Shown here in pieces: positions 1 through 64,000 of a DNA stretch of 64,000 nucleotides; position 1 is the first letter of the stretch, and each line of letters begins with the position of its first letter. The DNA is from Candidatus Dojkabacteria bacterium (GTDB lineage Bacteria > Patescibacteriota > Dojkabacteria > SC72). Position numbers and translations under genes: made by a program. The DNA is taken from positions 10,979 through 74,978 of the forward strand of contig DUTP01000006.1 in the NCBI GenBank assembly GCA_012842045.1, read 5' to 3'. The notes beneath the pieces are model-generated. The model was not told the DNA's origin, searched no databases, and saw only the letters and a list, made by a program, of their open reading frames with translations.

Positions 1-332
1 TATTCAAATGGTATATTGGAGAAGACTTTGTATTTGAATTTAGGATTAGGCCATTTCAAAAAATCGGTTTCAATTATCTCAATATTTTTAGATTCTATGA
101 ACTTTTTTCTTAATTCTTCAGCAAGCGTAGAATCTAATTCTATTGCTATAATTTTATTTGCTTGTTTTGATAACTCTGCTGTAATAATGCCCTTACCTGG
201 ACCAATCTCTACTACAGTATCATCCTGTCCAATATTCGTTATGGCTATCAGAGATTTTACAAACTGTGAATCATGTAGGAAGTTTTGTGAATGCCAAAGA
301 TTTTTGTTTTCAGTTCTAGTCACTTCTGTCAT
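1..332 (-). CDS. rsmA: 16S rRNA adenine dimethyltransferase KsgA/RsmA (Erm family). N-terminal part only; the C-terminus runs off the window edge.
   Basis: The reverse-strand translation from an ATG at about 330-332 reads MTEVTRTENKNLWHSQNFLHDSQFVKSLIAITNIGQDDTVVEIGPGKGIITAELSKQANKIIAIELDSTLAEEL...FSNIPFE. It carries the NFL motif, the VVEIGPGxG SAM-binding motif and an N-I-P-F motif typical of KsgA/Erm. It is absent from the ORF track because there is no in-window stop. Confidence 0.8.
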   Translation of the reverse strand, partial: MTEVTRTENKNLWHSQNFLHDSQFVKSLIAITNIGQDDTVVEIGPGKGIITAELSKQANKIIAIELDSTLAEELRKKFIESKNIEIIETDFLKWPNPKFKYKVFSNIPFE

Positions 333-344
333 AGTTTAGTGAAG

Positions 345-896
345 TTACTTCACTGAGATGTCTAAAACAAACTCTTGATCAAAAAACACTTTTTCCTCAT
401 TTTTTGTTTCTAGATAGAGGACCTTTCTTTCTCCTGGTTTAACACCAATTTCTCTAGTATATGCTTGATTATTACTATCATTTAAAACATATTTATCTTT
501 TCCAATATTTATAGCAAGATGTGTATTTCTACTATTATTAATATATCCATAGAGAAGAACACTCCTTTCTACACTTGTTTCGTTTTTTATTTCTAAGATA
601 GGTTTAGAGTAAACTTCTTTTCCCTTTCTTTTGGAAATAGTACTAGTATATTGGTACTCTCCAAAAGGTTTTTGTTCTAAAACTTCATTTTTAAAGATAT
701 TATGTATTCCTCCTACTGCTTTAATTCGTAAACCAGTATCATCACTTGTTACACCTAGGACATCTATCTGTTTATTATCTTGTGTGATAGGGGAAAGGTT
801 TATGACTGTGAGTGTAGGGATAATGAAGAGAGCTAAGAGAACGACAATAGCTAATGGTTCTAAAAGTTGTGGTAGTAGATTTTTCTTCTTTCTCAT
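345..896 (-). CDS. Hypothetical membrane-anchored or secreted protein
   Basis: 183-aa ORF with a basic N-terminus (MRKKKNLL) followed by a hydrophobic segment. I recognised no catalytic motifs. Confidence 0.45.
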   Translation of the reverse strand: MRKKKNLLPQLLEPLAIVVLLALFIIPTLTVINLSPITQDNKQIDVLGVTSDDTGLRIKAVGGIHNIFKNEVLEQKPFGEYQYTSTISKRKGKEVYSKPILEIKNETSVERSVLLYGYINNSRNTHLAINIGKDKYVLNDSNNQAYTREIGVKPGERKVLYLETKNEEKVFFDQEFVLDISVK

Positions 897-902
897 ATGC
901 TA

Positions 903-1451
903 TTAGTAAAGTTTATCCTCTCTCGGGTATATTTTATCAATTTCTGACTCATATGTCTTGATTGTTCCCCAGATAGAGAAGACAGCTAGTACTCCAGCTA
1001 GAATACCAATCCATTGGTATGTCATACCTTGTATTGTTTGTGCAACAACAATCAAGCATGCAACGACTAGAAATGAACCCCAAATGAATATCTTTAAGAA
1101 TGAAGTATCATCCTTTGTAATCCATTTAAGAATATTAAAGTTGGTAATCTTAACAATAGTTTTAGGGTTCTGTAGACTAGATTGATAAACAGATGTTTTA
1201 ATAATGAAATACAGTGTTGGTATTGCAAGACATATCACCATGAAAAGATTGGAGTAGGAGTTTACCAAGAGTGTGGTTGAAGGGTTTGTATAGTAGAGTT
1301 GAATAGAGAATATACCTCTAATCTGATTGTCTATGAAAAAATCGAGGTGATAAACCACGTTAGCAATTATTATTCCGAGTAATTTCCCAGCTATCATTAA
1401 TATAGCTGGAGTAACAGAAATTTTAAGAATCCTTCTTAACAGTTTTGACAT
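903..1451 (-). CDS. Hypothetical polytopic membrane protein
   Basis: 182 aa with 4-5 hydrophobic helices. It overlaps the rpsT 3' end by about 29 nt, so the true start may be an internal Met. Confidence 0.4.
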   Translation of the reverse strand: MSKLLRRILKISVTPAILMIAGKLLGIIIANVVYHLDFFIDNQIRGIFSIQLYYTNPSTTLLVNSYSNLFMVICLAIPTLYFIIKTSVYQSSLQNPKTIVKITNFNILKWITKDDTSFLKIFIWGSFLVVACLIVVAQTIQGMTYQWIGILAGVLAVFSIWGTIKTYESEIDKIYPREDKLY

Positions 1452-1719
1452 CTACTTGGGCAAGTTTGTTTAAATTTTTTGTAAGTCTGGATTTTATTCT
1501 ATCAGCCTTACCTTTTTTTATAACATTCTTTTTAGATGCTTTATCAAGAACTTTGTAGACATGCTTTATATTCTTTTTCCCTTCTTCTAGACTTCCTTCT
1601 TGAACTAAAGTGTTTTGCTTTTTTGTTGCCTTTTTAATTCTATTTCGAAGCCTGTCATTAATCTCTGTTCTTCGTCTAGTTGCTCTTAGATCTTTTTTAG
1701 ATGCTTTTAAATTTGGCAT
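1423..1719 (-). CDS. rpsT: 30S ribosomal protein S20
   Basis: 98 aa, MPNLKASKKDLRATRRR...NKLA. The basic, ANIKSAKKR-like N-terminus and KLA C-terminus are characteristic of S20. Confidence 0.85.
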   Translation of the reverse strand: MPNLKASKKDLRATRRRTEINDRLRNRIKKATKKQNTLVQEGSLEEGKKNIKHVYKVLDKASKKNVIKKGKADRIKSRLTKNLNKLAQVDVKTVKKDS

Positions 1720-1789
1720 TTTATTTGTAAGTATTATTTATTAATCAAGGTATTATATACATTCTTCTGCTATTTGTAAACATTAGTTT

Positions 1790-2245
1790 TTGTGTTATCC
1801 TTTTATTATGGAAAGGAGTAGGAAAGTAAAGATTTTAATGAGTGTATTTTTTATGTTTTTTCTCTTAGGTTTTGCAATTGTTTATTTATATCTAAATAGG
1901 AGTACAGAGGAGGTGTTGGGTGTGAAGGAGGATGTTAGAGAAGAGGTTATTGAGATAAATGGAGTGCCTAAGATTGTTTCTTTACCTCCTATGTTTGCTG
2001 TTGCAGGAGAACTTTATGAGTACTTTCCTAAGGTAATGGATAGTGATACGGATATCAACAGTCTGACATTGGAACTTGTATCTGCTCCAGAGTGGCTTAG
2101 TTTAGGGTTAAATAATGTTGTGAGTGGATATGTCCCAGTAGATGCTGTAGGTTATACCGTGAATTTTGTACTAAGAGTTTCTGATGGGTATAATTCATCT
2201 GATCAGGATAATTATATTTTGATAGTTGATGCAAATGAAATTTAA
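1790..2245 (+). CDS. Small membrane-anchored protein with a putative Ig-like (He_PIG/cadherin-like) domain
   Basis: N-terminal TM (VFFMFFLLGFAIVYLYL). The segment APEWLSLGLNNVVSGYVPVDAVGYTVNFVLRVSDGYNSSDQDNYILIV resembles the 'putative Ig' surface-domain consensus. The start may instead be the internal Met at about 1808. Confidence 0.45.
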   Translation: MCYPFIMERSRKVKILMSVFFMFFLLGFAIVYLYLNRSTEEVLGVKEDVREEVIEINGVPKIVSLPPMFAVAGELYEYFPKVMDSDTDINSLTLELVSAPEWLSLGLNNVVSGYVPVDAVGYTVNFVLRVSDGYNSSDQDNYILIVDANEI

Positions 2246-2642
2246 AATTTTTGGAATGTTTTTAGGTATTGCTTTAGTTATTGTTTCTATTTCAACCTTT
2301 TTATTTTTTAAGAGTAATGTTAGAAGTTATGATTCTCTTTTTGCAAAACAAGAGGGTTGTACGCCATATAATTTGTTTGTAGAAAAGGGAGATGATGATT
2401 TTTCCGTGAGAATTAGGTGGATGACGAAAGAGAAATGTGTAGGGTTTGTTCAATACGGTTTAGATAGAGATGATTTAAATAGAATAGGATTGGATGTGGA
2501 AAACATTACAAAAGCTATCGAACATGAGGTTGTGCTCAAGAAACTTTTAGCTAAAGAAAGATATTTCTTTATTATCAATTCTGATAACAAAGGTTATGCT
2601 CGAGAGGGTGCTCCATTAGAGTTTCTTTTAGAGGATCTTTAA
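2226..2642 (+). CDS. Small membrane-anchored protein with a purple-acid-phosphatase-N / FN3-like domain
   Basis: N-terminal TM. FSVRIRWMTKEKCVGFVQYG...HEVVLKKLLAKERYFFIINS matches the (R)W-T..-V-YG...H-V-L-L-P-T-Y-Y pattern of the Pur_ac_phosph_N/FN3 fold. It is paralogous to the two domains in the 43900-45915 protein. Confidence 0.45.
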   Translation: MMQMKFKIFGMFLGIALVIVSISTFLFFKSNVRSYDSLFAKQEGCTPYNLFVEKGDDDFSVRIRWMTKEKCVGFVQYGLDRDDLNRIGLDVENITKAIEHEVVLKKLLAKERYFFIINSDNKGYAREGAPLEFLLEDL

Positions 2643-4411
2643 TCTACTTTTTTATCACTTTTTTTAACAATAATTTCTTCAAAGTACTTCTTTGGTTTGA
2701 AAATCTTCCATACACCCATCTCAGCACCCTTATAAGCTTCTGATTCTACGAGTTTTTTGATGAAGATTTGTCCAAATGGCTTTGTATAAATATACCAGCC
2801 AAGGAATAAAATGAGTATACCTAAAGTTACTTGTACGATAACATTATCTAAAATACCTGCCTCTGGTGTTGCGGCTGCCTTATCTTTATCACTAGGTGCG
2901 CAGGACTGTACGACATTGATAGTAGAGGAAGCTCTTAAAGTATTTGGTGATACAGGAACTTGTTCTGGCTCTATTACAACTTCATTCGTATTCTCTCCAG
3001 TCAGGGCATTTTCTCCAGCAATCGCTTTAAATGTTAGAACCATTTGTTCTGAAGACTTTATATTCCATCCCCCTTGTACTTTCCATGCTAATTCTTCCGT
3101 GTCTCCTATTTTATTTGTCTGAATGTAGTTATCATCTGTTATTTCAATATCATTGATTTTTGTTGAGTTCTCTAAATAGAGGAAACCCAAAGGTAATTTG
3201 TTTTTAATAGATAGTATTTTTTGAGGAAGAGATGCATTATTCTTTATTGCAATAATGAACGACACTGTATTATTTGGTTGAACTCTGTCAATACACTCGG
3301 CTTCGCTGCTTATTGTTATGGCAAAGTTAGATTCGACATCTTCGTCTGATGGTTTATCAGGTTGTTCTGGAGGTAATTCAGTCTCTTTCTTTGTAAAAGT
3401 TACATTTGTAGATGCTTTCCCGAGGGAATTTTCTCCATCTAAAACTTCTGCACTGACTTTTAATTCTCCGAAATATGTATCAAATTGAGAGAAACTTAAA
3501 TTCTCTGTGTAGTTTTCATTATTGTAAAGTTCTTGTTCGAGTATTGATATATTCCCTTTGTCTTTATCTACCACAAAGCCTTTATTCATTGATAATTTGG
3601 AGAATGTGTCTCCTCCAAAGGAGAAAATTATACTTGTATTTTCACCCTCTTCTATGTTGGCAATTCTTATGGTAGCTTTTGATATCTTAGTTGTATCATC
3701 TTCTTCTATTCGTTTTTCTATTAAAAGACTTGTTACATCAGAAGAACCACTCTGTGCAACAGTGAGTAATCTTTTACAGAGTATAGAGTTAATCTTCTCT
3801 CCAGTTTCATCTTCTGCTATTGCTACTATGTCCAATGCTGGAGTTGTAAAATTAGAGAAGGTTTTTTCTATGGTGATTCCGTCTTCTGATACTGTATCTG
3901 GTTCAGCAGAAATATTGTTTAACAGGAATGTTGCGTTTTTATATGCTTTGTCAAATTTAGCGATAACTTTGATTTTATCGCTAGAGTCTATGTTTCCTGT
4001 CACAATTTTACCGGTTTCATCCGTTATTATCATCTCTGTACATCTTGTATCTTGTAATGACTGGATTGAACAGCTCAAGAAATCTTCTTGTTTTGTCGCA
4101 CTTTTAAGTTCTGTTATAGGAAGGGCACTTACTTGACATGCACTGATACAAGATTGGGTGCCCGACACTGTACTTGTTTTGAACATAAATCCTTTTCTAG
4201 GGTCACCACATTCGGGAACAACTGTAGGGTCTATGTAATAACAAGCACATTCTCTTTTTATTTCAGTTTTGACCTCTTGAGAAGGTTTTATTGCATAGAA
4301 ATATACAGCAGCTATTATTAATGCTAAACCTAAAACTCCAGCAATAATAAGAAGTGTTCTGATTAATTTGTTGGACTTTTTTGTTGTGGTAACTCTTTTA
4401 ACCTCTTCCAC
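2639..4411 (-). CDS. Large surface protein of unknown function, Cys-rich near the N-terminus, with N- and C-terminal TM segments
   Basis: 590-aa ORF. N-terminal TM (LLIIAGVLGLALIIAAVYFY), Cys-rich stretch, long Ser/Thr/Glu-rich region, C-terminal hydrophobic segment (LGILILFLGWYIY) followed by a Lys-rich tail. Confidence 0.5.
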   Translation of the reverse strand: MEEVKRVTTTKKSNKLIRTLLIIAGVLGLALIIAAVYFYAIKPSQEVKTEIKRECACYYIDPTVVPECGDPRKGFMFKTSTVSGTQSCISACQVSALPITELKSATKQEDFLSCSIQSLQDTRCTEMIITDETGKIVTGNIDSSDKIKVIAKFDKAYKNATFLLNNISAEPDTVSEDGITIEKTFSNFTTPALDIVAIAEDETGEKINSILCKRLLTVAQSGSSDVTSLLIEKRIEEDDTTKISKATIRIANIEEGENTSIIFSFGGDTFSKLSMNKGFVVDKDKGNISILEQELYNNENYTENLSFSQFDTYFGELKVSAEVLDGENSLGKASTNVTFTKKETELPPEQPDKPSDEDVESNFAITISSEAECIDRVQPNNTVSFIIAIKNNASLPQKILSIKNKLPLGFLYLENSTKINDIEITDDNYIQTNKIGDTEELAWKVQGGWNIKSSEQMVLTFKAIAGENALTGENTNEVVIEPEQVPVSPNTLRASSTINVVQSCAPSDKDKAAATPEAGILDNVIVQVTLGILILFLGWYIYTKPFGQIFIKKLVESEAYKGAEMGVWKIFKPKKYFEEIIVKKSDKKVD

Positions 4412-4498
4412 TACTTATGTGCCTTAAGTAAAATTTATAGATATCTACTTAATAGAGTTTATGTTAAGAACACTTAGGTGTCAATCTTTTATATGGTA

Positions 4499-5434
4499 CT
4501 AGAGTATTGAGGATAGTAGGGTTAATCCCAAATTAGGGTTTATTTGTCCTTTTTTAATTTGAAAATCTAGGTTTGATAGTTTGGTATATAAAGTTTTAAG
4601 TTTCTTTTTCGAATATTTTTTTGAAGAACTAATTAAAGATGGGACAGTGAAAGGGGGAACCTTTAAAGTTTTAGCAATGTTTCCAGATTCTTCTCTCTCC
4701 TCTAGGAGATATTTAGTTAAGGTGATTAGGCGTACATTTCTTGTAATCATAGAGATTATATAGTTTGCATCTACGGATTGGGAAATTAACCTTTCTAAGA
4801 TTTCTACACTGTATTTTGTGTCTCCTGTATTAATAGCGTCTATGAGATTCCAAATATCACTTTCTAAGGTGTTGGATACAAGTGAGAGAACATCTTGCCT
4901 AGTTATCGTATTGTCTTCAATTATTAATTTCATTTTTTCAATTTCATTACTACATCTCTCAGGGTCATAATTTGTTCTTTCGGCTAAAGCTCTTACGGCA
5001 TCTTTCTCGATGGTGATACCTTCCTCTTCTAATTCGTTTTTCATCCATGTTAAGAAAGTTCTTTTGTTTAGTTCTTTACTTTCTACAACCCTCTTTTCTT
5101 TATTAAAGAACTTGTAGTACTTAGTATTTGCTTTGATTTTTTGATCTTCCCAGAAGACTATTGTGTCTGATGAGGTGTTTGTTTCCAGAAGTAAGAAAAT
5201 TTCTTCAAGAAGTTTTTCTCTTTCTTTGTTTCTATATGTTCTTTTTAGTAGTAGTATCCTACTTGATGTAAAAAGAGTAGGGGATGCGAGTGTATCTATT
5301 AATACTTGGGCTGAAGTGTTCTCTGCATCAATGACAACAACTTCTGTTGTGTCATCCTTATTCTCTTTAATCTTTTGATTTACAGATTTAAGAGAAAGAT
5401 ATGTAGAATTACCATGATAGAGTATATATCTCAT
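4499..5434 (-). CDS. holA: DNA polymerase III delta subunit
   Basis: 311 aa. Overall length and pattern (LYHGN... ILLLKRTY, NEIEKMKLI, C-terminal helical domain) fit HolA. Sequence conservation in this family is weak. Confidence 0.55.
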   Translation of the reverse strand: MRYILYHGNSTYLSLKSVNQKIKENKDDTTEVVVIDAENTSAQVLIDTLASPTLFTSSRILLLKRTYRNKEREKLLEEIFLLLETNTSSDTIVFWEDQKIKANTKYYKFFNKEKRVVESKELNKRTFLTWMKNELEEEGITIEKDAVRALAERTNYDPERCSNEIEKMKLIIEDNTITRQDVLSLVSNTLESDIWNLIDAINTGDTKYSVEILERLISQSVDANYIISMITRNVRLITLTKYLLEEREESGNIAKTLKVPPFTVPSLISSSKKYSKKKLKTLYTKLSNLDFQIKKGQINPNLGLTLLSSIL

Positions 5435-5454
5435 TCTCTTACCTTAAGACTTAT

Positions 5455-6891
5455 TTAATTTCCCTCTGTTTCTGTCTTTTCTATCTCTTTGCCAAGAAGG
5501 ATTATGATTGCATCAGGATTTAGATTGTTTTTAACAAAATCAGGTTTCTCTTTGTTTTCTGTTTTAAGATATTGGGCAAAATCGTTAACACTTTCTTTGT
5601 ACTTATTATTATCAGAGTAAACATAATTACCTTCTTGATCTTTTAGTATGGATCTCGATTGTATGATATTTATATATGGATAGTGTTGTTTTATCTCCTT
5701 AACTTTTTCTGTAGTTTCTTTATAACCAATTCCAATGTCATAAACAAAGACTCTTGGATTATTTGAGTAAAGATAAGGTTTCTTCATAGCTAGTTGTATG
5801 TATTCATGTATTTTGTCATATTTTCCTAAGCCTTCTTTGGGACCAATCGCAAAGGCTCCTGATGGTACAAAGACTTTTTCTACCAGTTGTCCACCTCCTG
5901 CTAGTGGGTCTAATACAAAGGAGTATGACTTTCCATTTTCCTCATTAAACTTTTTTAGTAAGTCTAATCCTGCTTGTACGTCTGTTACTGTAAATTCTGA
6001 TATTTTAATATTGTTAACAATAGAAGAGAGCATGTCTATCAATATTTTAGGGTCATTAAGTGCATCGCTTTGAGATATTTTATTTTGTATAGCTATAATG
6101 ACCTTTTGTTGTCTTCTAGCTCTAGCATAGTCACTCCCTTCATTATTCTGCATAGAGTGTCTAGATCTTGCGTATTCTAAGGCTGTTTTTCCATCCATAA
6201 CTTGAGGTCCGGCTTGGAAACTTACTGTTTTATACTTCACACCACTTGGATATCTGTAATCAGTGAAGCTATTCTCTACATTGACATTTACACCACCTAG
6301 TGCATCTATAATTTCTTCAAATGCTTTAAAATCAACAAGAGCGTGATATTGTATTTCTAAACCTGTAACTTCTTTTACACTTCTCTTTAATCCTTCAAAA
6401 CCTCCTCCATCTTTCTGCTTTCTCTCCTCTCGTGCATATACAGAGTTGATTCTTTGAAAATGTCTTGTTTGTTTATCAACTTCTACATGGAAATCTCTTG
6501 GAATAGATATTAATTGCATATTGTTTGTTTCGTAGTTATAGGAAGCTACCATAATAGTATCCGTATTCGAGATATCATCTCCTTTTCTACTATCCACTCC
6601 AACTAAAAGCACACTTGTGTATTGCCCTTTAGAATCTTTTTCTAACTCAGGTGTTTTGTTAGAGATTAATGATGCTGCATTGAACTTAAAACCGACCTTT
6701 TCTGAAATGATATATCCCTTCCAAATGGCAAAACTAATTCCTCCTAAAAACAAAAAGAGTAAAAAGAAGATGAAGAACCTAAGAAAACCTTTTTTCTTTT
6801 TCCTAGGCTTATTTACAACAATCTCCTCTCTTGTTTTTTCAATAGGAGGTGTCTCTATATCTCCATTGTTTAAATCTATATCTAGAACCAT
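5455..6891 (-). CDS. LytR-CpsA-Psr (LCP) family cell-envelope polymer transferase
   Basis: N-terminal TM, then LLVGVDSRKGDDISNTDTIMVASYN...LISIPRDFHV, which is the canonical LCP core. Long C-terminal extension. Confidence 0.75.
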   Translation of the reverse strand: MVLDIDLNNGDIETPPIEKTREEIVVNKPRKKKKGFLRFFIFFLLFLFLGGISFAIWKGYIISEKVGFKFNAASLISNKTPELEKDSKGQYTSVLLVGVDSRKGDDISNTDTIMVASYNYETNNMQLISIPRDFHVEVDKQTRHFQRINSVYAREERKQKDGGGFEGLKRSVKEVTGLEIQYHALVDFKAFEEIIDALGGVNVNVENSFTDYRYPSGVKYKTVSFQAGPQVMDGKTALEYARSRHSMQNNEGSDYARARRQQKVIIAIQNKISQSDALNDPKILIDMLSSIVNNIKISEFTVTDVQAGLDLLKKFNEENGKSYSFVLDPLAGGGQLVEKVFVPSGAFAIGPKEGLGKYDKIHEYIQLAMKKPYLYSNNPRVFVYDIGIGYKETTEKVKEIKQHYPYINIIQSRSILKDQEGNYVYSDNNKYKESVNDFAQYLKTENKEKPDFVKNNLNPDAIIILLGKEIEKTETEGN

Positions 6892-6894
6892 ACT

Positions 6895-7917
6895 TTACTT
6901 AAGATATGTATTAATATTATTATGATGTTCTGTGAGTGTTTTTGCATATCTAGCAACACCATCTTTGCCGTGAATATAGAAATAATAGTCGGTTTCTTCA
7001 GGGTTTAGAGTTGCATCAATTGCTTGGTGTCCAGGGTTGGAGATAGGAGTTGGTGGTAAACCAATTTTCTTGTAAGAGTTGTAAGGATTATCTACTTGTA
7101 AATCTTGTTCCGTGATGACATGTTTCCAATCTTTTAGGGGATAGAGAAGTGTTGCATCTGCTTGTAGAAGCCAACCTTCCTTTATTCTTTTCTGTAGAAT
7201 TCCTGCAATAATAGGTCTGTCTTCAGAATTTCTTCCTTCTCTCTCTACAATGCTTGCCATTATGATATCTTCATATGTATATTCGTCATATTTAGCATCA
7301 ATTTTCTGTTTGAAGGTATTAACAAGTAGCTTTATAACACTCTCTGTTGTACTGTTTGGAGCAAGAGCATATTTATCAGGATAGAGAAAACCTTCTAAAT
7401 CAGTAACTTCAAAGGGAAATTCCAAGGTCTCTATGAAAGTAGTATCTGTTGTCATTGTGAGAAAACTCTCAACAGAAAAACTTGCACTCTCTGATTTCTG
7501 CAACTCTTTTGCAATTATCTCAGCTATTTCATCTTTTCTTAATCCTTCTGGAATTGTTACCCAAATATCCTGTTCTTTAGCATTTTGAAGTGTAGTGATA
7601 AGTTCCTTGATACTTAAATTTCTAGGAATAGAGTAGGTGCCAGCTTGAAGTGTTCCTTCAAGTTTGTTTAGTTTTAGATAAACTTTTGTATATGGAAGTA
7701 ATCTTTTTTGTATAAGATTCTTTTCAACTAAGTTATCTAATATTAGATTTACACTTTCTCCAGATTTAATCTGAAAAGTTACTTTCTCTGGGTTATCACT
7801 AGCGGGCTTTTCTAATGAGTTCTTGTAGTCTAGAAGAAAAATTCCTACTAAAACAAGAAATATTATAAAGAATGCTAGAAACATTTTTATTGGAGAGGTT
7901 CTATTACTTTCTCTCAT
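6895..7917 (-). CDS. mltG: Endolytic murein transglycosylase MltG (YceG-like)
   Basis: N-terminal TM. The C-terminus GLPPTPISNPGHQAIDATLNPEETDYYFYIHGKDGVARYAKTLTEHHNNI matches the MltG signature (GLPP.PI.NPG...A.L.P...DYLYFV...H.F..T..EH). Confidence 0.85.
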   Translation of the reverse strand: MRESNRTSPIKMFLAFFIIFLVLVGIFLLDYKNSLEKPASDNPEKVTFQIKSGESVNLILDNLVEKNLIQKRLLPYTKVYLKLNKLEGTLQAGTYSIPRNLSIKELITTLQNAKEQDIWVTIPEGLRKDEIAEIIAKELQKSESASFSVESFLTMTTDTTFIETLEFPFEVTDLEGFLYPDKYALAPNSTTESVIKLLVNTFKQKIDAKYDEYTYEDIIMASIVEREGRNSEDRPIIAGILQKRIKEGWLLQADATLLYPLKDWKHVITEQDLQVDNPYNSYKKIGLPPTPISNPGHQAIDATLNPEETDYYFYIHGKDGVARYAKTLTEHHNNINTYLK

Positions 7918-8368
7918 GTGGTTGTCTTAATGAGTTTAAATATTCTTGTAGAAAAACAGTGGCAGAGATACTGTCTATTTTCTTTCTACTTTTTCGGATA
8001 CTTTGTCCCGAAGATGTTAGCATACTTTGAGCAAGAGTTGTAGAGAAGCTTTCATCATATGTAATGATAGGTATTGTTGTAACATCCTTTATTTTATTTA
8101 TAAACATGTTTATTTTTTCTGTTGTTTTATTATGTTTCTCTGTAAATGCTTGTGGCATTCCTATTAACAATGTTTTTACTCCATACTCCTTTGCAGTCTC
8201 TAATATTTCTTCGATTATTTTATTGATATCTCTGTTTTTTGTTATAGAAATGGTATCAAGGGGTTGTGCAATTAACCCTTTATGGTCTGATACTGCTAAT
8301 CCAAAGTGTTTCTCTCCATAATCTATTGCTAGAATAGGGTGTTTTACTTCCATAAAATTCTTACTCAA
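7904..8368 (-). CDS. ruvX: Holliday-junction resolvase-like RNase RuvX/YqgF
   Basis: ILAIDYGEKHFGLAVSD... matches the RuvX N-terminal motif. It sits in the conserved alaS-yqgF position. The likely start is the MEVKH Met, a few codons in. Confidence 0.75.
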   Translation of the reverse strand: MSKNFMEVKHPILAIDYGEKHFGLAVSDHKGLIAQPLDTISITKNRDINKIIEEILETAKEYGVKTLLIGMPQAFTEKHNKTTEKINMFINKIKDVTTIPIITYDESFSTTLAQSMLTSSGQSIRKSRKKIDSISATVFLQEYLNSLRQPHERK

Positions 8369-10148
8369 GTATTGCTTTAATTCTTTTAACTCCAGCTCCT
8401 ACATTCTCTTGTTTAGAGATTTTAAATTTCCCCAAATCACCTATATTCTCAACATGTGGTCCATTACATATTTCAATAGAGAAGGGGTTTTCTTTTGGTC
8501 CAATATAGTAAAGTTTTACCTTCTCTCCATATTTCTCAGTAAAAGCTGCAAAAGGTACTAATTTAAGAGCTTCTCCTTTATCTACTTCTTCAAAAGTAAC
8601 ATCTAGTTTCTTCTCTATCTGTTCATTTACAAGGTCTTCTACCTCTTTAACTTGTTCTGGAGTAAGCTTTGTTTCATTTGGGAAATCAAACCTTAATCTC
8701 TCTGGAGTAATATTGCTACCTTTTTGATATACGTGTTCTCCTAGAACTTTTCTTAGAGCTGCAAGGAGTAAGTGATTTGCTGTATGGTATTTCGTAGACA
8801 TTTCCGATGTGTCTGTTAATCCTCCTTTAAACATTCCTTTAGCTGCAGTCCTAGATTTTTCTTGGTGTTCTTTTTCTGCTTGGAAGAAAAGATCTCTTTC
8901 TTCTAGTTTGACATCTTTCTCCTCTAATATTTCTTCTGTAACTTCAAGTGGTAGTCCATATGTTTCGTAGAGTATGAAGGCATCTCTTCCATTTATCTTT
9001 TCTTTCTTGTTTGTTCTTTTCTCTAATTCCCTTAGACCTTGTTCTAATGTTCTATTAAACTTTCTTTCCTCTTCTTCGATGGTGTTTAATATATATTCTC
9101 TCTTTTCTTCTAGTTTATCCCAAATATCCTTAAACTGTGTTATGCAGATATCAGCAACTTCTCTTGTAAATTCTTGTTCAATTCCAAGTTTTCTTGCGTG
9201 TCTAACAGATCTTCTAATTAGTCTTCTTAATATGTATCCTTGTTGGCTTCTTCCCGGTAAAACACCATCCATAATTATCCATGTTGCAGCTTTTATGTGA
9301 TCAACAATAATTCTTTCTGATTTTAGATTTGCTTGTTTTCTTAATGCCTGTACTTTACTTAGTATTGGTTTGTAGATATCTATTTCATATACGCTATCAA
9401 CATTCTGGAGTAGAGCAGCTAATCTTTCTAATCCACCTCCGAAATCAACATTGTGTCTACCTAGTGGTTGTATATTATCTTCTTTTTTAAGATATTCCAT
9501 AAAGACATTGTTTCCTATTTCCACGTATTTTCCACAATTACATGATACGTTACATTTCTCAGAACATTTTTCTTTTCCTGTATCGTAAAAGATTTCAGAG
9601 TCTGGTCCGCAAGGTCCTCCTGATTCTAACCCCCACCAATTTTCCTTTTTCCCAAATGGTTGTATTCTCTCATCTTCCCCAACCTTTGCATCTATATTGT
9701 ATTTTAAGAAAATCTCTTTCCATACTTCTATTGATACTGTATCTTGTGGAGCATCTTCATCTCCTTCAAATACTGATGCATATATGTTGTTTATATCTAA
9801 ACCAAGTCTTTCGACAAAGAATTCTACTGTATAGTTGATAGCTTCTTTTTTGAAGTAGGAATTCAATGACCAGTTTCCAAGCATTATAAAAGCTGTACAG
9901 TGGTATTCATCCCCAATTTCTTCAATATCTCCTGTCCTTATACATCTTTGGATATTGGCTAGTTTATCCCCTTGGGGGTGTTCCTCTCCCTGTAAGAAAG
10001 GTATTAGTGGGAACATACCTGCATTTACAAACAGTACTGACGGGTCGTTTTCGGGTACTAGTGGAGCACTTGGAATTATGGAGTGACCTTTCTCTTTAAA
10101 GAACTCCAAGTACTCTTGATATATTTTTTTGTATGAAAACTCTGACAT
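8361..10148 (-). CDS. alaS: Alanyl-tRNA synthetase, short form: catalytic, tRNA-binding and editing domains, no C-Ala domain
   Basis: N-terminus KIYQEYLEFFKEKGHSIIPSAPLVPENDPSVLFVNAGM... and the editing-domain HTANHLL...H motif. 595 aa against about 870 aa for canonical AlaRS. Confidence 0.9.
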   Translation of the reverse strand: MSEFSYKKIYQEYLEFFKEKGHSIIPSAPLVPENDPSVLFVNAGMFPLIPFLQGEEHPQGDKLANIQRCIRTGDIEEIGDEYHCTAFIMLGNWSLNSYFKKEAINYTVEFFVERLGLDINNIYASVFEGDEDAPQDTVSIEVWKEIFLKYNIDAKVGEDERIQPFGKKENWWGLESGGPCGPDSEIFYDTGKEKCSEKCNVSCNCGKYVEIGNNVFMEYLKKEDNIQPLGRHNVDFGGGLERLAALLQNVDSVYEIDIYKPILSKVQALRKQANLKSERIIVDHIKAATWIIMDGVLPGRSQQGYILRRLIRRSVRHARKLGIEQEFTREVADICITQFKDIWDKLEEKREYILNTIEEEERKFNRTLEQGLRELEKRTNKKEKINGRDAFILYETYGLPLEVTEEILEEKDVKLEERDLFFQAEKEHQEKSRTAAKGMFKGGLTDTSEMSTKYHTANHLLLAALRKVLGEHVYQKGSNITPERLRFDFPNETKLTPEQVKEVEDLVNEQIEKKLDVTFEEVDKGEALKLVPFAAFTEKYGEKVKLYYIGPKENPFSIEICNGPHVENIGDLGKFKISKQENVGAGVKRIKAILE

Positions 10149-10165
10149 ATCCAGGATTATATCAA

Positions 10166-12601
10166 TTATGCAGGTGTATTGGGAGTAGGTTGAGATTTAG
10201 CCTCTTGTGTCTTCTGCTCTTCGATCTGTGCAGCTATAGCTTGAAAAATTGCAGGGTCAGGAGCTTCAGGTTCTTGGATTTCTTCTGTTGTAGTAGGAGA
10301 CACAGGTGTGGTAGGAGTAGTGAGCACACCAGGGGTAATGTCTTCTGGTTTTCTAGTTGACTTCACATTTTTCTCTTCTTCTACGTGAGTAGGTGACAGA
10401 ACTGGTGTGGTCATAGGTGTTGGTGTAGGGATAGTACTTTCCTCTTTGGTGGTAGGTTTCTGTACGTGTACAGTTGGTTTAAATACAGGTTCTTCTTTTT
10501 TTGTTTCCTCGGCAGGTGAGGATGTAGTAGAAGGAGGTACAGGTGTTGTAGTGGGTGGAGGAGTAGGGGCTGTTTCCTTTGGTTTTGTCGCAGGCTTTTG
10601 TACATGCACAATTGGTTTAAATGTAGGTTCTTTCTCTTTCTTTTTTTCCATTAGAGTAGGTTTAGTAGTTGAAGATTTTGGAGGTATATTAGTAGAATCT
10701 TTTTGTTGGGTAGGGATGAGTTCTTCCTTTTTTTCTCCAATATCAATATCTTTAGGAGCGGTATAATTATCTTTTTGTGTTACAGTTATATTCTTCTGCT
10801 TCACAGAGTTTACTTTTTTATGTATATCCTCATTAACGGTTGGGGTTACGTATTCTTCCTCTGTGTTATCCCTCTCTGGAGTATTTCTTGTAGAATATGC
10901 AGTGGCTTTTGTTTCTAATTTGCTTCCCTTTCCCCAGATGAGAGAAATCAAGATTGGAACAGCAATTGCCACTATGATAAGTAGGAAGCCAACACCTATT
11001 ATAAAAAGAGTTCTTTTACTTATTTCCTTGCCAAAAATTTTATAAGAAGAATCTTCCTCTTCGGTACTAGAACTAATTGTAAACTCCCATGATTTTTTTA
11101 CCTCTTTTCCTGAAGAATCTTTAAATGCTATTTCTGCTCTATGTAAACCATTCTCTAAATCTTCTTCAGGTTGATAGATTAATGTATACTCTCTCTCTGA
11201 CAGCTTATTTATCTTTATATTCTCAGTAATATCTTTGTCGTCTATTTTAAAAATAATACTATCTTCTTCTATCTCGCCTTTTTCACTGCCTATGATGGTT
11301 CCTTTGATAGTTACTCTTTTGTTTGTAATCTCATCAGTGGAGGAGGGGGACATATTTGTGACTTGTGGTTCCTGAAGAATAACTAAATCTTCTATTAGGG
11401 GTTTTCGTTGTTTTATAATTGGTTCTGGAATAATAGGGATTATCTCTGTAGCTTTGGAAATGATAATTTCTGGGGAAATTCCAATTCCTGTCTTTGGAGG
11501 TTTTTGATTATCTGTTGCTTTTACTATTAACTTGTATGTTCCTTCTTCTAATCCCTCCGTTGAAATATTCCTTGTACTAGTGTTGTACGGTAGGGATTCA
11601 CCCATTTTAATCCATGTTTCTTCATCAGTTGGGTTTTTAGACATGAAGAGATCAAATATTGGGATGTGATTTAAATCTGAAACATTCCACGAAGCCTTAA
11701 ATTCACTCCCATGATTAATTCTTAGAGAGGAGAGAGGGTTTGTTATTCTAATAATGGGGGTATCATTTTCAGACTGTCCTACACTTATTACCCAAGATTG
11801 GCTTCTAACATGCTTGCTATATCCATCGTGTATGACTACGTGTGCAAGATAACTAGCAGGTTTGTCAGGAGTTCCCTTAAATGTAACTTTGAGTTTACCA
11901 TTTGCTCCATCTTCTAAAACAATATCTTTTAACCAAGTGGCCTTTGGAGTAAAAGAGTAGAAAAAATTAATTCGATCTCCATCAACATCTTTTGCGGTTA
12001 ATGTATATGAGTACTGTACTCCAGTTGTGATATTTTGACTCGGTTTTGATGAAGCTGAGGGTTCTGAGGTAAATTCTGGTGCAGAGTTGTTCTCTATAGC
12101 TCGTACTCCTTTAATATTGTATGGGCTACTGATTTTACATTGAATTTTTGCATTGGAAATAGTTTCTATACTACCTAAGATATCTACAAGACCAGATTTA
12201 GTAGGAGTTAAGACAAAAGATGTGGCTATCTGCAAAGGTGCATTCTCAAAATTTTCGGAATGAATATCACTTCCCTCGCTATCTGTAATTTTTAAATTAT
12301 TAATACCATCACTTTCGAGTTTAGCATCTACTTGGACTCTTACACTTTTCCCAATTTCAAGAGTGTACGGATTAACATTTGGTAGAGAAATGATACAAGG
12401 ATTGGCCTGACTAAGTTCTAGTTCTTCAAAAGCCTTACTTCTTGTATCTAGAGTTTTTTGTATGACACCGTACAGAACAAAGGGTAGTGAGAGTAAAAAG
12501 AAAAGCGTTGTAATTAATACAGACTTTCGTTTAGATTCTTTTGTCTTAAATTTTCTGTTAGGCATTAGACTATAATACTGTTTATTTATTGGTTTCTGCA
12601 A
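10166..12601 (-). CDS. Large surface protein: N-terminal TM, Ig-like ectodomain region, TM, then a Pro/Thr/Lys-rich repetitive tail
   Basis: 811 aa. The tail contains tandem units of about 50 aa (..EPTFKPIVHVQKPATKPKE.. / ..EPVFKPTVHVQKPTTKEE..). Confidence 0.55.
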   Translation of the reverse strand: MQKPINKQYYSLMPNRKFKTKESKRKSVLITTLFFLLSLPFVLYGVIQKTLDTRSKAFEELELSQANPCIISLPNVNPYTLEIGKSVRVQVDAKLESDGINNLKITDSEGSDIHSENFENAPLQIATSFVLTPTKSGLVDILGSIETISNAKIQCKISSPYNIKGVRAIENNSAPEFTSEPSASSKPSQNITTGVQYSYTLTAKDVDGDRINFFYSFTPKATWLKDIVLEDGANGKLKVTFKGTPDKPASYLAHVVIHDGYSKHVRSQSWVISVGQSENDTPIIRITNPLSSLRINHGSEFKASWNVSDLNHIPIFDLFMSKNPTDEETWIKMGESLPYNTSTRNISTEGLEEGTYKLIVKATDNQKPPKTGIGISPEIIISKATEIIPIIPEPIIKQRKPLIEDLVILQEPQVTNMSPSSTDEITNKRVTIKGTIIGSEKGEIEEDSIIFKIDDKDITENIKINKLSEREYTLIYQPEEDLENGLHRAEIAFKDSSGKEVKKSWEFTISSSTEEEDSSYKIFGKEISKRTLFIIGVGFLLIIVAIAVPILISLIWGKGSKLETKATAYSTRNTPERDNTEEEYVTPTVNEDIHKKVNSVKQKNITVTQKDNYTAPKDIDIGEKKEELIPTQQKDSTNIPPKSSTTKPTLMEKKKEKEPTFKPIVHVQKPATKPKETAPTPPPTTTPVPPSTTSSPAEETKKEEPVFKPTVHVQKPTTKEESTIPTPTPMTTPVLSPTHVEEEKNVKSTRKPEDITPGVLTTPTTPVSPTTTEEIQEPEAPDPAIFQAIAAQIEEQKTQEAKSQPTPNTPA
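10407..10700. repeat. Tandem in-frame DNA repeat of about 150 bp (2 copies) encoding the PT/K-rich tail repeats of the 10166-12601 protein
   Basis: Near-identical blocks ...ggtttctgtacgtgtacagttggtttaaatacaggttcttc... and ...ggcttttgtacatgcacaattggtttaaatgtaggttctttc... Confidence 0.7.
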
Positions 12602-13988
12602 GTTTTGAATTTATAGTAGTTTCTGTTTTCTTAAGAGTTGAAGTTACATCCCTGTTTCTTTCTGCTATTTCCGAGATAGCATCTTCGATAGAAGCTCTTA
12701 CAAAGTTTTCGTCCCCCCATTGCCATGACCTCATATATGGTGCCATTTTTGCTATTGCGTCTATATACGCTTTTCCCTTCATTTCATCTCCAAGTTCTGC
12801 GATGGAGTATGGTTCTCCAAATGCTCTCTGTCCAATACTAACTGAATTAGAGAACATTTTTAATTGTTGCTCTTTCTGTGTCATAAAATCAATAAACTTC
12901 CATGCTAACTCTGTGTTTCCGGCATTCTTACTTACAGCTTCGCCCCAATATGTTGCATAATATACTTCTTCCTTATTAGCTTCTAATTGTGGTAGGGGAG
13001 TTGTACCAAATTCAATGTTTGGAGCTGCTATTATAATGTCAAAGACTCTCCAGCTTGGAGCAATCATCATAGCTAATTTGCCCTGGAAGAACATTTCTAA
13101 ATCTTGTGGCAGACTCGTATCCCATGTACCATTTTGCCCTCTAGCAAAACTAGTATACGTTTCAAAAGCACTAACAGCTTTTGAGTTGTTTAATGAAATA
13201 CTGGTTCTTGTTTCGTCCATAAGTTCTGCTCCCTCAAGAAGAAGTAGGTATGCGATAATTTCTGAAGAGTGTTTAATGTTTCTTGAAACTCCCATTGCCA
13301 ATCCAGACTGTATAATTCTCTTGTTTTCATCTCTAATTGTTAGGTCATGAGCAAGCTTTACAAAAGAATCCCAGTCGCTTGGAGGTTTTTGTATATTAGC
13401 CTTTTTGAGGATTTGTTTGTTGTAATAGACCATGAGTCCATCAATACCTAAAGGAATAGCATATATTTTCCCGTCTTTTGCTGTAAAGTCGGCCAATGAC
13501 GTTGGATAGAATTTCTCCGCATAATCTTCTCTACTCATAATACTTGATGGAAGGGGAGCAAGATATTTGTAATATTTTGGTAACCATGTGTTATGTATTT
13601 TAAAGATATCTGGTGCTGGCTCAGAAGTCGAAACAGTTTGTTGTAATCTAGTATATATTCGAGATTCATAGTTAGAAAGACTCTGTTTGGAATAGTTGAT
13701 CTTTACTCCCGGATTGGCTTCCTCAAATTCATCTATGATTGGTTGCATGGTTTCCGCACTTTCCCATAGGCCCCAATATGTTAAAGTTTTTGAAGTACCA
13801 GAAGTTGGTGGAGTAGGTGCAGGTGAAGTGGTTTCTGTATTATTTACAGGTCCCGGTTGTACCACATTGCTCTTTTGTTTTTTCATTAGAAGTAATACCA
13901 CCATTATTATAAATAGGAGTAATGCAACTGCCCCAGCTATAATTAAGGGAAGCTTCTTTTTATCTGCTAATATATCTTTCAAACTCAT
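12582..13988 (-). CDS. Extracellular solute-binding protein, ABC family 1 (sugar-type), membrane-anchored
   Basis: N-terminal TM. The mature part (TLTYWGLWESAETMQPIIDEFEEANPGVKINYSKQS...) matches the SBP_bac_1 architecture. No permease or ATPase genes are adjacent. Confidence 0.7.
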   Translation of the reverse strand: MSLKDILADKKKLPLIIAGAVALLLFIIMVVLLLMKKQKSNVVQPGPVNNTETTSPAPTPPTSGTSKTLTYWGLWESAETMQPIIDEFEEANPGVKINYSKQSLSNYESRIYTRLQQTVSTSEPAPDIFKIHNTWLPKYYKYLAPLPSSIMSREDYAEKFYPTSLADFTAKDGKIYAIPLGIDGLMVYYNKQILKKANIQKPPSDWDSFVKLAHDLTIRDENKRIIQSGLAMGVSRNIKHSSEIIAYLLLLEGAELMDETRTSISLNNSKAVSAFETYTSFARGQNGTWDTSLPQDLEMFFQGKLAMMIAPSWRVFDIIIAAPNIEFGTTPLPQLEANKEEVYYATYWGEAVSKNAGNTELAWKFIDFMTQKEQQLKMFSNSVSIGQRAFGEPYSIAELGDEMKGKAYIDAIAKMAPYMRSWQWGDENFVRASIEDAISEIAERNRDVTSTLKKTETTINSKLAETNK

Positions 13989-14006
13989 TTTATTGTAAAA
14001 ATAAAC

Positions 14007-14801
14007 TTAAATTTTTCGCTCAGCTGTTACAATTAGTCTTTTAGTTCCAATACCGAGAGGCCAGCAAGTCATTAGAGTTATAGTCTCCTTGTTTCTAGAA
14101 TGCTTTAGTACGGAAAAATCAGTAGCTTCTACAATCTTTTTACTTCTAACTATGTACTTAAGATTAGAATCATCCCTCTTTATTACAATCTCCTGTCCTA
14201 TATCTATCCCATCCAATCTCGAAAATATCGTTTCTGGGTAATCCTTGTGCCGACTAAAAAAAGCTTCTACTGCACTATGTCCATAGATAAAGGAATTGCC
14301 ACCATCTCCAGGTACAGGTGTTCCTTTGAAATGGGCTACACCACTCTTAAGGTATTTGTTGTAAACTTCTTCATTGGAACTCTCTACATTTGGTGATATT
14401 TTGATGTTTTTAATACCAATACTTTCTATGGTAATATACATGTTTTTGTTATACTGCTCATCAACCTTTATAGGGACTTGTTTGTTGGTTTTAGCATTGT
14501 ATACAGTGGCAGCGCCAAGGACACCAAGTTGTTCAGATAGATTTGCAAAGTAGCTTCTGCCTGGGTCATAGTATGCGAACTCGTTCTCAACATATTTCTT
14601 GTATGCTTCTGGTACGGGCTCAGCTTTGATCTCTACTCGTTTCTGTGCAACTACACCATCAAGATATGAATGTAGAAGAGGAATCACTTGGCTTGCAATT
14701 ACAGCCAGACCTGAGAAAGAGAGTATCAATGATACTGCGAGTCTTGTATTTTTAACTTTTTTGACACTTTCCGTATCAATATTCCATCTATTATTATCCA
14801 T
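14007..14801 (-). CDS. Sortase-family transpeptidase
   Basis: N-terminal TM. Catalytic His in NSFIYGHSA, Cys in ITLMTCWP (TLxTC) and Arg in KRLIVTAE match the sortase His-Cys-Arg triad spacing. Confidence 0.75.
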   Translation of the reverse strand: MDNNRWNIDTESVKKVKNTRLAVSLILSFSGLAVIASQVIPLLHSYLDGVVAQKRVEIKAEPVPEAYKKYVENEFAYYDPGRSYFANLSEQLGVLGAATVYNAKTNKQVPIKVDEQYNKNMYITIESIGIKNIKISPNVESSNEEVYNKYLKSGVAHFKGTPVPGDGGNSFIYGHSAVEAFFSRHKDYPETIFSRLDGIDIGQEIVIKRDDSNLKYIVRSKKIVEATDFSVLKHSRNKETITLMTCWPLGIGTKRLIVTAERKI

Positions 14802-14865
14802 GTATCCATATTAGCAGATTTTTACTAATGGTGGAAACTTTAAGAGAAAGAAATTGAAATTTGTG

Positions 14866-14892
14866 GTAGCAATTGGCTTGATTGTCTGCTAA
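14866..14892 (+). promoter_or_regulatory. CIRCE-like inverted repeat (GTAGCA-N15-TGCTAA) 13 nt upstream of dnaJ
   Basis: gGTAGCAATTggcttgattGTCTGCTAAaa against the CIRCE consensus TTAGCACTC-N9-GAGTGCTAA. The core IR TTAGCA-N15-TGCTAA has one mismatch. A near-identical element lies upstream of groES. Confidence 0.5.
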
Positions 14893-14904
14893 AATATTTC
14901 AGTT

Positions 14905-16002
14905 ATGGAAAAAAGAGATTACTATGAAGTCTTAGGAGTGAGTAAAGATGCATCTGCTTCTGAGATAAAAAAGGCATACAGAAAATTGGTGAAGAAGTAT
15001 CATCCTGATACTAATAAAGAATCTGGTGCTGAGGAAAAATTTAAGGAGGTACAGGAAGCATACGAGGTGCTTTCTGATGATTCCAAGAGGAGTGCTTACG
15101 ACACCTATGGACATGCAGGGACAGCAGGATTTAGTTCTGGAACTTCTGGTGGAGGGTATACAGATTTTGGAGGTACTCCTTTTGATATGGGGGATATTTT
15201 CAGTACTATCTTTGGTGGAAATATGGGAGGTGGTTTTGGATTTGATTTTGGTACAGGAGGCAGGACTGCAGCTAGTAATGCTGGCTCAGACATTCGTTAC
15301 AGAATTAGATTGAAATTTCTTGAGGCAATGGAAGGTGGTGAATTTAAGGTAAGGATTACTAGAGACCATGCTTGCGGAAAATGTGAAGGTAGTGGAAGTA
15401 AGGATGGTAAGCAGAAAGTATGTCCTGTTTGTAATGGAAGTGGGCAAGAACAGCAAGTTAGAAATACATTTCTTGGACAGATGGCAGTAATGAGTACATG
15501 TTCTAAATGTCATGGTACTGGTTCTGTTGTTGAAGACCCATGTAGTGAATGTAAAGGTTCTGGAATTAAAACAGAGCAAGAGGAGATGAAAATCAAAGTG
15601 CCTGCGGGAGCATATGATGGTATGGTTTTAAGATTTAGAGGTGGTGGAAATACTGGAAGAAATGGAGGAAGTACTGGTGATTTGTATATTGAGATTGAAG
15701 TTGAGACTTCTATCGAATTTGAGAGGAGAGGAAATGATATCTATTCTGAAACTAGCATACCTGTATATACTGCAGTTCTAGGTGGAGTTATATCAGTTTC
15801 AACTATATTTGAAGATGTTAAACTTAAAATTCCTAAAGGTACACAGTCATCAACGATATTTAAGATAAAAGGGAAAGGTGCATATATTCTAGGTTCTCAG
15901 GATTCAAGAGGAGACCATTATGTTAGGGTAAACATTGATATCCCAACGAGATTAAGTAGGGAAGAGAAGAAACTTTGGGAGGAGCTATCAGAGATTAACT
16001 AG
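14905..16002 (+). CDS. dnaJ: Chaperone DnaJ
   Basis: J-domain ([31 protein letters not shown]), Gly/Phe-rich linker, four CxxCxGxG zinc-finger repeats, C-terminal substrate-binding domains. Confidence 0.95.
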
Positions 16003-16028
16003 ATGTCATGTATTGATAAATAAAAATT

Positions 16029-16057
16029 TTGACCTACTTGTTTGATTGTGATATACT
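16029..16057 (+). promoter_or_regulatory. Near-consensus sigma70-type promoter (TTGACC-17-TATACT) in the dnaJ-nusA spacer
   Basis: TTGACC at about 16029-16034, 17-nt spacer, TATACT at about 16052-16057. Confidence 0.5.
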
Positions 16058-16082
16058 GGTAGCGGAAAGTAATACGAAGGAA

Positions 16083-16110
16083 AGGGTGAGGATAAAACTC
16101 ACCTTTTTTT
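16083..16110 (+). terminator. Intrinsic terminator/attenuator hairpin (GGGTGAG-loop-CTCACC + T7) about 25 nt downstream of the promoter and about 45 nt upstream of nusA
   Basis: aaGGGTGAGgataaaaCTCACCttttttt. It may terminate dnaJ transcripts and/or act as a nusA leader attenuator. Confidence 0.6.
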
Positions 16111-16154
16111 CAATATATTGATTTTAAAGAAATAAATTTTAATAAAATAAATTT

Positions 16155-17318
16155 ATGTCAATGACATCAGAATTCATTACAGCAATTAATCAAATAGCAG
16201 CAGAAAGAGGAATAGACAAAGAAGAGATTTTTGTTGCTCTTGAAGAAGCTATCTTGGTTGCATACAAAAAAGAGAAATATGGTTTGAATATGCCGGAGGA
16301 AGAAGAACTTGCTAATTGGTCTGTTGAGCTTAGTAGGGAGAGTGGTGAGTTTAAATTGATAGCTACTAAAGAAGTTGTTAAGAAGGTTAAAAACAAAGAG
16401 AGGGAGATCTCAATATCTGAGGCAGAATTAATCTCTCCTAATATTGAGGTAGGTGATTCAGTACAGATAGAGATGCCTGCTGAAGATTTTGGTAGAATTG
16501 CAGCTCAAACAGCAAAGCAAGTTATCTTGCAAAAGATAAGAGAATCTGAGAAAGAAGCAGTTATCAGTGAATACAGTGATAAAGTTGGAGAAATCTTTAC
16601 AGCACTTATGCAAAGAATGCAGAAAGGTCAGGTTGTGTTTGAGATTGGAAAAGCAACTGCATACATGCCTCAGGAAGAGCAGATATCTAATGAGTTCTAT
16701 AGATTAGGTGAAAGATATAAGGTTTTACTTAAGGATATTGTAGATTCTCAAATGGTTGTTTCAAGATCAGATTCTAATTTTTTGGTAGGACTTTTTAAAC
16801 TTGAGGTTCCAGAGATAGAAAGCGGTGTGATAGAAGTAAAAGCCATTGCAAGAGAGGCTGGCTCTAGGAGTAAAGTTGCTGTTAGCTCAAATCAAGAAGG
16901 TATAGATCCAATTGGTTCATGTGTAGGACAGAGGGGAGTTAGAATTGCAAATGTAATGAATGAGCTTGGTGAAGAGAAGATTGACATTATAGAATGGAAT
17001 GAGGATTTAGAGAAGTTTGTAGAGAACTCATTAAGTCCAGCAAAAATAGATGATGTGAAGATAGATGGAGATACAGCAGTTGTTACAGTACCTAATGACC
17101 AACTTTCATTAGCTATTGGTAGAGAGGGTCAAAATGTAAGATTGGCATGGAAACTTACTGGAGTTAAGATAGATATTGTACCAGCAGATCCAGAAGCTTT
17201 AGAAGAAGAGCAAAAAGAGGATAAAAAGGAAGAAGTCGAAAAAACTGAAGAGGACAAAGAAGAAATTACAGAAGAAACAGTAGAAGAGAGTACTGATGAA
17301 ACAGCAAAGGAAGAGTAA
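16155..17318 (+). CDS. nusA: Transcription termination/antitermination factor NusA
   Basis: N-terminal domain, S1 and two KH domains (IGSCVGQRGVRIANVMNELGEEKIDII...), acidic C-terminal tail. Confidence 0.9.
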   Translation: MSMTSEFITAINQIAAERGIDKEEIFVALEEAILVAYKKEKYGLNMPEEEELANWSVELSRESGEFKLIATKEVVKKVKNKEREISISEAELISPNIEVGDSVQIEMPAEDFGRIAAQTAKQVILQKIRESEKEAVISEYSDKVGEIFTALMQRMQKGQVVFEIGKATAYMPQEEQISNEFYRLGERYKVLLKDIVDSQMVVSRSDSNFLVGLFKLEVPEIESGVIEVKAIAREAGSRSKVAVSSNQEGIDPIGSCVGQRGVRIANVMNELGEEKIDIIEWNEDLEKFVENSLSPAKIDDVKIDGDTAVVTVPNDQLSLAIGREGQNVRLAWKLTGVKIDIVPADPEALEEEQKEDKKEEVEKTEEDKEEITEETVEESTDETAKEE

Positions 17319-17339
17319 TTTAATACTTTTAAATACAAC

Positions 17340-18902
17340 ATGGCAAGAAGTGGTAAAAAAATACAACAGAAGAAAAAAACAAGGACGCCAATTGTTACAA
17401 TTCTTGGGCATGTTGATCATGGAAAGACCTCAATTCTTGATAAGATAAGAGAGGCAGATGTTCAAAGCTCAGAGGCTGGTGGAATAACTCAAAAGGTTTC
17501 AGTTTTTACTGTAAATATTCCTAAAACAGAACAAGAAATTACATTTGTAGATACTCCTGGTCATGAAGCTTTTGACTTAATGAGAACAAGAGGTGGAAGT
17601 ATTGCAGATATAGTTCTTTTAGTAGTTGCTGCAAATGATGGAGTTCAGCCACAAACTAAAGAATCGATAGATATAATTAAAGAATCTACAGCAAAACCAA
17701 TAGTTGTAATTAATAAGGTAGACTTACCTGATATAGACTTAGAAAAGGTTAAGCGAGAGGTTACCAATGCAGGTCTACAGTTAGAGGGTTTTGGAGGTAA
17801 TGTCCCAGTTATTGAAGTTTCAGCAAGAACAGGGAAAGGAATATTAGAACTTTTAGATTTAATACTCCTTGTTGCTGAAGTTGAAGGTTTAAGAGAAGAT
17901 ATTAAATTACCTAAAGGAGTTTTGGGTAAAGCTTTTGTTTTGGAATCAGTAAAGGATGAATTCAAAGGCAATGTTTCCTCAATTGTTTTAGTGCAGGGTA
18001 ACATCTGTGAAGGGAATTGGTTTGGATACAAGGTAAATGAAAAACTGTATATAGAAAAGATTAAAGGTTTAATCACAGAAGAAGACCAAAAACTTTGTAC
18101 TGTAGAATGTGGTTGTGGTGGTAAAGTAATAGGTCTTTCACACTTACTAGAACTAGGAACAACAGGATTTATTCTCTCTACTAACAACATTAAACTCTTA
18201 GAATCAGTAATTAAGACAAAAGAAGAAGAGGAAAAAGAAGAAACAACAGAAGAAACAGAGATGAATATAGAGGACTTTTTCTTTGGTTCTGATGTAGAGG
18301 AAGAAGGAGAGAAACTAAAAGTTATAGTTAAGAGTTCTTCAGAGGGTTCTTTAGAAGCTATTAAAAATACACTAAGTCAAATTGTAGAAGATGACTATTC
18401 TGTAGACATAGTTGATTCTGGTGTCGGTAATATTACTCTTAGAGATGTTGAATTCGCTGAACTATCTAAGGCGATAGTTCTTGGCTTTGAAGTACAGGTA
18501 GAACCTGGTGTTGCAGATTATGCGAAAAAGAAGAAAGTTTTAGTTAAAACATATGATGTTATCTATAGAATCTTTGAAGAGATAGAAGAAGCTCTAGCAG
18601 TTCTCTCTTTACCAGAAGAAACAGAGGAAGAGATAGGTAGTGCTAAAATTAAAGCGATATTCACTCTGTCTGATGGTAGCAAGGTATTAGGTAGTAAGGT
18701 AGAAAAGGGGATGATGAAGAGAGATTGTAAGGTATATATTGTTAGAGATGATGAGATTGTAGGAGAAAGTAAGATTAAAAGTCTAAGGATTAATAAAGAT
18801 CAGGTTAATGAAGTAAAAAATGGTTTTGAATGTGGCATCCAACTGTTTGAAGAAGTAGATGCAATAGAAGGTGATAGCATCTTCTGTTATAAAAAGGTTT
18901 AG
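17340..18902 (+). CDS. infB: Translation initiation factor IF-2, minimal form without the long N-terminal extension
   Basis: G-domain (ILGHVDHGKTSILD, DTPGHEAF, NKVD), domain II and the C-terminal fMet-tRNA-binding domain. 520 aa. Confidence 0.9.
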   Translation: MARSGKKIQQKKKTRTPIVTILGHVDHGKTSILDKIREADVQSSEAGGITQKVSVFTVNIPKTEQEITFVDTPGHEAFDLMRTRGGSIADIVLLVVAANDGVQPQTKESIDIIKESTAKPIVVINKVDLPDIDLEKVKREVTNAGLQLEGFGGNVPVIEVSARTGKGILELLDLILLVAEVEGLREDIKLPKGVLGKAFVLESVKDEFKGNVSSIVLVQGNICEGNWFGYKVNEKLYIEKIKGLITEEDQKLCTVECGCGGKVIGLSHLLELGTTGFILSTNNIKLLESVIKTKEEEEKEETTEETEMNIEDFFFGSDVEEEGEKLKVIVKSSSEGSLEAIKNTLSQIVEDDYSVDIVDSGVGNITLRDVEFAELSKAIVLGFEVQVEPGVADYAKKKKVLVKTYDVIYRIFEEIEEALAVLSLPEETEEEIGSAKIKAIFTLSDGSKVLGSKVEKGMMKRDCKVYIVRDDEIVGESKIKSLRINKDQVNEVKNGFECGIQLFEEVDAIEGDSIFCYKKV

Positions 18903-18968
18903 TTCTAACTACTATTTTTCTAAGAAATGGAGTATTCTTTAGGTAGATAAATTTTAATCTGCCCAATT

Positions 18969-20393
18969 ATGCAACTTCAGTATCTTAAATTAGGTGACCA
19001 AGAAGTTTTTAATGGTCAATTTCTTTTAGCTGTATATAGAATTAGAGGAAAGGAAGGTATTCCCTTAGATGATATTGCAACAGAAGTCGCTGCAGAATCT
19101 TCAACTGGTTCGAATGTAAGAATTAAAGTAGCAACTCCATATTCTGAGAGTATGAATGCTAGGGTATATAGAATAGATGAAGCAAAAAATTTAGTTTGGA
19201 TAGCTTACCCTTGGAGAATTTTCGATAGAGGAGGTAATGTTCAGAATATAATTACTTTTCTTGCTGGTAATGTCTTTGGTATGTCTTCTTTAGAAGAGTG
19301 TAAGCTTCTAGATGTGTATTTCCCACCACAAATGTTAGTTCACTATGAAGGACCAAGTTATACAATCAAAGAGATGAAAGAATATCTTAATATTGATAAT
19401 AGGCCAGTATTAGGAACTATTATAAAACCAAAGATAGGTTTAACATCATCAGAATATGCAGAACTTTGTTATGACTTCTGGAGTGGTGGTGGTGATTTTG
19501 TCAAAAATGATGAACCTCAAGCAGATCAGGACTTCGCACCATTTGATTTTATGGTTAGAGATGTTAGATATGCTATGGATAGAGTTGAAAAGGAAACAGG
19601 TAAGACAAAAGTTCACTCCTTTAATATCTCTTCTGCGGATTATGACACTATGATAGAGAGGGCTGAACTTATAAGGTCTACAATGAAACCAGGGAGTTAT
19701 GCTTTCCTAATCGATGGTATAACTGCAGGTTGGATGGCTGTACAAACAATTAGGAGAAGGTATCCTGATGTATTCTTACACTTCCATAGAGCAGGTCATG
19801 GAGCTTTTACTAGAGAAGAAACACCTTTTGGCTTTACAGTCCCTGTGCTTACTAAATTTGCTAGGCTAGCTGGTGCTTCTGGTATCCATACTGGTACGGC
19901 TGCTGTCGGTAAAATGGCCGGTTCACCTAAAGAAGATATTATGGCTGCAAATCATGCTTTAAGACTTTTTTCTAAAGGAGACTTCTTTAATCAAATATGG
20001 GCAGAGATACCAGAAAAGGATGCTGATTTAGTAAAAGCAATAGAGATGGAAGAAAAAGGAGAAGACTATGAAGATCTTGGTTTGTGGAGAATTACCAAAA
20101 AGACTTGTCCAATAATCTCAGGAGGTCTTAATCCCACTCTAATTGGTGAATTTTTAGACATAATTGGAACTCGAGACTTCATTACAACAATGGGTGGAGG
20201 TGTGCATTCTCATCCAATGGGTACTAAATCAGGAGCAACAGCCGTATTACAAGCATACGAAGCATGGGAGAAGAAAATTCCTCTTGAAGAGTATGCAAAA
20301 GAGAAAGAAGAGTTAAGGGTAGCAATTGATTTCTTTGGGAAAAAGAAAGTGCATGCTCAAAACGAATCTGATGATGACAAGGATATTCACTAG
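18969..20393 (+). CDS. rbcL: Ribulose-1,5-bisphosphate carboxylase large subunit, form II/III (archaeal/CPR-type)
   Basis: Active-site motifs are present: IIKPKIGL (KPK), GGGDFVKNDE (carbamylated Lys), LHFHRAGHGAF, MGGGVHSHP. 474 aa, no small-subunit gene adjacent. Confidence 0.85.
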   Translation: MQLQYLKLGDQEVFNGQFLLAVYRIRGKEGIPLDDIATEVAAESSTGSNVRIKVATPYSESMNARVYRIDEAKNLVWIAYPWRIFDRGGNVQNIITFLAGNVFGMSSLEECKLLDVYFPPQMLVHYEGPSYTIKEMKEYLNIDNRPVLGTIIKPKIGLTSSEYAELCYDFWSGGGDFVKNDEPQADQDFAPFDFMVRDVRYAMDRVEKETGKTKVHSFNISSADYDTMIERAELIRSTMKPGSYAFLIDGITAGWMAVQTIRRRYPDVFLHFHRAGHGAFTREETPFGFTVPVLTKFARLAGASGIHTGTAAVGKMAGSPKEDIMAANHALRLFSKGDFFNQIWAEIPEKDADLVKAIEMEEKGEDYEDLGLWRITKKTCPIISGGLNPTLIGEFLDIIGTRDFITTMGGGVHSHPMGTKSGATAVLQAYEAWEKKIPLEEYAKEKEELRVAIDFFGKKKVHAQNESDDDKDIH

Positions 20394-20411
20394 TACATAG
20401 TTTTTCTGTAC

Positions 20412-20441
20412 TTGTATATTTCTACATCTTTGTGTTACAAT
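20412..20441 (+). promoter_or_regulatory. Putative groESL promoter (TTGTAT-18-TGTTACAAT, extended -10)
   Basis: cTTGTATatttctacatctttgTGtTACAATcg immediately upstream of the CIRCE-like element. Confidence 0.4.
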
Positions 20442-20443
20442 CG

Positions 20444-20470
20444 TTAGCAATCGTTAAATTTATCTGCTAA
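20444..20470 (+). promoter_or_regulatory. CIRCE-like operator (TTAGCAATC-N9-ATCTGCTAA) abutting the groES start
   Basis: TTAGCA-N15-TGCTAA is an exact core inverted repeat. The left arm matches 8 of 9 CIRCE positions. Confidence 0.55.
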
Positions 20471-20776
20471 ATGTATATGGCAAAAGATGTCAAAATCAGA
20501 CCATTAGGTCATAGAGTATTAGTTTCTCCAGATGCATTTGAGGAAACAACAAAAGGTGGTTTACTTTTACCTCCTTCATCAGCAGATGACCAGACCCCAG
20601 AAACAGGAGTAATTGTTAAGTTGGGAGAAGGGAAAGTTGATGGTAAAGAAGTAACATTCGATGTAAAAGTTGGAGACAGAGTATACTTTAAAAAATATTC
20701 ACCAGATAAGTTGGAAATAGATGGAGAGAAGTATCTTCTCTTAGATGCAGGTGATATTTTAGCAACTATTAAATAG
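20471..20776 (+). CDS. groES: Co-chaperonin GroES
   Basis: ...[13 protein letters not shown]...GGLLLP...GVIVKLGEG...VGDRVYF... The true start is probably the second ATG (about 20477, [10 protein letters not shown]), because the first ATG touches the CIRCE arm. Confidence 0.9.
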
Positions 20777-20811
20777 TTATTTTAGAATCTAAATTATTAT
20801 CTTTTACAAAT

Positions 20812-22440
20812 ATGGCAAAATCAATAATATATAACGAACAAGCTAGAAGAGCTTTAAAGGAAGGTGTTGACACTATTTCAGATGCAGTTAAAGTAACTCT
20901 TGGTCCTAAAGGGAGAAATATTGCAATAGCAAAATCATTTGGTTCTCAAGTTGTTACAAAAGACGGTGTTACAGTTGCAAAAGAGATAGAAGAGAAAGAT
21001 CCTTTTAAGAATGTTGGTGTGGAGATGATTAAAGAAGCATCCAGTAGAGTGAATGACTTAGCTGGAGATGGTACAACAACAGTAACAGTATTAGCACAGG
21101 CAATAGCAGGTGTTGGTTTTAAAAATGTTACTGCTGGAGCAAACCCTATTTCTCTTAAGAGGGGACTAGATAAAGCAACAGATGTTGTACTAGAAGAACT
21201 ATCAAAGAAGGCTAAAAAGATTTCAAGTAAGGAAGAAATAGCACAAGTTGCAACAATATCAACCAATAATGATTCAGATTTAGGTGAGATGATAGCAGGG
21301 GTGTTTGAGAAGGTAGGAAAAGATGGAGTTATCACAGTAGAAGAAGCTAAAGGTTTTAAAGATGAAGTTGAATATACTGAAGGTATGGAGTTTGATAATG
21401 GATATGTTAGTCCTTACTTTGTAAACAATGCAGAAACTCTAGAAGCTGTTATGGATAATCCTTACATCTTCATTACAGATAAGAAACTATCTAACTTACA
21501 AGATATTCAAGCTATTGCAGAAAAGGTATTAGGTGCTGCAGATAGACCTCTTGTTATTATTGCAGAAGAGATTGAAAATCAGGCATTAGCAACATTAGTA
21601 GTTAACAAGTTAAGAGGAACATTAGATGTTGTAGCAGTAAAAGCACCTGGTTTTGGAGATAGGAAGAAAGAGATGTTGAAGGACTTAGCAGTACTAACAG
21701 GAGCAGATTTTGTATCTGAGGAATTAGGTAAGACACTAGAGTCTGTTGATTTAATAGATTTAGGTTCTGCTAAGAAAGTCATTGTTACTAAAGAGAAAAC
21801 AATCATTGTAGAAGGTAAGGGTGAGAAAAAGAATTTAGAGGATAGAATTAAAGAGATAAAAGCTCAGATTGAGAATACTACATCTGAATATGACAAAGAA
21901 AAGTTACAAGAGAGATTAGCAAAACTTGCAGGTGGTGTTGCAGTTATCAAAGTAGGTGCAGCATCTGAAGTAGAAGCTAAGGAAAAGAAGATGAGAATAG
22001 AGGATGCTCTTAATGCAACTAGAGCTGCAATAGAAGAAGGTGTAGTAGCTGGTGGTGGTTTGGCTCTTCATAATGCGAAGAAGGTTTTGGATAAAGTTAA
22101 ATTGGAAGATGCAGAGGAGCAGTTAGGAGTAGAGATACTTAGATCTGTTCTCAGTGAACCTCTTAAGCAAATAGTTGAAAATGCTGGTGAGGATGGTGCT
22201 GTAATAGCTTCTAAATGTGAAGGTAGTACAGGATATAATGCAAAGACAGGTGAATTTGTAGATATGATTAAAGAAGGTATCATCGACCCAGTTAAAGTTA
22301 CAAGACTTGTTCTAACAAATGCAGTATCTGTTGCTTCAATGTTAATAACTACAGAAGCAGTAGTAGCAGACATCCCTGAAGAGAAAGGTCATAATCATGC
22401 AGAAGATATGAATGCAGGAGCTATTCCAGGAATGATGTAA
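20812..22440 (+). CDS. groL: Chaperonin GroEL
   Basis: [20 protein letters not shown]...[15 protein letters not shown]..., full-length 542 aa with a C-terminal Gly/Met tail. Confidence 0.95.
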
Positions 22441-22457
22441 GGTGAAATAAAAAGATT

Positions 22458-22485
22458 GGGGTGAGACTATCTTTAGTCTTACCCT
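22458..22485. terminator. 11-bp-stem hairpin between the convergent groEL and XRE/S24 genes. A T-tract follows on the minus strand only.
   Basis: GGGTGAGACTAtctttTAGTCTTACCC (one G-U pair). The minus-strand downstream sequence reads aatcttttTattt. Confidence 0.5.
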
Positions 22486-22487
22486 AA

Positions 22488-23009
22488 TCAAACAAACCTA
22501 ACCTCTTGAGCTAACACTTTTCCTACAAGACCAATTGTATTACCTCTATGTACAACTATCTCTAAATTTCCATCAGTGTTTGTTAAGACTTTATCACCAC
22601 TCTTTATATCAGTCTTAGAAGATACAAAGATACATCCATGGCTTCCGTCTACAATACTCATATCAACTGCAAAAACATCCATATCAATATCTTTTACCCA
22701 ATCAGGTGCAGGATAGAATGTATATGTTTTTCCTTTTACAAAATCTCCATTTTCTGGAATTGATGTAAAGAGAGGTATTCTGTTAGAACTATATATAACC
22801 TCTTGCTGGTTATCTCTTAATAAATCAGTAGGATGAATATCTAGTACATCTGCTAACTTTGTAAGCTGATTCATAGGTGAACTTTTACCAGTCTCATATC
22901 TAGAAATCATTTCCCAAGTTTTGCCAATCTTGTCACCTAACTCCCTTTGGGTAAGGTCTTTTCTAACCCTATACATTCTAATGTTTTCTCCAATGTGTTT
23001 ATTTTTCAT
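22488..23009 (-). CDS. XRE-family HTH plus peptidase S24 (LexA/CI-like) self-cleaving repressor
   Basis: N-terminal HTH_XRE (IGENIRMYRVRKDLTQRELGDKIGKTWEMISRYETGKSSP). C-terminal S24-like domain with FAVDMSIV (Ser) and a downstream Lys (IKSGDKVL). The stop codon is TGA. Confidence 0.6.
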   Translation of the reverse strand: MKNKHIGENIRMYRVRKDLTQRELGDKIGKTWEMISRYETGKSSPMNQLTKLADVLDIHPTDLLRDNQQEVIYSSNRIPLFTSIPENGDFVKGKTYTFYPAPDWVKDIDMDVFAVDMSIVDGSHGCIFVSSKTDIKSGDKVLTNTDGNLEIVVHRGNTIGLVGKVLAQEVRFV

Positions 23010-23253
23010 ATATATAGATTTTAATTACATATATAAATTGTTGGAATAGAGGGTTGTTTCTCAAATATGAAATATTGTTTCGCATTGTAATCGTTCTGTA
23101 AGAAATTAGTGATATTCTCTAAATATGGAAAATGACAAAATAAAAGAAAAAATATTTTTAATACAGAAGTATTTTAAAATTATGAAAGAGTCTTCTCTTA
23201 CTAATCAGTGGGAGTTATACAGAGTTGCACACAAAGCAATGTTAGAAGAAAGT

Positions 23254-23730
23254 TTAAAGTTGCAAAAACTTCTTTCTAAGAACAATCTTTAACCAATTAT
23301 CTTTCAACCACTGCTCTGACTTTTGTTGCTCATCTAGTAAACCTCTCAAAGCAAGCTCTTTATTCACAATATTACCTTGATGAGGCTTATCAAACTTTTT
23401 TGTTAGTGGAGATTGAAATCCATGAGCATAGTGGCATAGTTCATGTGCGATTGTTGCTCTTAGTACAAACTCAGGAATAACATCATGTTGAAAAAATCTA
23501 GTAAGTGTTATTACTGTAATACTCTTATCATCCTGTACTTCATACTCATCCATCTTATTCTTCAATAAACTCTTTATCTTCGTTCTCTTATTTGCTAGTT
23601 TAATACTTCCTAACTGTCTTGTTGAATATTTTCCAAACTTAATTAAAACAAGATTCTTTCTGGGTATATCTGGAAAATGGTTCTCCCAAAGATCGTACAA
23701 TATATTTTCTAAAAATTCTTCATCTCTCAT
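23254..23730 (-). CDS. Putative zinc metallopeptidase, ImmA/IrrE (M78)-like or SprT-like
   Basis: Single HExxH motif in the context RATIAHELCHYAHGF, which resembles the M78 consensus (..laHElgHlllh). 158 aa, no TM. Confidence 0.45.
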   Translation of the reverse strand: MRDEEFLENILYDLWENHFPDIPRKNLVLIKFGKYSTRQLGSIKLANKRTKIKSLLKNKMDEYEVQDDKSITVITLTRFFQHDVIPEFVLRATIAHELCHYAHGFQSPLTKKFDKPHQGNIVNKELALRGLLDEQQKSEQWLKDNWLKIVLRKKFLQL

Positions 23731-23748
23731 TCATTCTTCCTCTTTCTC

Positions 23749-25584
23749 ATGCTATTATATCTTATAATGGATACGAAAAAAGGAAAGCAATTTAAGACAT
23801 TACTAAAAGTTCTCAAATTTATTTATGGCAACTATACTGTACTTGCAGTCTCTAGAGATTTTCTCTTTCTCTTTAGTACAGCCGCCGAAATCTATGGAAT
23901 CTCTGTATTAGGTAAATTCATAGATGCCACTACTAAGATACTTTTAGAATGGAACTCTTTTGATTTTAAGAGTTTCCTTACAAGTGATTCTTTTAAATAT
24001 CTCTTTTTAATATTTATCCTTTGGGCTGTCACTCATATATGTAATCAAATAAGAGGGTATCTCTATGTTGTGATATATGAAAAAACTTGGAGTACTACTC
24101 AATCAATGATAATTGGCAAAGTTGCAAACTCTAATCTTCAGGATGTTGAGAAAAAGGATTTTCAAGATAAAGTGGCTTTTGCTCCTGCATATTCGATTGA
24201 AAGGATAATAGATGTTTATGACAACTTCTCTGTGTTAATAAGTAATACCGTTAGGTTAATATCTGCTTTTGTATTGATAACTCAAAGTGTTGGTGTCTCT
24301 GCCCTGCTTCTTGCTCTTTTTGTATTGCCTGAAGCTTTTTTCATTCATGGTGAGAGAAGGGATATAAAGGAGTTTAGAGACAATTCTATTGGAAAACTAA
24401 GGTTTCTTGCATATGTACAAGATCTTGCTTTAACAATTTCAAACTTTTTGGAATTAAGAGTAAATAATATATTTTCTTTTCTTAAGAGAAGATACGATGA
24501 GGAGTATGACGAATATCTAAATAAGTATTTCATTGGACAATACAGTTTTTTCAAAAGCAGAGCTGGTTTAGGTGTTTTTAGTCAATTTTTGAAATATATC
24601 TATGTAGTATATGTACTAGCAATTTCTGTTCTTAAAAAATATTCCTTTGGTCAGTTTAAAGCACTTTTTGATTATGTAGATGTAGCATTTAATAGTACAT
24701 CCAAAATTACTGACTCTGTATCAATAATCATTATCAATCTCGAATACATTGATGAGTTTTTTGATTTGATAGAGTATGAAGGTTTTGGAGATAGGTATCA
24801 GGGTAAGATTAAACTAGGGAAAAACACGCCACTACTTGAGTTTAAGAACTTAAATTTTGCATATCCAGATGACCCTTCTGTTACAGTTCTGAAAAATATA
24901 AGCATGAAAGTAGAACCGGGAGAGAAAATTGCAATCTTAGGTTCTGATGGCTCTGGTAAGAGTACTTTGGTGAAAATTCTTACAGGCTTGTATGGTGTAG
25001 TTGATGGGGGATATTTCTTGGATGGGAATAGTACAAGAGAATTGGCAAGAGGGGAATTGAAAAAAAAGATAGCAGTAGTACTTCAAGAATTCATAGATTA
25101 TCACTTTAGTTTGAAAGAAAATATTGTAATTTCAGGACAGAGGAAAAATGTTGATAATGCTTTGTATGCGAATGTTTCTAAAATTGCTCAGGTCGACAGA
25201 TTCAAGAAGAGTGTTGGTTTAGATGATGCCTCTTTGTTAGGTAAAACTTTTGCCTCTGGAAAGGAACTCTCTCCTGGTTATTGGCAAAGATTGGCTATTA
25301 GTAGGATGCTTTACAGAAACAGACAATTATTCATTATGGATGAACCTTTTACATATATAGATGATGTCTCTGCAGAGAGAATATTAGATGGTATATTAAA
25401 ATTCTTAGGAGAGGAGAGGTCGCTAATATATATTACAAGAAGTATCAGGATGTTGAAGAAGTTTGATAGGATATATTATCTGCATAAGGGTAGTATTGTT
25501 GAATCTGGTAGTTGGGAAGAATTAATAAAAAAGAAAGGTAAGTTGTACAAAGAGTTTTTGTTACAAGATGAATCTATAGAATAA
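23749..25584 (+). CDS. ABC transporter, fused permease/ATP-binding protein (exporter type)
   Basis: N-terminal multi-TM domain. Walker A (LGSDGSGKST), signature-like (LSPGYWQRLAISR), Walker B (LFIMDEPFTYID). Confidence 0.8.
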   Translation: MLLYLIMDTKKGKQFKTLLKVLKFIYGNYTVLAVSRDFLFLFSTAAEIYGISVLGKFIDATTKILLEWNSFDFKSFLTSDSFKYLFLIFILWAVTHICNQIRGYLYVVIYEKTWSTTQSMIIGKVANSNLQDVEKKDFQDKVAFAPAYSIERIIDVYDNFSVLISNTVRLISAFVLITQSVGVSALLLALFVLPEAFFIHGERRDIKEFRDNSIGKLRFLAYVQDLALTISNFLELRVNNIFSFLKRRYDEEYDEYLNKYFIGQYSFFKSRAGLGVFSQFLKYIYVVYVLAISVLKKYSFGQFKALFDYVDVAFNSTSKITDSVSIIIINLEYIDEFFDLIEYEGFGDRYQGKIKLGKNTPLLEFKNLNFAYPDDPSVTVLKNISMKVEPGEKIAILGSDGSGKSTLVKILTGLYGVVDGGYFLDGNSTRELARGELKKKIAVVLQEFIDYHFSLKENIVISGQRKNVDNALYANVSKIAQVDRFKKSVGLDDASLLGKTFASGKELSPGYWQRLAISRMLYRNRQLFIMDEPFTYIDDVSAERILDGILKFLGEERSLIYITRSIRMLKKFDRIYYLHKGSIVESGSWEELIKKKGKLYKEFLLQDESIE

Positions 25585-25601
25585 TTGGAATATAATAAAG
25601 C

Positions 25602-26459
25602 ATGGAAATATTAAATGGAAAAGAGGTTGCGCAGAAGATTTTAGATAGTATTGCTTCAGAAGTAAGTATTTTGAGGCAACAGGGAAAAAGAATTCCAAGA
25701 ATAGATATGATTTTGGTCGGTACTGATTATGCTAGTCAAAAATATGTAAGATTTAAAGAGGTTGTTGCTAAGGAAATTGGGGTTATGGGTTGGGTGCATC
25801 GTATGCCAGAGAGTGTAAATACTTTGGATATAGTTAGCTTAGTTGACACTTTAAATAAGGATAGAACAGTAGATGGCTTTATGATCCAACTTCCACTTCC
25901 TTCTCATGTTGATAAGTCATTAATTCTAAGAACAATAGATCCCAAAAAGGATGTTGATGGTCTTACCCCAACTAATCTAGGGAAACTTTTTCAAAAAGAC
26001 GGTCTAGCTATTCCTCCTGCTACACCATTGGGTATTTTGAAGTTGTTAGATGCATATAATATAAGTTTGTTAGGAAAAAGGGTTGTAATTTTGGGTGCAA
26101 GTACCATTGTAGGTAAACCTCTTGCTGCTATGATGTTGGAGAGAAATGCTACTGTAACTATATGTAATTCGAAAACAGTTGAGATTGCAGATGTTGCTAG
26201 AGAAGCGGATATTCTAGTTAGTGCGACAGGAAAGCCTCTGTTTGTAAAAGGAGATTTTCTAAAAAAAGATTGTATTGTAATTGATGTGGGTTCGAATAAA
26301 CATCCTGAGACTGGTAAATTAGTAGGGGATGTTGATTGGGAATCTGTAAAGGGTATACCTTCTTACATCACACCCGTACCTGGTGGTGTTGGCCCAATGA
26401 CTTTAGCTTGCTTGATGCTTAATTTAATGCATTGTTATAAAAATGAAGGGGAAAAATAG
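25602..26459 (+). CDS. folD: Bifunctional methylene-THF dehydrogenase/methenyl-THF cyclohydrolase
   Basis: [57 protein letters not shown]. Confidence 0.9.
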
Positions 26460-27666
26460 TGTAAAAGACTTAATTGAGGAAGAGAAGAAGAGGCAGAAGG
26501 GTGGTTTGGAGTTGATAGCTTCGGAGAACTATGTTTCTGAGGATGTCTTGGAATGTATGGGTTCTATTCTTACTAATAAATATTCAGAAGGTTATCCTGG
26601 TAAAAGGTATTACAATGGGAATGAATATATTGATCAGATAGAGCTTTTAGCTATTTCAAGAGCTAAGGAACTTTTTGGTGCTGAACATGTTAATGTTCAA
26701 CCTTACTCTGGTTCTCCTGCTAATTTAGCAGTTCATTTTGCTCTTTTAGAAGCTGGTGATAGAACTTTAGGAATGTCTTTAGATGCAGGTGGGCATTTGA
26801 CACATGGTTTTAAGGTTTCAATTTCAGGTAAGTATTATGATTCTGCTAATTATGGTTTAGATGATAAGGGATATATTGATTATGATGCTGTTTTGCGAAT
26901 AGCGAAGGAACATAAACCAAAGTTGATTTGGGCTGGTTTTTCTGCATATTCTAGAATTGTAGATTGGAAGAGATTTAGAGAAATAGCTGATGAGGTTGGT
27001 GCGTATTTTGTTGCTGATATTGCTCATGTTGCAGGTTTGGTAGCTGGTGGTGTTTATCCTTCTCCTGTACCCTTTGCAGATGTTGTTACAACAACTACAC
27101 ATAAGACATTGAGAGGTCCTAGAGGTGCAATGATTCTATGTAAAGAGGATTTTGCTCAGAGAATAGATAAAGCTGTTTTTCCTGGATTACAAGGAGGTCC
27201 GCATAATCATACTATTGCAGGTATAGCTACTGCTCTTGGTGAGGCAAGTACTGATGAGTTTAAAGATTATGCAAAGCAGGTTGTAAAAAATGCTCAAGTG
27301 TTATCTGAAGAGTTAAAGAAATATGGCTATGATATAGTATCAGGAGGTACAGACAATCATCTTTTCTTAATGGATGTAACTTCTGCAGGTTTATCTGGAG
27401 GGGAGGCTGGAAATCTTTTAGAAAAAGCTAATATTACTGTAAACAAGAATGCTATTCCTAATGATACAAGGAAACCTTGGGATCCATCTGGGATTAGAAT
27501 TGGAACTCCTGCTTTAACAACTAGAGGTATGAAGGAGGATGAGATGGTAAAAGTAGCTGAATATATTAACTCTGTACTTAGGAGTAAGGGAGAAGATGAG
27601 GTTCAGAAGATTAAAAAAGAAGTTGAGTCTTTTGCAAATAAATTTAAAATACCTGGAATAAAATAA
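26443..27666 (+). CDS. glyA: Serine hydroxymethyltransferase
   Basis: [20 protein letters not shown]...[17 protein letters not shown]...[14 protein letters not shown] (PLP Lys). Overlaps the folD end by 17 nt. Confidence 0.95.
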
Positions 27667-27667
27667 T

Positions 27668-29263
27668 ATGAAAATGGTCTTTCATAAAAATTTAAATATT
27701 GCTACTGTTAGGTCTAATTCCTCATGGAATAAGTTTGTAGTACATACTCTTTTACAGAACACATCTAGTAAGCAACCTTCAATTAATGCATATTTAGCTG
27801 CAAGATATAGTAGGTCTTCAGACTCAATTTTGGATATAGCTTCAGAAGTTATGGGTAAAGGTGTTGATGCAGCTGAGAGGTTGGAGAAGATTTTTGCAGG
27901 ATATGGGCACAAGTCAGTAGGGGATATGGCAGATCTTTTTGTATGTATTGAAAACATTCCTATGTATATGGCAATGAAACTTTTCTATATGAATTCGGTT
28001 GTTTCTGGTCAGGAGAGGTCTACTAGATATCAAGATTTTTCTAATCCTCAGTTTGTTAGAATTCCAGAAGAGGTTTGTAGTTCTGTGGAAGTAAGGAAGG
28101 AATATGATAGGTTGATTTTAAAACAAATGAATGATTATAGAGAATTGAAGAATCCTACTAGTGAGGCTTTAGCTAAGTTTTTTAAGATTAACGAAGAGAG
28201 TCCCCAAGAAGTATCAGCTCTTAAATCTCGCAGTTTTGATACACTAAGGTATTTGCTTCCTTATGGTCTTGATACGAGTGCTGCATATTTGATGTCGGCA
28301 AGAAATTGGTCTGAGAATATTAGTTATCTTTGTTCTGGTAGTAGTATTGTGGGTGAGGAGGTTTCTTCTTTGCTTCTTAATCTCCTTGGCGATTCTGATT
28401 TGGAAGCTAGGGGGTATATACGAGAAGCAGATGGATTGATAAGACATACAGAGGCAAATTGTTCTAGAGCTACTTCTACGCAGGAGATTTTGGAGTATAT
28501 GGGTAAGAGGTTAGATAGAAAACAAGAATTTGATATTGGTCTGAATGATATGGAGACAGTTAAAGTGAGTTATTCTCCAGAGTTTTCTGAATGTTTAGTC
28601 TCTCATTATGAGGCGTTATTGAATCCTTTAGGTTCAGCGTCGGAATATGAGTTTTCAGAGGAGGATCAGGAGGAGATAGGGGAGATTCTGTTTGAGAATC
28701 ATAATCATCATAATCAATTAGGAAATATTGGTCAGAGTGGAGCTGTTAAGATAGAGGGTTTTAGTTCTCTTGGTGTATTAAAGGATTTGAACAGGCATAG
28801 AAGTTTTGAAAGGTTTATTCCGCTATTTCATGATGAGATAGATATGGATCAGGAGTTAGACAGAAGAAGTGATGAATGCTTCTATCTCTGTAATTATCTA
28901 GACCTTGCTCCTTTGAAATCTTTGAGACAGGAGTATGTTAATAGATTAGTAGAAACATATGATGCAATAAAAGAGTGGAGGCAAAGTGCAAAAAAGAGTA
29001 TGTCTTTGGATGTTTGCAATGAGTTTACAAAATATTTGTTGCCTCATGCTCATGCTACTAGATACATTTTCTATGCATCTTTTGATGATTTACAATATAC
29101 CATAAATCTTAGAGTAAGGAATGGTGGACATATAGCATATAGAACATTGGTTTATGAATGGCTGAGGAAGCTATATGAGAAGGATGCTATTTGGGGAGGA
29201 TTATTGAAAAGAATAATCACTCCATCTGTTAGTGATAAGGGTCAGTTTGTTGATAGATCCTAA
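27668..29263 (+). CDS. ThyX-like (Thy1 family) protein, possible flavin-dependent thymidylate synthase, long two-lobed form. Tentative.
   Basis: The N-terminal half, GHKSVGDMADLFVCIENIPMYMAMKLFYMNSVVSGQERSTRY, aligns to ThyX motif H.SV.EH..FTF.I...SRA...QL.RHR..S...QSQRY but has YMN in place of RHR. The C-terminal half carries an RHR (LNRHRSFERF). It starts 1 nt after glyA. Confidence 0.4.
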   Translation: MKMVFHKNLNIATVRSNSSWNKFVVHTLLQNTSSKQPSINAYLAARYSRSSDSILDIASEVMGKGVDAAERLEKIFAGYGHKSVGDMADLFVCIENIPMYMAMKLFYMNSVVSGQERSTRYQDFSNPQFVRIPEEVCSSVEVRKEYDRLILKQMNDYRELKNPTSEALAKFFKINEESPQEVSALKSRSFDTLRYLLPYGLDTSAAYLMSARNWSENISYLCSGSSIVGEEVSSLLLNLLGDSDLEARGYIREADGLIRHTEANCSRATSTQEILEYMGKRLDRKQEFDIGLNDMETVKVSYSPEFSECLVSHYEALLNPLGSASEYEFSEEDQEEIGEILFENHNHHNQLGNIGQSGAVKIEGFSSLGVLKDLNRHRSFERFIPLFHDEIDMDQELDRRSDECFYLCNYLDLAPLKSLRQEYVNRLVETYDAIKEWRQSAKKSMSLDVCNEFTKYLLPHAHATRYIFYASFDDLQYTINLRVRNGGHIAYRTLVYEWLRKLYEKDAIWGGLLKRIITPSVSDKGQFVDRS

Positions 29264-29274
29264 ATTCCTTACAT

Positions 29275-30900
29275 CTACATTACAGGTGTTGGTGGTGTAG
29301 GAGGAGTATTTAGATTGTCTTGTGTAGGCTGCTGTATAGGTGGTATATTTCCTGAATTGTCTAAGTTGTCTGTAAGTAGAGTTTCTGCTTGTGAAAATGC
29401 ACTTGTGTCTCCAGGAGGGACATTGCCTATCTGTGGAGCTTGAATAGGTTCTTGAGTATTTCCCAAATCAAATATTTGATCTGTTTGTTGATTTGGATTT
29501 TGTGGTACGGTCTCTGCTTGTGGGAAAGCACCTGTGTCTACTGGTGACATATTACCTACTTCCTGAAAATCGGTTACAGGTGGTGGAGTTTGAACGGGTT
29601 CTTGGGTATACCCCAAATCAACGGCTTGATTTGCTTGTTGGTCTGTGTTTTCAATTGGAACTTGTGGCACTATTTCTGGTTGTGAAAATGCACCTGTATC
29701 TATTGGTGGTATATTTGCTACTTCTTGAACATCGGTTACAAGTGGTGGAGTTTGAATAGGTTCTTGAGTATTTCCCAAATCAAATATTTGATCTGTTTGT
29801 TCTACTGTGTTTTCAACTTGCGGTATAATCTCTGGCTGTGGACCTGTTTCTACTTGTGGTGCAACATTGGTATCTAAATTCCCATTACCATCAATAGGTG
29901 ATGTAGAACCAATGTTTGGTAAAGTATCCTCTGTGATATTAGCCTGATAATTGTCAGCGATATCAGATGTCAATCCAGCTGAAAGGGTTGAATTTCCCTC
30001 TGCTATAGATGTGTTTGTTTCTGTATCACTTTTCTCTCTATCTAGAAGTTCTTGCAAATCAGAATTCTCGGAGATAGTATTCTCCTGCGTTGTTGTTTCT
30101 GATGGAGGGGTTACGTCTACTGGTTTAATAATCTCATCTAATGTCTTTTTTGCAGGTGATTCTCCAACTTGATCTTGTAAAGGTTCTGTTGCAGCTTTTG
30201 CTTCAGCATTAACAATTGTAGTTGAAGCTGGAACATCGGCTAATACTACATCGTCTTTCTTCTTTGTAATAGAAAAAACAATTATGCCAACCAGAGAAAC
30301 TCCTGCTACTCCAAGGAGGACATATGCAAGAGTTTTCTTCAAATTACTACTCTCTTCTGTTTTTCCAGTTGTTTCTTTGCCAGTATTAGATATAGGGATA
30401 GGAGTTTCCCCCTCTGTGTCATCTGTTTTCACAAGGTCTTCTTCTCCAGTGTCAGTAGGTGTGTCATCATTGTTAGCTTCGTTTTTACTACCTACATTTA
30501 CAGTCTCACTTATACTTAATCCTCCAATTTGTGACTGTTCTTCTAATACTGTAAAAGTGTACTCGTCAGAAGTTGTACTAAACTCTATCTTTGCGAGGGT
30601 ACCGTCTAGAATGGTGTCTTGTGTCATTGTACATATAATTTCTACAAGGAGCCCATTCGGAGAAGAAGAAAAAGTGCTACAAAAACCATCTCCTTCTTCT
30701 ATATTTGAAATACTTACTCCTTCTGAAACTTCTAAAGCAACTTTAATACTTTTAGTCTTTTCCCCTTTAGTATCGATATTTACTAAGATCTGTTTTTTAT
30801 CTCCTACAGGACTATCCTGAAGTTCTATATTTGCCGCCATAGACGGAATAGGAGTTATTAAAAGTATTAAGAAAGCGTAAAAAAGAGAAACAAGTTTCAT
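29275..30900 (-). CDS. Surface protein: signal peptide, ectodomain, central TM, C-terminal three 53-aa tandem repeats and a PT tail
   Basis: 541 aa. N-terminus MKLVSLFYAFLILLITPIPSMA. TM LAYVLLGVAGVSLVGIIVFSIT followed by KKKDD. Repeat unit DQIFDLGNTQEPIQTPPLVTDVQEVANIPPIDTGAFSQPEIVPQV. Confidence 0.55.
   Translation of the reverse strand: MKLVSLFYAFLILLITPIPSMAANIELQDSPVGDKKQILVNIDTKGEKTKSIKVALEVSEGVSISNIEEGDGFCSTFSSSPNGLLVEIICTMTQDTILDGTLAKIEFSTTSDEYTFTVLEEQSQIGGLSISETVNVGSKNEANNDDTPTDTGEEDLVKTDDTEGETPIPISNTGKETTGKTEESSNLKKTLAYVLLGVAGVSLVGIIVFSITKKKDDVVLADVPASTTIVNAEAKAATEPLQDQVGESPAKKTLDEIIKPVDVTPPSETTTQENTISENSDLQELLDREKSDTETNTSIAEGNSTLSAGLTSDIADNYQANITEDTLPNIGSTSPIDGNGNLDTNVAPQVETGPQPEIIPQVENTVEQTDQIFDLGNTQEPIQTPPLVTDVQEVANIPPIDTGAFSQPEIVPQVPIENTDQQANQAVDLGYTQEPVQTPPPVTDFQEVGNMSPVDTGAFPQAETVPQNPNQQTDQIFDLGNTQEPIQAPQIGNVPPGDTSAFSQAETLLTDNLDNSGNIPPIQQPTQDNLNTPPTPPTPVM
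29390..29860. repeat. Three tandem in-frame repeats of about 157 bp inside the 29275-30900 gene
   Basis: ttcttgagtatttcccaaatcaaatatttgatctgtttg occurs at about 29447 and 29762, with a diverged copy at about 29604. Confidence 0.7.
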
Positions 30901-31029
30901 TTTTAAGGCAGTTTAATTTAGTTGTTATTAGAATATCATTGTGAATGCAGTATGTCAAAGGTTAAAAATGTGTTATAACACTAGTAACAGTTGACATCTA
31001 GCTTGTTGGTATAGTAAAATACATGCATG

Positions 31030-31058
31030 TTGACAGGAAATCCCTTGTAATTATTAAT
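31030..31058 (+). promoter_or_regulatory. Putative rpsO promoter (TTGACA at about 31030, AT-rich -10 region)
   Basis: catgTTGACAggaaatcccttgtaattattaatatttaat lies 25-50 nt upstream of rpsO. Confidence 0.4.
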
Positions 31059-31082
31059 ATTTAATGATAGCCTGTACAGATT

Positions 31083-31346
31083 ATGGCACTAACTAAAGAA
31101 GAAAAAGCTAAAGTGGTAAAGCAATTTGAGCTTCATGAAGGAGACACTGGTTCCCCGGAAGTTCAGATAGCTCTACTTAGTAAACAGATTGAAGATTTGA
31201 GCGAGCATTTGAAGGTTCATAAGAAGGATAACCACTCAAGAAGAGGTTTGCTTCAGTTAGTTGGTAAGAGAAGGAGATTACTCCAGTATCTAAAAGAAAA
31301 CGAAATAGAAAGGCATGATGCTTTAGTTAAAAAGCTCAAATTATAG
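31083..31346 (+). CDS. rpsO: 30S ribosomal protein S15
   Basis: [57 protein letters not shown]... Confidence 0.95.
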
Positions 31347-31354
31347 AGCTTTTT
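31329..31354 (+). terminator. Hairpin (AAAAAGCTC-N8-GAGCTTTTT) overlapping the rpsO stop codon, with a U-rich tail. Attenuator between rpsO and pnp.
   Basis: aaaaagctcAAATTATAgagctttttacctttcccctttctttg. An rpsO-pnp intergenic terminator is a widely conserved arrangement. Confidence 0.55.
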
Positions 31355-31452
31355 ACCTTTCCCCTTTCTTTGTAAATACTTTCCCATTAGAATACATATG
31401 TCTTAAGTTTTTATAGACATTCTTTTGTAGATAAATTTAATAATTAATATAA

Positions 31453-33531
31453 ATGTTATACAAAGAAATTAAACATGAGTTTGAGATTGATGGTAGAAAA
31501 TGTTCTTTTGAAACAGGCAAACTAGCACTCAAATCAGAGTCATCTATTCTAGCAAAGATGGGTGATACGGTAATTACTGTAAATGTAAATACCAAACCTT
31601 TATCAGGAGAGATGGACTATTTCCCACTTTCAGTGGAATATATTGAGAAGTTTTATGCTTCTGGTAAAATCAGTGGTTCCAGGTTTGTTAAGAGAGAGAG
31701 GTTTCCCAGTGATGATGCAATCTTAAAAGCTAGGATGATTGATAGGGCAATTAGACCAAGGTTTCCACATGACTACAAGAACGAAGTCAGTGTTATTGTT
31801 ACTGTTATGTCATATGATGAAGAGAATGATCCTGCACTTTTAGCTATTAATGCAGTTTCAGTTGCTTTGATGGCGTCCTCAGCACCATTTGAAGGTCCTC
31901 TTGGTGCTGTAAGATTAGGTTTGGAAGGAGAGAATATTGTAAGTGTGTATAAAGCGATGGATTTGACTTCTGATGAAGAGAAGATGAATTATGTTGTTGC
32001 TGGTGATGGAGAAGTGTTTACTATGATAGATGCAGGTGTGCATATTGTTCCAGAAGAGAAGTTGTTAGAAGGTATGGAGAAATCTCTTGAAATGATGAGT
32101 AAATGGATTAAGCCTCAAGAAGATTTCTTAGCAAAGTTAGAGAATATAGATAAAACATATGAAGCTAAAGCTCTTTCAGGAGAAGTGATAGAAGAAGTTC
32201 GAGGTGTTCTTAGTGAGGAAGAGATTAGGAAAAACTTAGAATCAGGAGATTCTAATCTTCATACAGCTAGCAAGGAGAAATTATATACAGAGTTTGAAGG
32301 GAAATATGCTAAGGCTGATATTAATGAGGCTTATGAATTCTTGCAAAGAGAGATGTTGAGAAAAATTGTATTAACAGAAAATAAAAGAGTTGATGGTAGA
32401 GCAATGGATGAGATTAGAGAGATGGCCACAGAGGTTGATTTATTACCAAGAGTTCATGGGTCAGCTCTGTTCACTAGAGGTGTTACTCAGACATTGACGA
32501 TTGCTACTCTTGGAAGTTTAAGAGATGTGAAGTTGGTTGATGATATGGAAGGAGAGAGAGAGCAGAGGTATATGCACTTCTATAATGATTTACCATTTGC
32601 ATATGGTGATGTAGATAGAGTGAGATTAATGCCAAGTAGACGAGCTATTGGACACGGTATGTTAGCTGAGAAAGCTCTTTGGCCAGTAATTCCTTCAGAG
32701 GAAGAATTCCCATATACAATGTTAGTAATGAGTGAAATACAGGGAGAAAATGGCTCAAGTTCAATGGCTTCAGCTTGTGGTTCTTCTATGGCTTTAATGG
32801 CTGCAGGAGTTCCAATTAAGGATGTTGTAGGAGGAATTGCTTGTGGTTTAGTTACTGGTGAGGAAGGAGAGTTTAAAGTGTTAACAGATATGCAAGGAGT
32901 TGAAGATTTCTATGGTGATATGGACTTCAAAATTACAGGTACATTAGAAGGTGTTACTGCAGTACAGATGGATACCAAGACAAAAGGATTGAGTATGGAA
33001 GTTGTAAGGCAGACATTTGCACAATCTAAAGAAGCTCGACAAGTTGTAATTGCTAAGATTAAAGAAGCAATTGCCGAACCAAGAGAAGAGATGTCTCAAT
33101 ATGCACCACGAGTTGTACAGATTAAAGTACCAACAGACAAGATTGGTGAAATAATTGGTCCTGGAGGTAAGAATATTAGAGAGCTTTCTGAAAAAACAGG
33201 AGCAGAGATCGAGATAGAAGAGGATGGTACTGTAAATATATATAGTACATCAAAAGAATCTATAGATGCGGCATCAAAAGCGATTGGGGGGTACAACTTT
33301 GTACCAGAGGTTGGAGAGATTTATGAAGGTAAAGTAGCTTCTATTATGCCTTACGGCGCTTTTGTAGATCTTGCTCCAAATATCTCAGGTCTTTTGCATG
33401 TATCAGAGATGGCAGACAAATTTATAAAAGATGTCCGAGAATATGTTAACGAAGGAGATGTTCTTAAGGTAAAAATTATTGGTATTGATAAGATGGGTAA
33501 AATTAAGTTGAGTATAAAAGGTGTTAAGTAA
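31453..33531 (+). CDS. pnp: Polyribonucleotide nucleotidyltransferase (PNPase)
   Basis: Two RNase PH-like domains plus C-terminal KH (VPTDKIGEIIGPGGKNIRELSEKTGA) and S1 (GEIYEGKVASIMPYGAFVDL) domains. 692 aa. Confidence 0.95.
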   Translation: MLYKEIKHEFEIDGRKCSFETGKLALKSESSILAKMGDTVITVNVNTKPLSGEMDYFPLSVEYIEKFYASGKISGSRFVKRERFPSDDAILKARMIDRAIRPRFPHDYKNEVSVIVTVMSYDEENDPALLAINAVSVALMASSAPFEGPLGAVRLGLEGENIVSVYKAMDLTSDEEKMNYVVAGDGEVFTMIDAGVHIVPEEKLLEGMEKSLEMMSKWIKPQEDFLAKLENIDKTYEAKALSGEVIEEVRGVLSEEEIRKNLESGDSNLHTASKEKLYTEFEGKYAKADINEAYEFLQREMLRKIVLTENKRVDGRAMDEIREMATEVDLLPRVHGSALFTRGVTQTLTIATLGSLRDVKLVDDMEGEREQRYMHFYNDLPFAYGDVDRVRLMPSRRAIGHGMLAEKALWPVIPSEEEFPYTMLVMSEIQGENGSSSMASACGSSMALMAAGVPIKDVVGGIACGLVTGEEGEFKVLTDMQGVEDFYGDMDFKITGTLEGVTAVQMDTKTKGLSMEVVRQTFAQSKEARQVVIAKIKEAIAEPREEMSQYAPRVVQIKVPTDKIGEIIGPGGKNIRELSEKTGAEIEIEEDGTVNIYSTSKESIDAASKAIGGYNFVPEVGEIYEGKVASIMPYGAFVDLAPNISGLLHVSEMADKFIKDVREYVNEGDVLKVKIIGIDKMGKIKLSIKGVK

Positions 33532-33563
33532 ATTTTAACATCTCTTTGTGCTAATATCTTAGT

Positions 33564-34115
33564 ATGAAAGACATACTAGTACATACATGCTGTGCAGATT
33601 GTCTGTTGAATACAGTTCAATATTTAGTCAAAAATGAGCAAATTACTTCTCATGACTCTATTACTATCTTTTTCTACAATCCCAATATACACCCAAGGTC
33701 AGAGTATTTAGAGAGATTAAAAGCTTTAAAAGAAATTCTTCCTAAAGTAGAAGAGCACATTAAAACCAAATTAGTGATTCCCAACTACTCACCAAAAGAA
33801 TATTTCTCTAAGGTTTTACCTGTTAGTACAAAAGTGGGGGAGAGATGTATACATTGTTGGGAGTTAAGGCTTAAAGCTCTTTTTGATTATGCAAAAACAA
33901 ACAGGTTTCAGTATGTAACAACAACTTTACTGACAAGTCATTATCAAAACAGAAAGAAAATTGTAGAGATAGGGAGTGCCTTAGAAAAGGAATACAAAAT
34001 TACTTTTTTAAAAGTAGATCATTTATGTAATGCAAAACATAAAGGTTTTTACAAACAGAACTATTGTGGTTGTTGTTTCTCGCTTGTAGAGAAATATCTT
34101 GATAAGAATATATAA
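33564..34115 (+). CDS. queH: Epoxyqueuosine reductase QueH (DUF208)
   Basis: MKDILVHTCCADC...FFYNPNIHPRSEYLERL matches the QueH consensus (LLLHSCCAPC...FYNPNIHP.EEY..R). Confidence 0.7.
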   Translation: MKDILVHTCCADCLLNTVQYLVKNEQITSHDSITIFFYNPNIHPRSEYLERLKALKEILPKVEEHIKTKLVIPNYSPKEYFSKVLPVSTKVGERCIHCWELRLKALFDYAKTNRFQYVTTTLLTSHYQNRKKIVEIGSALEKEYKITFLKVDHLCNAKHKGFYKQNYCGCCFSLVEKYLDKNI

Positions 34116-34134
34116 ATTTGTGAGCTAAAAAGGT

Positions 34135-34254
34135 ATGAAATATTTTTGGATAGGTGTACTAAGTTTCCCTGTACTATTATTAATCTTATTAGTTATATCT
34201 AAAATTCTACCCAGCAAGGATATAGATGATAATCCAGAAGATGAAGAGGAATAG
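34135..34254 (+). CDS. Possible 39-aa small membrane peptide (TM plus acidic tail) upstream of the response regulator. Speculative.
   Basis: MKYFWIGVLSFPVLLLILLVISKILPSKDIDDNPEDEEE. It is not in the ORF track because it is shorter than 60 aa. No homology support. Confidence 0.2.
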   Translation: MKYFWIGVLSFPVLLLILLVISKILPSKDIDDNPEDEEE

Positions 34255-34317
34255 TTTCTATACTTTTACTGTTTTGAAACCTTCTTGTAAGAAATCTAAG
34301 TTACTATCTTCATAGAC

Positions 34318-34995
34318 ATGAAAAGACAGAAAGTTTTAATTGTTGAAGATAATGCTACCTTAGTTCATATGTTGCAACGTTTTTTTGATGGTTTAGGGTT
34401 TGATAGTGACTATGCATATACAGGTAAACAGTTTACACAGAGATTGAGAGAAGAACATTACGTTTTAATTATTGTTGATATTATGCTACCGGACACTTCA
34501 GGGTTTAACATTATTAAGAAAATTCGTAGGTTTAACAAGGAGAAACCAATTATTGTAATAACGACAGATGAAGAAATAGAGAGCCAAATAAAATCTTTTA
34601 AGGAAGGGGCAAGTCTTTTTCATAAAAAGCCAATCGAATACACTTTACTTCGGGAACAGGTATTCAATTTATTGAGAAAGGATAGTGTTGATGTGGAAAA
34701 GGAGATAGGAGAACTTGTTATAAACTTGAATAGTAGGACAGTGAAGAAGGGAAATAAGGATATATCTTTGACATGTTTAGAGTTTGCTATGTTGGAGGTT
34801 TTAATTAATAACGCCAAAAGTATATTAAGTAGAGAAGCCATTATTTCCCTACTTGATGAAGATGGTTGTGAAAAGGAATTAACAAGTGTTGATACCATAG
34901 TTTGTAGGATAAGGAAGAAATTAGGGGAAGAGATTCAAGATAGTATCATTGAAACAGTAAGAGGTGTTGGTTACAGGATTCGTTCAGGAATATAG
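34318..34995 (+). CDS. Two-component response regulator, OmpR/PhoB family
   Basis: Receiver domain (KVLIVEDN..., IIVDIMLPDTSG, ...KKP) and C-terminal winged-helix (ETVRGVGYRI). Confidence 0.85.
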   Translation: MKRQKVLIVEDNATLVHMLQRFFDGLGFDSDYAYTGKQFTQRLREEHYVLIIVDIMLPDTSGFNIIKKIRRFNKEKPIIVITTDEEIESQIKSFKEGASLFHKKPIEYTLLREQVFNLLRKDSVDVEKEIGELVINLNSRTVKKGNKDISLTCLEFAMLEVLINNAKSILSREAIISLLDEDGCEKELTSVDTIVCRIRKKLGEEIQDSIIETVRGVGYRIRSGI

Positions 34996-36060
34996 TAGGA
35001 AATACAGTGAAACCGTGTTCTTTCCGTCTTTCTCTTTTTTAATCTTCATATATCCATTAAAAACTTCTTTAATTGAATCTTCAACAAAAGCTAACCCTGT
35101 ACTAATATACTTACACTTTCTTGATATGAAGTATCTCTCTTGACAGACCTCAATGATATCAGGATTTATTCCCTTACCAGTATCACTAATATCAATAACA
35201 AAATATTTTCCCTCTGTTCTTGTTGTAATAAATATCTTCTTATCTTTTTCCCTTTTCTCTAACTCTTCTAAAGCATTAAGAAAAATATTCCCAACAATCC
35301 TAAGAAAAGTACTTCTATTTCCTTGTAGTATTTTCTTTCTGGTATACTTCTCAATAACAGTGATTTCAGCACGACTTATTCTATGCTTGGATAATGAAAT
35401 AATTGATTTTACACATTCCTCAGCATTGAATTTCTCAAAATTATATTGACAAGAATAGTCCTTCATTAAAAAATTAGTACTATTTAACATCTCTACGATT
35501 TGGTTTACTGCATTGTCAATATCATTAAAAATCTCTCTATATTCCTTTTTTGTTAAAGCATCTCTTTTCATGAATTCACATCCAAGAGAAAGGACACTCA
35601 CAGGTGTACTCACATCATGGATTAAAGATCTAGCTATTTTACCCAACAATCTGTTTGCATGTTCATGTTTAGCTGTAATTATTAAATTCTCTCTTTTTTC
35701 TCGAAAAAGGGTAATATTCTTAAATATGAAGATGATAAATCTGAGAAGCAAGGTTAGTATTGCAAAGAAGTAAAAGAAAGTTAGAAAGTAATATTGTGGA
35801 AATCTTTTCACAAAAATTAGAACAGGAATGTAACAGAAGAACAGAAACAGAGTTAATACTAACAGTAAAATTCTTGTTGAGTGTTTTCTTAAAGAGACAT
35901 ATGCCAAAGTAAAAACAACAGAAGCGATTAGAAAAATTAATGCGAAACTCTTTTCTGAGACAAGAATACCTACTAGGATAAGGGCCAGAAATCCAATACT
36001 AAAGAAAGAATCTGTAAGTTTTTGGAGGTTTTGGTCTAATCTTTCTTTTGAGGACAACAT
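34984..36060 (-). CDS. Sensor histidine kinase (membrane)
   Basis: N-terminal TM helices, H-box (ARSLIHDVSTPVSVL), HATPase_c motifs (NIFLNALEE, ISDTGKGI, GLAFV). The stop codon is TGA. The 3' end overlaps the response-regulator 3' end by 12 nt (convergent). Confidence 0.75.
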   Translation of the reverse strand: MLSSKERLDQNLQKLTDSFFSIGFLALILVGILVSEKSFALIFLIASVVFTLAYVSLRKHSTRILLLVLTLFLFFCYIPVLIFVKRFPQYYFLTFFYFFAILTLLLRFIIFIFKNITLFREKRENLIITAKHEHANRLLGKIARSLIHDVSTPVSVLSLGCEFMKRDALTKKEYREIFNDIDNAVNQIVEMLNSTNFLMKDYSCQYNFEKFNAEECVKSIISLSKHRISRAEITVIEKYTRKKILQGNRSTFLRIVGNIFLNALEELEKREKDKKIFITTRTEGKYFVIDISDTGKGINPDIIEVCQERYFISRKCKYISTGLAFVEDSIKEVFNGYMKIKKEKDGKNTVSLYFLLYS

Positions 36061-36153
36061 TGAGTGCAGGTCTTTAGATTAACTTGGACTTATATAAATA
36101 ATATACTCCTTTTGTTTCAATTTCCTTACAAAAATGTGTGATATAATTGTGCT

Positions 36154-36627
36154 ATGTCAAAACCTTTAAGAATATTAACAATTGATAACAAAAAAGATGA
36201 AGAGGTCTTAAGGACTCCAAGCAAAGATGTTGCTTTGGAAGAGATTGGGAGTACAGATTTTGAAGCCTTTTTAGAGAAATTACTTTTGACAGCAAAATTA
36301 AGTGAGGAGCCAGCTGGTGGAATTGCAGCACCTCAGGTTGGTGTGAATAAAAACATATTTTTCTTACTCAATTATGACACGAATGAATGGGAAGTTTTTA
36401 TTAATCCAGAAGTTGAACCTGTTGGTTTTGTAAAAACGAGTATAGAAGAATCATGCCTCAGTGTTCCCAATGTAGAAGAGGAGGTACAGAGATATAAAAA
36501 TATTAGAATTAAATATTTAGATAGAGAAGGTAAAAAACATACTAGGAAATATAAGGATCTCAACGCTGTAACCATACAACATGAAAAAGATCATTTAGAT
36601 GGTATACTGTTTATAGATAGAATATAA
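36154..36627 (+). CDS. def: Peptide deformylase
   Basis: GGIAAPQVGVNKNIFF (motif 1), EESCLSVPN (motif 2), QHEKDHLDGILF (motif 3). Confidence 0.9.
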   Translation: MSKPLRILTIDNKKDEEVLRTPSKDVALEEIGSTDFEAFLEKLLLTAKLSEEPAGGIAAPQVGVNKNIFFLLNYDTNEWEVFINPEVEPVGFVKTSIEESCLSVPNVEEEVQRYKNIRIKYLDREGKKHTRKYKDLNAVTIQHEKDHLDGILFIDRI

Positions 36628-36644
36628 TTTTTTTACAATCTGCC

Positions 36645-37739
36645 TTGATGAAAACATTTTTTAAAAGAATAATCACAATTACATTATTTGTTGTACTATT
36701 TGCATCTTTTGCATCTTCTCAATCTTTTGCAGAAGAGACTGTGGAGAAGAAATCAGTAAATAAAGTTGAAAGTTCTTCTGGTTTAAAGCAATTGGATATG
36801 ACAATTCCTGATATAACAGATAATCCTAGTTTTATCCTAACATTTAAAGATCCTTCAGAGAAGAAAGAAGGTGTTCATCTTAAGATAAATGGTAAAGATT
36901 CAGAAGTCATAACTAGTCCGTATACTTTACCTGCTCTTAGTATTGGTAATCATGTCCTTTCTTTTAAATTTGTAGATGAGTATGGCTTAACACAAACTTT
37001 TGAGGAAGAAATTATAATAATTCCAAGAGCCCCAATTTTAAATACTCCAATTAAGAATGTTGATGATATTACGATTTCCGGGTCAGCATTGGCAGGCTCA
37101 GAAGTGGTATTAATTATTAGTTCTAATCAAAAAATGTTTACTAGAATTGCAGAGGTTGATAAGGATGGTCTTTGGAGTGTACAGATAGTAGAGGAGATGC
37201 CAGAAGATATATATTCATTCTCTGCATTTACAAGGAAATATGGTTACGCTAGTAATTTAGCTGATGCTTTAACACTTGATCTTACTGGAGTTAAGCCTGT
37301 TGTTAGTGAGAATTCTAAGGAAAAAATTCATTTTGCATTTAAAGATATTACTAAGAATAATATCAATGAGGTTTTTAGTGGAAATGTAGATCTTTTAGTA
37401 CTCGTAGGAAGTTTGTTTCTAATAGGTCTCCTTCTCGGTTTTTTGTTTTCCTCTTTGATTAAGAAAAGGAAAGAAAACAAAGTAATAAATGAGGTTTCTA
37501 AGACTTTAGAGAAACCAGTTGTTGGAGAGGAAAAACCTTTGACTTTACTAGAGAAATTAAAAGATAAAACTGTAAATATTGAGAATCCTGTAGAAGAAGA
37601 GAAAGAACCTAAAGAGAAACCAGTAAAGAAAAATGAGAAAGAGAACAAAGGAGAAAAAATTGTTACTAAGATAGATTTCTTGAAAAACTATCAAGAACAT
37701 GACCCTGATGATGATAGAGGTAAAGAGAAAAAGAAGTAG
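36645..37739 (+). CDS. Surface protein: signal peptide, beta-rich ectodomain, TM, Lys/Glu-rich tail
   Basis: 364 aa. MMKTFFKRIITITLFVVLFASFASSQSFA; TM LVLVGSLFLIGLLLGFLFSSL followed by IKKRKENK; KE-rich tail. Confidence 0.5.
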   Translation: MMKTFFKRIITITLFVVLFASFASSQSFAEETVEKKSVNKVESSSGLKQLDMTIPDITDNPSFILTFKDPSEKKEGVHLKINGKDSEVITSPYTLPALSIGNHVLSFKFVDEYGLTQTFEEEIIIIPRAPILNTPIKNVDDITISGSALAGSEVVLIISSNQKMFTRIAEVDKDGLWSVQIVEEMPEDIYSFSAFTRKYGYASNLADALTLDLTGVKPVVSENSKEKIHFAFKDITKNNINEVFSGNVDLLVLVGSLFLIGLLLGFLFSSLIKKRKENKVINEVSKTLEKPVVGEEKPLTLLEKLKDKTVNIENPVEEEKEPKEKPVKKNEKENKGEKIVTKIDFLKNYQEHDPDDDRGKEKKK

Positions 37740-37769
37740 GATATGGTAAAATCCTAGTTGTCCAGATAA

Positions 37770-37853
37770 GCCAAAGTGGTGGAATTGGCAGACACGCTAC
37801 ATTCAGGATGTAGTCCTAGAAATAGGGTGGGGGTTCAACTCCCCCCTTTGGCA
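37770..37853 (+). tRNA. tRNA-Leu (anticodon CAG), type II with a long variable arm
   Basis: Acceptor GCCAAAG/CTTTGGC with discriminator A. D-arm TGGTGGAATTGGCAGACACG. Anticodon stem CTACA/TGTAG with loop TTCAGGA. Variable arm TCCTAGAAATAGGGT. T-arm GGGGG-TTCAACT-CCCCC. No encoded CCA. Confidence 0.8.
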
Positions 37854-37863
37854 CTCTGGTTTT

Positions 37864-39639
37864 TTATTCCCAAGTCCATTCTTCTATATTATGAAATCTG
37901 TCATATGCGTGATTTATGCTTTCTAAATCTAGTCCTTCTAGATTATCTTTAGTAATATATTCAAAAACAGGGGTGTATAGGAATATAGCAGGAGCATCTG
38001 CAACTAAATACTTCTGGAATAAATCATATTTCTGTTTCCTAGTATTTCTATTATTACTCTGTCTTCCTTCTTCTAGAAGAATATCGACTCTATCATACTC
38101 ATATCCAGAGAGATTAAGGTCAGGATAATTAATCTTAAGTGAATGCCAGAGATTGTATTGGTCTGGGTCAGTACTTGTCTCAACTTCATATAACAACATC
38201 TCAAAATTCCTAGTGGAAATGGCTTCTTGTGTAATTTGCTCATATGACATTCCTACAGGTTTTATAAAGACTCCTTCTTTTGCATAATAATCTACTAGAA
38301 GACTAACTAGTCTGTTGTTACTATCATTCTCAAAATATGTGATAGAGAAAGAAAAAATATTCCCATCAGGGTCTTCATAATACCCACTATTCTCATTCCT
38401 CTTGTAATGAAGAGAATTTAAAGTTTCCTCAGCCTTTTGTGGATTGTAAGAAAGATAATCAATATCTCTATTATAAAACCAAGAATCTTCAGGTATAGGA
38501 CCATTTAAAATATCTCCACCTATATTGTACTCTTCAATTAAATCATCTTTGTTTAACAGTGTACTTAAAACAACTCTAACCTTCTTATCTTTCAAAGAAT
38601 CTTTTCTTGTATTTAGAAATATAATTCTCTCTCGGTCTGTGATATGTAGCAAGTGTTTTTCATATCCAGAATATTCTTCAGTATATTTACTAGCTTCTCT
38701 GTCCCATGAACCAATTGCATCTAAATCACCAATTCTAAAAGCATTCTCTAAAGCTTTAGAATCAGGATATATCTTAAATACAATCTCCTTTATCTCAGGA
38801 TTATATTTGTCATACTTATTATCTCTAAGAACAACGCTACCTGTATCAATTTTAACTAACTCATACTTTCCACTTCCCATCGGCTTCTTTGAGAATGGAT
38901 CAAATGCAATCTTTGATACACTAACCTCTTCTAACTTTGATTTTGGAATTATTGCAATAGAAACTGCACGGAAGAATAGGGGATTAGCTTCTTTTGTTTT
39001 AAATCGAATGGTTTGTTCATCAATTTTTTCTACTTCAACATTACTAAAAGCTGAACCAACAGAGTCAAAACTTTCTTTCTCTGACAGTGCTATTGCAGTA
39101 TTAAATGTAAAAAGTACATCATCAACTGTTAATCTTGTACCATCATGCCAGTAAGAAGTATCATCTATCACAAAATCATAAACCAAACCTTTTTCTTTTA
39201 TTTCCCAACTCTTAGCAACACCTGGAGAGGGTTCTCCATTCTTATCTATATATATGAAATTCTCAAAGACTAAGCTTCTAATGGATCTCTCTATATAGTT
39301 GTTTGTAACAAATAGAGGGTTTAATGTATTAACACTTCCTACAACACCTTCTACGAATGTGTCTTTTTTAATATGCCTTGAAAATTTCTGTTTTACAGTA
39401 TCAGATTGTAGAAGCATTACAAAAAGGAAAACCAGAAGACCAAAGATTATAATATAGCTAAGAGGTATTAGTTTTTTGTAAAGAGTTTTGAGAAATATTG
39501 GATAATTCCAAAAAATATCTCTGATATCGAATTTCTTCTCAGAGGGAGAGTCTTTTACTTTGAAGTCTATATCTTCCAGAGCATCTTGTATAGAAGATAT
39601 TCCTTTTGAAGATATGTCTGCTTTCTTTTCCTTCTTCAT
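37864..39639 (-). CDS. Extracellular solute-binding protein, ABC family 5 (peptide/nickel type), membrane-anchored
   Basis: N-terminal TM. 591 aa with the length and pattern of family-5 SBPs (OppA/DppA-like). No transporter partner genes adjacent. Confidence 0.6.
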   Translation of the reverse strand: MKKEKKADISSKGISSIQDALEDIDFKVKDSPSEKKFDIRDIFWNYPIFLKTLYKKLIPLSYIIIFGLLVFLFVMLLQSDTVKQKFSRHIKKDTFVEGVVGSVNTLNPLFVTNNYIERSIRSLVFENFIYIDKNGEPSPGVAKSWEIKEKGLVYDFVIDDTSYWHDGTRLTVDDVLFTFNTAIALSEKESFDSVGSAFSNVEVEKIDEQTIRFKTKEANPLFFRAVSIAIIPKSKLEEVSVSKIAFDPFSKKPMGSGKYELVKIDTGSVVLRDNKYDKYNPEIKEIVFKIYPDSKALENAFRIGDLDAIGSWDREASKYTEEYSGYEKHLLHITDRERIIFLNTRKDSLKDKKVRVVLSTLLNKDDLIEEYNIGGDILNGPIPEDSWFYNRDIDYLSYNPQKAEETLNSLHYKRNENSGYYEDPDGNIFSFSITYFENDSNNRLVSLLVDYYAKEGVFIKPVGMSYEQITQEAISTRNFEMLLYEVETSTDPDQYNLWHSLKINYPDLNLSGYEYDRVDILLEEGRQSNNRNTRKQKYDLFQKYLVADAPAIFLYTPVFEYITKDNLEGLDLESINHAYDRFHNIEEWTWE

Positions 39640-39661
39640 ATGCAGTAAGTGAAATTATCTA

Positions 39662-39883
39662 CTACTTAGAAGATATTTTTAAGATGAGAAGAGATAGAAC
39701 AACTAAAACTAATATCAATACTATTGTAAAGTAGTAGAGAAACTTTTCTAAACCTCTTTTTGTTCTAAATATCTCTCCGCCACCTCCAAACATTTGACCT
39801 AGTCCTTCAGCTCTATTCTGCAAAAGAACACTAGCTACTAGTAAGCAACAGACAACTATTTGTAATATTAGTAATCCTTTCAT
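39662..39883 (-). CDS. secG: Preprotein translocase subunit SecG
   Basis: 73 aa with two TM helices flanking a Gly-rich loop (LGQMFGGGGEIFRTKRGLEKFL). Confidence 0.7.
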   Translation of the reverse strand: MKGLLILQIVVCCLLVASVLLQNRAEGLGQMFGGGGEIFRTKRGLEKFLYYFTIVLILVLVVLSLLILKISSK

Positions 39884-39910
39884 GGGAGATATTATACACT
39901 AAAACTTTAA

Positions 39911-40321
39911 TTATTGCTTCCTATCAAGCTCTTTGTAAACAGACATAAGGAAAGAAGATAGGAAGGATACTAATACAATAGATACTATTGGAGGTGCTGT
40001 AAACTTCTTGATTTCTAAACTCCCAGCCCTTAAGCCTTCGAATACAAAATCATTAATTGCGAAATCAACCATAAACATTTTCATTAAGTAGAGGACTCCT
40101 GTTAGTAGTAGTGTCCCCATTACTAAGAATGTTAGGAAGTTACACTTTATTGTTAAGAAATTAAGGATAGGGCATGTTACGAGCAATGCTAAACCTCCTG
40201 CTAGTAAGACAATGAAGAGATATATAGGGGATGAAGGTAGATGGATGTTTGCTTGGAATAGTGATAACAAGAAATAGAATACTAACATACTAACAAAAAC
40301 TAATTTTGTACCCTCTTTCAT
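39911..40321 (-). CDS. Small 4-TM membrane protein, DUF360 / phage-holin-4-like
   Basis: 136 aa with four hydrophobic helices. The central part resembles the DUF360 pattern (..lP..lT.G...lv.n.l.l.l.a.l..gF.v.G...a). Confidence 0.3.
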   Translation of the reverse strand: MKEGTKLVFVSMLVFYFLLSLFQANIHLPSSPIYLFIVLLAGGLALLVTCPILNFLTIKCNFLTFLVMGTLLLTGVLYLMKMFMVDFAINDFVFEGLRAGSLEIKKFTAPPIVSIVLVSFLSSFLMSVYKELDRKQ

Positions 40322-40416
40322 TTTCAGAAATATTTAATTAAGTTCTCTACAAACAAGAATACTATGTTTTAGTGAGAATTACAAAAGAGAGGTAATATTT
40401 CTGATTTAGTATATAA

Positions 40417-41445
40417 TTGAATATGTTTAATGAAATGACAGATAAAAAAGAAAACGAAAACTCTTTAGATTCATATACTCTTGATGAACTCAAAAGTGTT
40501 AGTTTGCCCACAAACTTAGCACTACATGCTCATCCTATCCAAGTAGAAGAAGGGAAGAGTGAGTACTCTAAGACAATGGAGAATCTAGGAGAAGTTGTTA
40601 GTGAGTTAAATCGAAGATTGGGTGATGAAAAATGTGCATTTGGAGGTAGCATGGCTATGTATCTTCTTTGGAATAATCTAATGAAAGAAGATAGTAGCAT
40701 TGATATAAAAGACAGATTAAATGAAAGAATAAGGGGAGGAAAGAATGATTATGACTTAATGCTTGAGTCTGGGAGGAAGAATAGTGTAATGGAGAAATTG
40801 GGATTTAAGGATTCTGATATGAAGTTAGAAAGAGGACTTGTTGCTAATCATATGGTAGACATTCTCCATCGTCCAGAGAAGAGAAGTTTCCCAAACGAGA
40901 AGATTATCATAAAAGAACAAGAGTTCTATGTCCAAAATCCTTACGATAGTTTGTTTGAAAAACTAACTGCTCTTGCATATCCTCAGATTGATGATTCAGG
41001 TAATGAAAGACCGAAAGAATTAAAATGGGGTGTAGATGCAAAGTTATACAAATTGTATTTACAGCTTTCTGATAAAATAAGTGAAGATGAATTGAATGAA
41101 AAGCTTGCAGAATTATGGCCAAAGTATAAGGAGGAAACAAGAGAAGTTAGAGCAAAAGAAACAGCATTGGAAATGGACTCAGGGAAGAGTGCAAAAGATA
41201 TAATTGCAAATATGTTTAAAATGCCTTTCTCTTCTGATGAGGAGTTGATATTAAAAGCTCAAGAATTGTATCCAAATGTACCAACAGATTTAATTGTTGA
41301 TTTGATAGGTTCTGTGGATAAGGAATCTTTTGTTGAGAACATAATGAGGGTGTTTAAGATTATGGATAAAGAATCAGATTCTTACTCAGAGATGCATAGT
41401 AAGGCAGAGGAGAATTATAGTGTGATTTCGTTGGAGGAAAATTAG
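40417..41445 (+). CDS. Hypothetical cytoplasmic protein, possible nucleotidyltransferase fold
   Basis: 342 aa, no TM. GGS...SIDIKD...NDYDLML loosely resembles a polymerase-beta-like NTase GS/[DE]h[DE]h motif pair, but the spacing is non-canonical. Confidence 0.3.
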   Translation: MNMFNEMTDKKENENSLDSYTLDELKSVSLPTNLALHAHPIQVEEGKSEYSKTMENLGEVVSELNRRLGDEKCAFGGSMAMYLLWNNLMKEDSSIDIKDRLNERIRGGKNDYDLMLESGRKNSVMEKLGFKDSDMKLERGLVANHMVDILHRPEKRSFPNEKIIIKEQEFYVQNPYDSLFEKLTALAYPQIDDSGNERPKELKWGVDAKLYKLYLQLSDKISEDELNEKLAELWPKYKEETREVRAKETALEMDSGKSAKDIIANMFKMPFSSDEELILKAQELYPNVPTDLIVDLIGSVDKESFVENIMRVFKIMDKESDSYSEMHSKAEENYSVISLEEN

Positions 41446-41466
41446 TATATCTCGTTTTTTTTGAAG

Positions 41467-41533
41467 TGTCCGATTTTTGCGGACAGTTTGTGTTTTCAGT
41501 TGTCCGATTTTAACGGACAGCTGTTTTTTTATT
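41467..41533 (+). terminator. Two tandem GC-rich hairpins (TGTCCG-N7-CGGACA, two copies), the second followed by T7. Terminator for the 40417-41445 gene.
   Basis: gTGTCCGatttttgCGGACAgtttgtgttttcagtTGTCCGattttaaCGGACAgctgtttttttatt. Two further hairpins follow: AGTTGGTGA-N7-TCACCAACT at about 41571-41595 and GTACG-N7-CGTAC near 41610. Confidence 0.6.
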
Positions 41534-41639
41534 AGAAGAGCGATTAATAAGGCATAAAGTTGTCTTTTTAAGTTGGTGATAATTTGTCACCAACTGCATT
41601 GTGTGAACTGTACGATATTTTCGTACATCTCGTTTTTAC

Positions 41640-42671
41640 TTACTCCTTAGATATTTTCGCAATAAAGAAACCCATCATCATCTTGTTAGGAACAATCCTA
41701 ATGGCATTCTTTACTTGCTTATCATAAACATTACCACTCCATTTTCTAATACCAGGTTTAATAAAATCTTCTAACTCTGGCATTGATTTAACAATTTCAT
41801 CTTTAAGTTCAATCTTCTCTACTTTTGCATTTGGGAATGTTTTCAAGAGGTGAGTAAGTACTCCTTCATTCTCTTCCGGCTCTAATGTACAAGTAGAGTA
41901 AACCATATAACTACCATGTTTCAATGTCTTAAAAGCAGAAATAACTAGCTCCTTTTGAATAAACACACTTCTTTTCACCTTATCCATACTCCAGAATCTC
42001 AAAGGCTTAGGACCTTTGAAATATATCAAACCCTCACCACTACATGGAGCATCTAAAAGAACCTTGTCAAAATATACAGGATATTTCTGTCCAAATTCTT
42101 TACCATCACTAAGTGTAACCTTTGCTTTAGCACCGAACTGATCTACAACACTCTGAAGGTCAGAAATCCTGTTCATATCAATATCATTTGCAATTATATT
42201 GGCATTGTTACTTACCATATCAGCAATATGTGTAGTCTTACTACCAGGAGCAGCACACATATCTAATATTTTCTCATTCTTCTTTGGATCTAATATCAAT
42301 GTAGCTAAAATACTAGAAAGATTCTGAATGTAATACTTACCATCATCATACAACTCTGTTTGAGAAACCTCTGCCTTATCCTTATTCATTACAAAATATG
42401 TGTTCTCTGACCAAGGAATCTCCTCAAGCTCATATCCTCTTCCTAGTAGCTCCTTCTTTGTTTCTTCAACATCACCCATTAATGAATTTAACCTAATTGT
42501 TGTAATTGGTCGTTGTGAGAATATCCAAGGCACTTTTCCCTTAGGCACCATCAAAATACTAGCCATTCTTGAAACAAAAACATCATCTTTTGTGTAGAAC
42601 CTATCCCTAATAGGTCTGTGTGTAAAAGCATCTCTTTTCTTTTTGTAACTAGATCGTTTTCTCTTCTTCAT
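41640..42671 (-). CDS. rRNA/tRNA cytosine-C5 methyltransferase, NOL1/NOP2/Sun (RsmB/RsmF) family
   Basis: SAM-binding motif ILDMCAAPGSKTTHIADM, catalytic Cys motifs (LLDAPCSGEG, VYSTCTLEPEENE). Confidence 0.8.
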   Translation of the reverse strand: MKKRKRSSYKKKRDAFTHRPIRDRFYTKDDVFVSRMASILMVPKGKVPWIFSQRPITTIRLNSLMGDVEETKKELLGRGYELEEIPWSENTYFVMNKDKAEVSQTELYDDGKYYIQNLSSILATLILDPKKNEKILDMCAAPGSKTTHIADMVSNNANIIANDIDMNRISDLQSVVDQFGAKAKVTLSDGKEFGQKYPVYFDKVLLDAPCSGEGLIYFKGPKPLRFWSMDKVKRSVFIQKELVISAFKTLKHGSYMVYSTCTLEPEENEGVLTHLLKTFPNAKVEKIELKDEIVKSMPELEDFIKPGIRKWSGNVYDKQVKNAIRIVPNKMMMGFFIAKISKE

Positions 42672-42673
42672 GG

Positions 42674-43411
42674 CTATAGTTCTCCTTTAAGGTATTTAAC
42701 AATACTACCAATTACTAATCCTGTTGTCTCTGTTCTTAATATATTTCCTTTTAACTTAATAAATTCGAAATTTAGTTCTTTAAAAATTTCTAAATCTGAG
42801 ATATCCCATCCTCTCTCTGGACCAATTGCAACTATTACTGGTCTCTCAATATTAGCCTTCTTTAAAATATCTTGTAAATATTTAGCATCATGAACTTCTG
42901 TAGCTAAACAAATTTTTACAGAATCTTTTGGGAAGTTGTAATTAACTAATTCTTTAATTCGTAAGGGTCTCTCAATTATAGTAGGAAATATATTTCTAGA
43001 TTGTTCTGTTGCATCTCTTACTAACTTGTTCCAATATCCAGTATCTTTAATAGCTTTGTTCTTCTTTTTTAGTGAATACTTAGATTCAACAGGTATTATC
43101 TTCTCAATTCCTATCTCTACACTTTTTTCAATGAAGAAGTTAAACTTTGTATCATTACTTAGTGATTGAATAATTGTAATATCAGGGATATGTTCGGATT
43201 CTCTTCCACCTAAATCCTCAATAATTTGTACTTCAACAGAAGCAGGTAGGATATCAGATATTTGTGCAAGGAATCTTCTCTCATATGTCTCTATTTCAAT
43301 GTAGTCTTCTATTTTCAACTTCCCTTCTTCAATGATATTTCTACTATCTGAATCAGAAAGATATGTAATATCTTCAACAGAGAGTTTGTGTTTTACAAAG
43401 AATTTTTGCAT
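42674..43411 (-). CDS. rsmE: 16S rRNA (uracil1498-N3)-methyltransferase RsmE
   Basis: N-terminal PUA-like domain. C-terminal SPOUT domain with VIVAIGPERGWDISDLEIF (GPEGG-type motif). Confidence 0.7.
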   Translation of the reverse strand: MQKFFVKHKLSVEDITYLSDSDSRNIIEEGKLKIEDYIEIETYERRFLAQISDILPASVEVQIIEDLGGRESEHIPDITIIQSLSNDTKFNFFIEKSVEIGIEKIIPVESKYSLKKKNKAIKDTGYWNKLVRDATEQSRNIFPTIIERPLRIKELVNYNFPKDSVKICLATEVHDAKYLQDILKKANIERPVIVAIGPERGWDISDLEIFKELNFEFIKLKGNILRTETTGLVIGSIVKYLKGEL

Positions 43412-43553
43412 GTCTAATTATACCTCACTATCACCTGATGTGGTATTGTAACTTTGTTGGTCAGAACTTGACTTCACTAAGATAATCTAGTTATATATTT
43501 ATATAAACAGTAGTATTACTGTTTGTTCAGATTAAATTAAGTTAGTAGAAAAT

Positions 43554-43835
43554 ATGGAAACAATACCACCACTGTTTTGGATGCTAATAGTTACTCTTCT
43601 AACAGGGTTACTGTCTTTCATTCTCTATCAAATAGGGATGTTCATAAAAGAGAGCCGAAATACGTTGAAAAATGTAGATAGTATGGTAAGTGATGCTAAT
43701 TCTATAGTGTCCACAGTAAAGGGGACAGTTGAGGAGGTCAATGATGCGATAATAAAGCCAATAAGAGGCATTGGTGCTGGTATGTCTGCAATTAGTGGTT
43801 TTCTTTCTGGTTTGAGGGGAGATAGGGAAGAATAG
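43554..43835 (+). CDS. Small membrane-anchored protein (DUF948-like: TM plus helical region)
   Basis: 93 aa. N-terminal TM (LFWMLIVTLLTGLLSFILY), then a helical, Gly/Ala-rich C-terminus. Confidence 0.4.
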   Translation: METIPPLFWMLIVTLLTGLLSFILYQIGMFIKESRNTLKNVDSMVSDANSIVSTVKGTVEEVNDAIIKPIRGIGAGMSAISGFLSGLRGDREE

Positions 43836-43899
43836 AGAATATTCTTTTTTGTGAATAGAGAGATTGTAATATCACCTATTTCTAGGTATCATAGTCTTA

Positions 43900-45915
43900 A
43901 TGAAAGTAGCTTATTTACCTCAGGTAAAAAGAAAGAAGAATATTATCCTAATTATACTTGCGTTAGCACTTCCTCTTTTAGTGTTTGCTGTATATCAGGT
44001 TGTAGAGTGGAGGTCCAGAGCTTCTGGGAATCAGGCGCCAAAGAACGTAGTCATTAGTAGTATTACTCGGAGTCAGTTCGTTATATCATGGACGACAGAT
44101 GGTAAGGCTAACGGTTCTGTAGTTTTACTTGACGATGGTGAGAGAGGTAAAGTGTATGTCGACCAAAGAGGAAGTTCTAAAAGATACTATACTCATCGTG
44201 TAGAACTTTCAAATCTATCTCCAAATACAGTGTACAAGTTTTTAATAAAGTCTGAGAATAAGGAATATGCATCTAGTGAAGGTAAAGAATTAGTTTTTAA
44301 AACTCCAGCTCATACACCTATTCCGACTCCAAAACTTGCGTATGGGAAAATAGACACTACATCAAAAAATGATGTTCTAGTATATATACTTTTGAGTGAT
44401 AAAAGCTCATATCCTGTGTCTACAGTATTATCTAGTACCAATGAATGGACTGTAGATCTCTTTCCTCTTCTAAAGATATTAGGTATGGAGAGAATTGAAG
44501 TTGGAGATGATACAAAATTAACGGTACTTGCTACTGATGGAAGAGGTAGAGGTGGTGTTTTGGAAGGTAGCTTTTCAACACTTTTTCATAGTACTGGAGC
44601 ATTGAAAGAAACATATGTTTTAGGATTAGATGAAGGAAAGGATATATACCCATATATTCCAGCGGAAGCAAAATTGGCAATAGGCTATCCTCCTGCAGAT
44701 GGTACATGTTGGTATTTTGATAGAGGTGTTTGTAAGGAAACAACTAATTGTTCTGTTCCGAAGAGATATTTAACAAAGGAATTGTGTGAGAGTGCTAATC
44801 TAGATGATCCTTATGACCCAGATCCTAGAGATCCTGACCCTTACGATCCGGACCCCAGAGATCCAAATGATCCTTACGATCCAGATTCTAGAGATCCTAA
44901 TGACCCAGATAATCCCGACTATCCTCCTGACTATGAATTTACAAATAGGCAGTATAGGATAATATACAGTCTTAGGTGGACTGATTTAGTACCCACATCA
45001 CAGTCAGAGGGAGGTGTTAGTACTGGAGCAAAGAGTGTAAGGGTGGTGGATATAAGTGACACTGGCTTTACAGTGCTGTGGAGAACAAGAGAGAAAGAAG
45101 AGGGGTATTTGAAATATGGAACTTCTCTTGGAGGATTAAATAATGTTGCATCAGACAGGAGGGATGGTGAACTTGTAAGGGGAGAGCACTATTTGCACAT
45201 AGTTGAAGTGTCTAAGCTTCAACCTGAAACAAAATATTATTTTAACGTTGTATCAGGGAAAGAAACATACACAAATGACGGTGCTGGTTTTACTGCGACA
45301 ACGTTTAAAACGATAGACAAGGCAGGTAATTTCTTCAGTTTAATAGGGGAACTAACTGGTATGCCAGAACATAAAGAAGTGATATTAATCTCTCATATAA
45401 AGGATGGTGATAACAAAGGTACTAAAGGAACAAGTACATCTGTTTCCTCTCTTGTGAATGAGGATGGAAGCTGGGGGATAACAATCTCAAATATGAGGAC
45501 TGAGGATGGAAGTGACTACTTTAAACATACGGTAGGTGATGATTTAATAATCGAACCATATACAACTTTTAGTTCAGCACAAGAAAAGATAAGTATGGAC
45601 GGAATAGATTTGAAAGATATTGTAATAGGCTTAGAAGAAGGTGATTCTCCAAAATCAATAAAGAAAGTATTAGCACCAAGATTGCAAAACTATGGAATAA
45701 CAGGTTCTGCTCAACCTCTTGCTCCTACATCTGGGTCTCCAGAGTCGAGTGGGAATTCTGACACATACTCTGGTGAAACTCCAAACACAGGAGTTTTAGA
45801 TTCTTTCTGGGGTGTTTTGCTTATATCAGTCTCTCTTTTAGGTGGTGGTGTGGTATTATATTTTTCTTTAAGGAAAAAAGATAAAAAGAGTGCTAAAATG
45901 AAAAGCAGTCTTTAA
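43900..45915 (+). CDS. Large surface protein: N-terminal TM anchor, two PAP-N/FN3-like domains, Asp-Pro repeat linker, C-terminal sorting-signal-like tail
   Basis: 671 aa. Domains FVISWTTDGKANGSVVLL...HRVELSNLSPNTVYKFLI and FTVLWRTREKEEGYLKYG...HIVEVSKLQPETKYYFNV. Asp-Pro repeat DPYDPDPRDPDPYDPDPRDPNDPYDPDSRDPNDPDNPDYPPDY. C-terminus ...SGETPNTGVLDSFWGVLLISVSLLGGGVVLYFSLRKKDKKSAKMKSSL. Confidence 0.55.
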   Translation: MKVAYLPQVKRKKNIILIILALALPLLVFAVYQVVEWRSRASGNQAPKNVVISSITRSQFVISWTTDGKANGSVVLLDDGERGKVYVDQRGSSKRYYTHRVELSNLSPNTVYKFLIKSENKEYASSEGKELVFKTPAHTPIPTPKLAYGKIDTTSKNDVLVYILLSDKSSYPVSTVLSSTNEWTVDLFPLLKILGMERIEVGDDTKLTVLATDGRGRGGVLEGSFSTLFHSTGALKETYVLGLDEGKDIYPYIPAEAKLAIGYPPADGTCWYFDRGVCKETTNCSVPKRYLTKELCESANLDDPYDPDPRDPDPYDPDPRDPNDPYDPDSRDPNDPDNPDYPPDYEFTNRQYRIIYSLRWTDLVPTSQSEGGVSTGAKSVRVVDISDTGFTVLWRTREKEEGYLKYGTSLGGLNNVASDRRDGELVRGEHYLHIVEVSKLQPETKYYFNVVSGKETYTNDGAGFTATTFKTIDKAGNFFSLIGELTGMPEHKEVILISHIKDGDNKGTKGTSTSVSSLVNEDGSWGITISNMRTEDGSDYFKHTVGDDLIIEPYTTFSSAQEKISMDGIDLKDIVIGLEEGDSPKSIKKVLAPRLQNYGITGSAQPLAPTSGSPESSGNSDTYSGETPNTGVLDSFWGVLLISVSLLGGGVVLYFSLRKKDKKSAKMKSSL

Positions 45916-45940
45916 TTAATTGAATATAATTAGAGGATAA

Positions 45941-47398
45941 ATGAATAAAGGAAGAAAAAATAAAAAAGCATTGATACTTCTAATAGTCTTGTGCCTTTTT
46001 TCATTTTTTGTTGTAAAAGCTACAAAAAAGATGGAAAGAGATTTAGAGCCGAAAAAGGAAATAACAAGTGAAGTTTTGGAGTGTTCTACATGTGGGGAAT
46101 CTAGTAGTTTAGAAGAAAACTTGGAAGAGGATTTAACAGAAAATATTTTGTTAGTAGATAAAGCGGATACAATTGATATTACAGATATGGTATTGGGTAC
46201 GGATTCGGGTGGGGGGAGAATCTCTTGTAGGGGCTTAGAAAAAAACCCCTCTCTTAAATCCTTAAGGTATGTGTGTTCTACTGAGAATGCAGGTAATGTG
46301 TCGTTTATTCTTCCTCCTGAAATTAGAGATTCTGGGGGAGCAGCTGTACTGACTAGGGGGTTGACAGAATTTAAGATTACGAAAATAACCTATCCTCTCG
46401 CTTTTGGTCTTGGTCAATATAGGTATATAGATAGTAACAAACAGATTAGGAAAAAATCTCCTGATTATAGGTCCAATGGTCAGCAAATAGATACAGCATA
46501 TGTGTCGAAAACATTGGCACCTAATGAAGTAGATGACTTTGAAGAAAATATTTCTGGTACTGTTAAAAAAGCTTTTGAAGTAGAGGCTAAAGTTGATCTT
46601 AAATCAACAGCTAATACAAAGGATGAAAGTGGAAATTCTAGAATGTATATTGTTGAGAATATCGAAGGAGATCCTGAGTGTATGTTTAAAGATCAAAAAT
46701 GCTCAACTATACCTGAATTTGCAGTTTCAGATTACAACATCGGGAAATCGAATCGTATAGCTTACTATGCTGGCTATGACAGTGGGCAAATTCCTGGTGG
46801 TGATGAGATACTAAATGAAATTGATATGGATGATGTTCCTGTAGAGAAGGAGTGTTTAGTTGAAGGAGAAGACTACAAGGCAATAAGTAAAGGTAAAAAA
46901 ATTCTTTGCAACGATACTGCTTTATCTGTTCTTTGGGCTACTTTTAAGGAGTCTTTTTCTTCTAGTGAGATTGAAGCTTGTCGTCCAATGGGTTATTGTG
47001 AAAGAGCAAAAAAGGTTGCGATAAAGATGACTCCTATATTTGGCGAACCAGATGAATGTACAAAAGACTTATGTGCAAATGCATTTCTCTCTCAAACATA
47101 TAGGCAAACGCTTTCTCCTGCAGAATCTATAGAGACGAGTACAGTAAATCCTGATAAACGAAAAAGTATAATGTTTTTTGTTGCTACAGATTGCTCAGTT
47201 TTGGTGGATTTAAAGACTGTAGATGTATATTGTCTTTGGGATGCATCTCCAACACTTTTAAACTATAATCTACAAGCAAAGGACAAGTCTCCTAATCAGG
47301 AAGACTTTCCTTGGAACTTTAATCGTTATTGGGCTAGTGTGTCAGGAGCAATAAACTGGTCTGATGAGAATGGTTATAAAATAGGAAACGAACATTAA
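45941..47398 (+). CDS. Cys-rich membrane-anchored extracellular protein, unknown function
   Basis: 485 aa, N-terminal TM (ALILLIVLCLFSFFVV), about 20 Cys spread over the ectodomain. Confidence 0.5.
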   Translation: MNKGRKNKKALILLIVLCLFSFFVVKATKKMERDLEPKKEITSEVLECSTCGESSSLEENLEEDLTENILLVDKADTIDITDMVLGTDSGGGRISCRGLEKNPSLKSLRYVCSTENAGNVSFILPPEIRDSGGAAVLTRGLTEFKITKITYPLAFGLGQYRYIDSNKQIRKKSPDYRSNGQQIDTAYVSKTLAPNEVDDFEENISGTVKKAFEVEAKVDLKSTANTKDESGNSRMYIVENIEGDPECMFKDQKCSTIPEFAVSDYNIGKSNRIAYYAGYDSGQIPGGDEILNEIDMDDVPVEKECLVEGEDYKAISKGKKILCNDTALSVLWATFKESFSSSEIEACRPMGYCERAKKVAIKMTPIFGEPDECTKDLCANAFLSQTYRQTLSPAESIETSTVNPDKRKSIMFFVATDCSVLVDLKTVDVYCLWDASPTLLNYNLQAKDKSPNQEDFPWNFNRYWASVSGAINWSDENGYKIGNEH

Positions 47399-47414
47399 AT
47401 TAATATCTTTTAAA

Positions 47415-48746
47415 ATGAAAAAAACATTAAACATTCTTCTCTTTATAATTCTTCTCTTTGCTTTTTCTCCATTTGCAATATTTGCTCAAGAAGAAGAGGA
47501 AGCTGAAGAAAGTGAAAAGATAGATAAAAATATAGTATATATGGAATCTGTAGAACTCTCAGACACTCTTAGTGAGAACGAAACAAAAGCAGAAAATGTA
47601 GAGAGAGGTTCCATGAAAACTATAGCAGGGATGTCTCTGAGTCTCTTTATGTCGGCTTGTCCAGATTGTTTCGAAGGAGAACTACCAGAAGAATTAGAAG
47701 GGAGAGGTTTAACAAATATAGTAGATGGGCAAATAGCTAAACTGTTTAATAATCAACCGCGAGTAGATCTAGTTGCTCACCTAGCAGATGAATGGGTGCC
47801 AGGGTACAAGCATGTAGGTGATAGTGTATATGCAGGTGGTTTTGGTGACTTAGAAGAAACAAAGATAGCAGGTCTTTGGACTAAAACTAGAAATATAGCG
47901 TATCTTGGTTATGTGGTAATTATGATTATTGTAGGCTTTATGATAATGTTCAGAAACAAGATAGGAGGACAGGTAATGGTTACAGTTAGTAACTCCATTC
48001 CTAGGATTGTTGTTTCCCTCATTCTGGTTACATTTAGTTTTGGGATAATCGGGTTGATTATAGACTTTGGTGGTGTAGTAAGATCCATTATTGATAGTAT
48101 TTACTTTGGTGGAGAGTCAGGTATAGATGTTCATAATCCTTTCTTTCTAGTAGGAGGGTTTCTTGGGAGAAATGAAGGTACAGCAATAACCAGTGCTTTG
48201 GGAATTGCTGGTATAGTTATTATGATTGTTAAAACCTTCAACCCTCTTGGTCTCTTGTTATCACTTATGGGGCTAGTCGTTCTATGTGTAGTACTTTGGG
48301 GTGCTATAAAACTTTGGATAACACTCCTAAAATCTTACTTTGGAATGCTAATTAATATTGTAACAGCTCCACTTGCGATTCTTTTTGGTTCTTTACCAGG
48401 CAATGAGGCTTCTTTGTTTAATGTATTTAAATCTGCTCTTAGAAATGTTCTTGCATTTCCACTTGCTTATGCCATTGTTAATCTTCCATATGTATTAGAA
48501 GATCAAGGTGTCGTATTGTCTTTTCCTGAAACTTTAGTCCATGCATCGACAGATGATACAACTTTCCTACCTAATCTCTTAATTGAGATAGCCAAAGTAA
48601 TGGCAATATATGCAGCAGCTGCAGCTCCAGAAATATTAAAAGCAATTATCCCTGCTACAGGATCTAAAGCAGGAGAGGAGATTGGCAAAGCATTGAAGGA
48701 GAATGTGTCGAAAACACCGTTAATAGGGGGACTATTTAAGTCTTAG
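47415..48746 (+). CDS. Polytopic membrane protein with a cleavable signal peptide, VirB6/TrbL-like topology. Tentative.
   Basis: Signal peptide MKKTLNILLFIILLFAFSPFAIFAQ. Acidic periplasmic segment of about 150 aa. 5-6 Gly/small-residue-rich TM helices. Short C-terminal tail. Confidence 0.45.
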   Translation: MKKTLNILLFIILLFAFSPFAIFAQEEEEAEESEKIDKNIVYMESVELSDTLSENETKAENVERGSMKTIAGMSLSLFMSACPDCFEGELPEELEGRGLTNIVDGQIAKLFNNQPRVDLVAHLADEWVPGYKHVGDSVYAGGFGDLEETKIAGLWTKTRNIAYLGYVVIMIIVGFMIMFRNKIGGQVMVTVSNSIPRIVVSLILVTFSFGIIGLIIDFGGVVRSIIDSIYFGGESGIDVHNPFFLVGGFLGRNEGTAITSALGIAGIVIMIVKTFNPLGLLLSLMGLVVLCVVLWGAIKLWITLLKSYFGMLINIVTAPLAILFGSLPGNEASLFNVFKSALRNVLAFPLAYAIVNLPYVLEDQGVVLSFPETLVHASTDDTTFLPNLLIEIAKVMAIYAAAAAPEILKAIIPATGSKAGEEIGKALKENVSKTPLIGGLFKS

Positions 48747-48777
48747 TTTAGGTTATAAAAACATTTAGGGAAACAAT

Positions 48778-51411
48778 ATGTCAAAGGATCAGTATCAGGG
48801 GGCATTAGATTCTATCTTCAATTTCATCTTTACAGAATCTAAGAAGCCTGCTAACAAGGTGAAACCGGTAAAAGTTACAGGTGTTGATGGTAGCAATGAA
48901 TTTATGGATGCAGTTGCAGCCGTGTTGGAGAACCCCTTACTTTTTGTTAATGATACTACCAAAAATGCATTTGAAGGTTTAATTAATCCAGACATAGCAA
49001 CTGTGGACCTAGGTCCTAATGAGAAAGTCAAGCTATCTCTGAAAGATGTTGGTAGTGTGTTAAAAGGAGATACCTCTTTTATAGATAAACAGCTTAAGAA
49101 ACTAGAAGCTAATCGTAAAAAAGGAACCCTAGAATGGGCAGGAGAAGAACTCTCGAATATAGTGGCAACAGCATGGGCTAAAGAACATGGTCTTGATATT
49201 ACAACCCGAGATGCCCTCATGAATATGTCTAAATCGGCAGATGCAGGCGGTCTTAGAGACTTAAATACCTCAGCTCTCAGTAAAGCCTTAGCAGAAGAAT
49301 TACTGGCCCGAGGAGTAAATTTCGATAATATGCAAGAAAGTGCTTTCAAGGCAGCCTTTGGAGAGAAAGAAGGAGGTCTCATCTACAGCTCTTTACAGAA
49401 GGTAGTAAAAGAATACAAAGAAGCACAAACCACTGGAAGAAGTACGAAGGAGATTTTAGATTCAATAGATAATAATCATTACACAATCCTCTATCCAGTC
49501 TTTCAGAGTAAATACATGGAAGAAAAGGCGGAGGAGGAAGAAGAGAAAGGAGATGAAGAGAAAGCCAAGTACTATCAACAAGCACAAAGAGCGATAGATA
49601 TATATACACAGGGCTCTCTTAGAGATAGATACCTCCAAAGAATGCAATTTAAACTTCAACAAGAAGAAAGAGAGATACGTGATTTATTAGCATCCGGCAA
49701 ACCAGTAAGCAGAGAGAGAATTAATAATATGAGAAGAGAAGCTAGTCGAATGCGGGCAGAGATCCGTATCTTAAAAGGTCATGATCTGGCTAGGAGATTT
49801 GGTAAATGGGAAGGACATTACAAATCAGTTAAAGGTTTGTATGAACAAACAACAGGAGGTCAACTCCTCCCTGCAATTCTAACAGGAGACTTCTTTGACC
49901 CTAGAAAGAATACAGTATGGGGTCTTCAACCTACTCAAGAGATGGATTTCAAGTATGGTAATTTTCTTGTAGATGATAAAGATGGTTTTATTAAGATTAA
50001 AATAGCTAAAATATATGATGAAGTAGAGGTAGATGAATCAGGCAAGGTTATAGAAGGTAAAGGTGTTAGAGGTCCTCTAGGAAGAAAGGTTAAAACCCTA
50101 AGAGTCCCCTCCAGAAGCCTAAGCAAAGCATACAATCAAATGATGACTGACATTTACTATCTAACTCCAGCAGTTCTTGTTAGAACTTTAGGTACAGGTG
50201 AAAGATTTGCATACAAGGCACATAGGCAAGTAGAAAACTTCTTGGATAAATATAAACATCTGTTTCCTAATCTAGACTTAGAAAAACTCTTCGGTCCTGA
50301 TGGTGAAAACTACCTTGTTACATTCTCCAACCTAGAAGATTTTGCTAAATTAGAAGAGTTCTTTAGGAAAAATAAAAGACTTAGAACACTGGCATATAAC
50401 TTTGGGGTTCTTGATAGGACTAAGAGAAAAATAACAAAATTTTTACGGGAAAAAATAGATCATTGGTTTGGAGCATTAAGAGGTTCTCTAGGTAATTGGT
50501 TACTTAAGAGAATACAGGGTCCAGGGGCTAAAAACCTGATAGAGCAATGGATGAAGAAAGGGGCATTTAAAGTACTGATAGAAGGTATAAAGATGAGTAT
50601 TAAGACAGCTCTTGGTATTACAACTTCTACATGGGGACTTATTGTTAGCTTTGTAATAGATAGGTTTGCTGATATAGCACGTAGCATAGGTGAGAAGGCA
50701 CTAAGTCCCATATTAAAAATTATTTTTACAGTGATAATCTTTACATTGGTGGGAATAATAGGTCTTGGAACCTTGTCTCTCACCTCTTTATATATGAATA
50801 CGAGAAATATGTATTCTCATGTAGCACCAAAGGATGTGATTGTAGGAGATGCTGATTTAGATATAGCATCTTCCTCTCCTTTGCCTTGGGATTGGGATGG
50901 TGACCTTGATGATATACCTGTTCCTGAAGATTGTAATCAAATATTTGAGTTTGCCGCTGGTATCTTAGGTATTTTTGATGTTCCTTTACAATGTACATCA
51001 TATTCGGATAGTACTTGGTGTATAGCTACAAGGAAAGCTATTCAGTGTGATTGTAGTAAGGTGTGTTCTTCGAATCCTCAAGCTGTTTTTTGGCTTGCTA
51101 CACACGAATATATTCATATCTTACAATATAGAGGACCTATAGGTTATGGGCCAAATCCCAAAATATCAGAATGGGGTGCTGACTATTTATCTAAGAATGG
51201 AGGTGCCTATATGTGTCAGTCTGAGTGGGGTTATCTGAGAGCTACAGAAATAGGGGAAGCTATTATGAATGCATATCCTGGTATTTGTACAAGAGCAGAA
51301 CTCAGATTTATAGCACTCCGACAAAAAGCATCTGGACCTTGTTATCGGTTACTTGATAGAGGGATCTCTTATTGTAAACTTGGTGATTGGATTGTTTATG
51401 GAAGTGGTTAA
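48778..51411 (+). CDS. Giant 877-aa protein: soluble N-terminal region with coiled-coil, TM segment(s), C-terminal Cys-rich domain with an HExxH (zincin-like) motif
   Basis: No signal peptide. Coiled-coil and charged region (EEKAEEEEEKGDEEKAKYYQQAQRAID...RMRAEIRILKG). Strong TM (ILKIIFTVIIFTLVGIIGLGTLSL). C-terminal approximately 200 aa carry about 14 Cys and the motif FWLATHEYIHILQY. The 5' portion looks locally GC-richer, and a 195-aa antisense ORF runs at 48795-49382. Confidence 0.55.
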   Translation: MSKDQYQGALDSIFNFIFTESKKPANKVKPVKVTGVDGSNEFMDAVAAVLENPLLFVNDTTKNAFEGLINPDIATVDLGPNEKVKLSLKDVGSVLKGDTSFIDKQLKKLEANRKKGTLEWAGEELSNIVATAWAKEHGLDITTRDALMNMSKSADAGGLRDLNTSALSKALAEELLARGVNFDNMQESAFKAAFGEKEGGLIYSSLQKVVKEYKEAQTTGRSTKEILDSIDNNHYTILYPVFQSKYMEEKAEEEEEKGDEEKAKYYQQAQRAIDIYTQGSLRDRYLQRMQFKLQQEEREIRDLLASGKPVSRERINNMRREASRMRAEIRILKGHDLARRFGKWEGHYKSVKGLYEQTTGGQLLPAILTGDFFDPRKNTVWGLQPTQEMDFKYGNFLVDDKDGFIKIKIAKIYDEVEVDESGKVIEGKGVRGPLGRKVKTLRVPSRSLSKAYNQMMTDIYYLTPAVLVRTLGTGERFAYKAHRQVENFLDKYKHLFPNLDLEKLFGPDGENYLVTFSNLEDFAKLEEFFRKNKRLRTLAYNFGVLDRTKRKITKFLREKIDHWFGALRGSLGNWLLKRIQGPGAKNLIEQWMKKGAFKVLIEGIKMSIKTALGITTSTWGLIVSFVIDRFADIARSIGEKALSPILKIIFTVIIFTLVGIIGLGTLSLTSLYMNTRNMYSHVAPKDVIVGDADLDIASSSPLPWDWDGDLDDIPVPEDCNQIFEFAAGILGIFDVPLQCTSYSDSTWCIATRKAIQCDCSKVCSSNPQAVFWLATHEYIHILQYRGPIGYGPNPKISEWGADYLSKNGGAYMCQSEWGYLRATEIGEAIMNAYPGICTRAELRFIALRQKASGPCYRLLDRGISYCKLGDWIVYGSG

Positions 51412-52405
51412 AAATTTTTTTAAAAAATATAAGAAGTATATTCTAATAGGTTTAGCTGTTGGTTTAACTGTTGGACTGATTGCTTTTTGGGAAGTTAAAT
51501 CTCGAAGTGAAATCGGAGCCGACCCCAAAAATAAAGAGCTTCTCTCTCCTTTTTGGGACTTATTAGATCATCCAACCTTGTCACTACCTTCTGATATTGT
51601 AATATATACGGAAGAAGAGATTCCTGTGTATGACATTCTGCCCTACAAAGGGAATGTTTTAAAGATAATTCAGAAGTTTGATGAAAATATAGAGATAACA
51701 TCTGACACTTCCAACCTTATAGAAACAGAAAACATCTTAGCCTCATATACTGAAAATGTGGGAGTTTTAGAGGTATATTTAAAAACCCATGCTTTCACAT
51801 TTACAGTGAAAAATAACCAGGATGTTTCTAATCTAATTAAAGGTATCTTTGGGTATGAAACAAATCAAGAAAGTATTGTCATGAAAAGGATAGAAGAAAA
51901 TATTATTTTTCAAGGGAGATACTTAGTAGAAAGCTCTTCGAAGGAAGAGTTTGGTTCTATGCAGATAGACTCTTACGCCTACAGAATTGAAACAGAAAAA
52001 GATGGTAGTGTTAAACGAATAGTTATATTGCTATACAATAACAACAGTATTAATACGTATTCAGTTTATCCTCCTGTAAGTATTAGGGAAGGACTTAAAA
52101 AAGGAAATGCCTACTATACAAAACCCCTATATCAGGATTTTGATAAAGAGGATTTTTCGGGGTTGGAATTTCTTAAATATTTTTCCAGAACAAAATCGGT
52201 TTCTGTTAGGAAGACTAGTAAAGTATATATTTTACCAGACTACAATTATTCCTATCTGTACCCAACATATGTTATAGAAGGGGATGCTAAATTAGAAGAC
52301 TTTCTTGGTAATTCTCATATTGGGGAATCGTTAATATATGTATTGGCAATAGATTCGCAATATCTCAAAAAGAGTGTAGAAGAACTCGAGCCTATCTCGA
52401 ATTAA
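51353..52405 (+). CDS. Membrane-anchored protein of unknown function
   Basis: 350 aa. N-terminal TM (ILIGLAVGLTVGLIAFW). It overlaps the upstream gene, so the likely start is the internal MEVVKN Met at about 51398. Confidence 0.45.
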   Translation: MIEGSLIVNLVIGLFMEVVKNFFKKYKKYILIGLAVGLTVGLIAFWEVKSRSEIGADPKNKELLSPFWDLLDHPTLSLPSDIVIYTEEEIPVYDILPYKGNVLKIIQKFDENIEITSDTSNLIETENILASYTENVGVLEVYLKTHAFTFTVKNNQDVSNLIKGIFGYETNQESIVMKRIEENIIFQGRYLVESSSKEEFGSMQIDSYAYRIETEKDGSVKRIVILLYNNNSINTYSVYPPVSIREGLKKGNAYYTKPLYQDFDKEDFSGLEFLKYFSRTKSVSVRKTSKVYILPDYNYSYLYPTYVIEGDAKLEDFLGNSHIGESLIYVLAIDSQYLKKSVEELEPISN

Positions 52406-52536
52406 ACAAAATTTCGGAAAAAGACAGAGAATATACAGTACCAGCATTGGTTTTTCTGAATGCTATAGATCCGAAATACATTGAAACTGAAACAGAAAAG
52501 TAGAAAAATAAAAACATACAGTGTACAATCAAGTAT

Positions 52537-53712
52537 ATGAAATTATTTAAAAGAACAATAATTACTCTCTTACTATTTCTGCTCTCCACAACAGGTGCTT
52601 TCGCTCTTACGTCTTTTTCTGCTACAACTCTTCAATTTGACACGAGCCTAACTGAAGGAGCTGATCAGGTATATACAACTCCGGAGAAAATATATATATC
52701 ACAAATTACAACAAAGTCAGAACAGCTATCTCAAGACCCTGAACTTTGGGTTAAATCCCTCTACTATTACTATATCACTAGACTCTACATTCCTGACTTA
52801 CCATACACATATCTGCTTGATGAGAATGGAATAATATATCAGGGAAAAACAGGGGGACTAGGGGCTAATTTACAGGAAAATGATCTTGATAATGCTGTTT
52901 TAGTGGGGTACTTATCGAACACTCCTACTCTGACGGTAAGAGCAGAAACCTCTTTGATAGAGATGGTTGGTGAGATAGCTCATGCGTGGGGTATCTCAAC
53001 AGTTAAACCTGTAAAAGTAAATATTATAAAGGAAGAAAATAAAATGTCTGGGATAAAGATAACGGATGCTCCTTTTGAATTTACAACAGCTATTAACAAC
53101 CTTTTCAAGGATTGGAAGGGATACACAGAAGAAAACCTTAACTACAAAGCTACGATAGAGGAGGTCATTGCGCCTATGGAGTCTGAAATAGGTAGTAGAG
53201 TGACAGTAAAAGTGAAAATTACAAATGAGAATGACTTTCCATGGTTTACCGATAGAGATCCAATATATGTTTCTACAAAAGATGGAAAGGAAAGTTCCCT
53301 TGCTATAAATCAACTCTGGCCTAGTTTTAGTAAACCAGTAGAGATATCTGATAGAAGTATAAAGCCAAAAGAGACATTTGAAATTGGCTTCGAGATTGAA
53401 GCAAAAGTTCTTACAGGAGAAGTCTTCCAGACCTTTGTTTTACAAAAAGTAGATGGGGAGCCATTTGAAGGCTCAGAGTTTGAGGTGAAGTTCGATGTTG
53501 TGAAAGGTGATAAGACTCTTGTACAGGTAGTATCCCCAGAGTTTGGGTTTGTAAATGTTCGTAAATGTAGATGGGCAAGTTGTGAGATTTTAGATAGCCC
53601 AAAGGAAGGCACCATATTCATTCTCTTGGGTGAAGAAGCAGGTTGGTACAAGATACAATATGCACCTGGAGTAGAAGGGTGGGCAATGCTTAGATATTTT
53701 AAGAAAATATAA
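52537..53712 (+). CDS. Secreted protein with a degenerate PGRP/amidase_2-like domain and a C-terminal SH3b domain
   Basis: Signal peptide MKLFKRTIITLLLFLLSTTGAFA. YTYLLDENGIIYQGKTGGLGANLQENDLDNAVLVGYLSN...PTLTVRAETSLIEMVGEIAHAWGI resembles the amidase_2 core, but the Zn-ligand His residues are not evident. The C-terminus GFVNVRKCRWASCEILDSPKEGTIFILLGEEAGWYKIQ is SH3b-like. Confidence 0.35.
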   Translation: MKLFKRTIITLLLFLLSTTGAFALTSFSATTLQFDTSLTEGADQVYTTPEKIYISQITTKSEQLSQDPELWVKSLYYYYITRLYIPDLPYTYLLDENGIIYQGKTGGLGANLQENDLDNAVLVGYLSNTPTLTVRAETSLIEMVGEIAHAWGISTVKPVKVNIIKEENKMSGIKITDAPFEFTTAINNLFKDWKGYTEENLNYKATIEEVIAPMESEIGSRVTVKVKITNENDFPWFTDRDPIYVSTKDGKESSLAINQLWPSFSKPVEISDRSIKPKETFEIGFEIEAKVLTGEVFQTFVLQKVDGEPFEGSEFEVKFDVVKGDKTLVQVVSPEFGFVNVRKCRWASCEILDSPKEGTIFILLGEEAGWYKIQYAPGVEGWAMLRYFKKI

Positions 53713-53725
53713 ATATTCAGTAGAA

Positions 53726-55732
53726 ATGGTTACCAATGATATTCTTAAGGGGTTAAATCCCCAACAAAAGAAAGCTGTTATGTGTACAGAAGGACCACTT
53801 CTAGTTTTTGCTGGTGCAGGGTCTGGGAAGACCAGAGTGATTACAAACAGAATTGCATATTTAGTTAGTGATAAAAACGTATCACCAACCAATATTCTTG
53901 CTGTTACGTTTACTAAAAAAGCAGCAGGAGAAATGCAGGAAAGAGTTGAAGAAATACTGAAAGATATTGGAATGCTTAAGAAAGGGGTTCCTACAATTGG
54001 GACATTCCATTCTATTGGAGCAATGATATTAAGACAAAATGCTAAAGCAGTTGGTTTAGATAATAACTTCTCTATTTATGACTCAGATGATTCTGATAAT
54101 ATGATAAAAGATTTATTAATAGAAAGAGATATTGATATAAAACAGATAAAACCTAAATCAGTATCATACTTAATTAGTAATGCTAAAAATCAGATGATTT
54201 CCCCTGAAAATTTCTCTAACTACTTCTACGGTTTTATTGAAGATACAGTTGCTGAAATCTATCCTCTCTATCAAAAACAACTTCAAGCTCAAAATGCTGT
54301 AGACTTTGGAGATTTACTCTATCTAACAGTTAAACTTTTACAAGAAAATGAAGATATTAAGGAAAAGTATCAGGATAAATACAAATATCTATTAATAGAT
54401 GAATACCAAGACACAAATGAAGTGCAATACAAATTTGCAAAACTACTCTCTGAAAAACATCAAAACATATGTGTAGTAGGCGATGATGACCAAGGAATAT
54501 ATGCATGGAGGGGTGCAAATATCAAAAATATACAATCATTTGAAGATGATTTTGAAAAGGTAAATGTTGTTAAACTTGAACAAAACTACAGATCTACTAA
54601 GAATGTAATACAAGCTGCAATAAGTGTAATACAACAAAATAATAGTAGGGTGGACAAAGTTCTTTGGACAGACAATAGTGAAGGAGAAAAAATCACAATA
54701 TATCAAGCTATGGATCAAGAAGATGAAGCTGAATATGTTGTAAATAATGCAAAACTTCTCCAACAAAGGGGTGTTCCTTTAAAGAATATGGCTGTACTAT
54801 ACAGAACAAACTATCAATCAAGAGCAATAGAAGAAGCTCTACTTAAATTAGGACTCCCTTACAAATTAGTAGGAGGATTTAGATTCTATGAAAGGAAAGA
54901 AATTAAAGATATCATTAGTTATCTCAGATTCTGCTTTAACCAGAAAGATGAATTAAGTCTAGATAGAATATTGAATACTCCACCAAGAAAGATAGGTCCA
55001 AAAGCTAAGGCAGAGCTATATTCATTCGCGAAAGAAGCAGGTTTAACTTTAGGCGAGTTTATCATAGGTGCATATCTTGTTGATAATAAAGAATTCATAG
55101 AGAAAGTAAACATAGAGGAAGGAAAAACAATAGAGATTGGGGAGATTAAAGAGAAGTGGAGTAAGTATCAATCTGTTATTACTCTGTTTGGTAACCTTTT
55201 CTTCTTTGCGAAAAGTACAAATCTTTTACAATTGATAGATACCATAGTAGAAAGAACTGGATATATACAATGGTTTGATGATGGTACAGAAGAGGCTCTA
55301 ATGAAGAAAGAGAATATAATGGAGTTAAAAAGTGTGGCATCGTCATATTCAAGTAAATATGGAGAGAAAAGTTTAGAGGTATTTCTAAATGAAATTAATC
55401 TGATAGAACAAGAACAGGATAAAAACCAAGATGGAACTGGTAATTATATTAATCTAATGACACTACACTCATCAAAAGGTCTTGAATTTGACTATGTATT
55501 TATGGTTGGAGTTGAAGAAGGTTTATTACCACACTCAAGGTCATTTTTAGAAGAAGATGATTTGGAAGAAGAGAGAAGGTTGTGTTATGTAGGGATTACA
55601 AGAGCAAAACAGAAGTTATTTATCTCATTTGCAGAAAAAAGGATAACTAGAGAAGGATTCTCGTCGCAAATACCGTCAAGATTCTTAGGGGAAATACCAC
55701 AAGATATTTGTGAATATTATAGTTACAAATAA
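53726..55732 (+). CDS. pcrA: ATP-dependent DNA helicase, UvrD/PcrA family
   Basis: LNPQQKKAVMCTEGPLLVFAGAGSGKTRVITNRIAYL (motifs Q and I), DEYQDTN (II), the remaining helicase motifs, and C-terminal GITRAK. Confidence 0.9.
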   Translation: MVTNDILKGLNPQQKKAVMCTEGPLLVFAGAGSGKTRVITNRIAYLVSDKNVSPTNILAVTFTKKAAGEMQERVEEILKDIGMLKKGVPTIGTFHSIGAMILRQNAKAVGLDNNFSIYDSDDSDNMIKDLLIERDIDIKQIKPKSVSYLISNAKNQMISPENFSNYFYGFIEDTVAEIYPLYQKQLQAQNAVDFGDLLYLTVKLLQENEDIKEKYQDKYKYLLIDEYQDTNEVQYKFAKLLSEKHQNICVVGDDDQGIYAWRGANIKNIQSFEDDFEKVNVVKLEQNYRSTKNVIQAAISVIQQNNSRVDKVLWTDNSEGEKITIYQAMDQEDEAEYVVNNAKLLQQRGVPLKNMAVLYRTNYQSRAIEEALLKLGLPYKLVGGFRFYERKEIKDIISYLRFCFNQKDELSLDRILNTPPRKIGPKAKAELYSFAKEAGLTLGEFIIGAYLVDNKEFIEKVNIEEGKTIEIGEIKEKWSKYQSVITLFGNLFFFAKSTNLLQLIDTIVERTGYIQWFDDGTEEALMKKENIMELKSVASSYSSKYGEKSLEVFLNEINLIEQEQDKNQDGTGNYINLMTLHSSKGLEFDYVFMVGVEEGLLPHSRSFLEEDDLEEERRLCYVGITRAKQKLFISFAEKRITREGFSSQIPSRFLGEIPQDICEYYSYK

Positions 55733-56703
55733 CCACATACATATCTGTGGCTAAGTTCTTTTTTGTAAGTATTGACATACTGTTTGTAAACACCTGGCCA
55801 CATCTTTGCAGGATCAGCGCATCCTCTTATTTTTTCTAATGTTCTCTTGATTTGTGCGTGTCCTTCAAAAATATTATCTGTGGGATATTGTTTGTACCAT
55901 AAACATGGATTCCACTGGAAAAGTCCTTTGTGGAAGCCCTTGTTTCTTTCTGCATTACAACCAGATTCTTTTTCCATTGTAAATTTCAGCCATTCCTTTT
56001 CCTCTTCTGTTGCATTAATCTTGTCAACTTCTGATTTCCAATATGGACAATTGAATCCAATCTGAGGAACAGAGTCTGGAGGATGTATACCACCAGAGAG
56101 AGAAATAATCTCTTTTACAGGTTGTTTAATAATCTCTTCACTTACAACTTTTTCAGAAATATATTCTCCATCGAGAAAATATTTTTCAATTGTTTGCACT
56201 TTTCTTCCTGTCTCGCCTTTTTGTGCAATTCTCTTTTCAGTCATACTTGCACATAGGGATTCTCCTTCTGTAACAGTCTCAAATGGGACAGTCACAAAAA
56301 CCTGAGAAATCTCTGTTACATATGTCTGAATTGTAATATAGCTCTCTTTGTATAATCTATCTATCGGAGAATTAGATAGAATTCTATTCTTACTCCCAAG
56401 AGGATATCCGAGCTCTAGAAGAGTTTCTGTAGTACTGATGCCTCTTGTTAAATATGTGACAATATCCGAATTGTAAGAAACAGTCATAACTTTGATCCTA
56501 CCATCAGAGGTATCTTGAATACCAAGAACATCCATAAGAGCTTCTCTGTTTTCTCTCTCTACTTCCGTAAATACATCTCTGTATATATCTCCGAAATGTT
56601 TGGTACTTACAGTATTTGCAAACCAAAACATGATAAGAAACAGCAATAAATAGAATACCTTTTTTCTAGACATAGTAATCAATTCTATCATACAAAAAAA
56701 CAT
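55723..56703 (-). CDS. Secreted G5-domain protein with a C-terminal Rpf-like (lysozyme-fold) transglycosylase domain; DUF348-G5-Rpf architecture
   Basis: N-terminal TM or signal peptide. DUF348-like DGRIKVMTVSYNSDIVTYL. G5-like ...VPFETVTEGESL...KGETGRKVQTIEKYFLDGEYISEKVV. The C-terminus EKESGCNAERNKGFHKGLFQWNPCLW resembles the Rpf motif (CESGGNW...GGLQF..TW) with a catalytic Glu. Confidence 0.45.
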   Translation of the reverse strand: MFFCMIELITMSRKKVFYLLLFLIMFWFANTVSTKHFGDIYRDVFTEVERENREALMDVLGIQDTSDGRIKVMTVSYNSDIVTYLTRGISTTETLLELGYPLGSKNRILSNSPIDRLYKESYITIQTYVTEISQVFVTVPFETVTEGESLCASMTEKRIAQKGETGRKVQTIEKYFLDGEYISEKVVSEEIIKQPVKEIISLSGGIHPPDSVPQIGFNCPYWKSEVDKINATEEEKEWLKFTMEKESGCNAERNKGFHKGLFQWNPCLWYKQYPTDNIFEGHAQIKRTLEKIRGCADPAKMWPGVYKQYVNTYKKELSHRYVCGYL

Positions 56704-56737
56704 TTGACATAAATATCTTCCTCATCTATATTCAATT

Positions 56738-58186
56738 ATGCGAAAAAATGTAAAAAAGTTCCTTCCATGGCTAATTCTCTTAACGATACTTGTTGGTGCA
56801 GTCATATGGTATATATTAGACAGGAGGGTTTCGGATACACAGCAACAAGCATATGGAGAGAAGATAAAGGAAGCTGAACTGAATCTAAATGGTAAAAATT
56901 ATTCAACAGCATTAAACAAATATTATGATGCAACGGAGATCATTCCTCATGAACTTAAAGCCTATTCTGGCATTGTAAATGCTCTTCTTCTTAAAAACAG
57001 AAAAGAAGATGCTCTCGCAATAACTAGAGAAGCTACAAGAGCTCTTTCGTCAAATCAGAGATCAAACCTCTATTTATCTATAGGGGATGTGTACTTTGAA
57101 GAAGGAAACTATGAAAAAGCAAAAGAAGTTTATCAAGAAGGTTTAAGTTTAGGTGTTACAAATCCTGCGCTAGAATTAGCATTAGGGAAGTCTCTTCTTA
57201 ATGTAGGAATGTTCAAAGAAGGTAGAAGATTAATAGAAGAAAATCAATATACAGGGGAAGAAGAAATAGAGGCTAATCTAATTCTCTCATATATCTATGC
57301 AATTGAAGGTATAGATAAAGCAAAAAAGCAGATTAGTGCTGTTACTCCATCTGAGAGGTGGAATCACTTCTATGATGAATTTGATACAACTTTGAAATCA
57401 TTAGATCAAGATCTTAAATTTAATGTTGTAAAACTTGCTAGAGTATATATTAATAGTGGATATCCTTACCTTGCGATACAGGTATTACAGAAGGATGGTG
57501 TTGATATTTCACAATACTTAGAGGGGAAATATTTCTTAGGAAGAGCTTATCTAGATGCTGGTCAGTATGACAAGGCAATAACGGAGTTGGATGCTGCACT
57601 AAGTCTTGGAGGTATGGAATCTGAAATTTTCTGGACAAAAGCTAGGGCTTCATATGCTAAAAATGATTTAGAGGCTAGCATTACAAACTATTCTAGAGCT
57701 ATTGATAGTGCGGGAAAACAGATTCCTGAAGATTTGCTCAAAGAATATGTACATATGTTGTTAGATAACAAACAGAATCTTAAAGCTTCAGAGGTGATTA
57801 AACTGTCTTTAATATCGTCTGAAGAAGCATATATTTACTTATTAGGATTAGAGGTTAGTTCTACTCTCTCTGAAGCAGCAAAGATAGAATATTATATGAA
57901 TCAATTAACCAAATTTGAATTGACAGAGGATCAAGAAAAAGAATACCTCTATTGGCAAGCAAAACTATTTATAGAAAAAGGAGAGGTTGAAAATGCGAAA
58001 GTTACTTTAGAAAAATTATTATCATTAGACAAGTTTAATCCTAAATACCACTTTTTGTTAAGTAAAGTGAAAATTAAGGAAACTGATGTGGAAGGGGCTA
58101 AAATGTCATTAGAAAAGTGCATCGAGTGTGATTTGGATAATGTGGTAACAGAAGAAGCTCTCCAGTTATTGTCTAATCTTAAATAG
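56738..58186 (+). CDS. Membrane-anchored tetratricopeptide-repeat protein
   Basis: N-terminal TM (FLPWLILLTILVGAVIWYIL), then multiple TPR-like 34-aa units (AYSGIVNALLLKN..., LYLSIGDVYFEEGNYEKAKEVYQEGL...). Confidence 0.6.
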   Translation: MRKNVKKFLPWLILLTILVGAVIWYILDRRVSDTQQQAYGEKIKEAELNLNGKNYSTALNKYYDATEIIPHELKAYSGIVNALLLKNRKEDALAITREATRALSSNQRSNLYLSIGDVYFEEGNYEKAKEVYQEGLSLGVTNPALELALGKSLLNVGMFKEGRRLIEENQYTGEEEIEANLILSYIYAIEGIDKAKKQISAVTPSERWNHFYDEFDTTLKSLDQDLKFNVVKLARVYINSGYPYLAIQVLQKDGVDISQYLEGKYFLGRAYLDAGQYDKAITELDAALSLGGMESEIFWTKARASYAKNDLEASITNYSRAIDSAGKQIPEDLLKEYVHMLLDNKQNLKASEVIKLSLISSEEAYIYLLGLEVSSTLSEAAKIEYYMNQLTKFELTEDQEKEYLYWQAKLFIEKGEVENAKVTLEKLLSLDKFNPKYHFLLSKVKIKETDVEGAKMSLEKCIECDLDNVVTEEALQLLSNLK

Positions 58187-58197
58187 TTTTGTATAAT
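58169..58197 (+). promoter_or_regulatory. Putative fusA promoter (TTGTCT-17-TATAAT)
   Basis: TTGTCTaatcttaaatagttttgTATAAT lies about 60 nt upstream of the fusA ATG, spanning the TPR-gene stop. Confidence 0.4.
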
Positions 58198-58258
58198 CGC
58201 CATTGCGAAGGTAGTTTATTCCCCTTCATTTAATATGCTAATTTAATTACAATTTAAT

Positions 58259-60361
58259 ATGGATAAAAATACATACAATGTTAAGATGCCTTTAGACCAG
58301 ATTAGAAATATTGGTATCATTGCACACATAGATGCAGGAAAAACTACAACAACAGAAAGACTTTTGTACTTTACAGGACAGGTTCATAAGATTGGAGAAA
58401 CACACGAAGGTGAAGCAACTACAGACTTCATGGAACAGGAACAAGAGAGAGGTATTACTATTATGTCTGCAGCAGTTACATGTTTCTGGCCATACAATGG
58501 AGAGGATCACAGAATTAACATCATTGACACACCAGGGCATGTAGACTTTACAGCAGAGGTTGAGAGATCTCTTAGAGTTCTAGATGGTGCAGTAGTTATT
58601 TTTGATGGAAGAAAAGGAGTAGAACCACAGTCTGAAACAGTTTGGAGACAGGCAAATAAATATCATGTACCAAGAATTTGTTTTATGAATAAAATTAACC
58701 TCATTGGAGGTAACTTTGATCATAGCTTCCAAACAATTAAGGATAGGTTGAGCAATAAGGCAGTTGCAGTTACATACCCAATCGGAAAAGAGCAAGACCT
58801 ACATGGTTTCGTAGATTTGGTAAAGATGAAAGCTTACAAATATGAAGGTATTGACACCCCAGATTTGATTGAAATTCCAATACCTGAAGATATAAAAGAT
58901 AAAGTTGAAGAGTTGAGAAACATTTTAGTAGAAGCATTAGCAGAACAGGATGATGATTTAATGGAGAAATACTTTGCAGGAGAGGAATTTAAAGAAGAGG
59001 AACTCTATGCAGCTTTAAGAAAGGGAACACTAGCAGAGAATATTTTCCCAGTATTGGGTGGTGATACTAGAACAGCAATGGCTAAGACACTTTTAGACTA
59101 CATTACAATCTGTTTGCCATCGCCTTTAGATGTTCCTGCAGTAATGGGGGTAAATCCAAAGACAGGTGAAGAAGAAGAGAGAAAAGCAGAAGAGACAGAA
59201 CCATTCTCTGCATTAGTCTTTAAAATTGTTAATGACCCTCATGTTGGAAATCTTTCATACTTTAGAGTGTATTCTGGGAAGATTGATTCGGGTTCATATG
59301 TTTTGAACTCCACAAAAAATATCAAAGAGAGGGCAAGTAGACTTATCTTAATGCATGCAGATGACAGGGAAGAGGTTACCTCTTTGAGAGTTGGAGATAT
59401 TGGTGCAATTGTAGGTCTTAAGGACTCTGTAACAGGAGACACACTCTGTGATGAGAAAAATCCAATCATTCTTGAACAGATTCAGTTTGCAGAGCCAGTT
59501 GTATCGCAAGCTATTGAACCAGCAACAAAATCAGATGAAGAGAAGATGTCAGAAGCTTTAGCAAGATTTGTTAAGGAAGACCCAACATTTAGAGTGAGTT
59601 CGAATCATGAGACGGGTCAGACAATTATCTCAGGTATGGGTGAGCTTCACCTAGATATCATTGTTGATAGAATGAAAAGAGAGTTTAATGTAGCTGCAAA
59701 TGTTGGTAAGCCACAGGTTGCATACAAAGAGACTATTAAGAGTAATGTAGAACAAGTCGAAGGACGATATGTTAAACAGTCTGGTGGAAAAGGTCAGTAT
59801 GGTCACTGTTGGTTGAAGTTAGAACCAAATGAAAAAGGTAAAGGGTTTGAGTTTGTTAATGATGTTAAGGGAGGAGCAATTCCAAGAGAGTTTATCCCAG
59901 CAATCCAAAAGGGTGTAGAGGAAGCTATGAAGTCTGGTGTGACTGCTGGGTATCCAGTAGTTGATATCAAAGTATCTGTCTATGATGGTTCCTATCATGA
60001 TGTTGACTCATCTGAAGCTGCATTTAAGATTGCAGGTTCTATGGCATTCAAAGAAGGTATGAGATTAGGAGATCCAATTCTACTCGAACCAATCATGAAG
60101 GTTGATGTTGATACACCTGATGAGTATATGGGAGATGTCACAGGTTCACTTAGTAGTAAGAGGGGTCAGATTCAGGGAACTGAGAGTTTGGGTAGTGGTA
60201 TTAACAGAATTACAGCATTTGTACCATTAGCAGAACTGTTTGGATATACAAATGAGTTGAGATCCATTACTAGTGGGAGAGGTTCGTCTACAATGGAACC
60301 TGCACACTATGCGGAGGTTCCAAAAAATATTGCAGAGGAAATTGCAGGAAAGCAGGTGTAA
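58259..60361 (+). CDS. fusA: Elongation factor G
   Basis: [35 protein letters not shown]-motifs. Domains II-V. 700 aa. Confidence 0.95.
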
Positions 60362-60370
60362 GTATCTGAA

Positions 60371-60405
60371 AGAACCTCTAGTAGTTAAGTGTTACTAGAG
60401 GTTCT
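60371..60405. terminator. Perfect 13-bp inverted repeat (AGAACCTCTAGTA-N9-TACTAGAGGTTCT) between the convergent fusA and HAD genes. Bidirectional terminator candidate.
   Basis: Seen directly in the sequence. The right arm overlaps the last codons of the minus-strand HAD gene. Confidence 0.55.
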
Positions 60406-61026
60406 TATTAACTCTTCAATCTCTAAAATATCTTCAATAATATAATCAGGAGTAAAACTATCACTAGTTCTTCCACTTTTAAGCCAAATAGTCTTCATAT
60501 TAAATCTTGCTCCTGTTATCAAATCTTCTATATCATCATCAACAAAGAAAATTTGTTTAGGGTCTGCATTTGGAAATTTCTTTATCAATATGTCGTATAA
60601 TCCAGGTTTTGGTTTCTTAATTTTATAATCCCCACTAAAAATAATTTCATCAAAAATATCTCTTAAGTTAAATTTCTGTACCAAATAGTATCCCCATTCA
60701 GAAGGTATGTTAGATAGAATTGCTAATCTGGAATCTTTCTTCATTCTTGTTGCCATTTCTAACACACCCATCTTAAAAAGAATTTTACTTAGGAATCTTT
60801 CCTCAAAATCCTCGTAGTTTGCAACTCCAATATTATTCCAGAAAGTACTCTTTGAGATTCTACTAACTTGGTAGTTCCAATATTCCCTTCGAATCAAATT
60901 AATACTTTTGTTTGGAATCATAAGGTGTAGTATTTGTGATATTAGATGTGGATTAGACGTTAATGTCCCAATCATATCGAAAATGACTAATCTCTCCTTT
61001 TCATTATCTTTGTTGCTTTCTTCCAT
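60385..61026 (-). CDS. HAD-superfamily hydrolase
   Basis: Motif I LVIFDMIGTL (DxxGTL-like), motif IV FFVDDDIEDL. 213 aa. Confidence 0.7.
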   Translation of the reverse strand: MEESNKDNEKERLVIFDMIGTLTSNPHLISQILHLMIPNKSINLIRREYWNYQVSRISKSTFWNNIGVANYEDFEERFLSKILFKMGVLEMATRMKKDSRLAILSNIPSEWGYYLVQKFNLRDIFDEIIFSGDYKIKKPKPGLYDILIKKFPNADPKQIFFVDDDIEDLITGARFNMKTIWLKSGRTSDSFTPDYIIEDILEIEELIRTSSNT

Positions 61027-61139
61027 ATTTTGTTTGTCCTAAGTTTAACTATTTAAAGTATATATGAAGAGTGGGGATATTGGTACTTTGCTTTTCTTTG
61101 GTATAATCTCTGAATTAAATAATCAAACATTACAAACGA

Positions 61140-61970
61140 ATGAAAAAGAAACAAAACGATTTAAAAAGTTCTGAGCTACTTTCTCTCTTACAAGAAGGTA
61201 AGGTACAAGAATTCTTTGATGAACTAGGAAAAATAATTGAGACATTTGGTGAAGACATTAAAAACTTCAATCTTGATGATTGGGCTGTTAAATATTCTAG
61301 AGGGAAAGAACAACAAGCTATTAATACTGCTATTACAGGGAAAGCGGAAGAAAAAGCTAAAGAATGGATATGTCCAAGAATACCTGATTGGGTTCATCCT
61401 GATCATTTAACAGTACTAGGGTATATTGGTATGGTAATTACAGCATTGGGTTTTGTTTTTGGATTCGTGAATAGGTGGTACATACTTTTAATACCATTTG
61501 GTCTGCTAGTTAACTGGTTTGGAGATTCTTTTGATGGAAGTATTGCAAGATATAGAAAGAAAACTAGACCTAAGTATGGCTATTATATTGATAAAATAGT
61601 AGATGCTGTTGCAGTTGTCACTTTAGCATTAGGTGTCGGTCTTTCAGGCTTTATTAAGATAGAGATTGCTCTCCTTTTCGCATGTATCTACCTGGCCTTA
61701 ATGTCCCATGTTGATTTGGTTACTCATGTGCAAGGACAGAATAGGAATGCATTTGGATTATTTGGTCCAACAGAGATTAGGATAGTGGGAGTATTGTTCT
61801 CCATATATATGTTTTTCTCAAAAGTTCATTATTTCGATGTTTATAAATATACAATAACTCAGTATGATATTGCGTTGTTTGCTATAACTGTGATAATGGC
61901 TGGTGTACTCTTTGTGTCTATTCTCAAAAAAGGTGTTGAACTCCATAAAATTGATACTAAGGATTGGTAG
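61140..61970 (+). CDS. CDP-alcohol phosphatidyltransferase family protein
   Basis: Signature D-x2-DG-x2-AR-x8-G-x3-D-x3-D present as GDSFDGSIARYRKKTRPKYGYYIDKIVDAV. Multiple TM helices. Confidence 0.75.
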   Translation: MKKKQNDLKSSELLSLLQEGKVQEFFDELGKIIETFGEDIKNFNLDDWAVKYSRGKEQQAINTAITGKAEEKAKEWICPRIPDWVHPDHLTVLGYIGMVITALGFVFGFVNRWYILLIPFGLLVNWFGDSFDGSIARYRKKTRPKYGYYIDKIVDAVAVVTLALGVGLSGFIKIEIALLFACIYLALMSHVDLVTHVQGQNRNAFGLFGPTEIRIVGVLFSIYMFFSKVHYFDVYKYTITQYDIALFAITVIMAGVLFVSILKKGVELHKIDTKDW

Positions 61971-62125
61971 CAACTTAATAGGTCTGGCCAGTTATTGGCT
62001 TATATAAGATAGGGCTTGCATTAGTTGTAACTTTTTGATAATATTCATCGCAGGTTCTCTATTGAACCTCAAGATAATCAAAGGTATTAAATAATATAAA
62101 TAATTAAATTTTTAAAAATATATTT

Positions 62126-63304
62126 ATGGCAGGCGAATTTACAAGAACAAAGCCACACATGAATATCGGAACCCTTGGTCATATCGATCACGGTAAGACA
62201 ACATTGGTTAAAGGTATTCTAACAACATTCTCTCCTGATAAAGAGGATACAGCAAAGATGATCGACAAGCTGGATAAAGATCCAGAAGCAAGATCAAAGG
62301 CAATTACAATTGCACCAGCACATGTAGAATTTGAAACTGAAGATAGACACTATGCATTAGTAGACTGTCCAGGTCACAAAGACTACATTAAGAATATGAT
62401 TACAGGTGCAGCACAGATGGATGGTGCTATTTTAGTTATCTCATCCAGCGACGGTGCTATGCCTCAAACAAAGGAGCATATTCTTCTTGCAAAGCAGGTT
62501 GGTGTTCCAAAGATGGTTGTTTTTATCAACAAGTTTAAGGATGCAGATCCAGAGCTTTTAGATTTGATTAAAGCAGATGTTCAAGACCTTTTAAAGAAGT
62601 ATGGTTTTGATGAGAATTGCCCAATCATTGAAGGAGATGCTCTTAAGGCTTCACAGGGCGAAGAGGAAGGTGCAAGTGGAATTAGAGATCTTATGAAAGC
62701 AGTAGAAGAATATATTCCAGTTCCAGAAAGAGATATTGACAAACCATTCTTGATGCCTATTGAAGATGTCTTCTCAATTGAAGGTAGGGGTACAGTAGTA
62801 ACAGGAAGAATTGAAAGAGGTAAGATTAAGGTTGGTGAGGAAGTAGATGTATTAGGAATGGGTAGAAAGACTCAGAAGACAGCTGTTACAGGTGTTGAGA
62901 TGTTTAACAAAGCACTTAACGAGGGTCAGGCAGGAGATAATGTTGGTGTTCTACTTAGAGGTTTAAAGAGAGAGGATGTGCAGAGAGGGCAAGCATTAGC
63001 TGCACCAGGAACTGTAAGTACTCATACAGACTTCAAAGCAGAGGTCTATGTGTTAAGTAAAGAGGAAGGTGGAAGACACTCACCATTTGTATCTGGTTAC
63101 AAACCACAGTTCTACATCAAGACTGCTGATGTAACAGGAGAAGTTGTCTTACCAGAGGGTACAGAGATGGTTGCTCCAGGAGACAATACAGAGTTTACAG
63201 TAAAGTTGATATCTCCAGTTGCAATTGAGAAAGGTTTCTCCTTTGCAATTAGAGAAGGTGGTCAGACAGTAGGTCAAGGTATTGTAACTGAGATTTTGAA
63301 GTAA
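62126..63304 (+). CDS. tuf: Elongation factor Tu
   Basis: [22 protein letters not shown]. Full-length 392 aa. Confidence 0.95.
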
Positions 63305-63314
63305 GGGTTTTGTC

Positions 63315-63340
63315 GTAGAGGGTGGGTGACCACCCTCTAC
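63315..63340 (+). terminator. GC-rich 11-bp-stem hairpin (GTAGAGGGTGG-GTGA-CCACCCTCTAC) downstream of tuf, with a weak U-tract
   Basis: Perfect palindrome seen in the sequence, followed by atgtaatatttaattt. Confidence 0.5.
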
Positions 63341-63371
63341 ATGTAATATTTAATTTAGCTCTTTTGAAAGA

Positions 63372-63683
63372 ATGGCAAACGAAAGTCCAAGAATTAGAGT
63401 AAAACTACGGGGGTATGATTCTTCTGTAGTTGACAGGTCTGCAAAAAGTATAATAGAAACAGCTATTAGTACAGGTGCTAAAGTTGCAGGACCAATTCCT
63501 CTTCCAACTAAAAAGAGGAAGGTTGCAGTAAATAGATCACCATTTATTTATAAGAGCTCAATTGAACATTTTGAGATAAACACTCATAAAAGAGTGATAG
63601 ATATAATTGATCCTACTCCCAAAACGATCGATGCTTTGCAGCATTTAGAGATGCCTGCAGGTGTAGATATTGGGATTCAGTAA
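63372..63683 (+). CDS. rpsJ: 30S ribosomal protein S10
   Basis: [25 protein letters not shown]... Confidence 0.95.
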
Positions 63684-63699
63684 TAGTTAATTAATAAAA

Positions 63700-64000
63700 A
63701 TGAAGGCATTAATAGGAACAAAAAAAGGTATGACAAGAGTGTTTGTGGATGACAAGGTTGTCCCAGTAACTGTTGTCGATGTGTCAGACTGTATATTGTC
63801 CTTTATTGAGCCTGAAGGTTTTGAGTTAGGGTTAGGTGAGAAGAAGAATCCTACGAAAGCAATGGCTGGTAGGTATGCAAATGCAAAGAAAGTTCCTGCA
63901 CAAACTTCGTACTTCAAGGGGATATTGGAGGGAGAAGTACAGATAGGAGATGAGGTAAAACCTGAAATCTTTTCCTCTGGAGACAAAGTAGTTGTAAGAG
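63700..64000 (+). CDS. rplC: 50S ribosomal protein L3; N-terminal part, continues past the window end
   Basis: MKALIGTKKGMTRVFVDDKVVPVTVVD... runs to the window edge. The minus-strand ORF 63687-63986 is its antisense shadow. Confidence 0.9.
   Translation, partial: MKALIGTKKGMTRVFVDDKVVPVTVVDVSDCILSFIEPEGFELGLGEKKNPTKAMAGRYANAKKVPAQTSYFKGILEGEVQIGDEVKPEIFSSGDKVVVR

Follow-up and report, generated by a model that had tools for sequence, protein, structure and literature searches.

At the PRM/PR promoters of phage lambda, a small gene is divergent from the repressor gene and the repressor has a leaderless start. Other prophage repressors are non-cleavable and are neutralised by small antirepressors, as in the Gifsy GfoR/GfhR, 186 Tum and P22 Ant systems. 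A CI-type helix-turn-helix (HTH) joined to an S24 peptidase also occurs in chromosomally encoded proteins, the 'non-canonical LexA' of Bacteroidetes (PMC8565304). A different arrangement pairs an XRE-family repressor with a protease of the COG2856/M78 type, as in ImmA/ImmR of ICEBs1, IrrE/DdrO of Deinococcus and Rir/Crh of phage TP-J34; ImmA and IrrE have less than 15% identity in common (PMC6868357).

Layout of the locus and its neighbours

The window is the whole stretch of Dojkabacteria DNA that was analysed, 64 kb in length. Dojkabacteria are a candidate-phylum lineage with genomes of ~0.7-1.1 Mb. A first-pass annotation of the window had described a self-cleaving XRE/S24 repressor next to an M78 ImmA/IrrE-like metalloprotease. 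Both open reading frames, the HELCH motif of the protease, the 244-bp spacer between the genes (23010-23253) and the groESL and ABC exporter flanks are as it had given them. The features of the locus are as follows.

20471-22440, + strand: groES/groEL, convergent with the repressor side of the module
22488-23009, - strand: CI-type XRE repressor ORF, 173 aa
23010-23124: control region of 115 bp between the divergent ATGs of the repressor and the small ORF
23125-23292, + strand: small ORF of 55 aa, divergent with respect to the repressor
23254-23730, - strand: SprT-like minimal zincin ORF, 158 aa
23731-23748: gap of 18 bp separating the start codons of the divergent SprT-like and ABC exporter genes
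23749-25584, + strand: ABC exporter (PF00005, E 1e-25), divergent, on the other flank

The small ORF, noted earlier at 23126-23293, is real but begins and ends one base sooner, and it shares 39 nt at its 3' end with the 3' end of the SprT-like gene, which lies on the other strand. Direct reading of the 18-bp gap shows a GAGGA Shine-Dalgarno-like element serving the SprT-like gene. In window-type loci the ABC exporter remains the divergent neighbour; in a deeper clade HSP20 takes its place. The slot from the protease gene to groEL carries different cargo in different loci (DUF4932-like, RNHCP or radical SAM), and in some it is empty. The groESL operon was considered as a target of the repressor and rejected because groES has a CIRCE-like element of its own; the HSP20 genes found next to the module in other lineages have one too. 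An inverted repeat at 23242-23279 was likewise considered as a terminator and is unsupported (-9 kcal/mol, z -1.05), the scan giving no terminator-like site.

A CI-type repressor and a SprT-like zincin

In the repressor, residues ~4-64 form the HTH, 65-76 a linker and 77-173 an S24-like β-domain. The XRE-type HTH recognised in the first-pass annotation is upheld by a PF01381 match (E 9e-10, residues 10-63, 38.8 bits against a cutoff of 23), which recurs in 31/31 repressor homologues, and by many HTH matches in the PDB. The TWEMISRYE recognition region is invariant in the family alignment (A1), and all 85 homologues come from Dojkabacteria/Patescibacteria. The linker is variable in the alignment and has low pLDDT in the AF2 model, whose overall pLDDT is 89, so that it is probably exposed.

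Foldseek relates the full-length model to phage CI and LexA-type autopeptidases (E 4e-10 to 1e-6, at least 200 columns), with the best matches to phage CI repressors (E 4e-10) and others to lambda CI (3bdn, E 1.5e-5) and T. maritima LexA (3k2z, TMq 0.45). Because HppE, an XRE plus cupin protein, matches as well (E 2e-4), the fold call rests on the Foldseek ranking together with the hhalign register, in which the C-terminal domain falls consistently onto the S24 core shared by LexA, UmuD and lambda CI. As modelled, the C-terminal domain has the CI/LexA-type S24 fold, and only the fold is shared. PF00717 matches 0/31 family members even at E <= 10, and it appears nowhere in the precomputed Pfam column of the 85 homologues. 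In the family alignment no Ser or Lys of residues 75-173 is invariant or nearly so and Ala-Gly is conserved nowhere in the C-terminal half, whose sole invariant residues (A1) are P79, Y99, P102 and G125. The stretch equivalent to the Ala-Gly or Cys-Gly scissile bond, after the 'PL.G' strand, is IPLFTSIPENGDF in the window and varies across the family (PEDG, PKNF, PNGF, PKD-). LexA S119 and K156 fall on variable columns, which are D/G and V in the window repressor.

The scissile Ala-Gly, the nucleophile (the Ser of GxSM) and the general base (Lys) are thus all missing, and the repressor is therefore not self-cleaving as had been supposed. As the dyad and the cleavage site are absent and PF00717 is blind to the family, RecA-stimulated autocleavage is not expected either. 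What had been called an S24 autopeptidase domain keeps a CI/LexA-like fold but not the catalytic residues, and with no autoproteolysis on the repressor side the hybrid of autoproteolysis and trans-proteolysis does not exist. Judged from the alignments, the domain descends from the S24 (LexA/CI) fold with loss of its catalytic determinants. The protein thus shares its XRE HTH, flexible linker and S24-fold β-domain with lambda CI, phage CI and the Bacteroidetes non-canonical LexA, and like the Bacteroidetes proteins it is chromosomal rather than prophage-borne; unlike lambda CI and non-canonical LexA, it has none of the Ala-Gly, Ser and Lys determinants.

The 158-aa protein has a single HExxH motif, in the context LRATIAHELCHYAHGF, with HELCH at residues 96-100 (nt 23431-23445). 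Its assignment to M78 does not hold up: PF06114 gives no match at E <= 1, NCBIfam no ImmA/IrrE match, and neither NCBIfam nor PHROGs has a family for it. The sole Pfam match is the SprT-like PF10263, which is sub-threshold (E 0.027, 14.8 bits against a cutoff of 25.6). Among 60 diverse members of the extended family, PF10263 matches 29 (best E 6e-7) and PF06114 matches two (best E 9e-4). The family profile aligns by hhalign with a B. subtilis SprT-like sequence (probability 67%, P 5e-5, 72 collinear columns) and with E. coli SprT (P 9e-4). By these profile comparisons the protein groups with SprT-like proteases and is not detectably M78.

P86, H96, E97, H100 and W141 are invariant in the family, and Y101, G104, S107, P116, H117, E125 and R129 nearly so. 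P116-H117 is kept in at least 90% of the 60 members, and H117 (nt 23380-23382) is the probable third zinc ligand, a downstream His as in SprT-like proteins; the motif is PHxG in the window family and APHG in E. coli SprT, whose sequence was verified as PF10263. The zinc site of IrrE-type proteases is His-His-Glu, with the glutamate, the third ligand, on the following helix. In the window family E125, also near-invariant, lies 25 residues past H100 in helix 119-128, and the P116-H117 loop is near-invariant as well.

The AF2 model (pLDDT 89) has a zincin-like β-sheet with an active-site helix. The family was compared with the SprT family (PF10263; E. coli SprT, B. subtilis YdcK) and also with the eukaryotic DNA-protein crosslink proteases SPRTN/Wss1. 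Like SprT members, the window protein has an N-terminal helix, a three-stranded sheet, the HExxH helix and the downstream His. The SprT control sequences, in which PF10263 was confirmed, matched the zinc ribbon PF17283 too; unlike them, the window protein has neither a PF17283 match nor a Cys cluster, and a long C-terminal helix (132-156) stands in place of the ribbon. It also differs from SprT members in its score below the Pfam threshold and in its Foldseek result against the PDB, where the best E is 0.19 and nothing is significant, the weak scattered matches being to ZMPSTE24 and snake venom metzincins; profile searches of PDB sequences with both protease alignments returned noise only. The 542 homologues (~70% identity) are all 'hypothetical' and without a precomputed Pfam domain. 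The MRD start is kept in every homologue. The family is small: it makes up 166 clusters when grouped at 50% identity, and all are from CPR-type metagenome bins.

Conservation of the trio and of its control region

The trio of repressor, small ORF and protease recurs across the Dojkabacteria. Checking for co-occurrence of homologues, as the first-pass annotation had advised, shows that the repressor follows the protease gene on the same strand in 47 of 70 informative species loci; that annotation had set its own reading against one in which the protease aligns as SprT and the pair is not conserved, and the protease does group with SprT-like proteins but the pair is conserved. Adjacency holds down to 31% repressor identity, and in one clade the protease and repressor genes are 55-56 bp apart. 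At least two flanking contexts retain the pair, ABC/groEL and HSP20/RNHCP-NYN, and survival of a change of both flanks is, by the gene-neighbourhood method, a sign of functional coupling. In the other 23 loci the adjacent repressor is absent, and the protease there retains ~70% identity and an intact motif. Averaged over alignment columns, identity is 79% in the protease and 48% in the repressor. Outside the phylum, no XRE neighbour occurs around six readable contexts of protease relatives, one of which lies in a UvrD/PDDEXK-Lactamase_B-RmuC operon.

The small ORF was at one stage taken for spurious, since tblastn found it in a near-identical genome only, a view overturned by positional analysis of the ORF. 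It is open (35-67 codons) in 26/26 close-clade loci with its ATG in a fixed position, and staying free of stops by chance in 26 loci has a probability of ~10^-44 if the loci are independent. The distance between its ATG and that of the repressor is 116-121 bp in all 26 and 149-167 bp in L090 and L092, which with L025 and L052 have the small ORF too. Its product is Lys/Glu-rich with a two-helix pattern, and a helical pattern is common to the aligned proteins (alignment A4); those of L052, L090 and L092 have the motif SPxxY(I/L)xxLLDxLY(E/D) in common. The sequence evolves fast, has no Pfam, NCBIfam or PHROG match and shows no Cro-like HTH by any search. The small ORF is followed by a Bro-N gene (phrog_15286, E 5e-123) in two loci, L015 and L038, and in L052 by a LigD_Prim-Pol gene; in L092 it is kept with the repressor while the protease is absent. 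By its positional conservation it is a real conserved gene.

Conservation of the control region was computed by column across 21 loci. On the - strand, a TCTATTC box (23044-23050) is followed after 20 nt by a -10-like TAAAAT (23018-23023), 8 nt before the repressor ATG, which suggests an mRNA with no leader or a very short one. All clades have conserved boxes and a -10-like element 8-9 nt from the repressor ATG, and the TTCTAT(T/A)C box with the -10 element is kept in the 55-bp-spacer clade and in deep-branching loci; ATGTAA and CTTACA-N6/7-TTAC are further conserved blocks. The spacer had been proposed to carry the promoter and operator of the repressor, and conserved boxes and a -10-like element are indeed present, but the spacer is not only that, as it also holds the conserved divergent small gene. 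A recurring operator, which was to be looked for, did not emerge: no clear repeated dyad is resolved, conserved boxes notwithstanding. Within the 64-kb window the composite upstream pattern has no exact second copy and is not enriched at <= 1 mismatch (2 matches against 1.7 expected by chance), and a regulon search with a PWM of the upstream box and two consensus patterns gave nothing beyond chance. The bases of the control region are only provisionally divided between operator and promoter. In its divergent small gene and leaderless-looking start the window repressor resembles lambda PRM/PR, whereas the divergent protein differs from that of CI/Cro in having no detected Cro-like HTH.

One switch or two neighbouring units

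The reading we prefer, tentatively and at a probability of about 45%, is that two units lie side by side, a CI/Cro-style autoregulated switch with a dyad-less repressor and a SprT-like protease that is probably independent of it. What it takes directly from the data are the gene structures, the family and fold assignments, the loss of the S24 determinants and the conservation patterns. The first unit would be a chromosomal switch made of the repressor and the divergent small gene on either side of a control region of fixed length, 115 bp. The HTH would bind DNA, the S24-fold domain would dimerise the protein, and the repressor most likely represses both its own leaderless-looking promoter and that of the small ORF, which in some genomes would also drive the Bro-N or LigD primase-polymerase genes. 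Since the repressor is unable to cleave itself, a trans-acting inactivator is needed, and derepression would come about through such a factor. The second unit would be the minimal zinc protease, which is found phylum-wide and keeps its catalytic motif with or without the repressor; we infer that it is independent of the repressor and most likely carries out housekeeping proteolysis of the DNA-repair type in its own right. The helicase-nuclease/RmuC operon around one relative hints at such a repair role.

Against this two-unit view stand the frequent and tight adjacency of protease and repressor on one strand, its persistence when both flanks change and the small ORF, which has no recognisable fold or family. 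The zincin next door is moreover the obvious candidate for the inactivator by analogy with the COG2856/XRE pairs (PMC6868357), and the trio could be a stress switch, with a possible link between protease and repressor. Such a switch would work like ImmA-ImmR or IrrE-DdrO with a zincin of another family, the SprT-like protease cleaving or sequestering the repressor under stress and so derepressing the small ORF and its cargo. As in those pairs, a single-HExxH zincin gene adjoins an XRE repressor gene, a trans-acting inactivator is needed and some linked genes (the LigD Prim-Pol cargo, the UvrD/RmuC context of the relative) suggest DNA damage, while the linker, probably exposed, would offer a site and the adjacency to 31% identity, at spacings down to 55 bp and in at least two unrelated flanking contexts, would be accounted for. 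Unlike those pairs, the window protease has no M78 signature, the repressor ends in an S24-fold β-domain where DdrO and ImmR have a helical one, and the protease, which is often found without the repressor, is conserved to a far higher degree and evolves much more slowly than this supposed substrate, unlike ImmA and IrrE with their identity below 15% (PMC6868357). The 23 repressor-less loci, the out-of-phylum relatives without an XRE neighbour, L092 with repressor and small ORF and no protease, and the repressor's own conserved promoter weigh against it too, and we regard it as less likely, though still a live rival. A narrower version, in which a perhaps DNA-activated SprT-like protease in the manner of SPRTN/Wss1 cleaves the DNA-bound, S24-decayed repressor and frees the small effector and repair cargo, is unlikely.

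The need for another protein to act on an uncleaved CI-like repressor is also shared with the Gifsy, 186 and P22 systems, and the linked Bro-N genes of L015 and L038 are of antirepressor type; unlike those systems, the locus is chromosomal and vertically inherited in a tiny CPR genome with the small ORF under the repressor's divergent promoter, and no LexA-controlled antirepressor was identified. The phage-type Bro-N genes, the fast evolution of the small ORF, the variable protease-groEL slot and the scores of the HTH on the MqsA, HipB and PezA antitoxin models would suit a toxin-antitoxin-like or addiction module, in which an XRE antitoxin or regulator is paired with a small helical toxin or the regulator of one. 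Such a module would have entered a chromosomal slot of variable content and be unconnected to the protease and DNA damage. We consider this improbable, because type II toxin-antitoxin operons are co-transcribed and the genes here are divergent, the repressor ends in an oligomerisation domain of CI type and not in a tail for binding a toxin, no toxin family is recognised, and the module is syntenic and vertically inherited phylum-wide rather than patchy. The original model in its literal form, an M78 ImmA/IrrE protease with an actively self-cleaving S24 repressor in a hybrid SOS/immunity circuit, can hardly be right. The aHELcH context, the touch of PF06114 on two of 60 family members (E ~1e-3) and the CI/LexA-like fold of the repressor favour it, but PF06114 misses the window protein while PF10263 dominates the family, hhalign aligns the family collinearly with a genuine SprT-like protein, PF00717 matches no family member and the Ala-Gly, Ser and Lys positions are unconserved, so that the model is largely refuted.

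Even without coupling, three uncharacterised phylum-wide families are defined, namely a SprT-like zincin that has no ribbon, a repressor of CI type whose S24 fold is catalytically dead and a small protein divergent from it. Two tempting labels read off motifs, 'ImmA/IrrE' and 'self-cleaving S24', which annotation by machine or by eye would pass on, are corrected as well. If the coupling is real, SprT-like proteases would become the third protease family that switches off repressors during stress, joining those of RecA-stimulated S24 autocleavage and M78 trans-cleavage, with the case lying within the Candidate Phyla Radiation, where gene regulation is almost unstudied. A switch worked by SprT cleavage would provide the first SprT-family anti-repressor, converging on IrrE/DdrO and ImmA/ImmR with different parts, and an instance of a self-cleaving repressor turned dependent on a trans-acting protease.

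The locus and its neighbours

The repressor and the HExxH protein are encoded on the minus strand, with the following features around them:

22488-23009, minus strand: repressor ORF, 173 aa
23254-23730, minus strand: HExxH (SprT-like) protein ORF, 158 aa, with LRATIAHELCHYAHGF as its sole HExxH motif, as first annotated
23125-23292, plus strand: small ORF, 55 aa, opposite to repressor and protease
20471-22440, plus strand: groES/groEL, convergent, downstream of the repressor
23749-25584, plus strand: ABC exporter, divergent, upstream of the protease gene

Both minus-strand ORFs lie where the first-pass annotation placed them, 244 bp apart and flanked by groESL and the ABC exporter; the 55-aa ORF is also present, on the opposite strand and shifted by one base. 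Only 18 bp separate the start codon of the SprT-like gene from that of the divergent exporter (window 23715-23749), so both promoters must sit within adjoining coding sequence. A GAGGA Shine-Dalgarno-like element is present for the SprT-like gene, and none for the repressor or the small ORF. By its homologues the window belongs to Candidatus Dojkabacteria (WS6, Patescibacteria/CPR); the closest genome record is JAGPFQ010000001.1, with 97% protein identity.

Spanning the SprT-like stop codon and the small ORF's 3' end is an inverted repeat (window 23242-23279) of 14 nt, 86% complementary with a 10-nt loop. Its folding energy is no better than that of shuffled controls (z -1.05), so it probably does not act as a terminator. 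Just upstream of groES, a 474-aa ORF (window 18969-20393) has a translation resembling a RuBisCO large subunit (form III-like), and the adjoining 520-aa ORF (17340-18902) resembles a short IF2-type GTPase, both judged by eye only.

The SprT-like protein and the repressor

The HExxH protein was initially taken for an M78 ImmA/IrrE-like protease. PF06114 (M78) gives nothing against it at E <= 1; its sole Pfam signal is SprT-like and under threshold (E 0.027), and NCBIfam and PHROGs give no match. In Dojkabacteria it forms 542 clusters (~70% identity, mean column identity 79%), every one labelled 'hypothetical', and a profile search run exhaustively over 1.84 billion representatives returned just 166 relatives. 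When 60 diverse relatives were scanned one by one against Pfam, 29 matched SprT-like (best E 6e-7) and two matched M78 (best E 9e-4), with YgjP-like in three and WLM in two. All family members keep P86, H96, E97, H100 and W141, and nearly all keep P116-H117, E125 and R129; 'PHxG' 17 residues after HExxH fits the SprT pattern. The family profile is collinear with B. subtilis YdcK from the N-terminal helix to HELCHY (P 5e-5, 72 columns) and aligns more weakly with E. coli SprT; both reference sequences were confirmed as PF10263 plus zinc-ribbon proteins. The AF2 model (pLDDT 89) starts with a helix and a three-stranded sheet, continues with the active-site helix and has two more helices after it, with no zinc ribbon, and neither Foldseek against PDB nor profile searches against PDB sequences gave anything significant. 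The protein is best classed as a minimal zincin of SprT-like type, divergent and lacking the ribbon. Of the two findings that together were to refute the first-pass reading, alignment with SprT instead of M78 is thus borne out.

The XRE-type HTH proposed for the repressor is confirmed at its N-terminus (PF01381, E 9e-10), an unambiguous assignment. The proposed S24 autopeptidase domain survives as a fold only. PF00717 (S24) matches neither the repressor nor any of 31 diverse homologues at E <= 10, and it is absent from the precomputed annotation of all 85 database homologues. Across the 31 aligned sequences, invariant positions in the C-terminal half are limited to P79, Y99, P102 and G125, and W104, F113, A167 and E169 come close; this half has no conserved Ser or Lys, and IPLFTSIPENGDF, the counterpart of the LexA 'PLVGRVAAGEP' cleavage strand, varies freely. 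In the AF2 model (pLDDT 89) the HTH is helical, residues 69-74 form a disordered linker, and the beta-domain has seven strands. Over its full length, Foldseek matches the model to lambda CI (3bdn, E 1.5e-5), T. maritima LexA (TMq 0.45) and a lambda-186 hybrid repressor; the best matches are phage 'Repressor protein CI' or LexA-type autopeptidases (E 4e-10 to 1e-6, >200 columns). With hhalign, the C-terminal domain gives weak S24-core matches to LexA, lambda CI and UmuD (P 0.03, 5e-4 and 6e-3). The LexA and UmuD alignments have a common register, and that to lambda CI also sets the repressor 'GKVLA' strand on CI 'VVGKVIA'. LexA S119 and K156 fall on variable repressor columns that are neither Ser nor Lys. 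The protein is a CI-type repressor with an S24-derived domain that has no scissile bond, nucleophile or base; it is not self-cleaving, and the domain most plausibly serves dimerisation. With the S24 determinants lost and the protease SprT-like, the hybrid first envisaged, an active S24 repressor combined with an M78 protease, is essentially excluded.

Conservation of the pair

Neighbours were mapped in 80 species-level genome loci collected via the protease, 70 of them informative. The repressor lies directly downstream of the protease on the same strand in 47 of these 70 loci, with identity down to 31%, which bears out the pair's conservation in other genomes, so that the second of the two refuting findings, lack of such conservation, does not hold. 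The spacer measures ~200-300 bp in the window's clade, as against 55-56 bp in a second one. An adjacent repressor is absent in the other 23. In some of them (e.g. loci L003, L004, L012) the protease abuts groEL; in the rest it is followed by a radical SAM enzyme, an uncharacterised 209-aa protein, or an RNHCP or DUF4932-like protein. Every one of these loci keeps the protease motif and ~70% identity. The pair is thus conserved but facultative. Around distant repressor homologues (L090/L091, L094, L096), an HSP20 gene diverges from the protease gene, the repressor follows in the same direction, and RNHCP and NYN genes converge on it; the pair has therefore outlived replacement of both flanks. 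The protease was confirmed there by the family HMM in L090, L091 and L094, and in L096 a 158-aa ORF without a Pfam match is assigned to it by position only. L092/L093 have the repressor and no protease nearby. Seven protease relatives from outside Dojkabacteria were included: contig L087 is too short for neighbours to be seen, and the six readable, varied contexts contain no XRE neighbour.

One of these relatives, a distant one at L081 938-6075 (E 2e-36 with the family profile), has its gene overlapping the stop codon of a 972-aa gene for a UvrD-helicase/PDDEXK nuclease. Lactamase_B and RmuC genes come next, an arrangement with the appearance of an operon for DNA repair or recombination.

The block glyA-folD-ABC / SprT-like ... 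groEL-groES is syntenic except for the interval between the SprT-like gene and groEL, a variable slot (L003, L004, L012, L025, L029, L031, L037, L042). Its contents are the repressor and small ORF, the small ORF and an RNHCP protein, a radical SAM enzyme, the 209-aa protein, a DUF4932-like HExxH protein (324-331 aa), or nothing. In deep-branching L071 (8443-9216) and L072 (8449-9201), another XRE-HTH protein of 250-257 aa with an unrelated C-terminal region is encoded on the minus strand in both, convergently with the SprT-like gene, overlapping its 3' end. A small RNHCP-domain zinc-ribbon protein also recurs near the repressor, usually convergent and often with an NYN-domain gene; in L025 it takes the repressor's position.

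RNHCP-domain proteins (PF12647)
L090, 4610-4942
L092, 5014-5340
L094, 5608-5919
L095, 1936-2262
L096, 3694-4005
L052, 10310-10675
L025, 8682-8987

Control region, small ORF and possible circuit

Conservation of the small ORF was not revealed by tblastn and emerged from spacer alignment and positional ORF analysis: a conserved 'CAT' at fixed distance from the repressor ATG is its start on the opposite strand. In 26/26 loci of the window's clade a frame of 35-67 codons is open, and its start always falls 116-121 bp away from that of the repressor; with stop codons at a frequency of 0.077 per codon and the loci taken as independent, this would arise by chance with a probability of ~10^-44. The peptides are ~10-25% identical with a common two-helix Lys/Glu-rich pattern. 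Those of deep-branching L052, L090 and L092 have SPxxY(I/L)xxLLDxLY(E/D) in common. L025 has the ORF and no repressor, L092 the ORF and no protease. The next gene on its strand encodes a Bro-N protein in L015 and L038 (PF02498; phrog_15286, E 5e-123); in L052 a gene for a LigD primase-polymerase domain protein (PF21686, E 3e-12) comes after it.

An operator had been expected in the spacer. The 115 bp between the repressor and small-ORF start codons do contain conserved blocks, but no clear repeated dyad could be resolved, and the 64-kb window holds no further copies of the motifs beyond chance. A TTCTAT(T/A)C box is followed after 20 nt by a TA(A/C/G)AAT element, 8-9 nt before the repressor ATG, in all clades examined. 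Its reading as a -10 is supported by an extended -10, TGTTACAAT, upstream of groES in the same genome; the layout suggests a leaderless or near-leaderless repressor mRNA. Directly upstream of groES (window 20431-20470), TGTTACAAT is followed by TTAGCAATC-N9-ATCTGCTAA, by its sequence a CIRCE-like inverted repeat (HrcA operator type) ending at the annotated groES start codon. CIRCE-like elements also precede the module-adjoining HSP20 genes in L052, L090 and L094; with elements of their own, the chaperone genes are not obvious repressor targets.

In the proposed circuit, the repressor would dimerise via its dead S24-fold domain, bind the 115-bp control region and repress its own and the small-ORF promoters in a CI/Cro-like layout, and its inactivation would have to come in trans. 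The protease is preferably read as an independent, housekeeping-type enzyme (probability about 0.45), because it far exceeds the repressor in conservation, persists where the repressor is missing and has relatives without an XRE partner; the operon of one relative suggests DNA repair. The main rival, held to be less likely, makes it an anti-repressor that would act like ImmA/IrrE (PMC6868357) but belong to a different zincin family. In its favour are the close adjacency that persists with different flanks and the fact that the repressor needs an inactivator from outside. A toxin-antitoxin-like module of repressor and small ORF is conceivable, fits poorly and is judged improbable.

Prophages are known to carry repressors that cannot be cleaved and that antirepressors neutralise. 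Chromosomal CI-type HTH plus S24 regulators are known as the 'non-canonical LexA' of Bacteroidetes (PMC8565304), which retain the peptidase, unlike the Dojkabacteria repressor. COG2856/XRE pairs combine M78 proteases with helical repressor tails (PMC6868357), whereas here a SprT-like zincin accompanies an S24-fold beta-domain. The locus brings together a dyad-less CI-type repressor, a divergent small protein of no known family and a ribbon-less SprT-like zincin, and is inherited vertically across a CPR phylum. Its most economical reading is mundane, any functional link between protease and repressor being putative. If true, which seems distinctly doubtful, a SprT-family anti-repressor in a CPR phylum would amount to an SOS analogue.

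Follow-up and report, generated by a model that had tools for sequence, protein, structure and literature searches.

A 531-residue tandem ThyX-like protein in a folD-glyA operon of a Dojkabacteria bacterium, a probable thymidylate synthase with catalytic residues divided between two lobes

The locus described here raises the question of whether a double-length relative of the flavin-dependent thymidylate synthase ThyX, whose N-terminal half is without the RHR residues, could still produce dTMP. Its gene follows folD and glyA in a contig of a Candidatus Dojkabacteria bacterium. The whole stretch of DNA analysed, 64 kb long, is called the window, and all positions refer to it. The genes of the locus are these:

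23749-25584, + strand: ABC transporter, 611 aa, permease and ATPase fused (Pfam ABC_tran, 91 bits)
25602-26459, + strand: folD, 285 aa, stop TAG
26443-27666, + strand: glyA, serine hydroxymethyltransferase, 407 aa, stop TAA
27668-29263, + strand: long two-lobe thyX, 531 aa (Pfam Thy1, 77.5 bits in two stretches)

The first-pass annotation had reported an overlap of folD and glyA and a start of the 531-aa ORF 1 nt after the glyA stop, and both readings are correct: the overlap covers 17 nt (26443-26459), and a lone T (27667) lies between the glyA stop and the ATG at 27668. The gap from the ABC transporter gene to folD is also 17 nt, no convincing promoter or terminator was found between the two, and the ABC transporter gene is possibly the first gene of the folD-glyA-thyX transcription unit. 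FolD is a predicted bifunctional methylene-THF dehydrogenase / methenyl-THF cyclohydrolase (Pfam THF_DHG_CYH_C, 198 bits; THF_DHG_CYH, 111 bits), with about 300 bits against the NCBIfam FolD models, under their equivalog cut-offs. GlyA scored 563 bits with Pfam SHMT and 607 bits with NCBIfam NF000586 (cut-off 335). The neighbours of the ORF in the window are folD, glyA, the ABC transporter gene, rpsO, pnp and groESL, and no nucleoside-antibiotic biosynthetic cluster, the setting of the ThyX homolog PolB, was found around it in the window.

Concerning the protein itself, a search with the Pfam model Thy1 (PF02511, gathering cut-off 24.8 bits) showed that both halves are related to ThyX, as had been read from the letters. 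The N half alone scored 54.3 bits (residues 28-221 against model positions 2-165) and the C half alone 27.5 bits (residues 360-504 against positions 61-187), both above the cut-off, as is the score of the whole protein. The NCBIfam equivalog TIGR02170 gave 36.4 bits with a cut-off of 87.9; judging from these scores, the protein is homologous to this curated canonical equivalog, yet lies outside it. Single-sequence search found no PDB match for the protein; its similarity to canonical ThyX is too low for this kind of detection, and neither single-sequence nor profile search found a member of the long family among the PDB sequences.

The AF2 model of the full-length monomer is confident (pLDDT 85.7, pTM 0.89), including the packing between the lobes, and only ThyX structures are among the matches listed for it (probability 1.00, TMt 0.5-0.57). 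The model of the C half alone (pLDDT 75.9) gave 145 PDB matches at E <= 0.001, and the 50 listed are all ThyX, with a TM of about 0.5-0.6 and ~230 of 243 residues covered. Moreover, the two halves of the AF2 model show the same succession of secondary-structure elements.

In canonical homotetrameric ThyX, three subunits build each active site (PMC6514825). In the M. tuberculosis and H. pylori enzymes, subunit A provides the RHR, which binds FAD and dUMP, and the R174/R199-type Arg, which contacts the uracil; subunit B provides a Ser/Thr and the R165-type Arg, which grip the FAD phosphates; and subunit C provides the Ser-x-Arg-Tyr loop, with its Tyr lid, which binds dUMP (PMC6514825). The 531-aa protein was mapped onto T. 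maritima TM0449, whose sequence was checked to be identical to PDB 1kq4_A, with HMMER and hhalign profile alignments that agreed with each other, and the positions of M. tuberculosis R190 and R199 in a direct alignment fit this mapping. Conservation was counted in alignment A2, which holds 47 diverse long ThyX sequences (23-50% identity), and in a further set of 10 sequences outside profile-building, for which counts are given out of 11 and which includes phage Ma-LMM01, a Microcoleus phage, Terriglobus albidus, Tumebacillus, Sulfobacillus and Bdellovibrionota. The features of the protein, with T. maritima equivalents unless another species is named, are the following:

27668-28402, + strand: N lobe, residues 1-245, ThyX fold (Thy1; HMMER and hhalign to TM0449)
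27908-27916, + strand: H81-K82-S83, equivalent to H53/T55 (HMMER, hhalign)
27986-27997, + strand: Y107-M108-N109-S110, degenerate RHR site, canonical R78-H79-R80 (HMMER, hhalign)
28019-28030, + strand: S118-T119-R120-Y121, equivalent to S88-G89-R90-Y91 (HMMER, hhalign)
28238-28249, + strand: D191-T-L-R194, equivalent to E144...R147 (HMMER, hhalign)
28295-28303, + strand: S210-A211-R212, equivalent to N163-A164-R165 and to M. tuberculosis Arg190 (HMMER, hhalign)
28328-28330, + strand: L221, hydrophobic residue at the canonical R174 position (HMMER)
28403-28561, + strand: linker between the lobes with helical insert, residues 246-298 (AF2 secondary structure)
28562-29260, + strand: C lobe, residues 299-531, predicted complete ThyX fold (Thy1; C-half model)
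28793-28801, + strand: R376-H377-R378, sole RHR of the protein (hhalign)
29111-29113, + strand: R482, equivalent to R174 and to M. tuberculosis R199 (direct M. tuberculosis alignment; HMMER, hhalign)
29255-29257, + strand: R530, in the C-terminal tail QF(V/I)DRS, family-specific Arg with no canonical counterpart

The N lobe keeps the equivalents of H53, T55, S88, R90, Y91, R147 and R165 and is without RHR and without an R174 equivalent. The string quoted for this half in the first-pass annotation, HKSVGDMADLFVCIENIPMYMAMKLFYMNSVVSGQERSTRY, is exact and corresponds to residues 81-121. H81 and S83 are each found in 46/47 sequences of A2 and in 11/11 of the further set; the match of S83 to M. tuberculosis Ser71 is indirect and goes by way of the T55 motif position of T. 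maritima. S118 and R120 are each present in 47/47 sequences and the Y121 column is Tyr or Phe in 47/47, with 11/11 in the further set, while D191 and R194 each reach 47/47 in A2 and R212 reaches 43/47 and 10/11. The RHR of this half had been described as replaced by YMN. There is indeed no Arg or His at the site, but the residues opposite R78, H79 and R80 are Y107, N109 and S110 in both HMMER and hhalign, with M108 as a one-residue insertion. These columns vary across the family, both in the 47 sequences (Y/N/H/S..., T/G/N/S... and S/P/A..., respectively) and in the further set, and the L221 column is L/F/M in 42/47.

The C lobe is without the S88 loop and without R147 and R165 equivalents, and it carries the RHR. 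The string LNRHRSFERF, previously noticed in this lobe, is exact at residues 374-383, and RHR occurs once in the protein. R376 is conserved in 47/47 sequences, H377 in 44/47 and R378 in 44/47, with Lys in the other 3, and in the further set the motif is kept in 11/11; R482 is present in 47/47 and 11/11. After the RHR the loop is shortened and has no Ser. hhalign places R382-F383 opposite R90-Y91 past a 6-residue deletion, and therefore the C lobe may hold part of the C-role loop. K455 and D473 are, together with Y107, N109, S110 and L221, the degenerate positions of the protein. On the other side, S48/R49, R188 and R530 are invariant family residues with no canonical counterpart; R530 is found in 47/47 sequences of A2, and the tail around it is also conserved in alignment A1. 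Between the lobes, the AF2 model shows coil at 241-264, a helix at 265-279 and then coil to 298, and residues 246-298 are the least conserved stretch of the family alignments.

Hence, the C lobe presents A-role residues only (R376-H377-R378, R482), and the N lobe presents B- and C-role residues only (H81, S83 and R212; S118, R120 and Y121; D191 and R194). The set that contacts FAD and dUMP (R78, H79, R80, S88, R90, Y91, R147, R165 and R174 equivalents) is all present, split between the lobes, and kept in 43-47 of the 47 family members, while the reciprocal positions in the opposite lobe are variable or hydrophobic in these sequences. The contiguous motif RHRxxSxxxxSxR is in neither domain and becomes complete only across both lobes. 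This pattern of complementary losses is the same in the 47 homologs and the further set, phage copies included.

The family can be described by the signatures GH-S, S-x-R-Y/F, D-x-x-R and (S/N)-A-R in the N lobe and D-x-x-R-H-R and L-R in the C lobe, with a size of ~460-640 aa and two Thy1 lobes, and the 531-aa protein bears every signature residue. There are 293 homologs, nearly all 531 aa, which their sources name ThyX. The family profile gave full-length, single-stretch matches in nearly all of the best 150 of 1,723 cluster representatives. The two-lobe architecture is not rare, since cyanophages and the genomes of no fewer than 590 GTDB species, spread over several phyla, carry the long form, mostly annotated as ThyX already. 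It is common in Acidobacteria, which have been listed as ThyX-only (6/6 ThyX, 0/6 ThyA; PMC5954106). Two members, P0109 and P0110, have no RHR and are missing other key residues, yet they are full-length and their operon is intact; therefore, family membership alone is no guarantee of activity.

Regarding the gene context, the order ABC-folD-glyA-thyX is kept in 15/19 Dojkabacteria-type loci, and an ABC transporter homolog is also directly 5' of folD at loci L081 and L082. The dcd gene (dCTP deaminase) adjoins the long thyX at 41/81 loci, across phyla, and a dUTPase-like ORF sits between dcd and thyX at a Terriglobia locus (L025); an adjacent dcd is absent from the locus of the 531-aa ORF and from that of its closest relative. 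Among long thyX genes, linkage to folD-glyA is confined to the Dojkabacteria lineage, and linkage to dcd/dut is more general. The context of long thyX is one-carbon and dUMP supply, which fits the thymidylate-synthase role already proposed from the neighbouring genes. No second Thy1 ORF was found within the window, nor any thyA-like ORF when an approximate E. coli ThyA sequence was used as query; within ~6 kb at 80 related loci there was likewise no second Thy1 ORF and, with the same approximate query, no thyA-like ORF.

Taken together, the 531-aa protein is probably (with a probability of about 0.7) a flavin-dependent thymidylate synthase formed by two fused, diverged ThyX lobes that share out the catalytic residues. 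The earlier reading as a tandem-duplicated, pseudo-dimeric ThyX with this function gains support from the Thy1 matches of both halves, the structural matches to ThyX only, the confident model and the gene context. The lobes may have arisen as a pair of ThyX folds that diverged anciently and were fused. B- and C-role residues, which canonically come from two subunits, lie on the same lobe, and therefore a site would need two N lobes and at least a dimer of chains. Two chains could pair into a pseudo-D2 "N2C2" particle that would mimic the ThyX tetramer, with each complete site made of one C lobe and both N lobes, and with two FAD/dUMP sites instead of four. NADPH would reduce the FAD, and the methylene of 5,10-CH2-THF would pass to flavin N5 and then to dUMP C5, yielding dTMP and THF, while GlyA would supply CH2-THF and FolD would interconvert it. 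The two Thy1 lobes, the complementary conservation and the gene context are shown directly, whereas we infer how the chains assemble, how many active sites they form, and that the protein binds FAD and is catalytic; only the monomer was modelled, so the N2C2 geometry stands on a symmetry argument and on conservation. The 531-aa protein belongs to a known enzyme family and its architecture is under-described. For the long ThyX in general, it is tentatively suggested that they could form a distinct, ancient and widespread class, in which the fused lobes split the roles and the enzyme is an obligate pseudo-heterotetramer with two sites. We know of no description or structural characterisation of this division of labour between the lobes.

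A true thymidylate synthase could also work without a ThyX-like pseudo-tetramer, if a single chain or an otherwise-packed dimer made the site and R188, R382 or the R530 tail stood in for the third subunit. In its favour are the compact monomer model with its high pTM, the invariant family-specific arginines, and the conserved R382, which may pair with R90 in the alignment; however, this arrangement seems unlikely, as the B-role (S83, R212) and C-role residues (S118, R120, Y121) on one lobe need two N lobes per site. That the protein descends from ThyX but has switched its substrate in a PolB-like way, so that it methylates UMP, dCMP or some other pyrimidine nucleotide instead of making dTMP for DNA, is quite unlikely. 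Strong divergence, seen in the empty single-sequence PDB search and the score below the TIGR02170 cut-off, would agree with it, as would the invariant S48/R49, R188 and R530 and the existence of ThyX paralogs of relaxed specificity (PMC5954106). Nevertheless, the R78, S88, R90, R147 and R174 equivalents are nearly invariant, the gene context of the family is one of housekeeping genes (folD, glyA, dcd, dut) and not a biosynthetic cluster, no other thymidylate synthase was found in the window, and the long form is that of Acidobacteria, the phylum scored as ThyX-only. The altered substrate binding offered as an option in the first-pass annotation is not supported, each mappable canonical dUMP contact being present in some lobe and nearly invariant in the family.

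Many reduced-genome CPR bacteria are thought to salvage other nutrients, and the protein might be a dead or decaying ThyX remnant in a cell that obtains thymidine via salvage. Each lobe is indeed missing one full set of catalytic residues, the losses in P0109 and P0110 go further, and the window is without dcd. On the other hand, every residue of one complete composite site is retained in the 531-aa protein, and thyX is tightly coupled to glyA by the 1-nt spacer. Furthermore, the residues of the composite site do not vary among sequences of 23-50% identity from several phyla, which indicates strong purifying selection and leaves a pseudo-enzyme highly improbable.

With the fused-lobe thymidylate synthase as the preferred reading, the source organism, a CPR bacterium of the Dojkabacteria type, is very probably able to synthesise dTMP for itself through a compact folD-glyA-thyX unit, which bears on the host dependence of reduced organisms for DNA precursors. 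The long ThyX would also be a natural case of a homo-oligomer converted into a fused pseudo-hetero-oligomer, where each copy keeps part of the shared site. ThyX is an antibacterial target, and drug work uses the T. maritima, M. tuberculosis and PBCV-1 enzymes. Two asymmetric sites, together with the invariant R188 and R530, would change the inhibitor-binding landscape relative to these enzymes, and an antibacterial target already being pursued would fall within the long class if chlamydial ThyX is a member of it.

Compared with canonical ThyX/FDTS (TM0449, 1O26; M. tuberculosis Rv2754c, 2AF6 and 3GWC; H. pylori, 3N3Y), the 531-aa protein has in common the Pfam Thy1 match, the predicted fold of each lobe, the FAD/dUMP contacts when both lobes are combined, and metabolic partners nearby (SHMT; DCD/Dut at related loci). 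Canonical chains of ~220-250 aa, however, form a homotetramer with four identical sites, and each carries the whole RHRxxSxxxxSxR, whereas here two lobes are joined in one chain, of which the N lobe has S-x-R-Y and the C lobe has RHR, and two complete composite sites are predicted per four lobes. Non-standard ThyX are also among the structural matches, namely Thermus thermophilus Thy1 (6J61) and the atypical Corynebacterium glutamicum ThyX (3FNN, 3GE9). The first has a single ThyX domain plus an unrelated C-terminal domain and the second a single ThyX domain, so neither is a tandem pair.

Chlamydia trachomatis ThyX (CT632) is presumably ~529 aa long, which would suggest the same tandem architecture as in the long ThyX. 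It is an active FDTS in an NADPH-oxidation assay (PMC3498832), and chlamydial ThyX has been reported as too divergent for ThyX phylogenies (PMC6171736). PolB from the polyoxin biosynthesis of Streptomyces is, like the 531-aa protein, a divergent ThyX homolog; it is a paralog that has been neofunctionalised for a nucleoside-antibiotic pathway, and both UMP and dUMP are methylated by it (PMC5954106), while the 531-aa ORF lies in a housekeeping one-carbon operon. Finally, gp020 of Microcystis phage Ma-LMM01, a "thymidylate synthase" of 491 aa, has the same two-lobe architecture and matches the full-length model with E = 3.9e-30 and TM 0.77/0.83. The long ThyX of Terriglobus albidus DSM 26559, Tumebacillus flagellatus, Sulfobacillus and Bryobacteraceae, annotated like that of the phage as thymidylate synthase or ThyX, share this architecture too, and although identity is 23-50% and lengths and linkers differ, the residue pattern of these phage and bacterial proteins is identical to that of the 531-aa protein.

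The long, two-lobe ThyX (N lobe, residues 1-245; C lobe, residues 299-531) is encoded by the third gene of a compact unit, and the re-derived ORF coordinates agree with those of the first-pass annotation:

25602-26459 (+), folD, carrying both THF_DHG_CYH domains (Pfam)
26443-27666 (+), glyA, SHMT domain at 563 bits, overlapping folD by 17 nt
27668-29263 (+), long thyX, 531 aa, with a single T between the glyA stop and its ATG

The identities of FolD and GlyA are unambiguous, and both the folD/glyA overlap and the 1-nt gap before the third ORF were recovered as that annotation gave them. A promoter and terminator scan matched less often here than in shuffled controls and marked no operon boundaries. 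Among Dojkabacteria-type loci, the order ABC transporter-folD-glyA-thyX was found in 15 of 19. In the window, a fused permease-ATPase ABC transporter (23749-25584, +) ends 17 nt before folD, and a transporter directly upstream of folD is also kept in most Dojkabacteria loci; any connection with folate or nucleoside transport is conjecture. Loci L001, L002, L005, L006, L010-L012, L016, L018 and L019, which are GTDB records titled 'uncultured Candidatus Saccharibacteria bacterium', carry this Dojkabacteria-type arrangement at 59-69% protein identity to the window. The taxon names given by their submitters seem to be generic or mistaken.

Over the whole protein, the Pfam Thy1 profile (PF02511) scored 77.5 bits, with two matching stretches. 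When the halves were scanned separately, each exceeded the gathering cut-off of 24.8 bits (residues 1-288, 54.3 bits; residues 289-531, 27.5 bits), which bears out the proposed second ThyX lobe. The full-length AlphaFold2 model, built with 30 homologs as input (pLDDT 85.7, pTM 0.89), repeats the same order of secondary-structure elements in both halves, and in a Foldseek search of the PDB with it, the matches listed were ThyX structures only. Since the HMM score of the C half is marginal, this half was also modelled alone (pLDDT 75.9). It gave 145 PDB matches at E <= 0.001, and the 50 listed were all ThyX chains, aligned over about 230 of the 243 residues with TM of about 0.5-0.6.

The single sequence is too divergent to find a match in the PDB by phmmer, and the only match with the close-family profile (A1) was a weak one, between the C half and M. 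tuberculosis ThyX; with neither query was a full-length long ThyX found among PDB sequences. The NCBIfam thyX equivalog scored 36.4 bits, below its cut-off of 87.9. Local hhalign of one half against the other gave no significant match (E = 0.039, probability 1.3%), and the internal duplication is evident only through the match of each half to Thy1, not by direct self-similarity. As the halves have no detectable resemblance to each other, the duplication or fusion is considered to be old.

The catalytic residues were mapped on TM0449, the T. maritima ThyX. The sequence used was confirmed to be identical to PDB 1kq4_A, so its numbering could be used, and the alignments of the half profiles to it by HMMER and hhalign agree.

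Table. Active-site residues of TM0449 and the residues found opposite them in each lobe of the window protein.
H53 / T55: N lobe H81 / S83; C lobe not conserved
R78-H79-R80: N lobe Y107-(M108)-N109-S110; C lobe R376-H377-R378
S88 / R90 / Y91: N lobe S118 / R120 / Y121; C lobe shortened loop without Ser
E144 / R147: N lobe D191 / R194; C lobe E452 / K455
R165: N lobe R212; C lobe D473
R174: N lobe L221; C lobe R482

The peptide strings on which the first-pass annotation relied lie at residues 81-121 and 374-383. As it had described, the N half lacks the RHR triad, which in the present alignments is replaced by Y107-(M108)-N109-S110, and the sole RHR of the protein (residues 376-378) lies in the second lobe. 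R382-F383 in the C lobe may be the counterpart of R90-Y91 in TM0449. A direct A1-profile alignment to M. tuberculosis ThyX, independent of the TM0449 mapping, placed D473 opposite Arg190 and R482 opposite Arg199. Across A2, an alignment of 47 diverse long ThyX that share 23-50% identity with the window protein, the kept residues are conserved in 43-47 of 47 sequences for the N lobe and in 44-47 of 47 for the C lobe, and the positions lost from either lobe are all variable or hydrophobic. The identical pattern was found in 10 sequences outside the profile, including two cyanophage proteins and those of a cultured Terriglobus, Tumebacillus and Sulfobacillus.

Long ThyX also has invariants of its own. 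The C-terminal tail QFVDRS (residues 526-531; 29246-29260) is strongly conserved, and its R530, for which canonical ThyX has no equivalent, is present in all 47 diverse sequences. Other invariants specific to the family are R188 and the pair S48-R49.

In canonical ThyX, the active site is built by three subunits (PMC6514825). Subunit A provides the RHR, which contacts the phosphates, ribityl and flavin of FAD, and the residues equivalent to M. tuberculosis Arg95 and Arg199, which contact dUMP; subunit B provides Ser71 and Arg190 to the FAD phosphates, and subunit C the Arg87, Ser105, Arg107 and Tyr108 lid to dUMP (PMC6514825). Combining these roles with the residue mapping, the C lobe therefore keeps exactly the A role, and the N lobe the B and C roles. 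It could be supposed instead that both lobes are active and form four sites. This idea was rejected, since the N lobe is without RHR and R174 and the C lobe without S88, R147 and R165, and these positions are not conserved across the 47 sequences. In a tetramer of D2 symmetry with subunits A to D, roles A, B and C are filled by subunits (A,B,C) at site 1, (B,A,D) at site 2, (C,D,A) at site 3 and (D,C,B) at site 4. With C lobes at positions A and D and N lobes at B and C, sites 1 and 4 would be complete, and sites 2 and 3 would be without RHR and R174. The twofold relating sites 1 and 4 would be the true symmetry axis, that of a dimer of fused chains. From the lobe roles and the D2 symmetry we infer that two 531-aa chains would form a pseudo-tetramer with two active sites, a proposal based on conservation and symmetry; it is the step with the least direct support.

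The genomic context supports dTMP synthesis by this protein. GlyA is the source of the methylene-THF used by ThyX, and FolD interconverts the one-carbon forms of THF. In 41 of 81 loci, long thyX has the dCTP deaminase gene dcd as a neighbour; dcd follows it directly in most Dojkabacteria (e.g. L081), whereas another Patescibacteria MAG and many Acidobacteriota have dcd upstream. In a Terriglobia MAG (L025), an ORF with dUTPase-type motifs, recognized by eye, lies between dcd and thyX. There (4889-6141), dcd (+) and the divergently oriented dUTPase-like ORF lie directly upstream of long thyX; because the mechanical thyX call, with its start at 5605, overlaps this second ORF, thyX probably begins near 5990 instead. 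No dcd was found in the 64-kb window, and it is also missing beside thyX in the closest relative, L082 (83% identity). No second Thy1 ORF and no thyA-like ORF (searched with an E. coli ThyA sequence) were found in the window; the remainder holds housekeeping genes and no dut, tmk, tdk, nrd or folA.

Regarding this data, the reading preferred in the first-pass annotation, a tandem two-lobe ThyX acting as thymidylate synthase, gains support from the Thy1 matches of both halves, the split of residues and the context. The same annotation had also considered, for a protein without RHR in its first half, a ThyX derivative with altered substrate binding; this reading is unlikely, given that the protein keeps the dUMP-contacting residues and that the gene has a housekeeping context. 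The assignment as ThyX thymidylate synthase together with the fused-lobe mechanism is given a probability of about 0.7.

Some family members are degenerate. P0109 (L081, 6001-7596) and P0110 are full-length (531 aa) and 57-58% identical to the window protein, and have lost many catalytic residues: the C-lobe RHR is changed to SFR or RQS and R482 to G, and in the N lobe H81 is Q or Y and R194 is G or K. P0109 is encoded in an intact ABC-folD-glyA-thyX-dcd operon. The two could represent a decaying enzyme or one with a new role.

Other genes of the window were also observed. The place of the downstream dcd is taken by a convergent 541-aa gene (29275-30900, -; 9635-11260 in L082). Its product has an N terminus like a signal peptide, one predicted membrane segment and internal repeats rich in Thr, Pro and Gln, and Pfam gives no match to it. 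A RuBisCO large-subunit homolog of 474 aa (18969-20393, +) scores 290 bits with Pfam RuBisCO_large and also matches the N-terminal domain; its gene is placed between infB and groES, as in L082, and it may be of form II/III type, which is reported in CPR bacteria. A possible small zinc metalloprotease is encoded by a 158-aa ORF (23254-23730, -) with a HELCH (HExxH-like) motif and no Pfam match, which is kept beside the HTH-domain gene in both L081 and L082. Finally, five large ORFs in a run (45941-53712, +; 485, 443, 877, 350 and 391 aa), without Pfam matches at E <= 1e-5, are preceded by a protein of 671 aa that has fibronectin-III and purple-acid-phosphatase N-terminal domains.

Concerning its spread, databases hold 293 close relatives of the window protein; almost all are 531 aa long, belong to Candidatus Dojkabacteria, Microgenomates or other Patescibacteria, and are named 'FAD-dependent thymidylate synthase' or 'ThyX'. 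A protein search with the A2 profile also matched mostly Dojkabacteria and other Patescibacteria. When 1.84 billion cluster representatives were searched exhaustively with a profile, 1,723 matched at E <= 0.001, the best 150 of which are nearly all 500-640 aa long and match the profile from end to end. The GTDB genome scan was seeded with the intermediate alignment A3, A2 being too diverse as a seed, and found at least 590 long thyX loci in species genomes of Patescibacteria, Bdellovibrionota, Acidobacteriota, Bacillota, Chloroflexota and Actinomycetota. Named carriers are Terriglobus albidus DSM 26559 (Acidobacteriota) and Tumebacillus flagellatus and Sulfobacillus (Bacillota). Furthermore, phage Ma-LMM01 encodes a 'thymidylate synthase' of 491 aa, gp020, which matches the full model (E = 3.9e-30, TM 0.77/0.83), and the long form is also present in related Microcystis and Microcoleus phages and in a Tunturiibacter jumbo phage.

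Chlamydial ThyX, about 529 aa long, may belong to the long family. It has been reported as active (PMC3498832) and as diverging too far to be placed in standard ThyX phylogenies (PMC6171736). No description of a tandem or fused ThyX was found in the open-access literature, including a 2018 review, a 2010 lateral-transfer study and 2023 studies on Asgard and amoeba, which is weak evidence since most subscription-journal papers were outside this scope. The two-lobe architecture and its split of catalytic roles are possibly under-described, but do not amount to a new kind of system: the gene is a new member of an enzyme family that is known and already carries the name ThyX in databases.

Follow-up and report, generated by a model that had tools for sequence, protein, structure and literature searches.

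A Dojkabacteria envelope gene block with a VirB6-like protein and an exchangeable hydrolase-head cassette

What does a run of seven envelope genes do in the ~750 kb genome of a Candidatus Dojkabacteria bacterium (Patescibacteria/CPR)? We analysed a stretch of 64,000 nucleotides of this genome, hereafter the window, for which a sequence-only reading had proposed an undescribed cell-surface or secretion module resembling Gram-positive conjugation systems. That interpretation is partly supported, but it missed the most unusual feature of the locus, a two-state cassette made of the extracellular head of g5 and the whole of g6. We think it probable, though well short of certain, that the block encodes, in its Dojkabacteria form, the envelope-spanning part of a chromosomal Patescibacteria type IV secretion system (T4SS).

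Layout and conservation of the block

All seven ORFs (Table 1) are present on the + strand where the sequence-only reading had listed them, although its title counted six. They are spaced by 64, 25, 16 and 31 nt, then by an overlap and then by 131 nt, and each product has a hydrophobic segment at its N terminus or internally, in agreement with the proposal that every one carries a signal peptide or TM anchor. Co-direction is insufficient to delimit the block, as the + strand run extends past it into UvrD/PcrA, a housekeeping helicase gene (53726-55732). Gene order, the check that had been suggested in related genomes, is kept in ~60 Dojkabacteria species genomes, but so are the housekeeping flanks: the block sits between RsmE and UvrD throughout, a core chromosomal context, and because flanking RsmB/RsmE and UvrD are also conserved, much of the synteny of the block is general Dojkabacteria synteny. 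Independent evidence of linkage is limited to g3-g4-g5-g6: other Dojkabacteria genomes carry these four again as paralogs at a different place, with two or three copies of this core module per genome; g1, g2 and g7 are absent from the paralogous modules. Wall-related genes encoding a LytR-CpsA-Psr protein, a sortase and a G5-domain protein lie near the block.

Table 1. Features of the block, in window positions
Feature	Position	Strand	Description
g1	43554..43835	+	small coiled-coil membrane protein anchored at its N terminus, weak DUF948 likeness
g2	43900..45915	+	surface protein: two PAP_N/FN3 domains, Asp-Pro linker, C-terminal TPNTG sorting-signal-like tail
g3	45941..47398	+	Cys-rich ectoprotein, secreted or anchored, directly upstream of VirB6-like g4
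g4	47415..48746	+	highly divergent VirB6-like polytopic membrane protein, 443 aa
g5, conserved part	48778..50870	+	~640-aa cytoplasmic helical domain, no signal peptide; TM at residues ~640-673
g5, variable C-terminal domain	50871..51411	+	HExxH (gluzincin-like), Cys-rich, extracellular, putative cell-wall peptidase
g6	51398..52405	+	bitopic: N-terminal TM, ~300-aa ectodomain; putative partner of g5 head
exchangeable cassette	50871-52429 (~1.56 kb)	+	g5 C-terminal domain plus entire g6
allele relic	52430..52503	+	3' end of M23-type g6 allele in g6-g7 spacer
g7	52537..53712	+	secreted peptidoglycan-binding protein: PGRP/Amidase_2-like, Ig-like and C-terminal SH3b domains

One might suspect that the block is left over from an integrated conjugative element or a prophage, with a tape-measure-like protein bearing a lysin domain. 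Conjugative elements typically combine a VirB6-like protein with a hydrolase, a long helical protein ending in M23 or CHAP is reminiscent of phage tape-measure proteins, and one member of the g4 family weakly matches TMP_3. But the position between RsmE and UvrD is constant, the GC content of the block is that of its surroundings, the scan of the window ORFs gave neither an integrase nor a relaxase, and searches of 72,556 plasmids, 50,697 phages and IMG/VR viral contigs gave no relatives of the block. Constant position, composition and the lack of matches in these collections effectively refute such an origin.

The VirB6-like protein and its type IV secretion context

The product of g4 consists of a signal peptide, a ~130-aa ectodomain and a TM bundle. 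DotA and TrwI/VirB6 are the only above-background fold matches of its AlphaFold model, and five TrwI chains independently top the Foldseek ranking; the Foldseek matches are marginal (E 0.018-0.11, TM-scores 0.26-0.51), and sequence identity to TrwI of R388 (PDB 7o3v/8rt9) and DotA of Legionella (PDB 9ngy) is 8-14%. In the Pfam scan g4 itself stays below the TrbL threshold, and within its large, CPR-wide family no weak matches recur apart from TrbL and TrbC. At the level of the modelled fold, the VirB6/TrbL-like assignment made from the sequence holds. Unlike VirB6/TrbL systems, the block has no recognised VirB5 or VirB4 gene adjacent to g4.

The genomic company of g4 relatives in other CPR classes is that of T4SS loci. 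VirB2-like pilin arrays lie upstream of them in 7/7 non-Dojkabacteria CPR loci examined, and they also adjoin PrgI/VirB3 and TraC-like genes, which bears out the earlier comparison with Gram-positive conjugation modules. Downstream in L006 and L089, a large TM protein ending in an M23 domain is followed by a ~340-aa TM-anchored protein, then PrgI, then a TraC-like gene, and the first two of these parallel g5-g6. As the sequence-only reading had remarked of VirB4 and VirD4 ATPases, relaxase and pilin, the ORFs of the 64-kb window include no VirB4, VirD4, PrgI/VirB3, TraC-like or VirB2-like pilin gene; none of these was found within 10 kb of the block in ~75 Dojkabacteria loci either, and none of the paralogous modules adjoins an ATPase, pilin or PrgI gene. 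Because VirB4, VirB3 and pilin genes are missing from the window, we infer the link to a T4SS ATPase: the block would be coupled to a VirB4 encoded elsewhere.

Chromosomal Patescibacteria T4SSs without a relaxase, essential in Southlakia, were described in 2023 (Wang et al. 2023, PMC10633639), and a survey followed in 2025 (Quinonero-Coronel et al. 2025, PMC12102498). Systems of this kind are therefore known, and the word "undescribed" does not stand for a secretion module. The block shares with those systems its phylum, a chromosomal location, the lack of a relaxase, and the combination of a VirB6-type subunit with wall hydrolases that have M23 or CHAP domains. Unlike them, the Dojkabacteria module stands apart from VirB4, VirB3 and pilins, is duplicated two or three times, has a VirB6 that is invisible to the Pfam profile, and carries a lineage-specific g5 N-domain. 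The survey reports two VirB4-positive Dojkabacteria assemblies and a scarcity of VirB6 in Microgenomatia, read as "suggesting extreme sequence divergence" (PMC12102498).

A different function, which we regard as unlikely, is that of an autonomous machine for wall remodelling or growth with no role in secretion, by analogy with FtsEX-PcsB/EnvC. In such a machine g4, a VirB6-derived protein that left the T4SS, and the cytoplasmic domain of g5 would control the extracellular hydrolase from inside, with g6 as a regulator and g7 as a wall-binding factor. The core, housekeeping-flanked chromosomal position in ~60 species would suit this, as would the presence of 2-3 paralogous modules per genome away from any ATPase, pilin or PrgI gene, the M23 or CHAP heads (the enzyme types of EnvC and PcsB) that g5 joins to its coiled-coil cytoplasmic domain, and the wall-related genes nearby. 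However, the fold relatives of g4 are T4SS VirB6 proteins only, its family is embedded in T4SS loci of other CPR classes, no FtsE/FtsX-like ABC component is adjacent, and a change of enzyme class and partner between strains that are ~98.5% identical in the flanks would be surprising for a housekeeping autolysin.

The g5 head and its exchange with g6

The 877-aa g5 protein has three parts: a cytoplasmic helical domain, one TM and an extracellular hydrolase head, the last preceded by a short juxtamembrane stretch that ends in an HVAP...DADLDIAS motif. Its N-domain is lineage-specific, with no detectable homology to hydrolase carriers of other CPR T4SS loci. M23, CHAP or HExxH domains occupy an equivalent position in g5 orthologs: across 59 Dojkabacteria loci the head is M23 in 40 and an HExxH zincin in 19, including the window, while the heads of L024 and L041 have M23 plus a CHAP domain and P0134 scores CHAP only. 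M23-type heads conserve D74, H134 and H176/H178 at 90% or more. The LATHEYIHIL motif pointed out earlier is present in the window head, and the 19 HExxH-type sequences share invariant H105, E106, H109, Q112, E127, G129 and A130 (an HExxH...EWGAD motif). The HExxH head weakly matches the ColH M9 active-site helix (E 0.12), and 4/19 such heads weakly match eCIS_core/DUF4157.

Gram-positive T4SSs have VirB1-type hydrolases such as PrgK of pCF10, TraG of pIP501, TcpG and CwlT. They are membrane-anchored, have extracellular peptidoglycan hydrolase domains (LytM/M23, CHAP) and lie beside VirB6-like and VirB8-like genes. The sequence-only reading was right to give g5 an extracellular hydrolase domain, and g5 shares these features, with g6 as the candidate VirB8-like neighbour. 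It differs in having a ~640-aa cytoplasmic domain before the TM instead of a short N-terminal anchor, in the HExxH zincin of the window head where the others have SLT, CHAP or M23, and in the alternation of head type between strains. The Gram-positive enzymes are covered in section 13 of the 2025 survey (PMC12102498). The combination in g5 of a lineage-specific helical domain, a TM and an extracellular hydrolase head appears to be new.

The neighbouring g6 had been read as a 350-aa protein from a TTG at 51353, but its start is most likely the ATG at 51398, which gives a 335-aa form identical to deposited protein P0280. No match was found in Pfam or PDB searches. The g6 family unites the two classes that accompany the two head types (59 matches in 56 loci), and its profile weakly matches the TM-anchored protein that immediately precedes PrgI in L089 (E 3e-4). 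With its N-terminal TM and ectodomain, its size (TcpC has ~359 aa) and its location adjoining hydrolase and VirB6-like genes, g6 recalls the VirB8-like bitopic proteins of monoderm T4SSs (TcpC, PrgL, TraM); no sequence or profile similarity to these was detected, and the likeness lies in size, topology and position. Position, topology and the L089 match make g6 a candidate VirB8/TcpC-like scaffold or regulator.

The g5 head and g6 are swapped together between strains as a single unit. Window and L001 DNA are 98.3-98.6% identical on either side of the cassette and have no similarity across it, the switch point is sharp and falls just after the conserved g5 motif, and a second, independent near-isogenic pair (L050/L063) has the same boundaries. 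Between head types g6 identity is flat at ~16% regardless of g4 identity; within one head type it rises from 20% to 52%, and the nearest neighbour by g6 shares the head type in 52/53 loci. Head type is random on the g4+g5N tree (14 changes, versus 14.6 for shuffled labels) and congruent with the g6 tree (1 change only); g6 class tracks the head, not phylogeny. A displaced M23-type g6 allele left its relic in the window: it translates to ...VPALVFLNAIDPKYIETETEK*, a match to the C-terminal end of g6 in L001 (IVPALVFLNAIDPKYIETKTEK*), and the DNA is ~98% identical to the end of that allele. This two-state cassette appears to be new, with no description in PMC10633639 or PMC12102498.

Such exchange could also suggest a polymorphic toxin-immunity system for contact-dependent antagonism, a possibility that we consider more doubtful still than a wall machine. 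The g5 head would then be a wall-degrading toxin released or presented to neighbours, g6 its membrane-anchored immunity protein, and the conserved g5 N-region with g4 the delivery apparatus. In known loci of this type (CdiA-CT/CdiI, Rhs, LXG) the variable C-terminal domain borne by a conserved N-region is inherited together with the neighbouring gene, and the relic of a displaced allele is akin to CDI and Rhs orphan modules. The g5-g6 pair shares with them the sharp switch after a conserved motif, the co-replacement of the C-terminal domain with the next gene, the strict linkage of g6 class to head type and the persisting relic, and the weak eCIS_core/DUF4157 signal involves a domain found in effector proteins. 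Unlike those loci, it has two states only among 59 loci in place of an open-ended toxin repertoire, no orphan toxin-immunity arrays, and no LXG, Rhs or CdiA delivery-domain match in protein-family scans. The partner is a large bitopic ectoprotein, and its two classes are homologous, do not differ in size or topology and have a weak relationship to a protein of a T4SS locus, whereas immunity proteins of unrelated toxins are normally unrelated to one another. In addition, the head is tethered to the TM helix.

Proposed arrangement and accessory proteins

We return to a secretion apparatus, which in Patescibacteria resembles monoderm (MPF-FATA-like) conjugation machinery. In our model, g4 would be an extremely diverged VirB6-type channel or stalk subunit; beside it g5 would place its helical domain in the cytoplasm, one helix through the membrane and a peptidoglycan-cutting head outside, doing the job of VirB1-type hydrolases. 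The products of g4, g5 and g6 would interact physically, with g6 a membrane-anchored ectoprotein that pairs with the g5 head as scaffold, gate or inhibitor, and Cys-rich g3, the FN3 adhesin g2 with its sortase-type tail, and g7 with non-catalytic PGRP and SH3b domains could supply extracellular contact and wall-binding parts. Two ancient head forms, M23 endopeptidase and HExxH zincin, each have their own g6 class; recombination moves head and g6 from lineage to lineage as one cassette, and in the window lineage an HExxH cassette has replaced an M23 one. The most likely purpose would be to open peptidoglycan and let the conduit through. The wall that is cut may be the cell's own or, if the cell is an epibiont, its host's; on this view the two states of the cassette would correspond to differences in wall chemistry or compatibility.

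The accessory proteins fit the domain descriptions given by the sequence-only reading, although its view that no product matches a nameable family was too pessimistic for g2 and g7. In g3, 12 of the 15 Cys are conserved at 90% or more among 54 orthologs; Pfam and PDB searches gave no match. A g4 paralog is also preceded by g3 homologs in L068 and L071, and the position of g3 may correspond to that of VirB5 in diderm systems. The two PAP-N/FN3 domains of g2 match Pfam Pur_ac_phosph_N (E 8.6e-18) and fn3 (E 9.5e-12), and TPNTG in its tail is followed by hydrophobic and basic segments. Tails of the form (T/I)PxT[GA] plus hydrophobic plus basic occur in 19/78 g2-family matches and are seen among the closest relatives listed; the NCBIfam LPXTG score on g2 is poor (E 0.23), and a sortase gene lies in the window at 14007-14801. 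We regard g2 as a candidate sortase-anchored adhesin. Profile searches match g7 to PGRP-SD (E 6.2e-5) and an autolysin SH3b domain (E 4.5e-9), and its orthologs match SH3_3 (47/47), Amidase_2 (19/47) and N_BRCA1_IG (18/47) in Pfam; the PGRP part has no invariant His or Cys, and the PGRP/Amidase_2-like domain is probably non-catalytic. Whether g1 belongs to the system is uncertain, since the paralogous modules lack it. Its one TM spans residues 2-31, and in 54 loci the gene is found upstream of g2; the DUF948 likeness proposed earlier survives weakly (42/50 orthologs, best E 1.8e-6, all below the gathering score).

A conserved block of envelope genes in Dojkabacteria

An ORF check found all seven plus-strand ORFs that the sequence-only reading had listed (g1 to g7). 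The membrane anchor or signal that it had ascribed to each product is likewise there, as a hydrophobic anchor or signal in all seven, and the genes are closely spaced. The gene for g6, a bitopic protein, stands where it was placed, but its start does not: ATG 51398 is most likely, giving a protein of 335 aa identical to the deposited protein P0280. The seven genes are also co-directional as claimed, but this does not mark a boundary, since the run carries on into UvrD. Housekeeping genes lie on either side of the block: the rRNA methyltransferases RsmB and RsmE upstream on the minus strand, and UvrD/PcrA, a TPR protein and EF-G downstream. GC content of the window is ~34%, and a promoter/terminator scan gave counts near shuffled expectation.

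Comparison with related genomes had been suggested as a check, and it shows that the order g1-g2-g3-g4-g5-g6-g7-UvrD is kept in ~60 species (species-representative genomes), and synteny is all that would tie g1, g2 and g7 to the block. The block might alternatively be the remnant of a mobile element, either a prophage or an ICE, but its core context is fixed and it has no plasmid, phage or viral (IMG/VR) relatives; we reject such an origin as highly improbable. A Pfam and NCBIfam scan of all seven proteins returned no match for g3, g4, g5 or g6, and PDB sequence profile searches with the g4, g6, g3 and g1 families found nothing meaningful.

Coordinates of the features discussed, in the window or in the related locus named
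Feature	Sequence	Position	Strand	Remark
Small He_PIG Ig-domain protein and small PAP_N-domain protein	window	1790-2642	+	
LytR-CpsA-Psr ligase	window	5455-6891	-	
Sortase gene	window	14007-14801	-	
474-aa ORF	window	18969-20393	+	between IF-2 and GroEL
Block g1 to g7	window	43554-53712	+	
g5 residues 1-40	window	48778-48900	+	
Cassette (g5 head and entire g6)	window	50871-52429		
In-frame relic of M23-associated g6 allele (…VPALVFLNAIDPKYIETETEK*)	window	52430-52503		~98% DNA identity to L001
G5-domain protein	window	55723-56703	-	Pfam E 2.5e-10; directly downstream of UvrD
Extra PAP_N/FN3 surface protein	L002	3240-6629		
Extra PAP_N/FN3 surface protein	L011	3602-6514		
Extra PAP_N/FN3 surface protein	L064	2888-6364		

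A VirB6-like protein and the T4SS context of its relatives

At 100% identity, g4 (443 aa) matches a Candidatus Dojkabacteria hypothetical protein. Hydropathy segments and AF2 helices give g4 an N-terminal signal, an ectodomain to about residue 150 and a TM bundle after it. It has at least five helices and an extracytoplasmic region, and its model agrees with the fold of solved VirB6 proteins. Pfam TrbL (PF04610) does not match g4 at E<=1 and matches 4 of 67 diverse members of the g4 family (best E 5.4e-4, under the gathering score), and the g4 family profile finds no match among PDB VirB6 sequences. Judged by the modelled fold, the g4 family is VirB6-like and is overlooked by the Pfam TrbL profile; a profile of g4 orthologs reaches 3898 50%-identity clusters at E<=1e-3. 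A survey noted that Microgenomatia have few VirB6 and Gracilibacteria none, "suggesting extreme sequence divergence" (PMC12102498). We infer that the g4 family may be the missing VirB6 of those CPR classes, and it might explain the scarcity reported in classes such as Microgenomatia.

We examined seven loci with g4 relatives from CPR (Patescibacteria) outside Dojkabacteria (L006, L008, L009, L087, L089, L091 and L092), one of them from a 'Pacebacteria' genome; another Pacebacteria assembly has been placed in Microgenomatia (PMC12102498). VirB2-like T4SS pilin arrays lie upstream of the g4 relative in all seven, and downstream in L006 and L089 come, in order, a large TM protein with a terminal M23 peptidase, a TM-anchored protein of ~340 aa, PrgI (VirB3-like) and a TraC-like gene. 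This arrangement is the chromosomal T4SS of Patescibacteria that Wang et al. 2023 described (PMC10633639) and Quinonero-Coronel et al. 2025 surveyed (PMC12102498). The T4SS likeness proposed from sequence is upheld at the level of fold and context, but the idea of an undescribed system is not, as the class has been known since Wang et al. 2023. In these seven loci a secreted protein of 1075-1450 aa always precedes the VirB6-like gene, and a cytoplasmic protein of 840-1290 aa without a Pfam match is encoded on the opposite strand after it; both are conserved uncharacterised components of the CPR T4SS neighbourhood.

Queries with a pilin HMM, PrgI and TraC-like proteins find nothing in the window, which also has no VirB4/VirD4-like ORF, and no VirB2-like pilin array or PrgI/VirB3 lies near the block. 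The Dojkabacteria loci likewise have no pilin (HMM), PrgI or TraC-like gene, whereas the pilin HMM matched 7/7 non-Dojkabacteria loci. The g4 gene is not encoded together with VirB4 and other T4SS genes in the window or in Dojkabacteria loci, whereas its relatives in other CPR adjoin pilins, PrgI and TraC-like genes. A cell-wall hydrolase that could take the role of VirB1 is in the cluster: the extracellular head of g5, a putative HExxH zincin in the window and M23 or M23 + CHAP in orthologs. An hhalign comparison found no homology between the g5 N-domain and the proteins that carry the hydrolase in the T4SS loci of other CPR. A wall hydrolase with no T4SS ATPase, pilin or PrgI gene beside it might be expected of a wall-remodelling machine independent of secretion; with the VirB6-type fold of g4 and the T4SS context of its relatives on the other side, we consider this reading unlikely.

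Exchange of the g5 head together with g6

The homologs of g5 (877 aa in the window) have ~700 N-terminal residues in common and diverge beyond. The common part is helical, without a signal peptide, and crosses the membrane once, at about residues 640-673. Over 59 loci the head is of M23 type in 40 and of HExxH type in 19, the window among the latter; M23 + CHAP occurs in L024 and L041, and in one protein, P0134, CHAP alone scored. The M23 heads of the 40 orthologous loci conserve D74, H134 and H176/H178. The window g5 lacks the M23 motifs (PF01551) and has HExxH in their place. In the HExxH heads the HExxHxxQ and E-W-G-A-D motifs are invariant (pattern HExxHxxQ...E(W)GA(D)), and by this pattern the heads look gluzincin-like. 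They match the ColH active-site helix weakly (E 0.12), as they do eCIS_core/DUF4157 (E 0.043), and AF2 left the g5 head of the window unmodelled (pLDDT ~23). A candidate universal switch motif, 'HVAP', was dropped, being conserved in the window's clade only.

Head and g6 change together. The locus L001, from a strain with an M23 head, has 98.3-98.6% DNA identity to the window on both sides of an interval without similarity that comprises the g5 head and the entire g6; in L001 this interval holds another g6 and a head of M23 type. The boundaries of the cassette are identical in L050/L063, an independent second pair. Across 53 loci, g6 identity stays at ~16% between unlike head types at any g4 identity and climbs from 20% to 52% among like head types. 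Mapped on the g4 + g5 N-domain tree, head type takes 14 parsimony changes, against 14.6 +/- 1.4 for shuffled labels; on the g6 tree it takes one. The displaced cassette has also left a trace in the window: the g6-g7 spacer of 131 nt still codes for the C-terminal 21 residues (VPALVFLNAIDPKYIETETEK) of the M23-type g6 allele, so in this lineage an M23 cassette was replaced by an HExxH cassette, and this scar of the replacement explains why the gap is unusually long. Published accounts of Patescibacteria T4SS (PMC10633639, PMC12102498) appear to describe neither the arrangement found in Dojkabacteria nor the dimorphic hydrolase-partner cassette.

A variable C-terminal domain co-inherited with an adjacent gene, as g5 head and g6 are, is also what one would expect of a toxin-immunity system. 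Such a system would have many unrelated toxins, unrelated immunity proteins and a known delivery domain, but just two head classes exist in the 59 loci, the two g6 classes are homologous to one another, and Pfam/NCBIfam scans of the block proteins match no known delivery domain. We regard this alternative as quite improbable. Both g6 classes also have a weak match to the L089 protein encoded just ahead of PrgI. For g6 as a candidate VirB8/TcpC-like protein with an NTF2-like ectodomain, sequence profiles found nothing, and a homology search with g6 retrieved g6 alone.

Our preferred reading, in which we have moderate confidence, is that the block encodes a T4SS-related conduit. In this conduit g4 would be the VirB6-type membrane element, and g5 would dock onto g4 from the cytoplasm and present its peptidoglycan hydrolase outside the cell. 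The cognate partner of the g5 head would be g6, acting as scaffold, gate or inhibitor, while g3, g2 and g7 would serve extracellular contact and wall binding. The ATPases would be coded elsewhere in the genome; Table S1 of PMC12102498 records two Dojkabacteria assemblies as positive for VirB4.

Why might there be two cassette states? That the cassette has two states and does not follow phylogeny suggests that an external partner selects on it, the host wall being the most plausible candidate. When an enzyme class and its partner gene flip independently of phylogeny, interaction with another organism is the usual driver. The flip of the head between M23 and zincin, together with the partner gene, points to the wall-cutting step as a specificity determinant, and if cassette state tracks host wall chemistry, the host range of uncultured epibionts would become predictable from sequence. 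We speculate further, and tentatively, that the cassette is an ancient balanced dimorphism setting which host wall or partner can be breached, and that the VirB6-like protein and g5 N-domain form a new, self-contained envelope machine. If so, the cassette may be a host-range or compatibility switch for the epibiont's T4SS-derived conduit, and the pair, present in 2-3 copies and never beside an ATPase, may not be a mere dispersed piece of a canonical T4SS. Much of bacterial diversity belongs to Patescibacteria, and in their one genetically tractable species the T4SS is essential for growth on the host (PMC10633639); the locus bears on the cargo of this system and on its passage through two cell walls.

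Paralogous modules and surface proteins

Related loci number at least 547 in species-representative genomes, and the best 80 of them are mostly from Dojkabacteria. In Dojkabacteria genomes a second quartet of g3-like, g4-like, g5-like and g6-like genes lies between queA and tgt/rny (L058, L068, L071 and L086). A third, shorter module type (L004, L073, L080 and L083) joins a longer VirB6-like protein to a headless g5 N-domain protein and also has a small Cys-rich protein; in L004 it lies near dnaA/dnaN/yidC. This shared content suggests that the functional core is the VirB6-like protein with the g5 N-domain, usually with g3 and g6 alongside; such paralogous modules may diversify the apparatus. 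Across all three module types (paralogs in L004, L058, L071 and L086) the best conserved stretch is g5 residues 1-40, with the pattern …Y-x-x-(A/V)-(L/F)-x-(S/F)-(I/V)-F-(D/N)-F-I-F… and then a Lys/Pro-rich stretch. This extreme N-terminus may act as a motif for interaction or targeting.

Of the other proteins, g1 has a weak likeness to DUF948, and g3 has 12 Cys at >=90% conservation and no detected relatives of known function (Pfam, NCBIfam, PDB sequence profiles). The surface protein g2 has two Pur_ac_phosph_N/FN3 domains (Pfam) and ends in TPNTG, a hydrophobic stretch and the basic tail RKKDKK. NCBIfam LPXTG_anchor matches it at E 0.23, under the cut-off, and 19/78 matches of the g2 family have a sorting-signal-like tail of this type. 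The sortase encoded in the window is likely the enzyme that processes the TPNTG tail. In many Dojkabacteria loci g1/g2 have a further PAP_N/FN3 surface protein (970-1160 aa) as a neighbour that is absent from the window, so the adhesin part of the block varies in content. The last protein, g7, has a PGRP/Amidase_2-like, an Ig-like and an SH3b domain. In a profile search its N-domain matches PGRP-SD (E 6.2e-5) and numerous further PGRPs in the PDB, and 19/47 g7 orthologs match Amidase_2 under threshold, in keeping with profile similarity to PGRP/Amidase_2. The 47-sequence g7 alignment has no invariant or near-invariant His or Cys at residues 40-170 to act as the zinc ligands (His, His, Cys) of an amidase, which argues that the PGRP domain probably binds peptidoglycan without cutting it.

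Further envelope genes of the window encode a LytR-CpsA-Psr ligase, a small He_PIG Ig-domain protein and a small PAP_N-domain protein related to the g2 domains. The G5-domain protein has a Cys-containing C-terminal region, keeps its position in L002 and L011, and is presumably similar to Rpf-like wall-lytic proteins, as judged by eye. Finally, the N-terminus of the 474-aa ORF resembles, by eye, RuBisCO-like proteins, which are known in Dojkabacteria.
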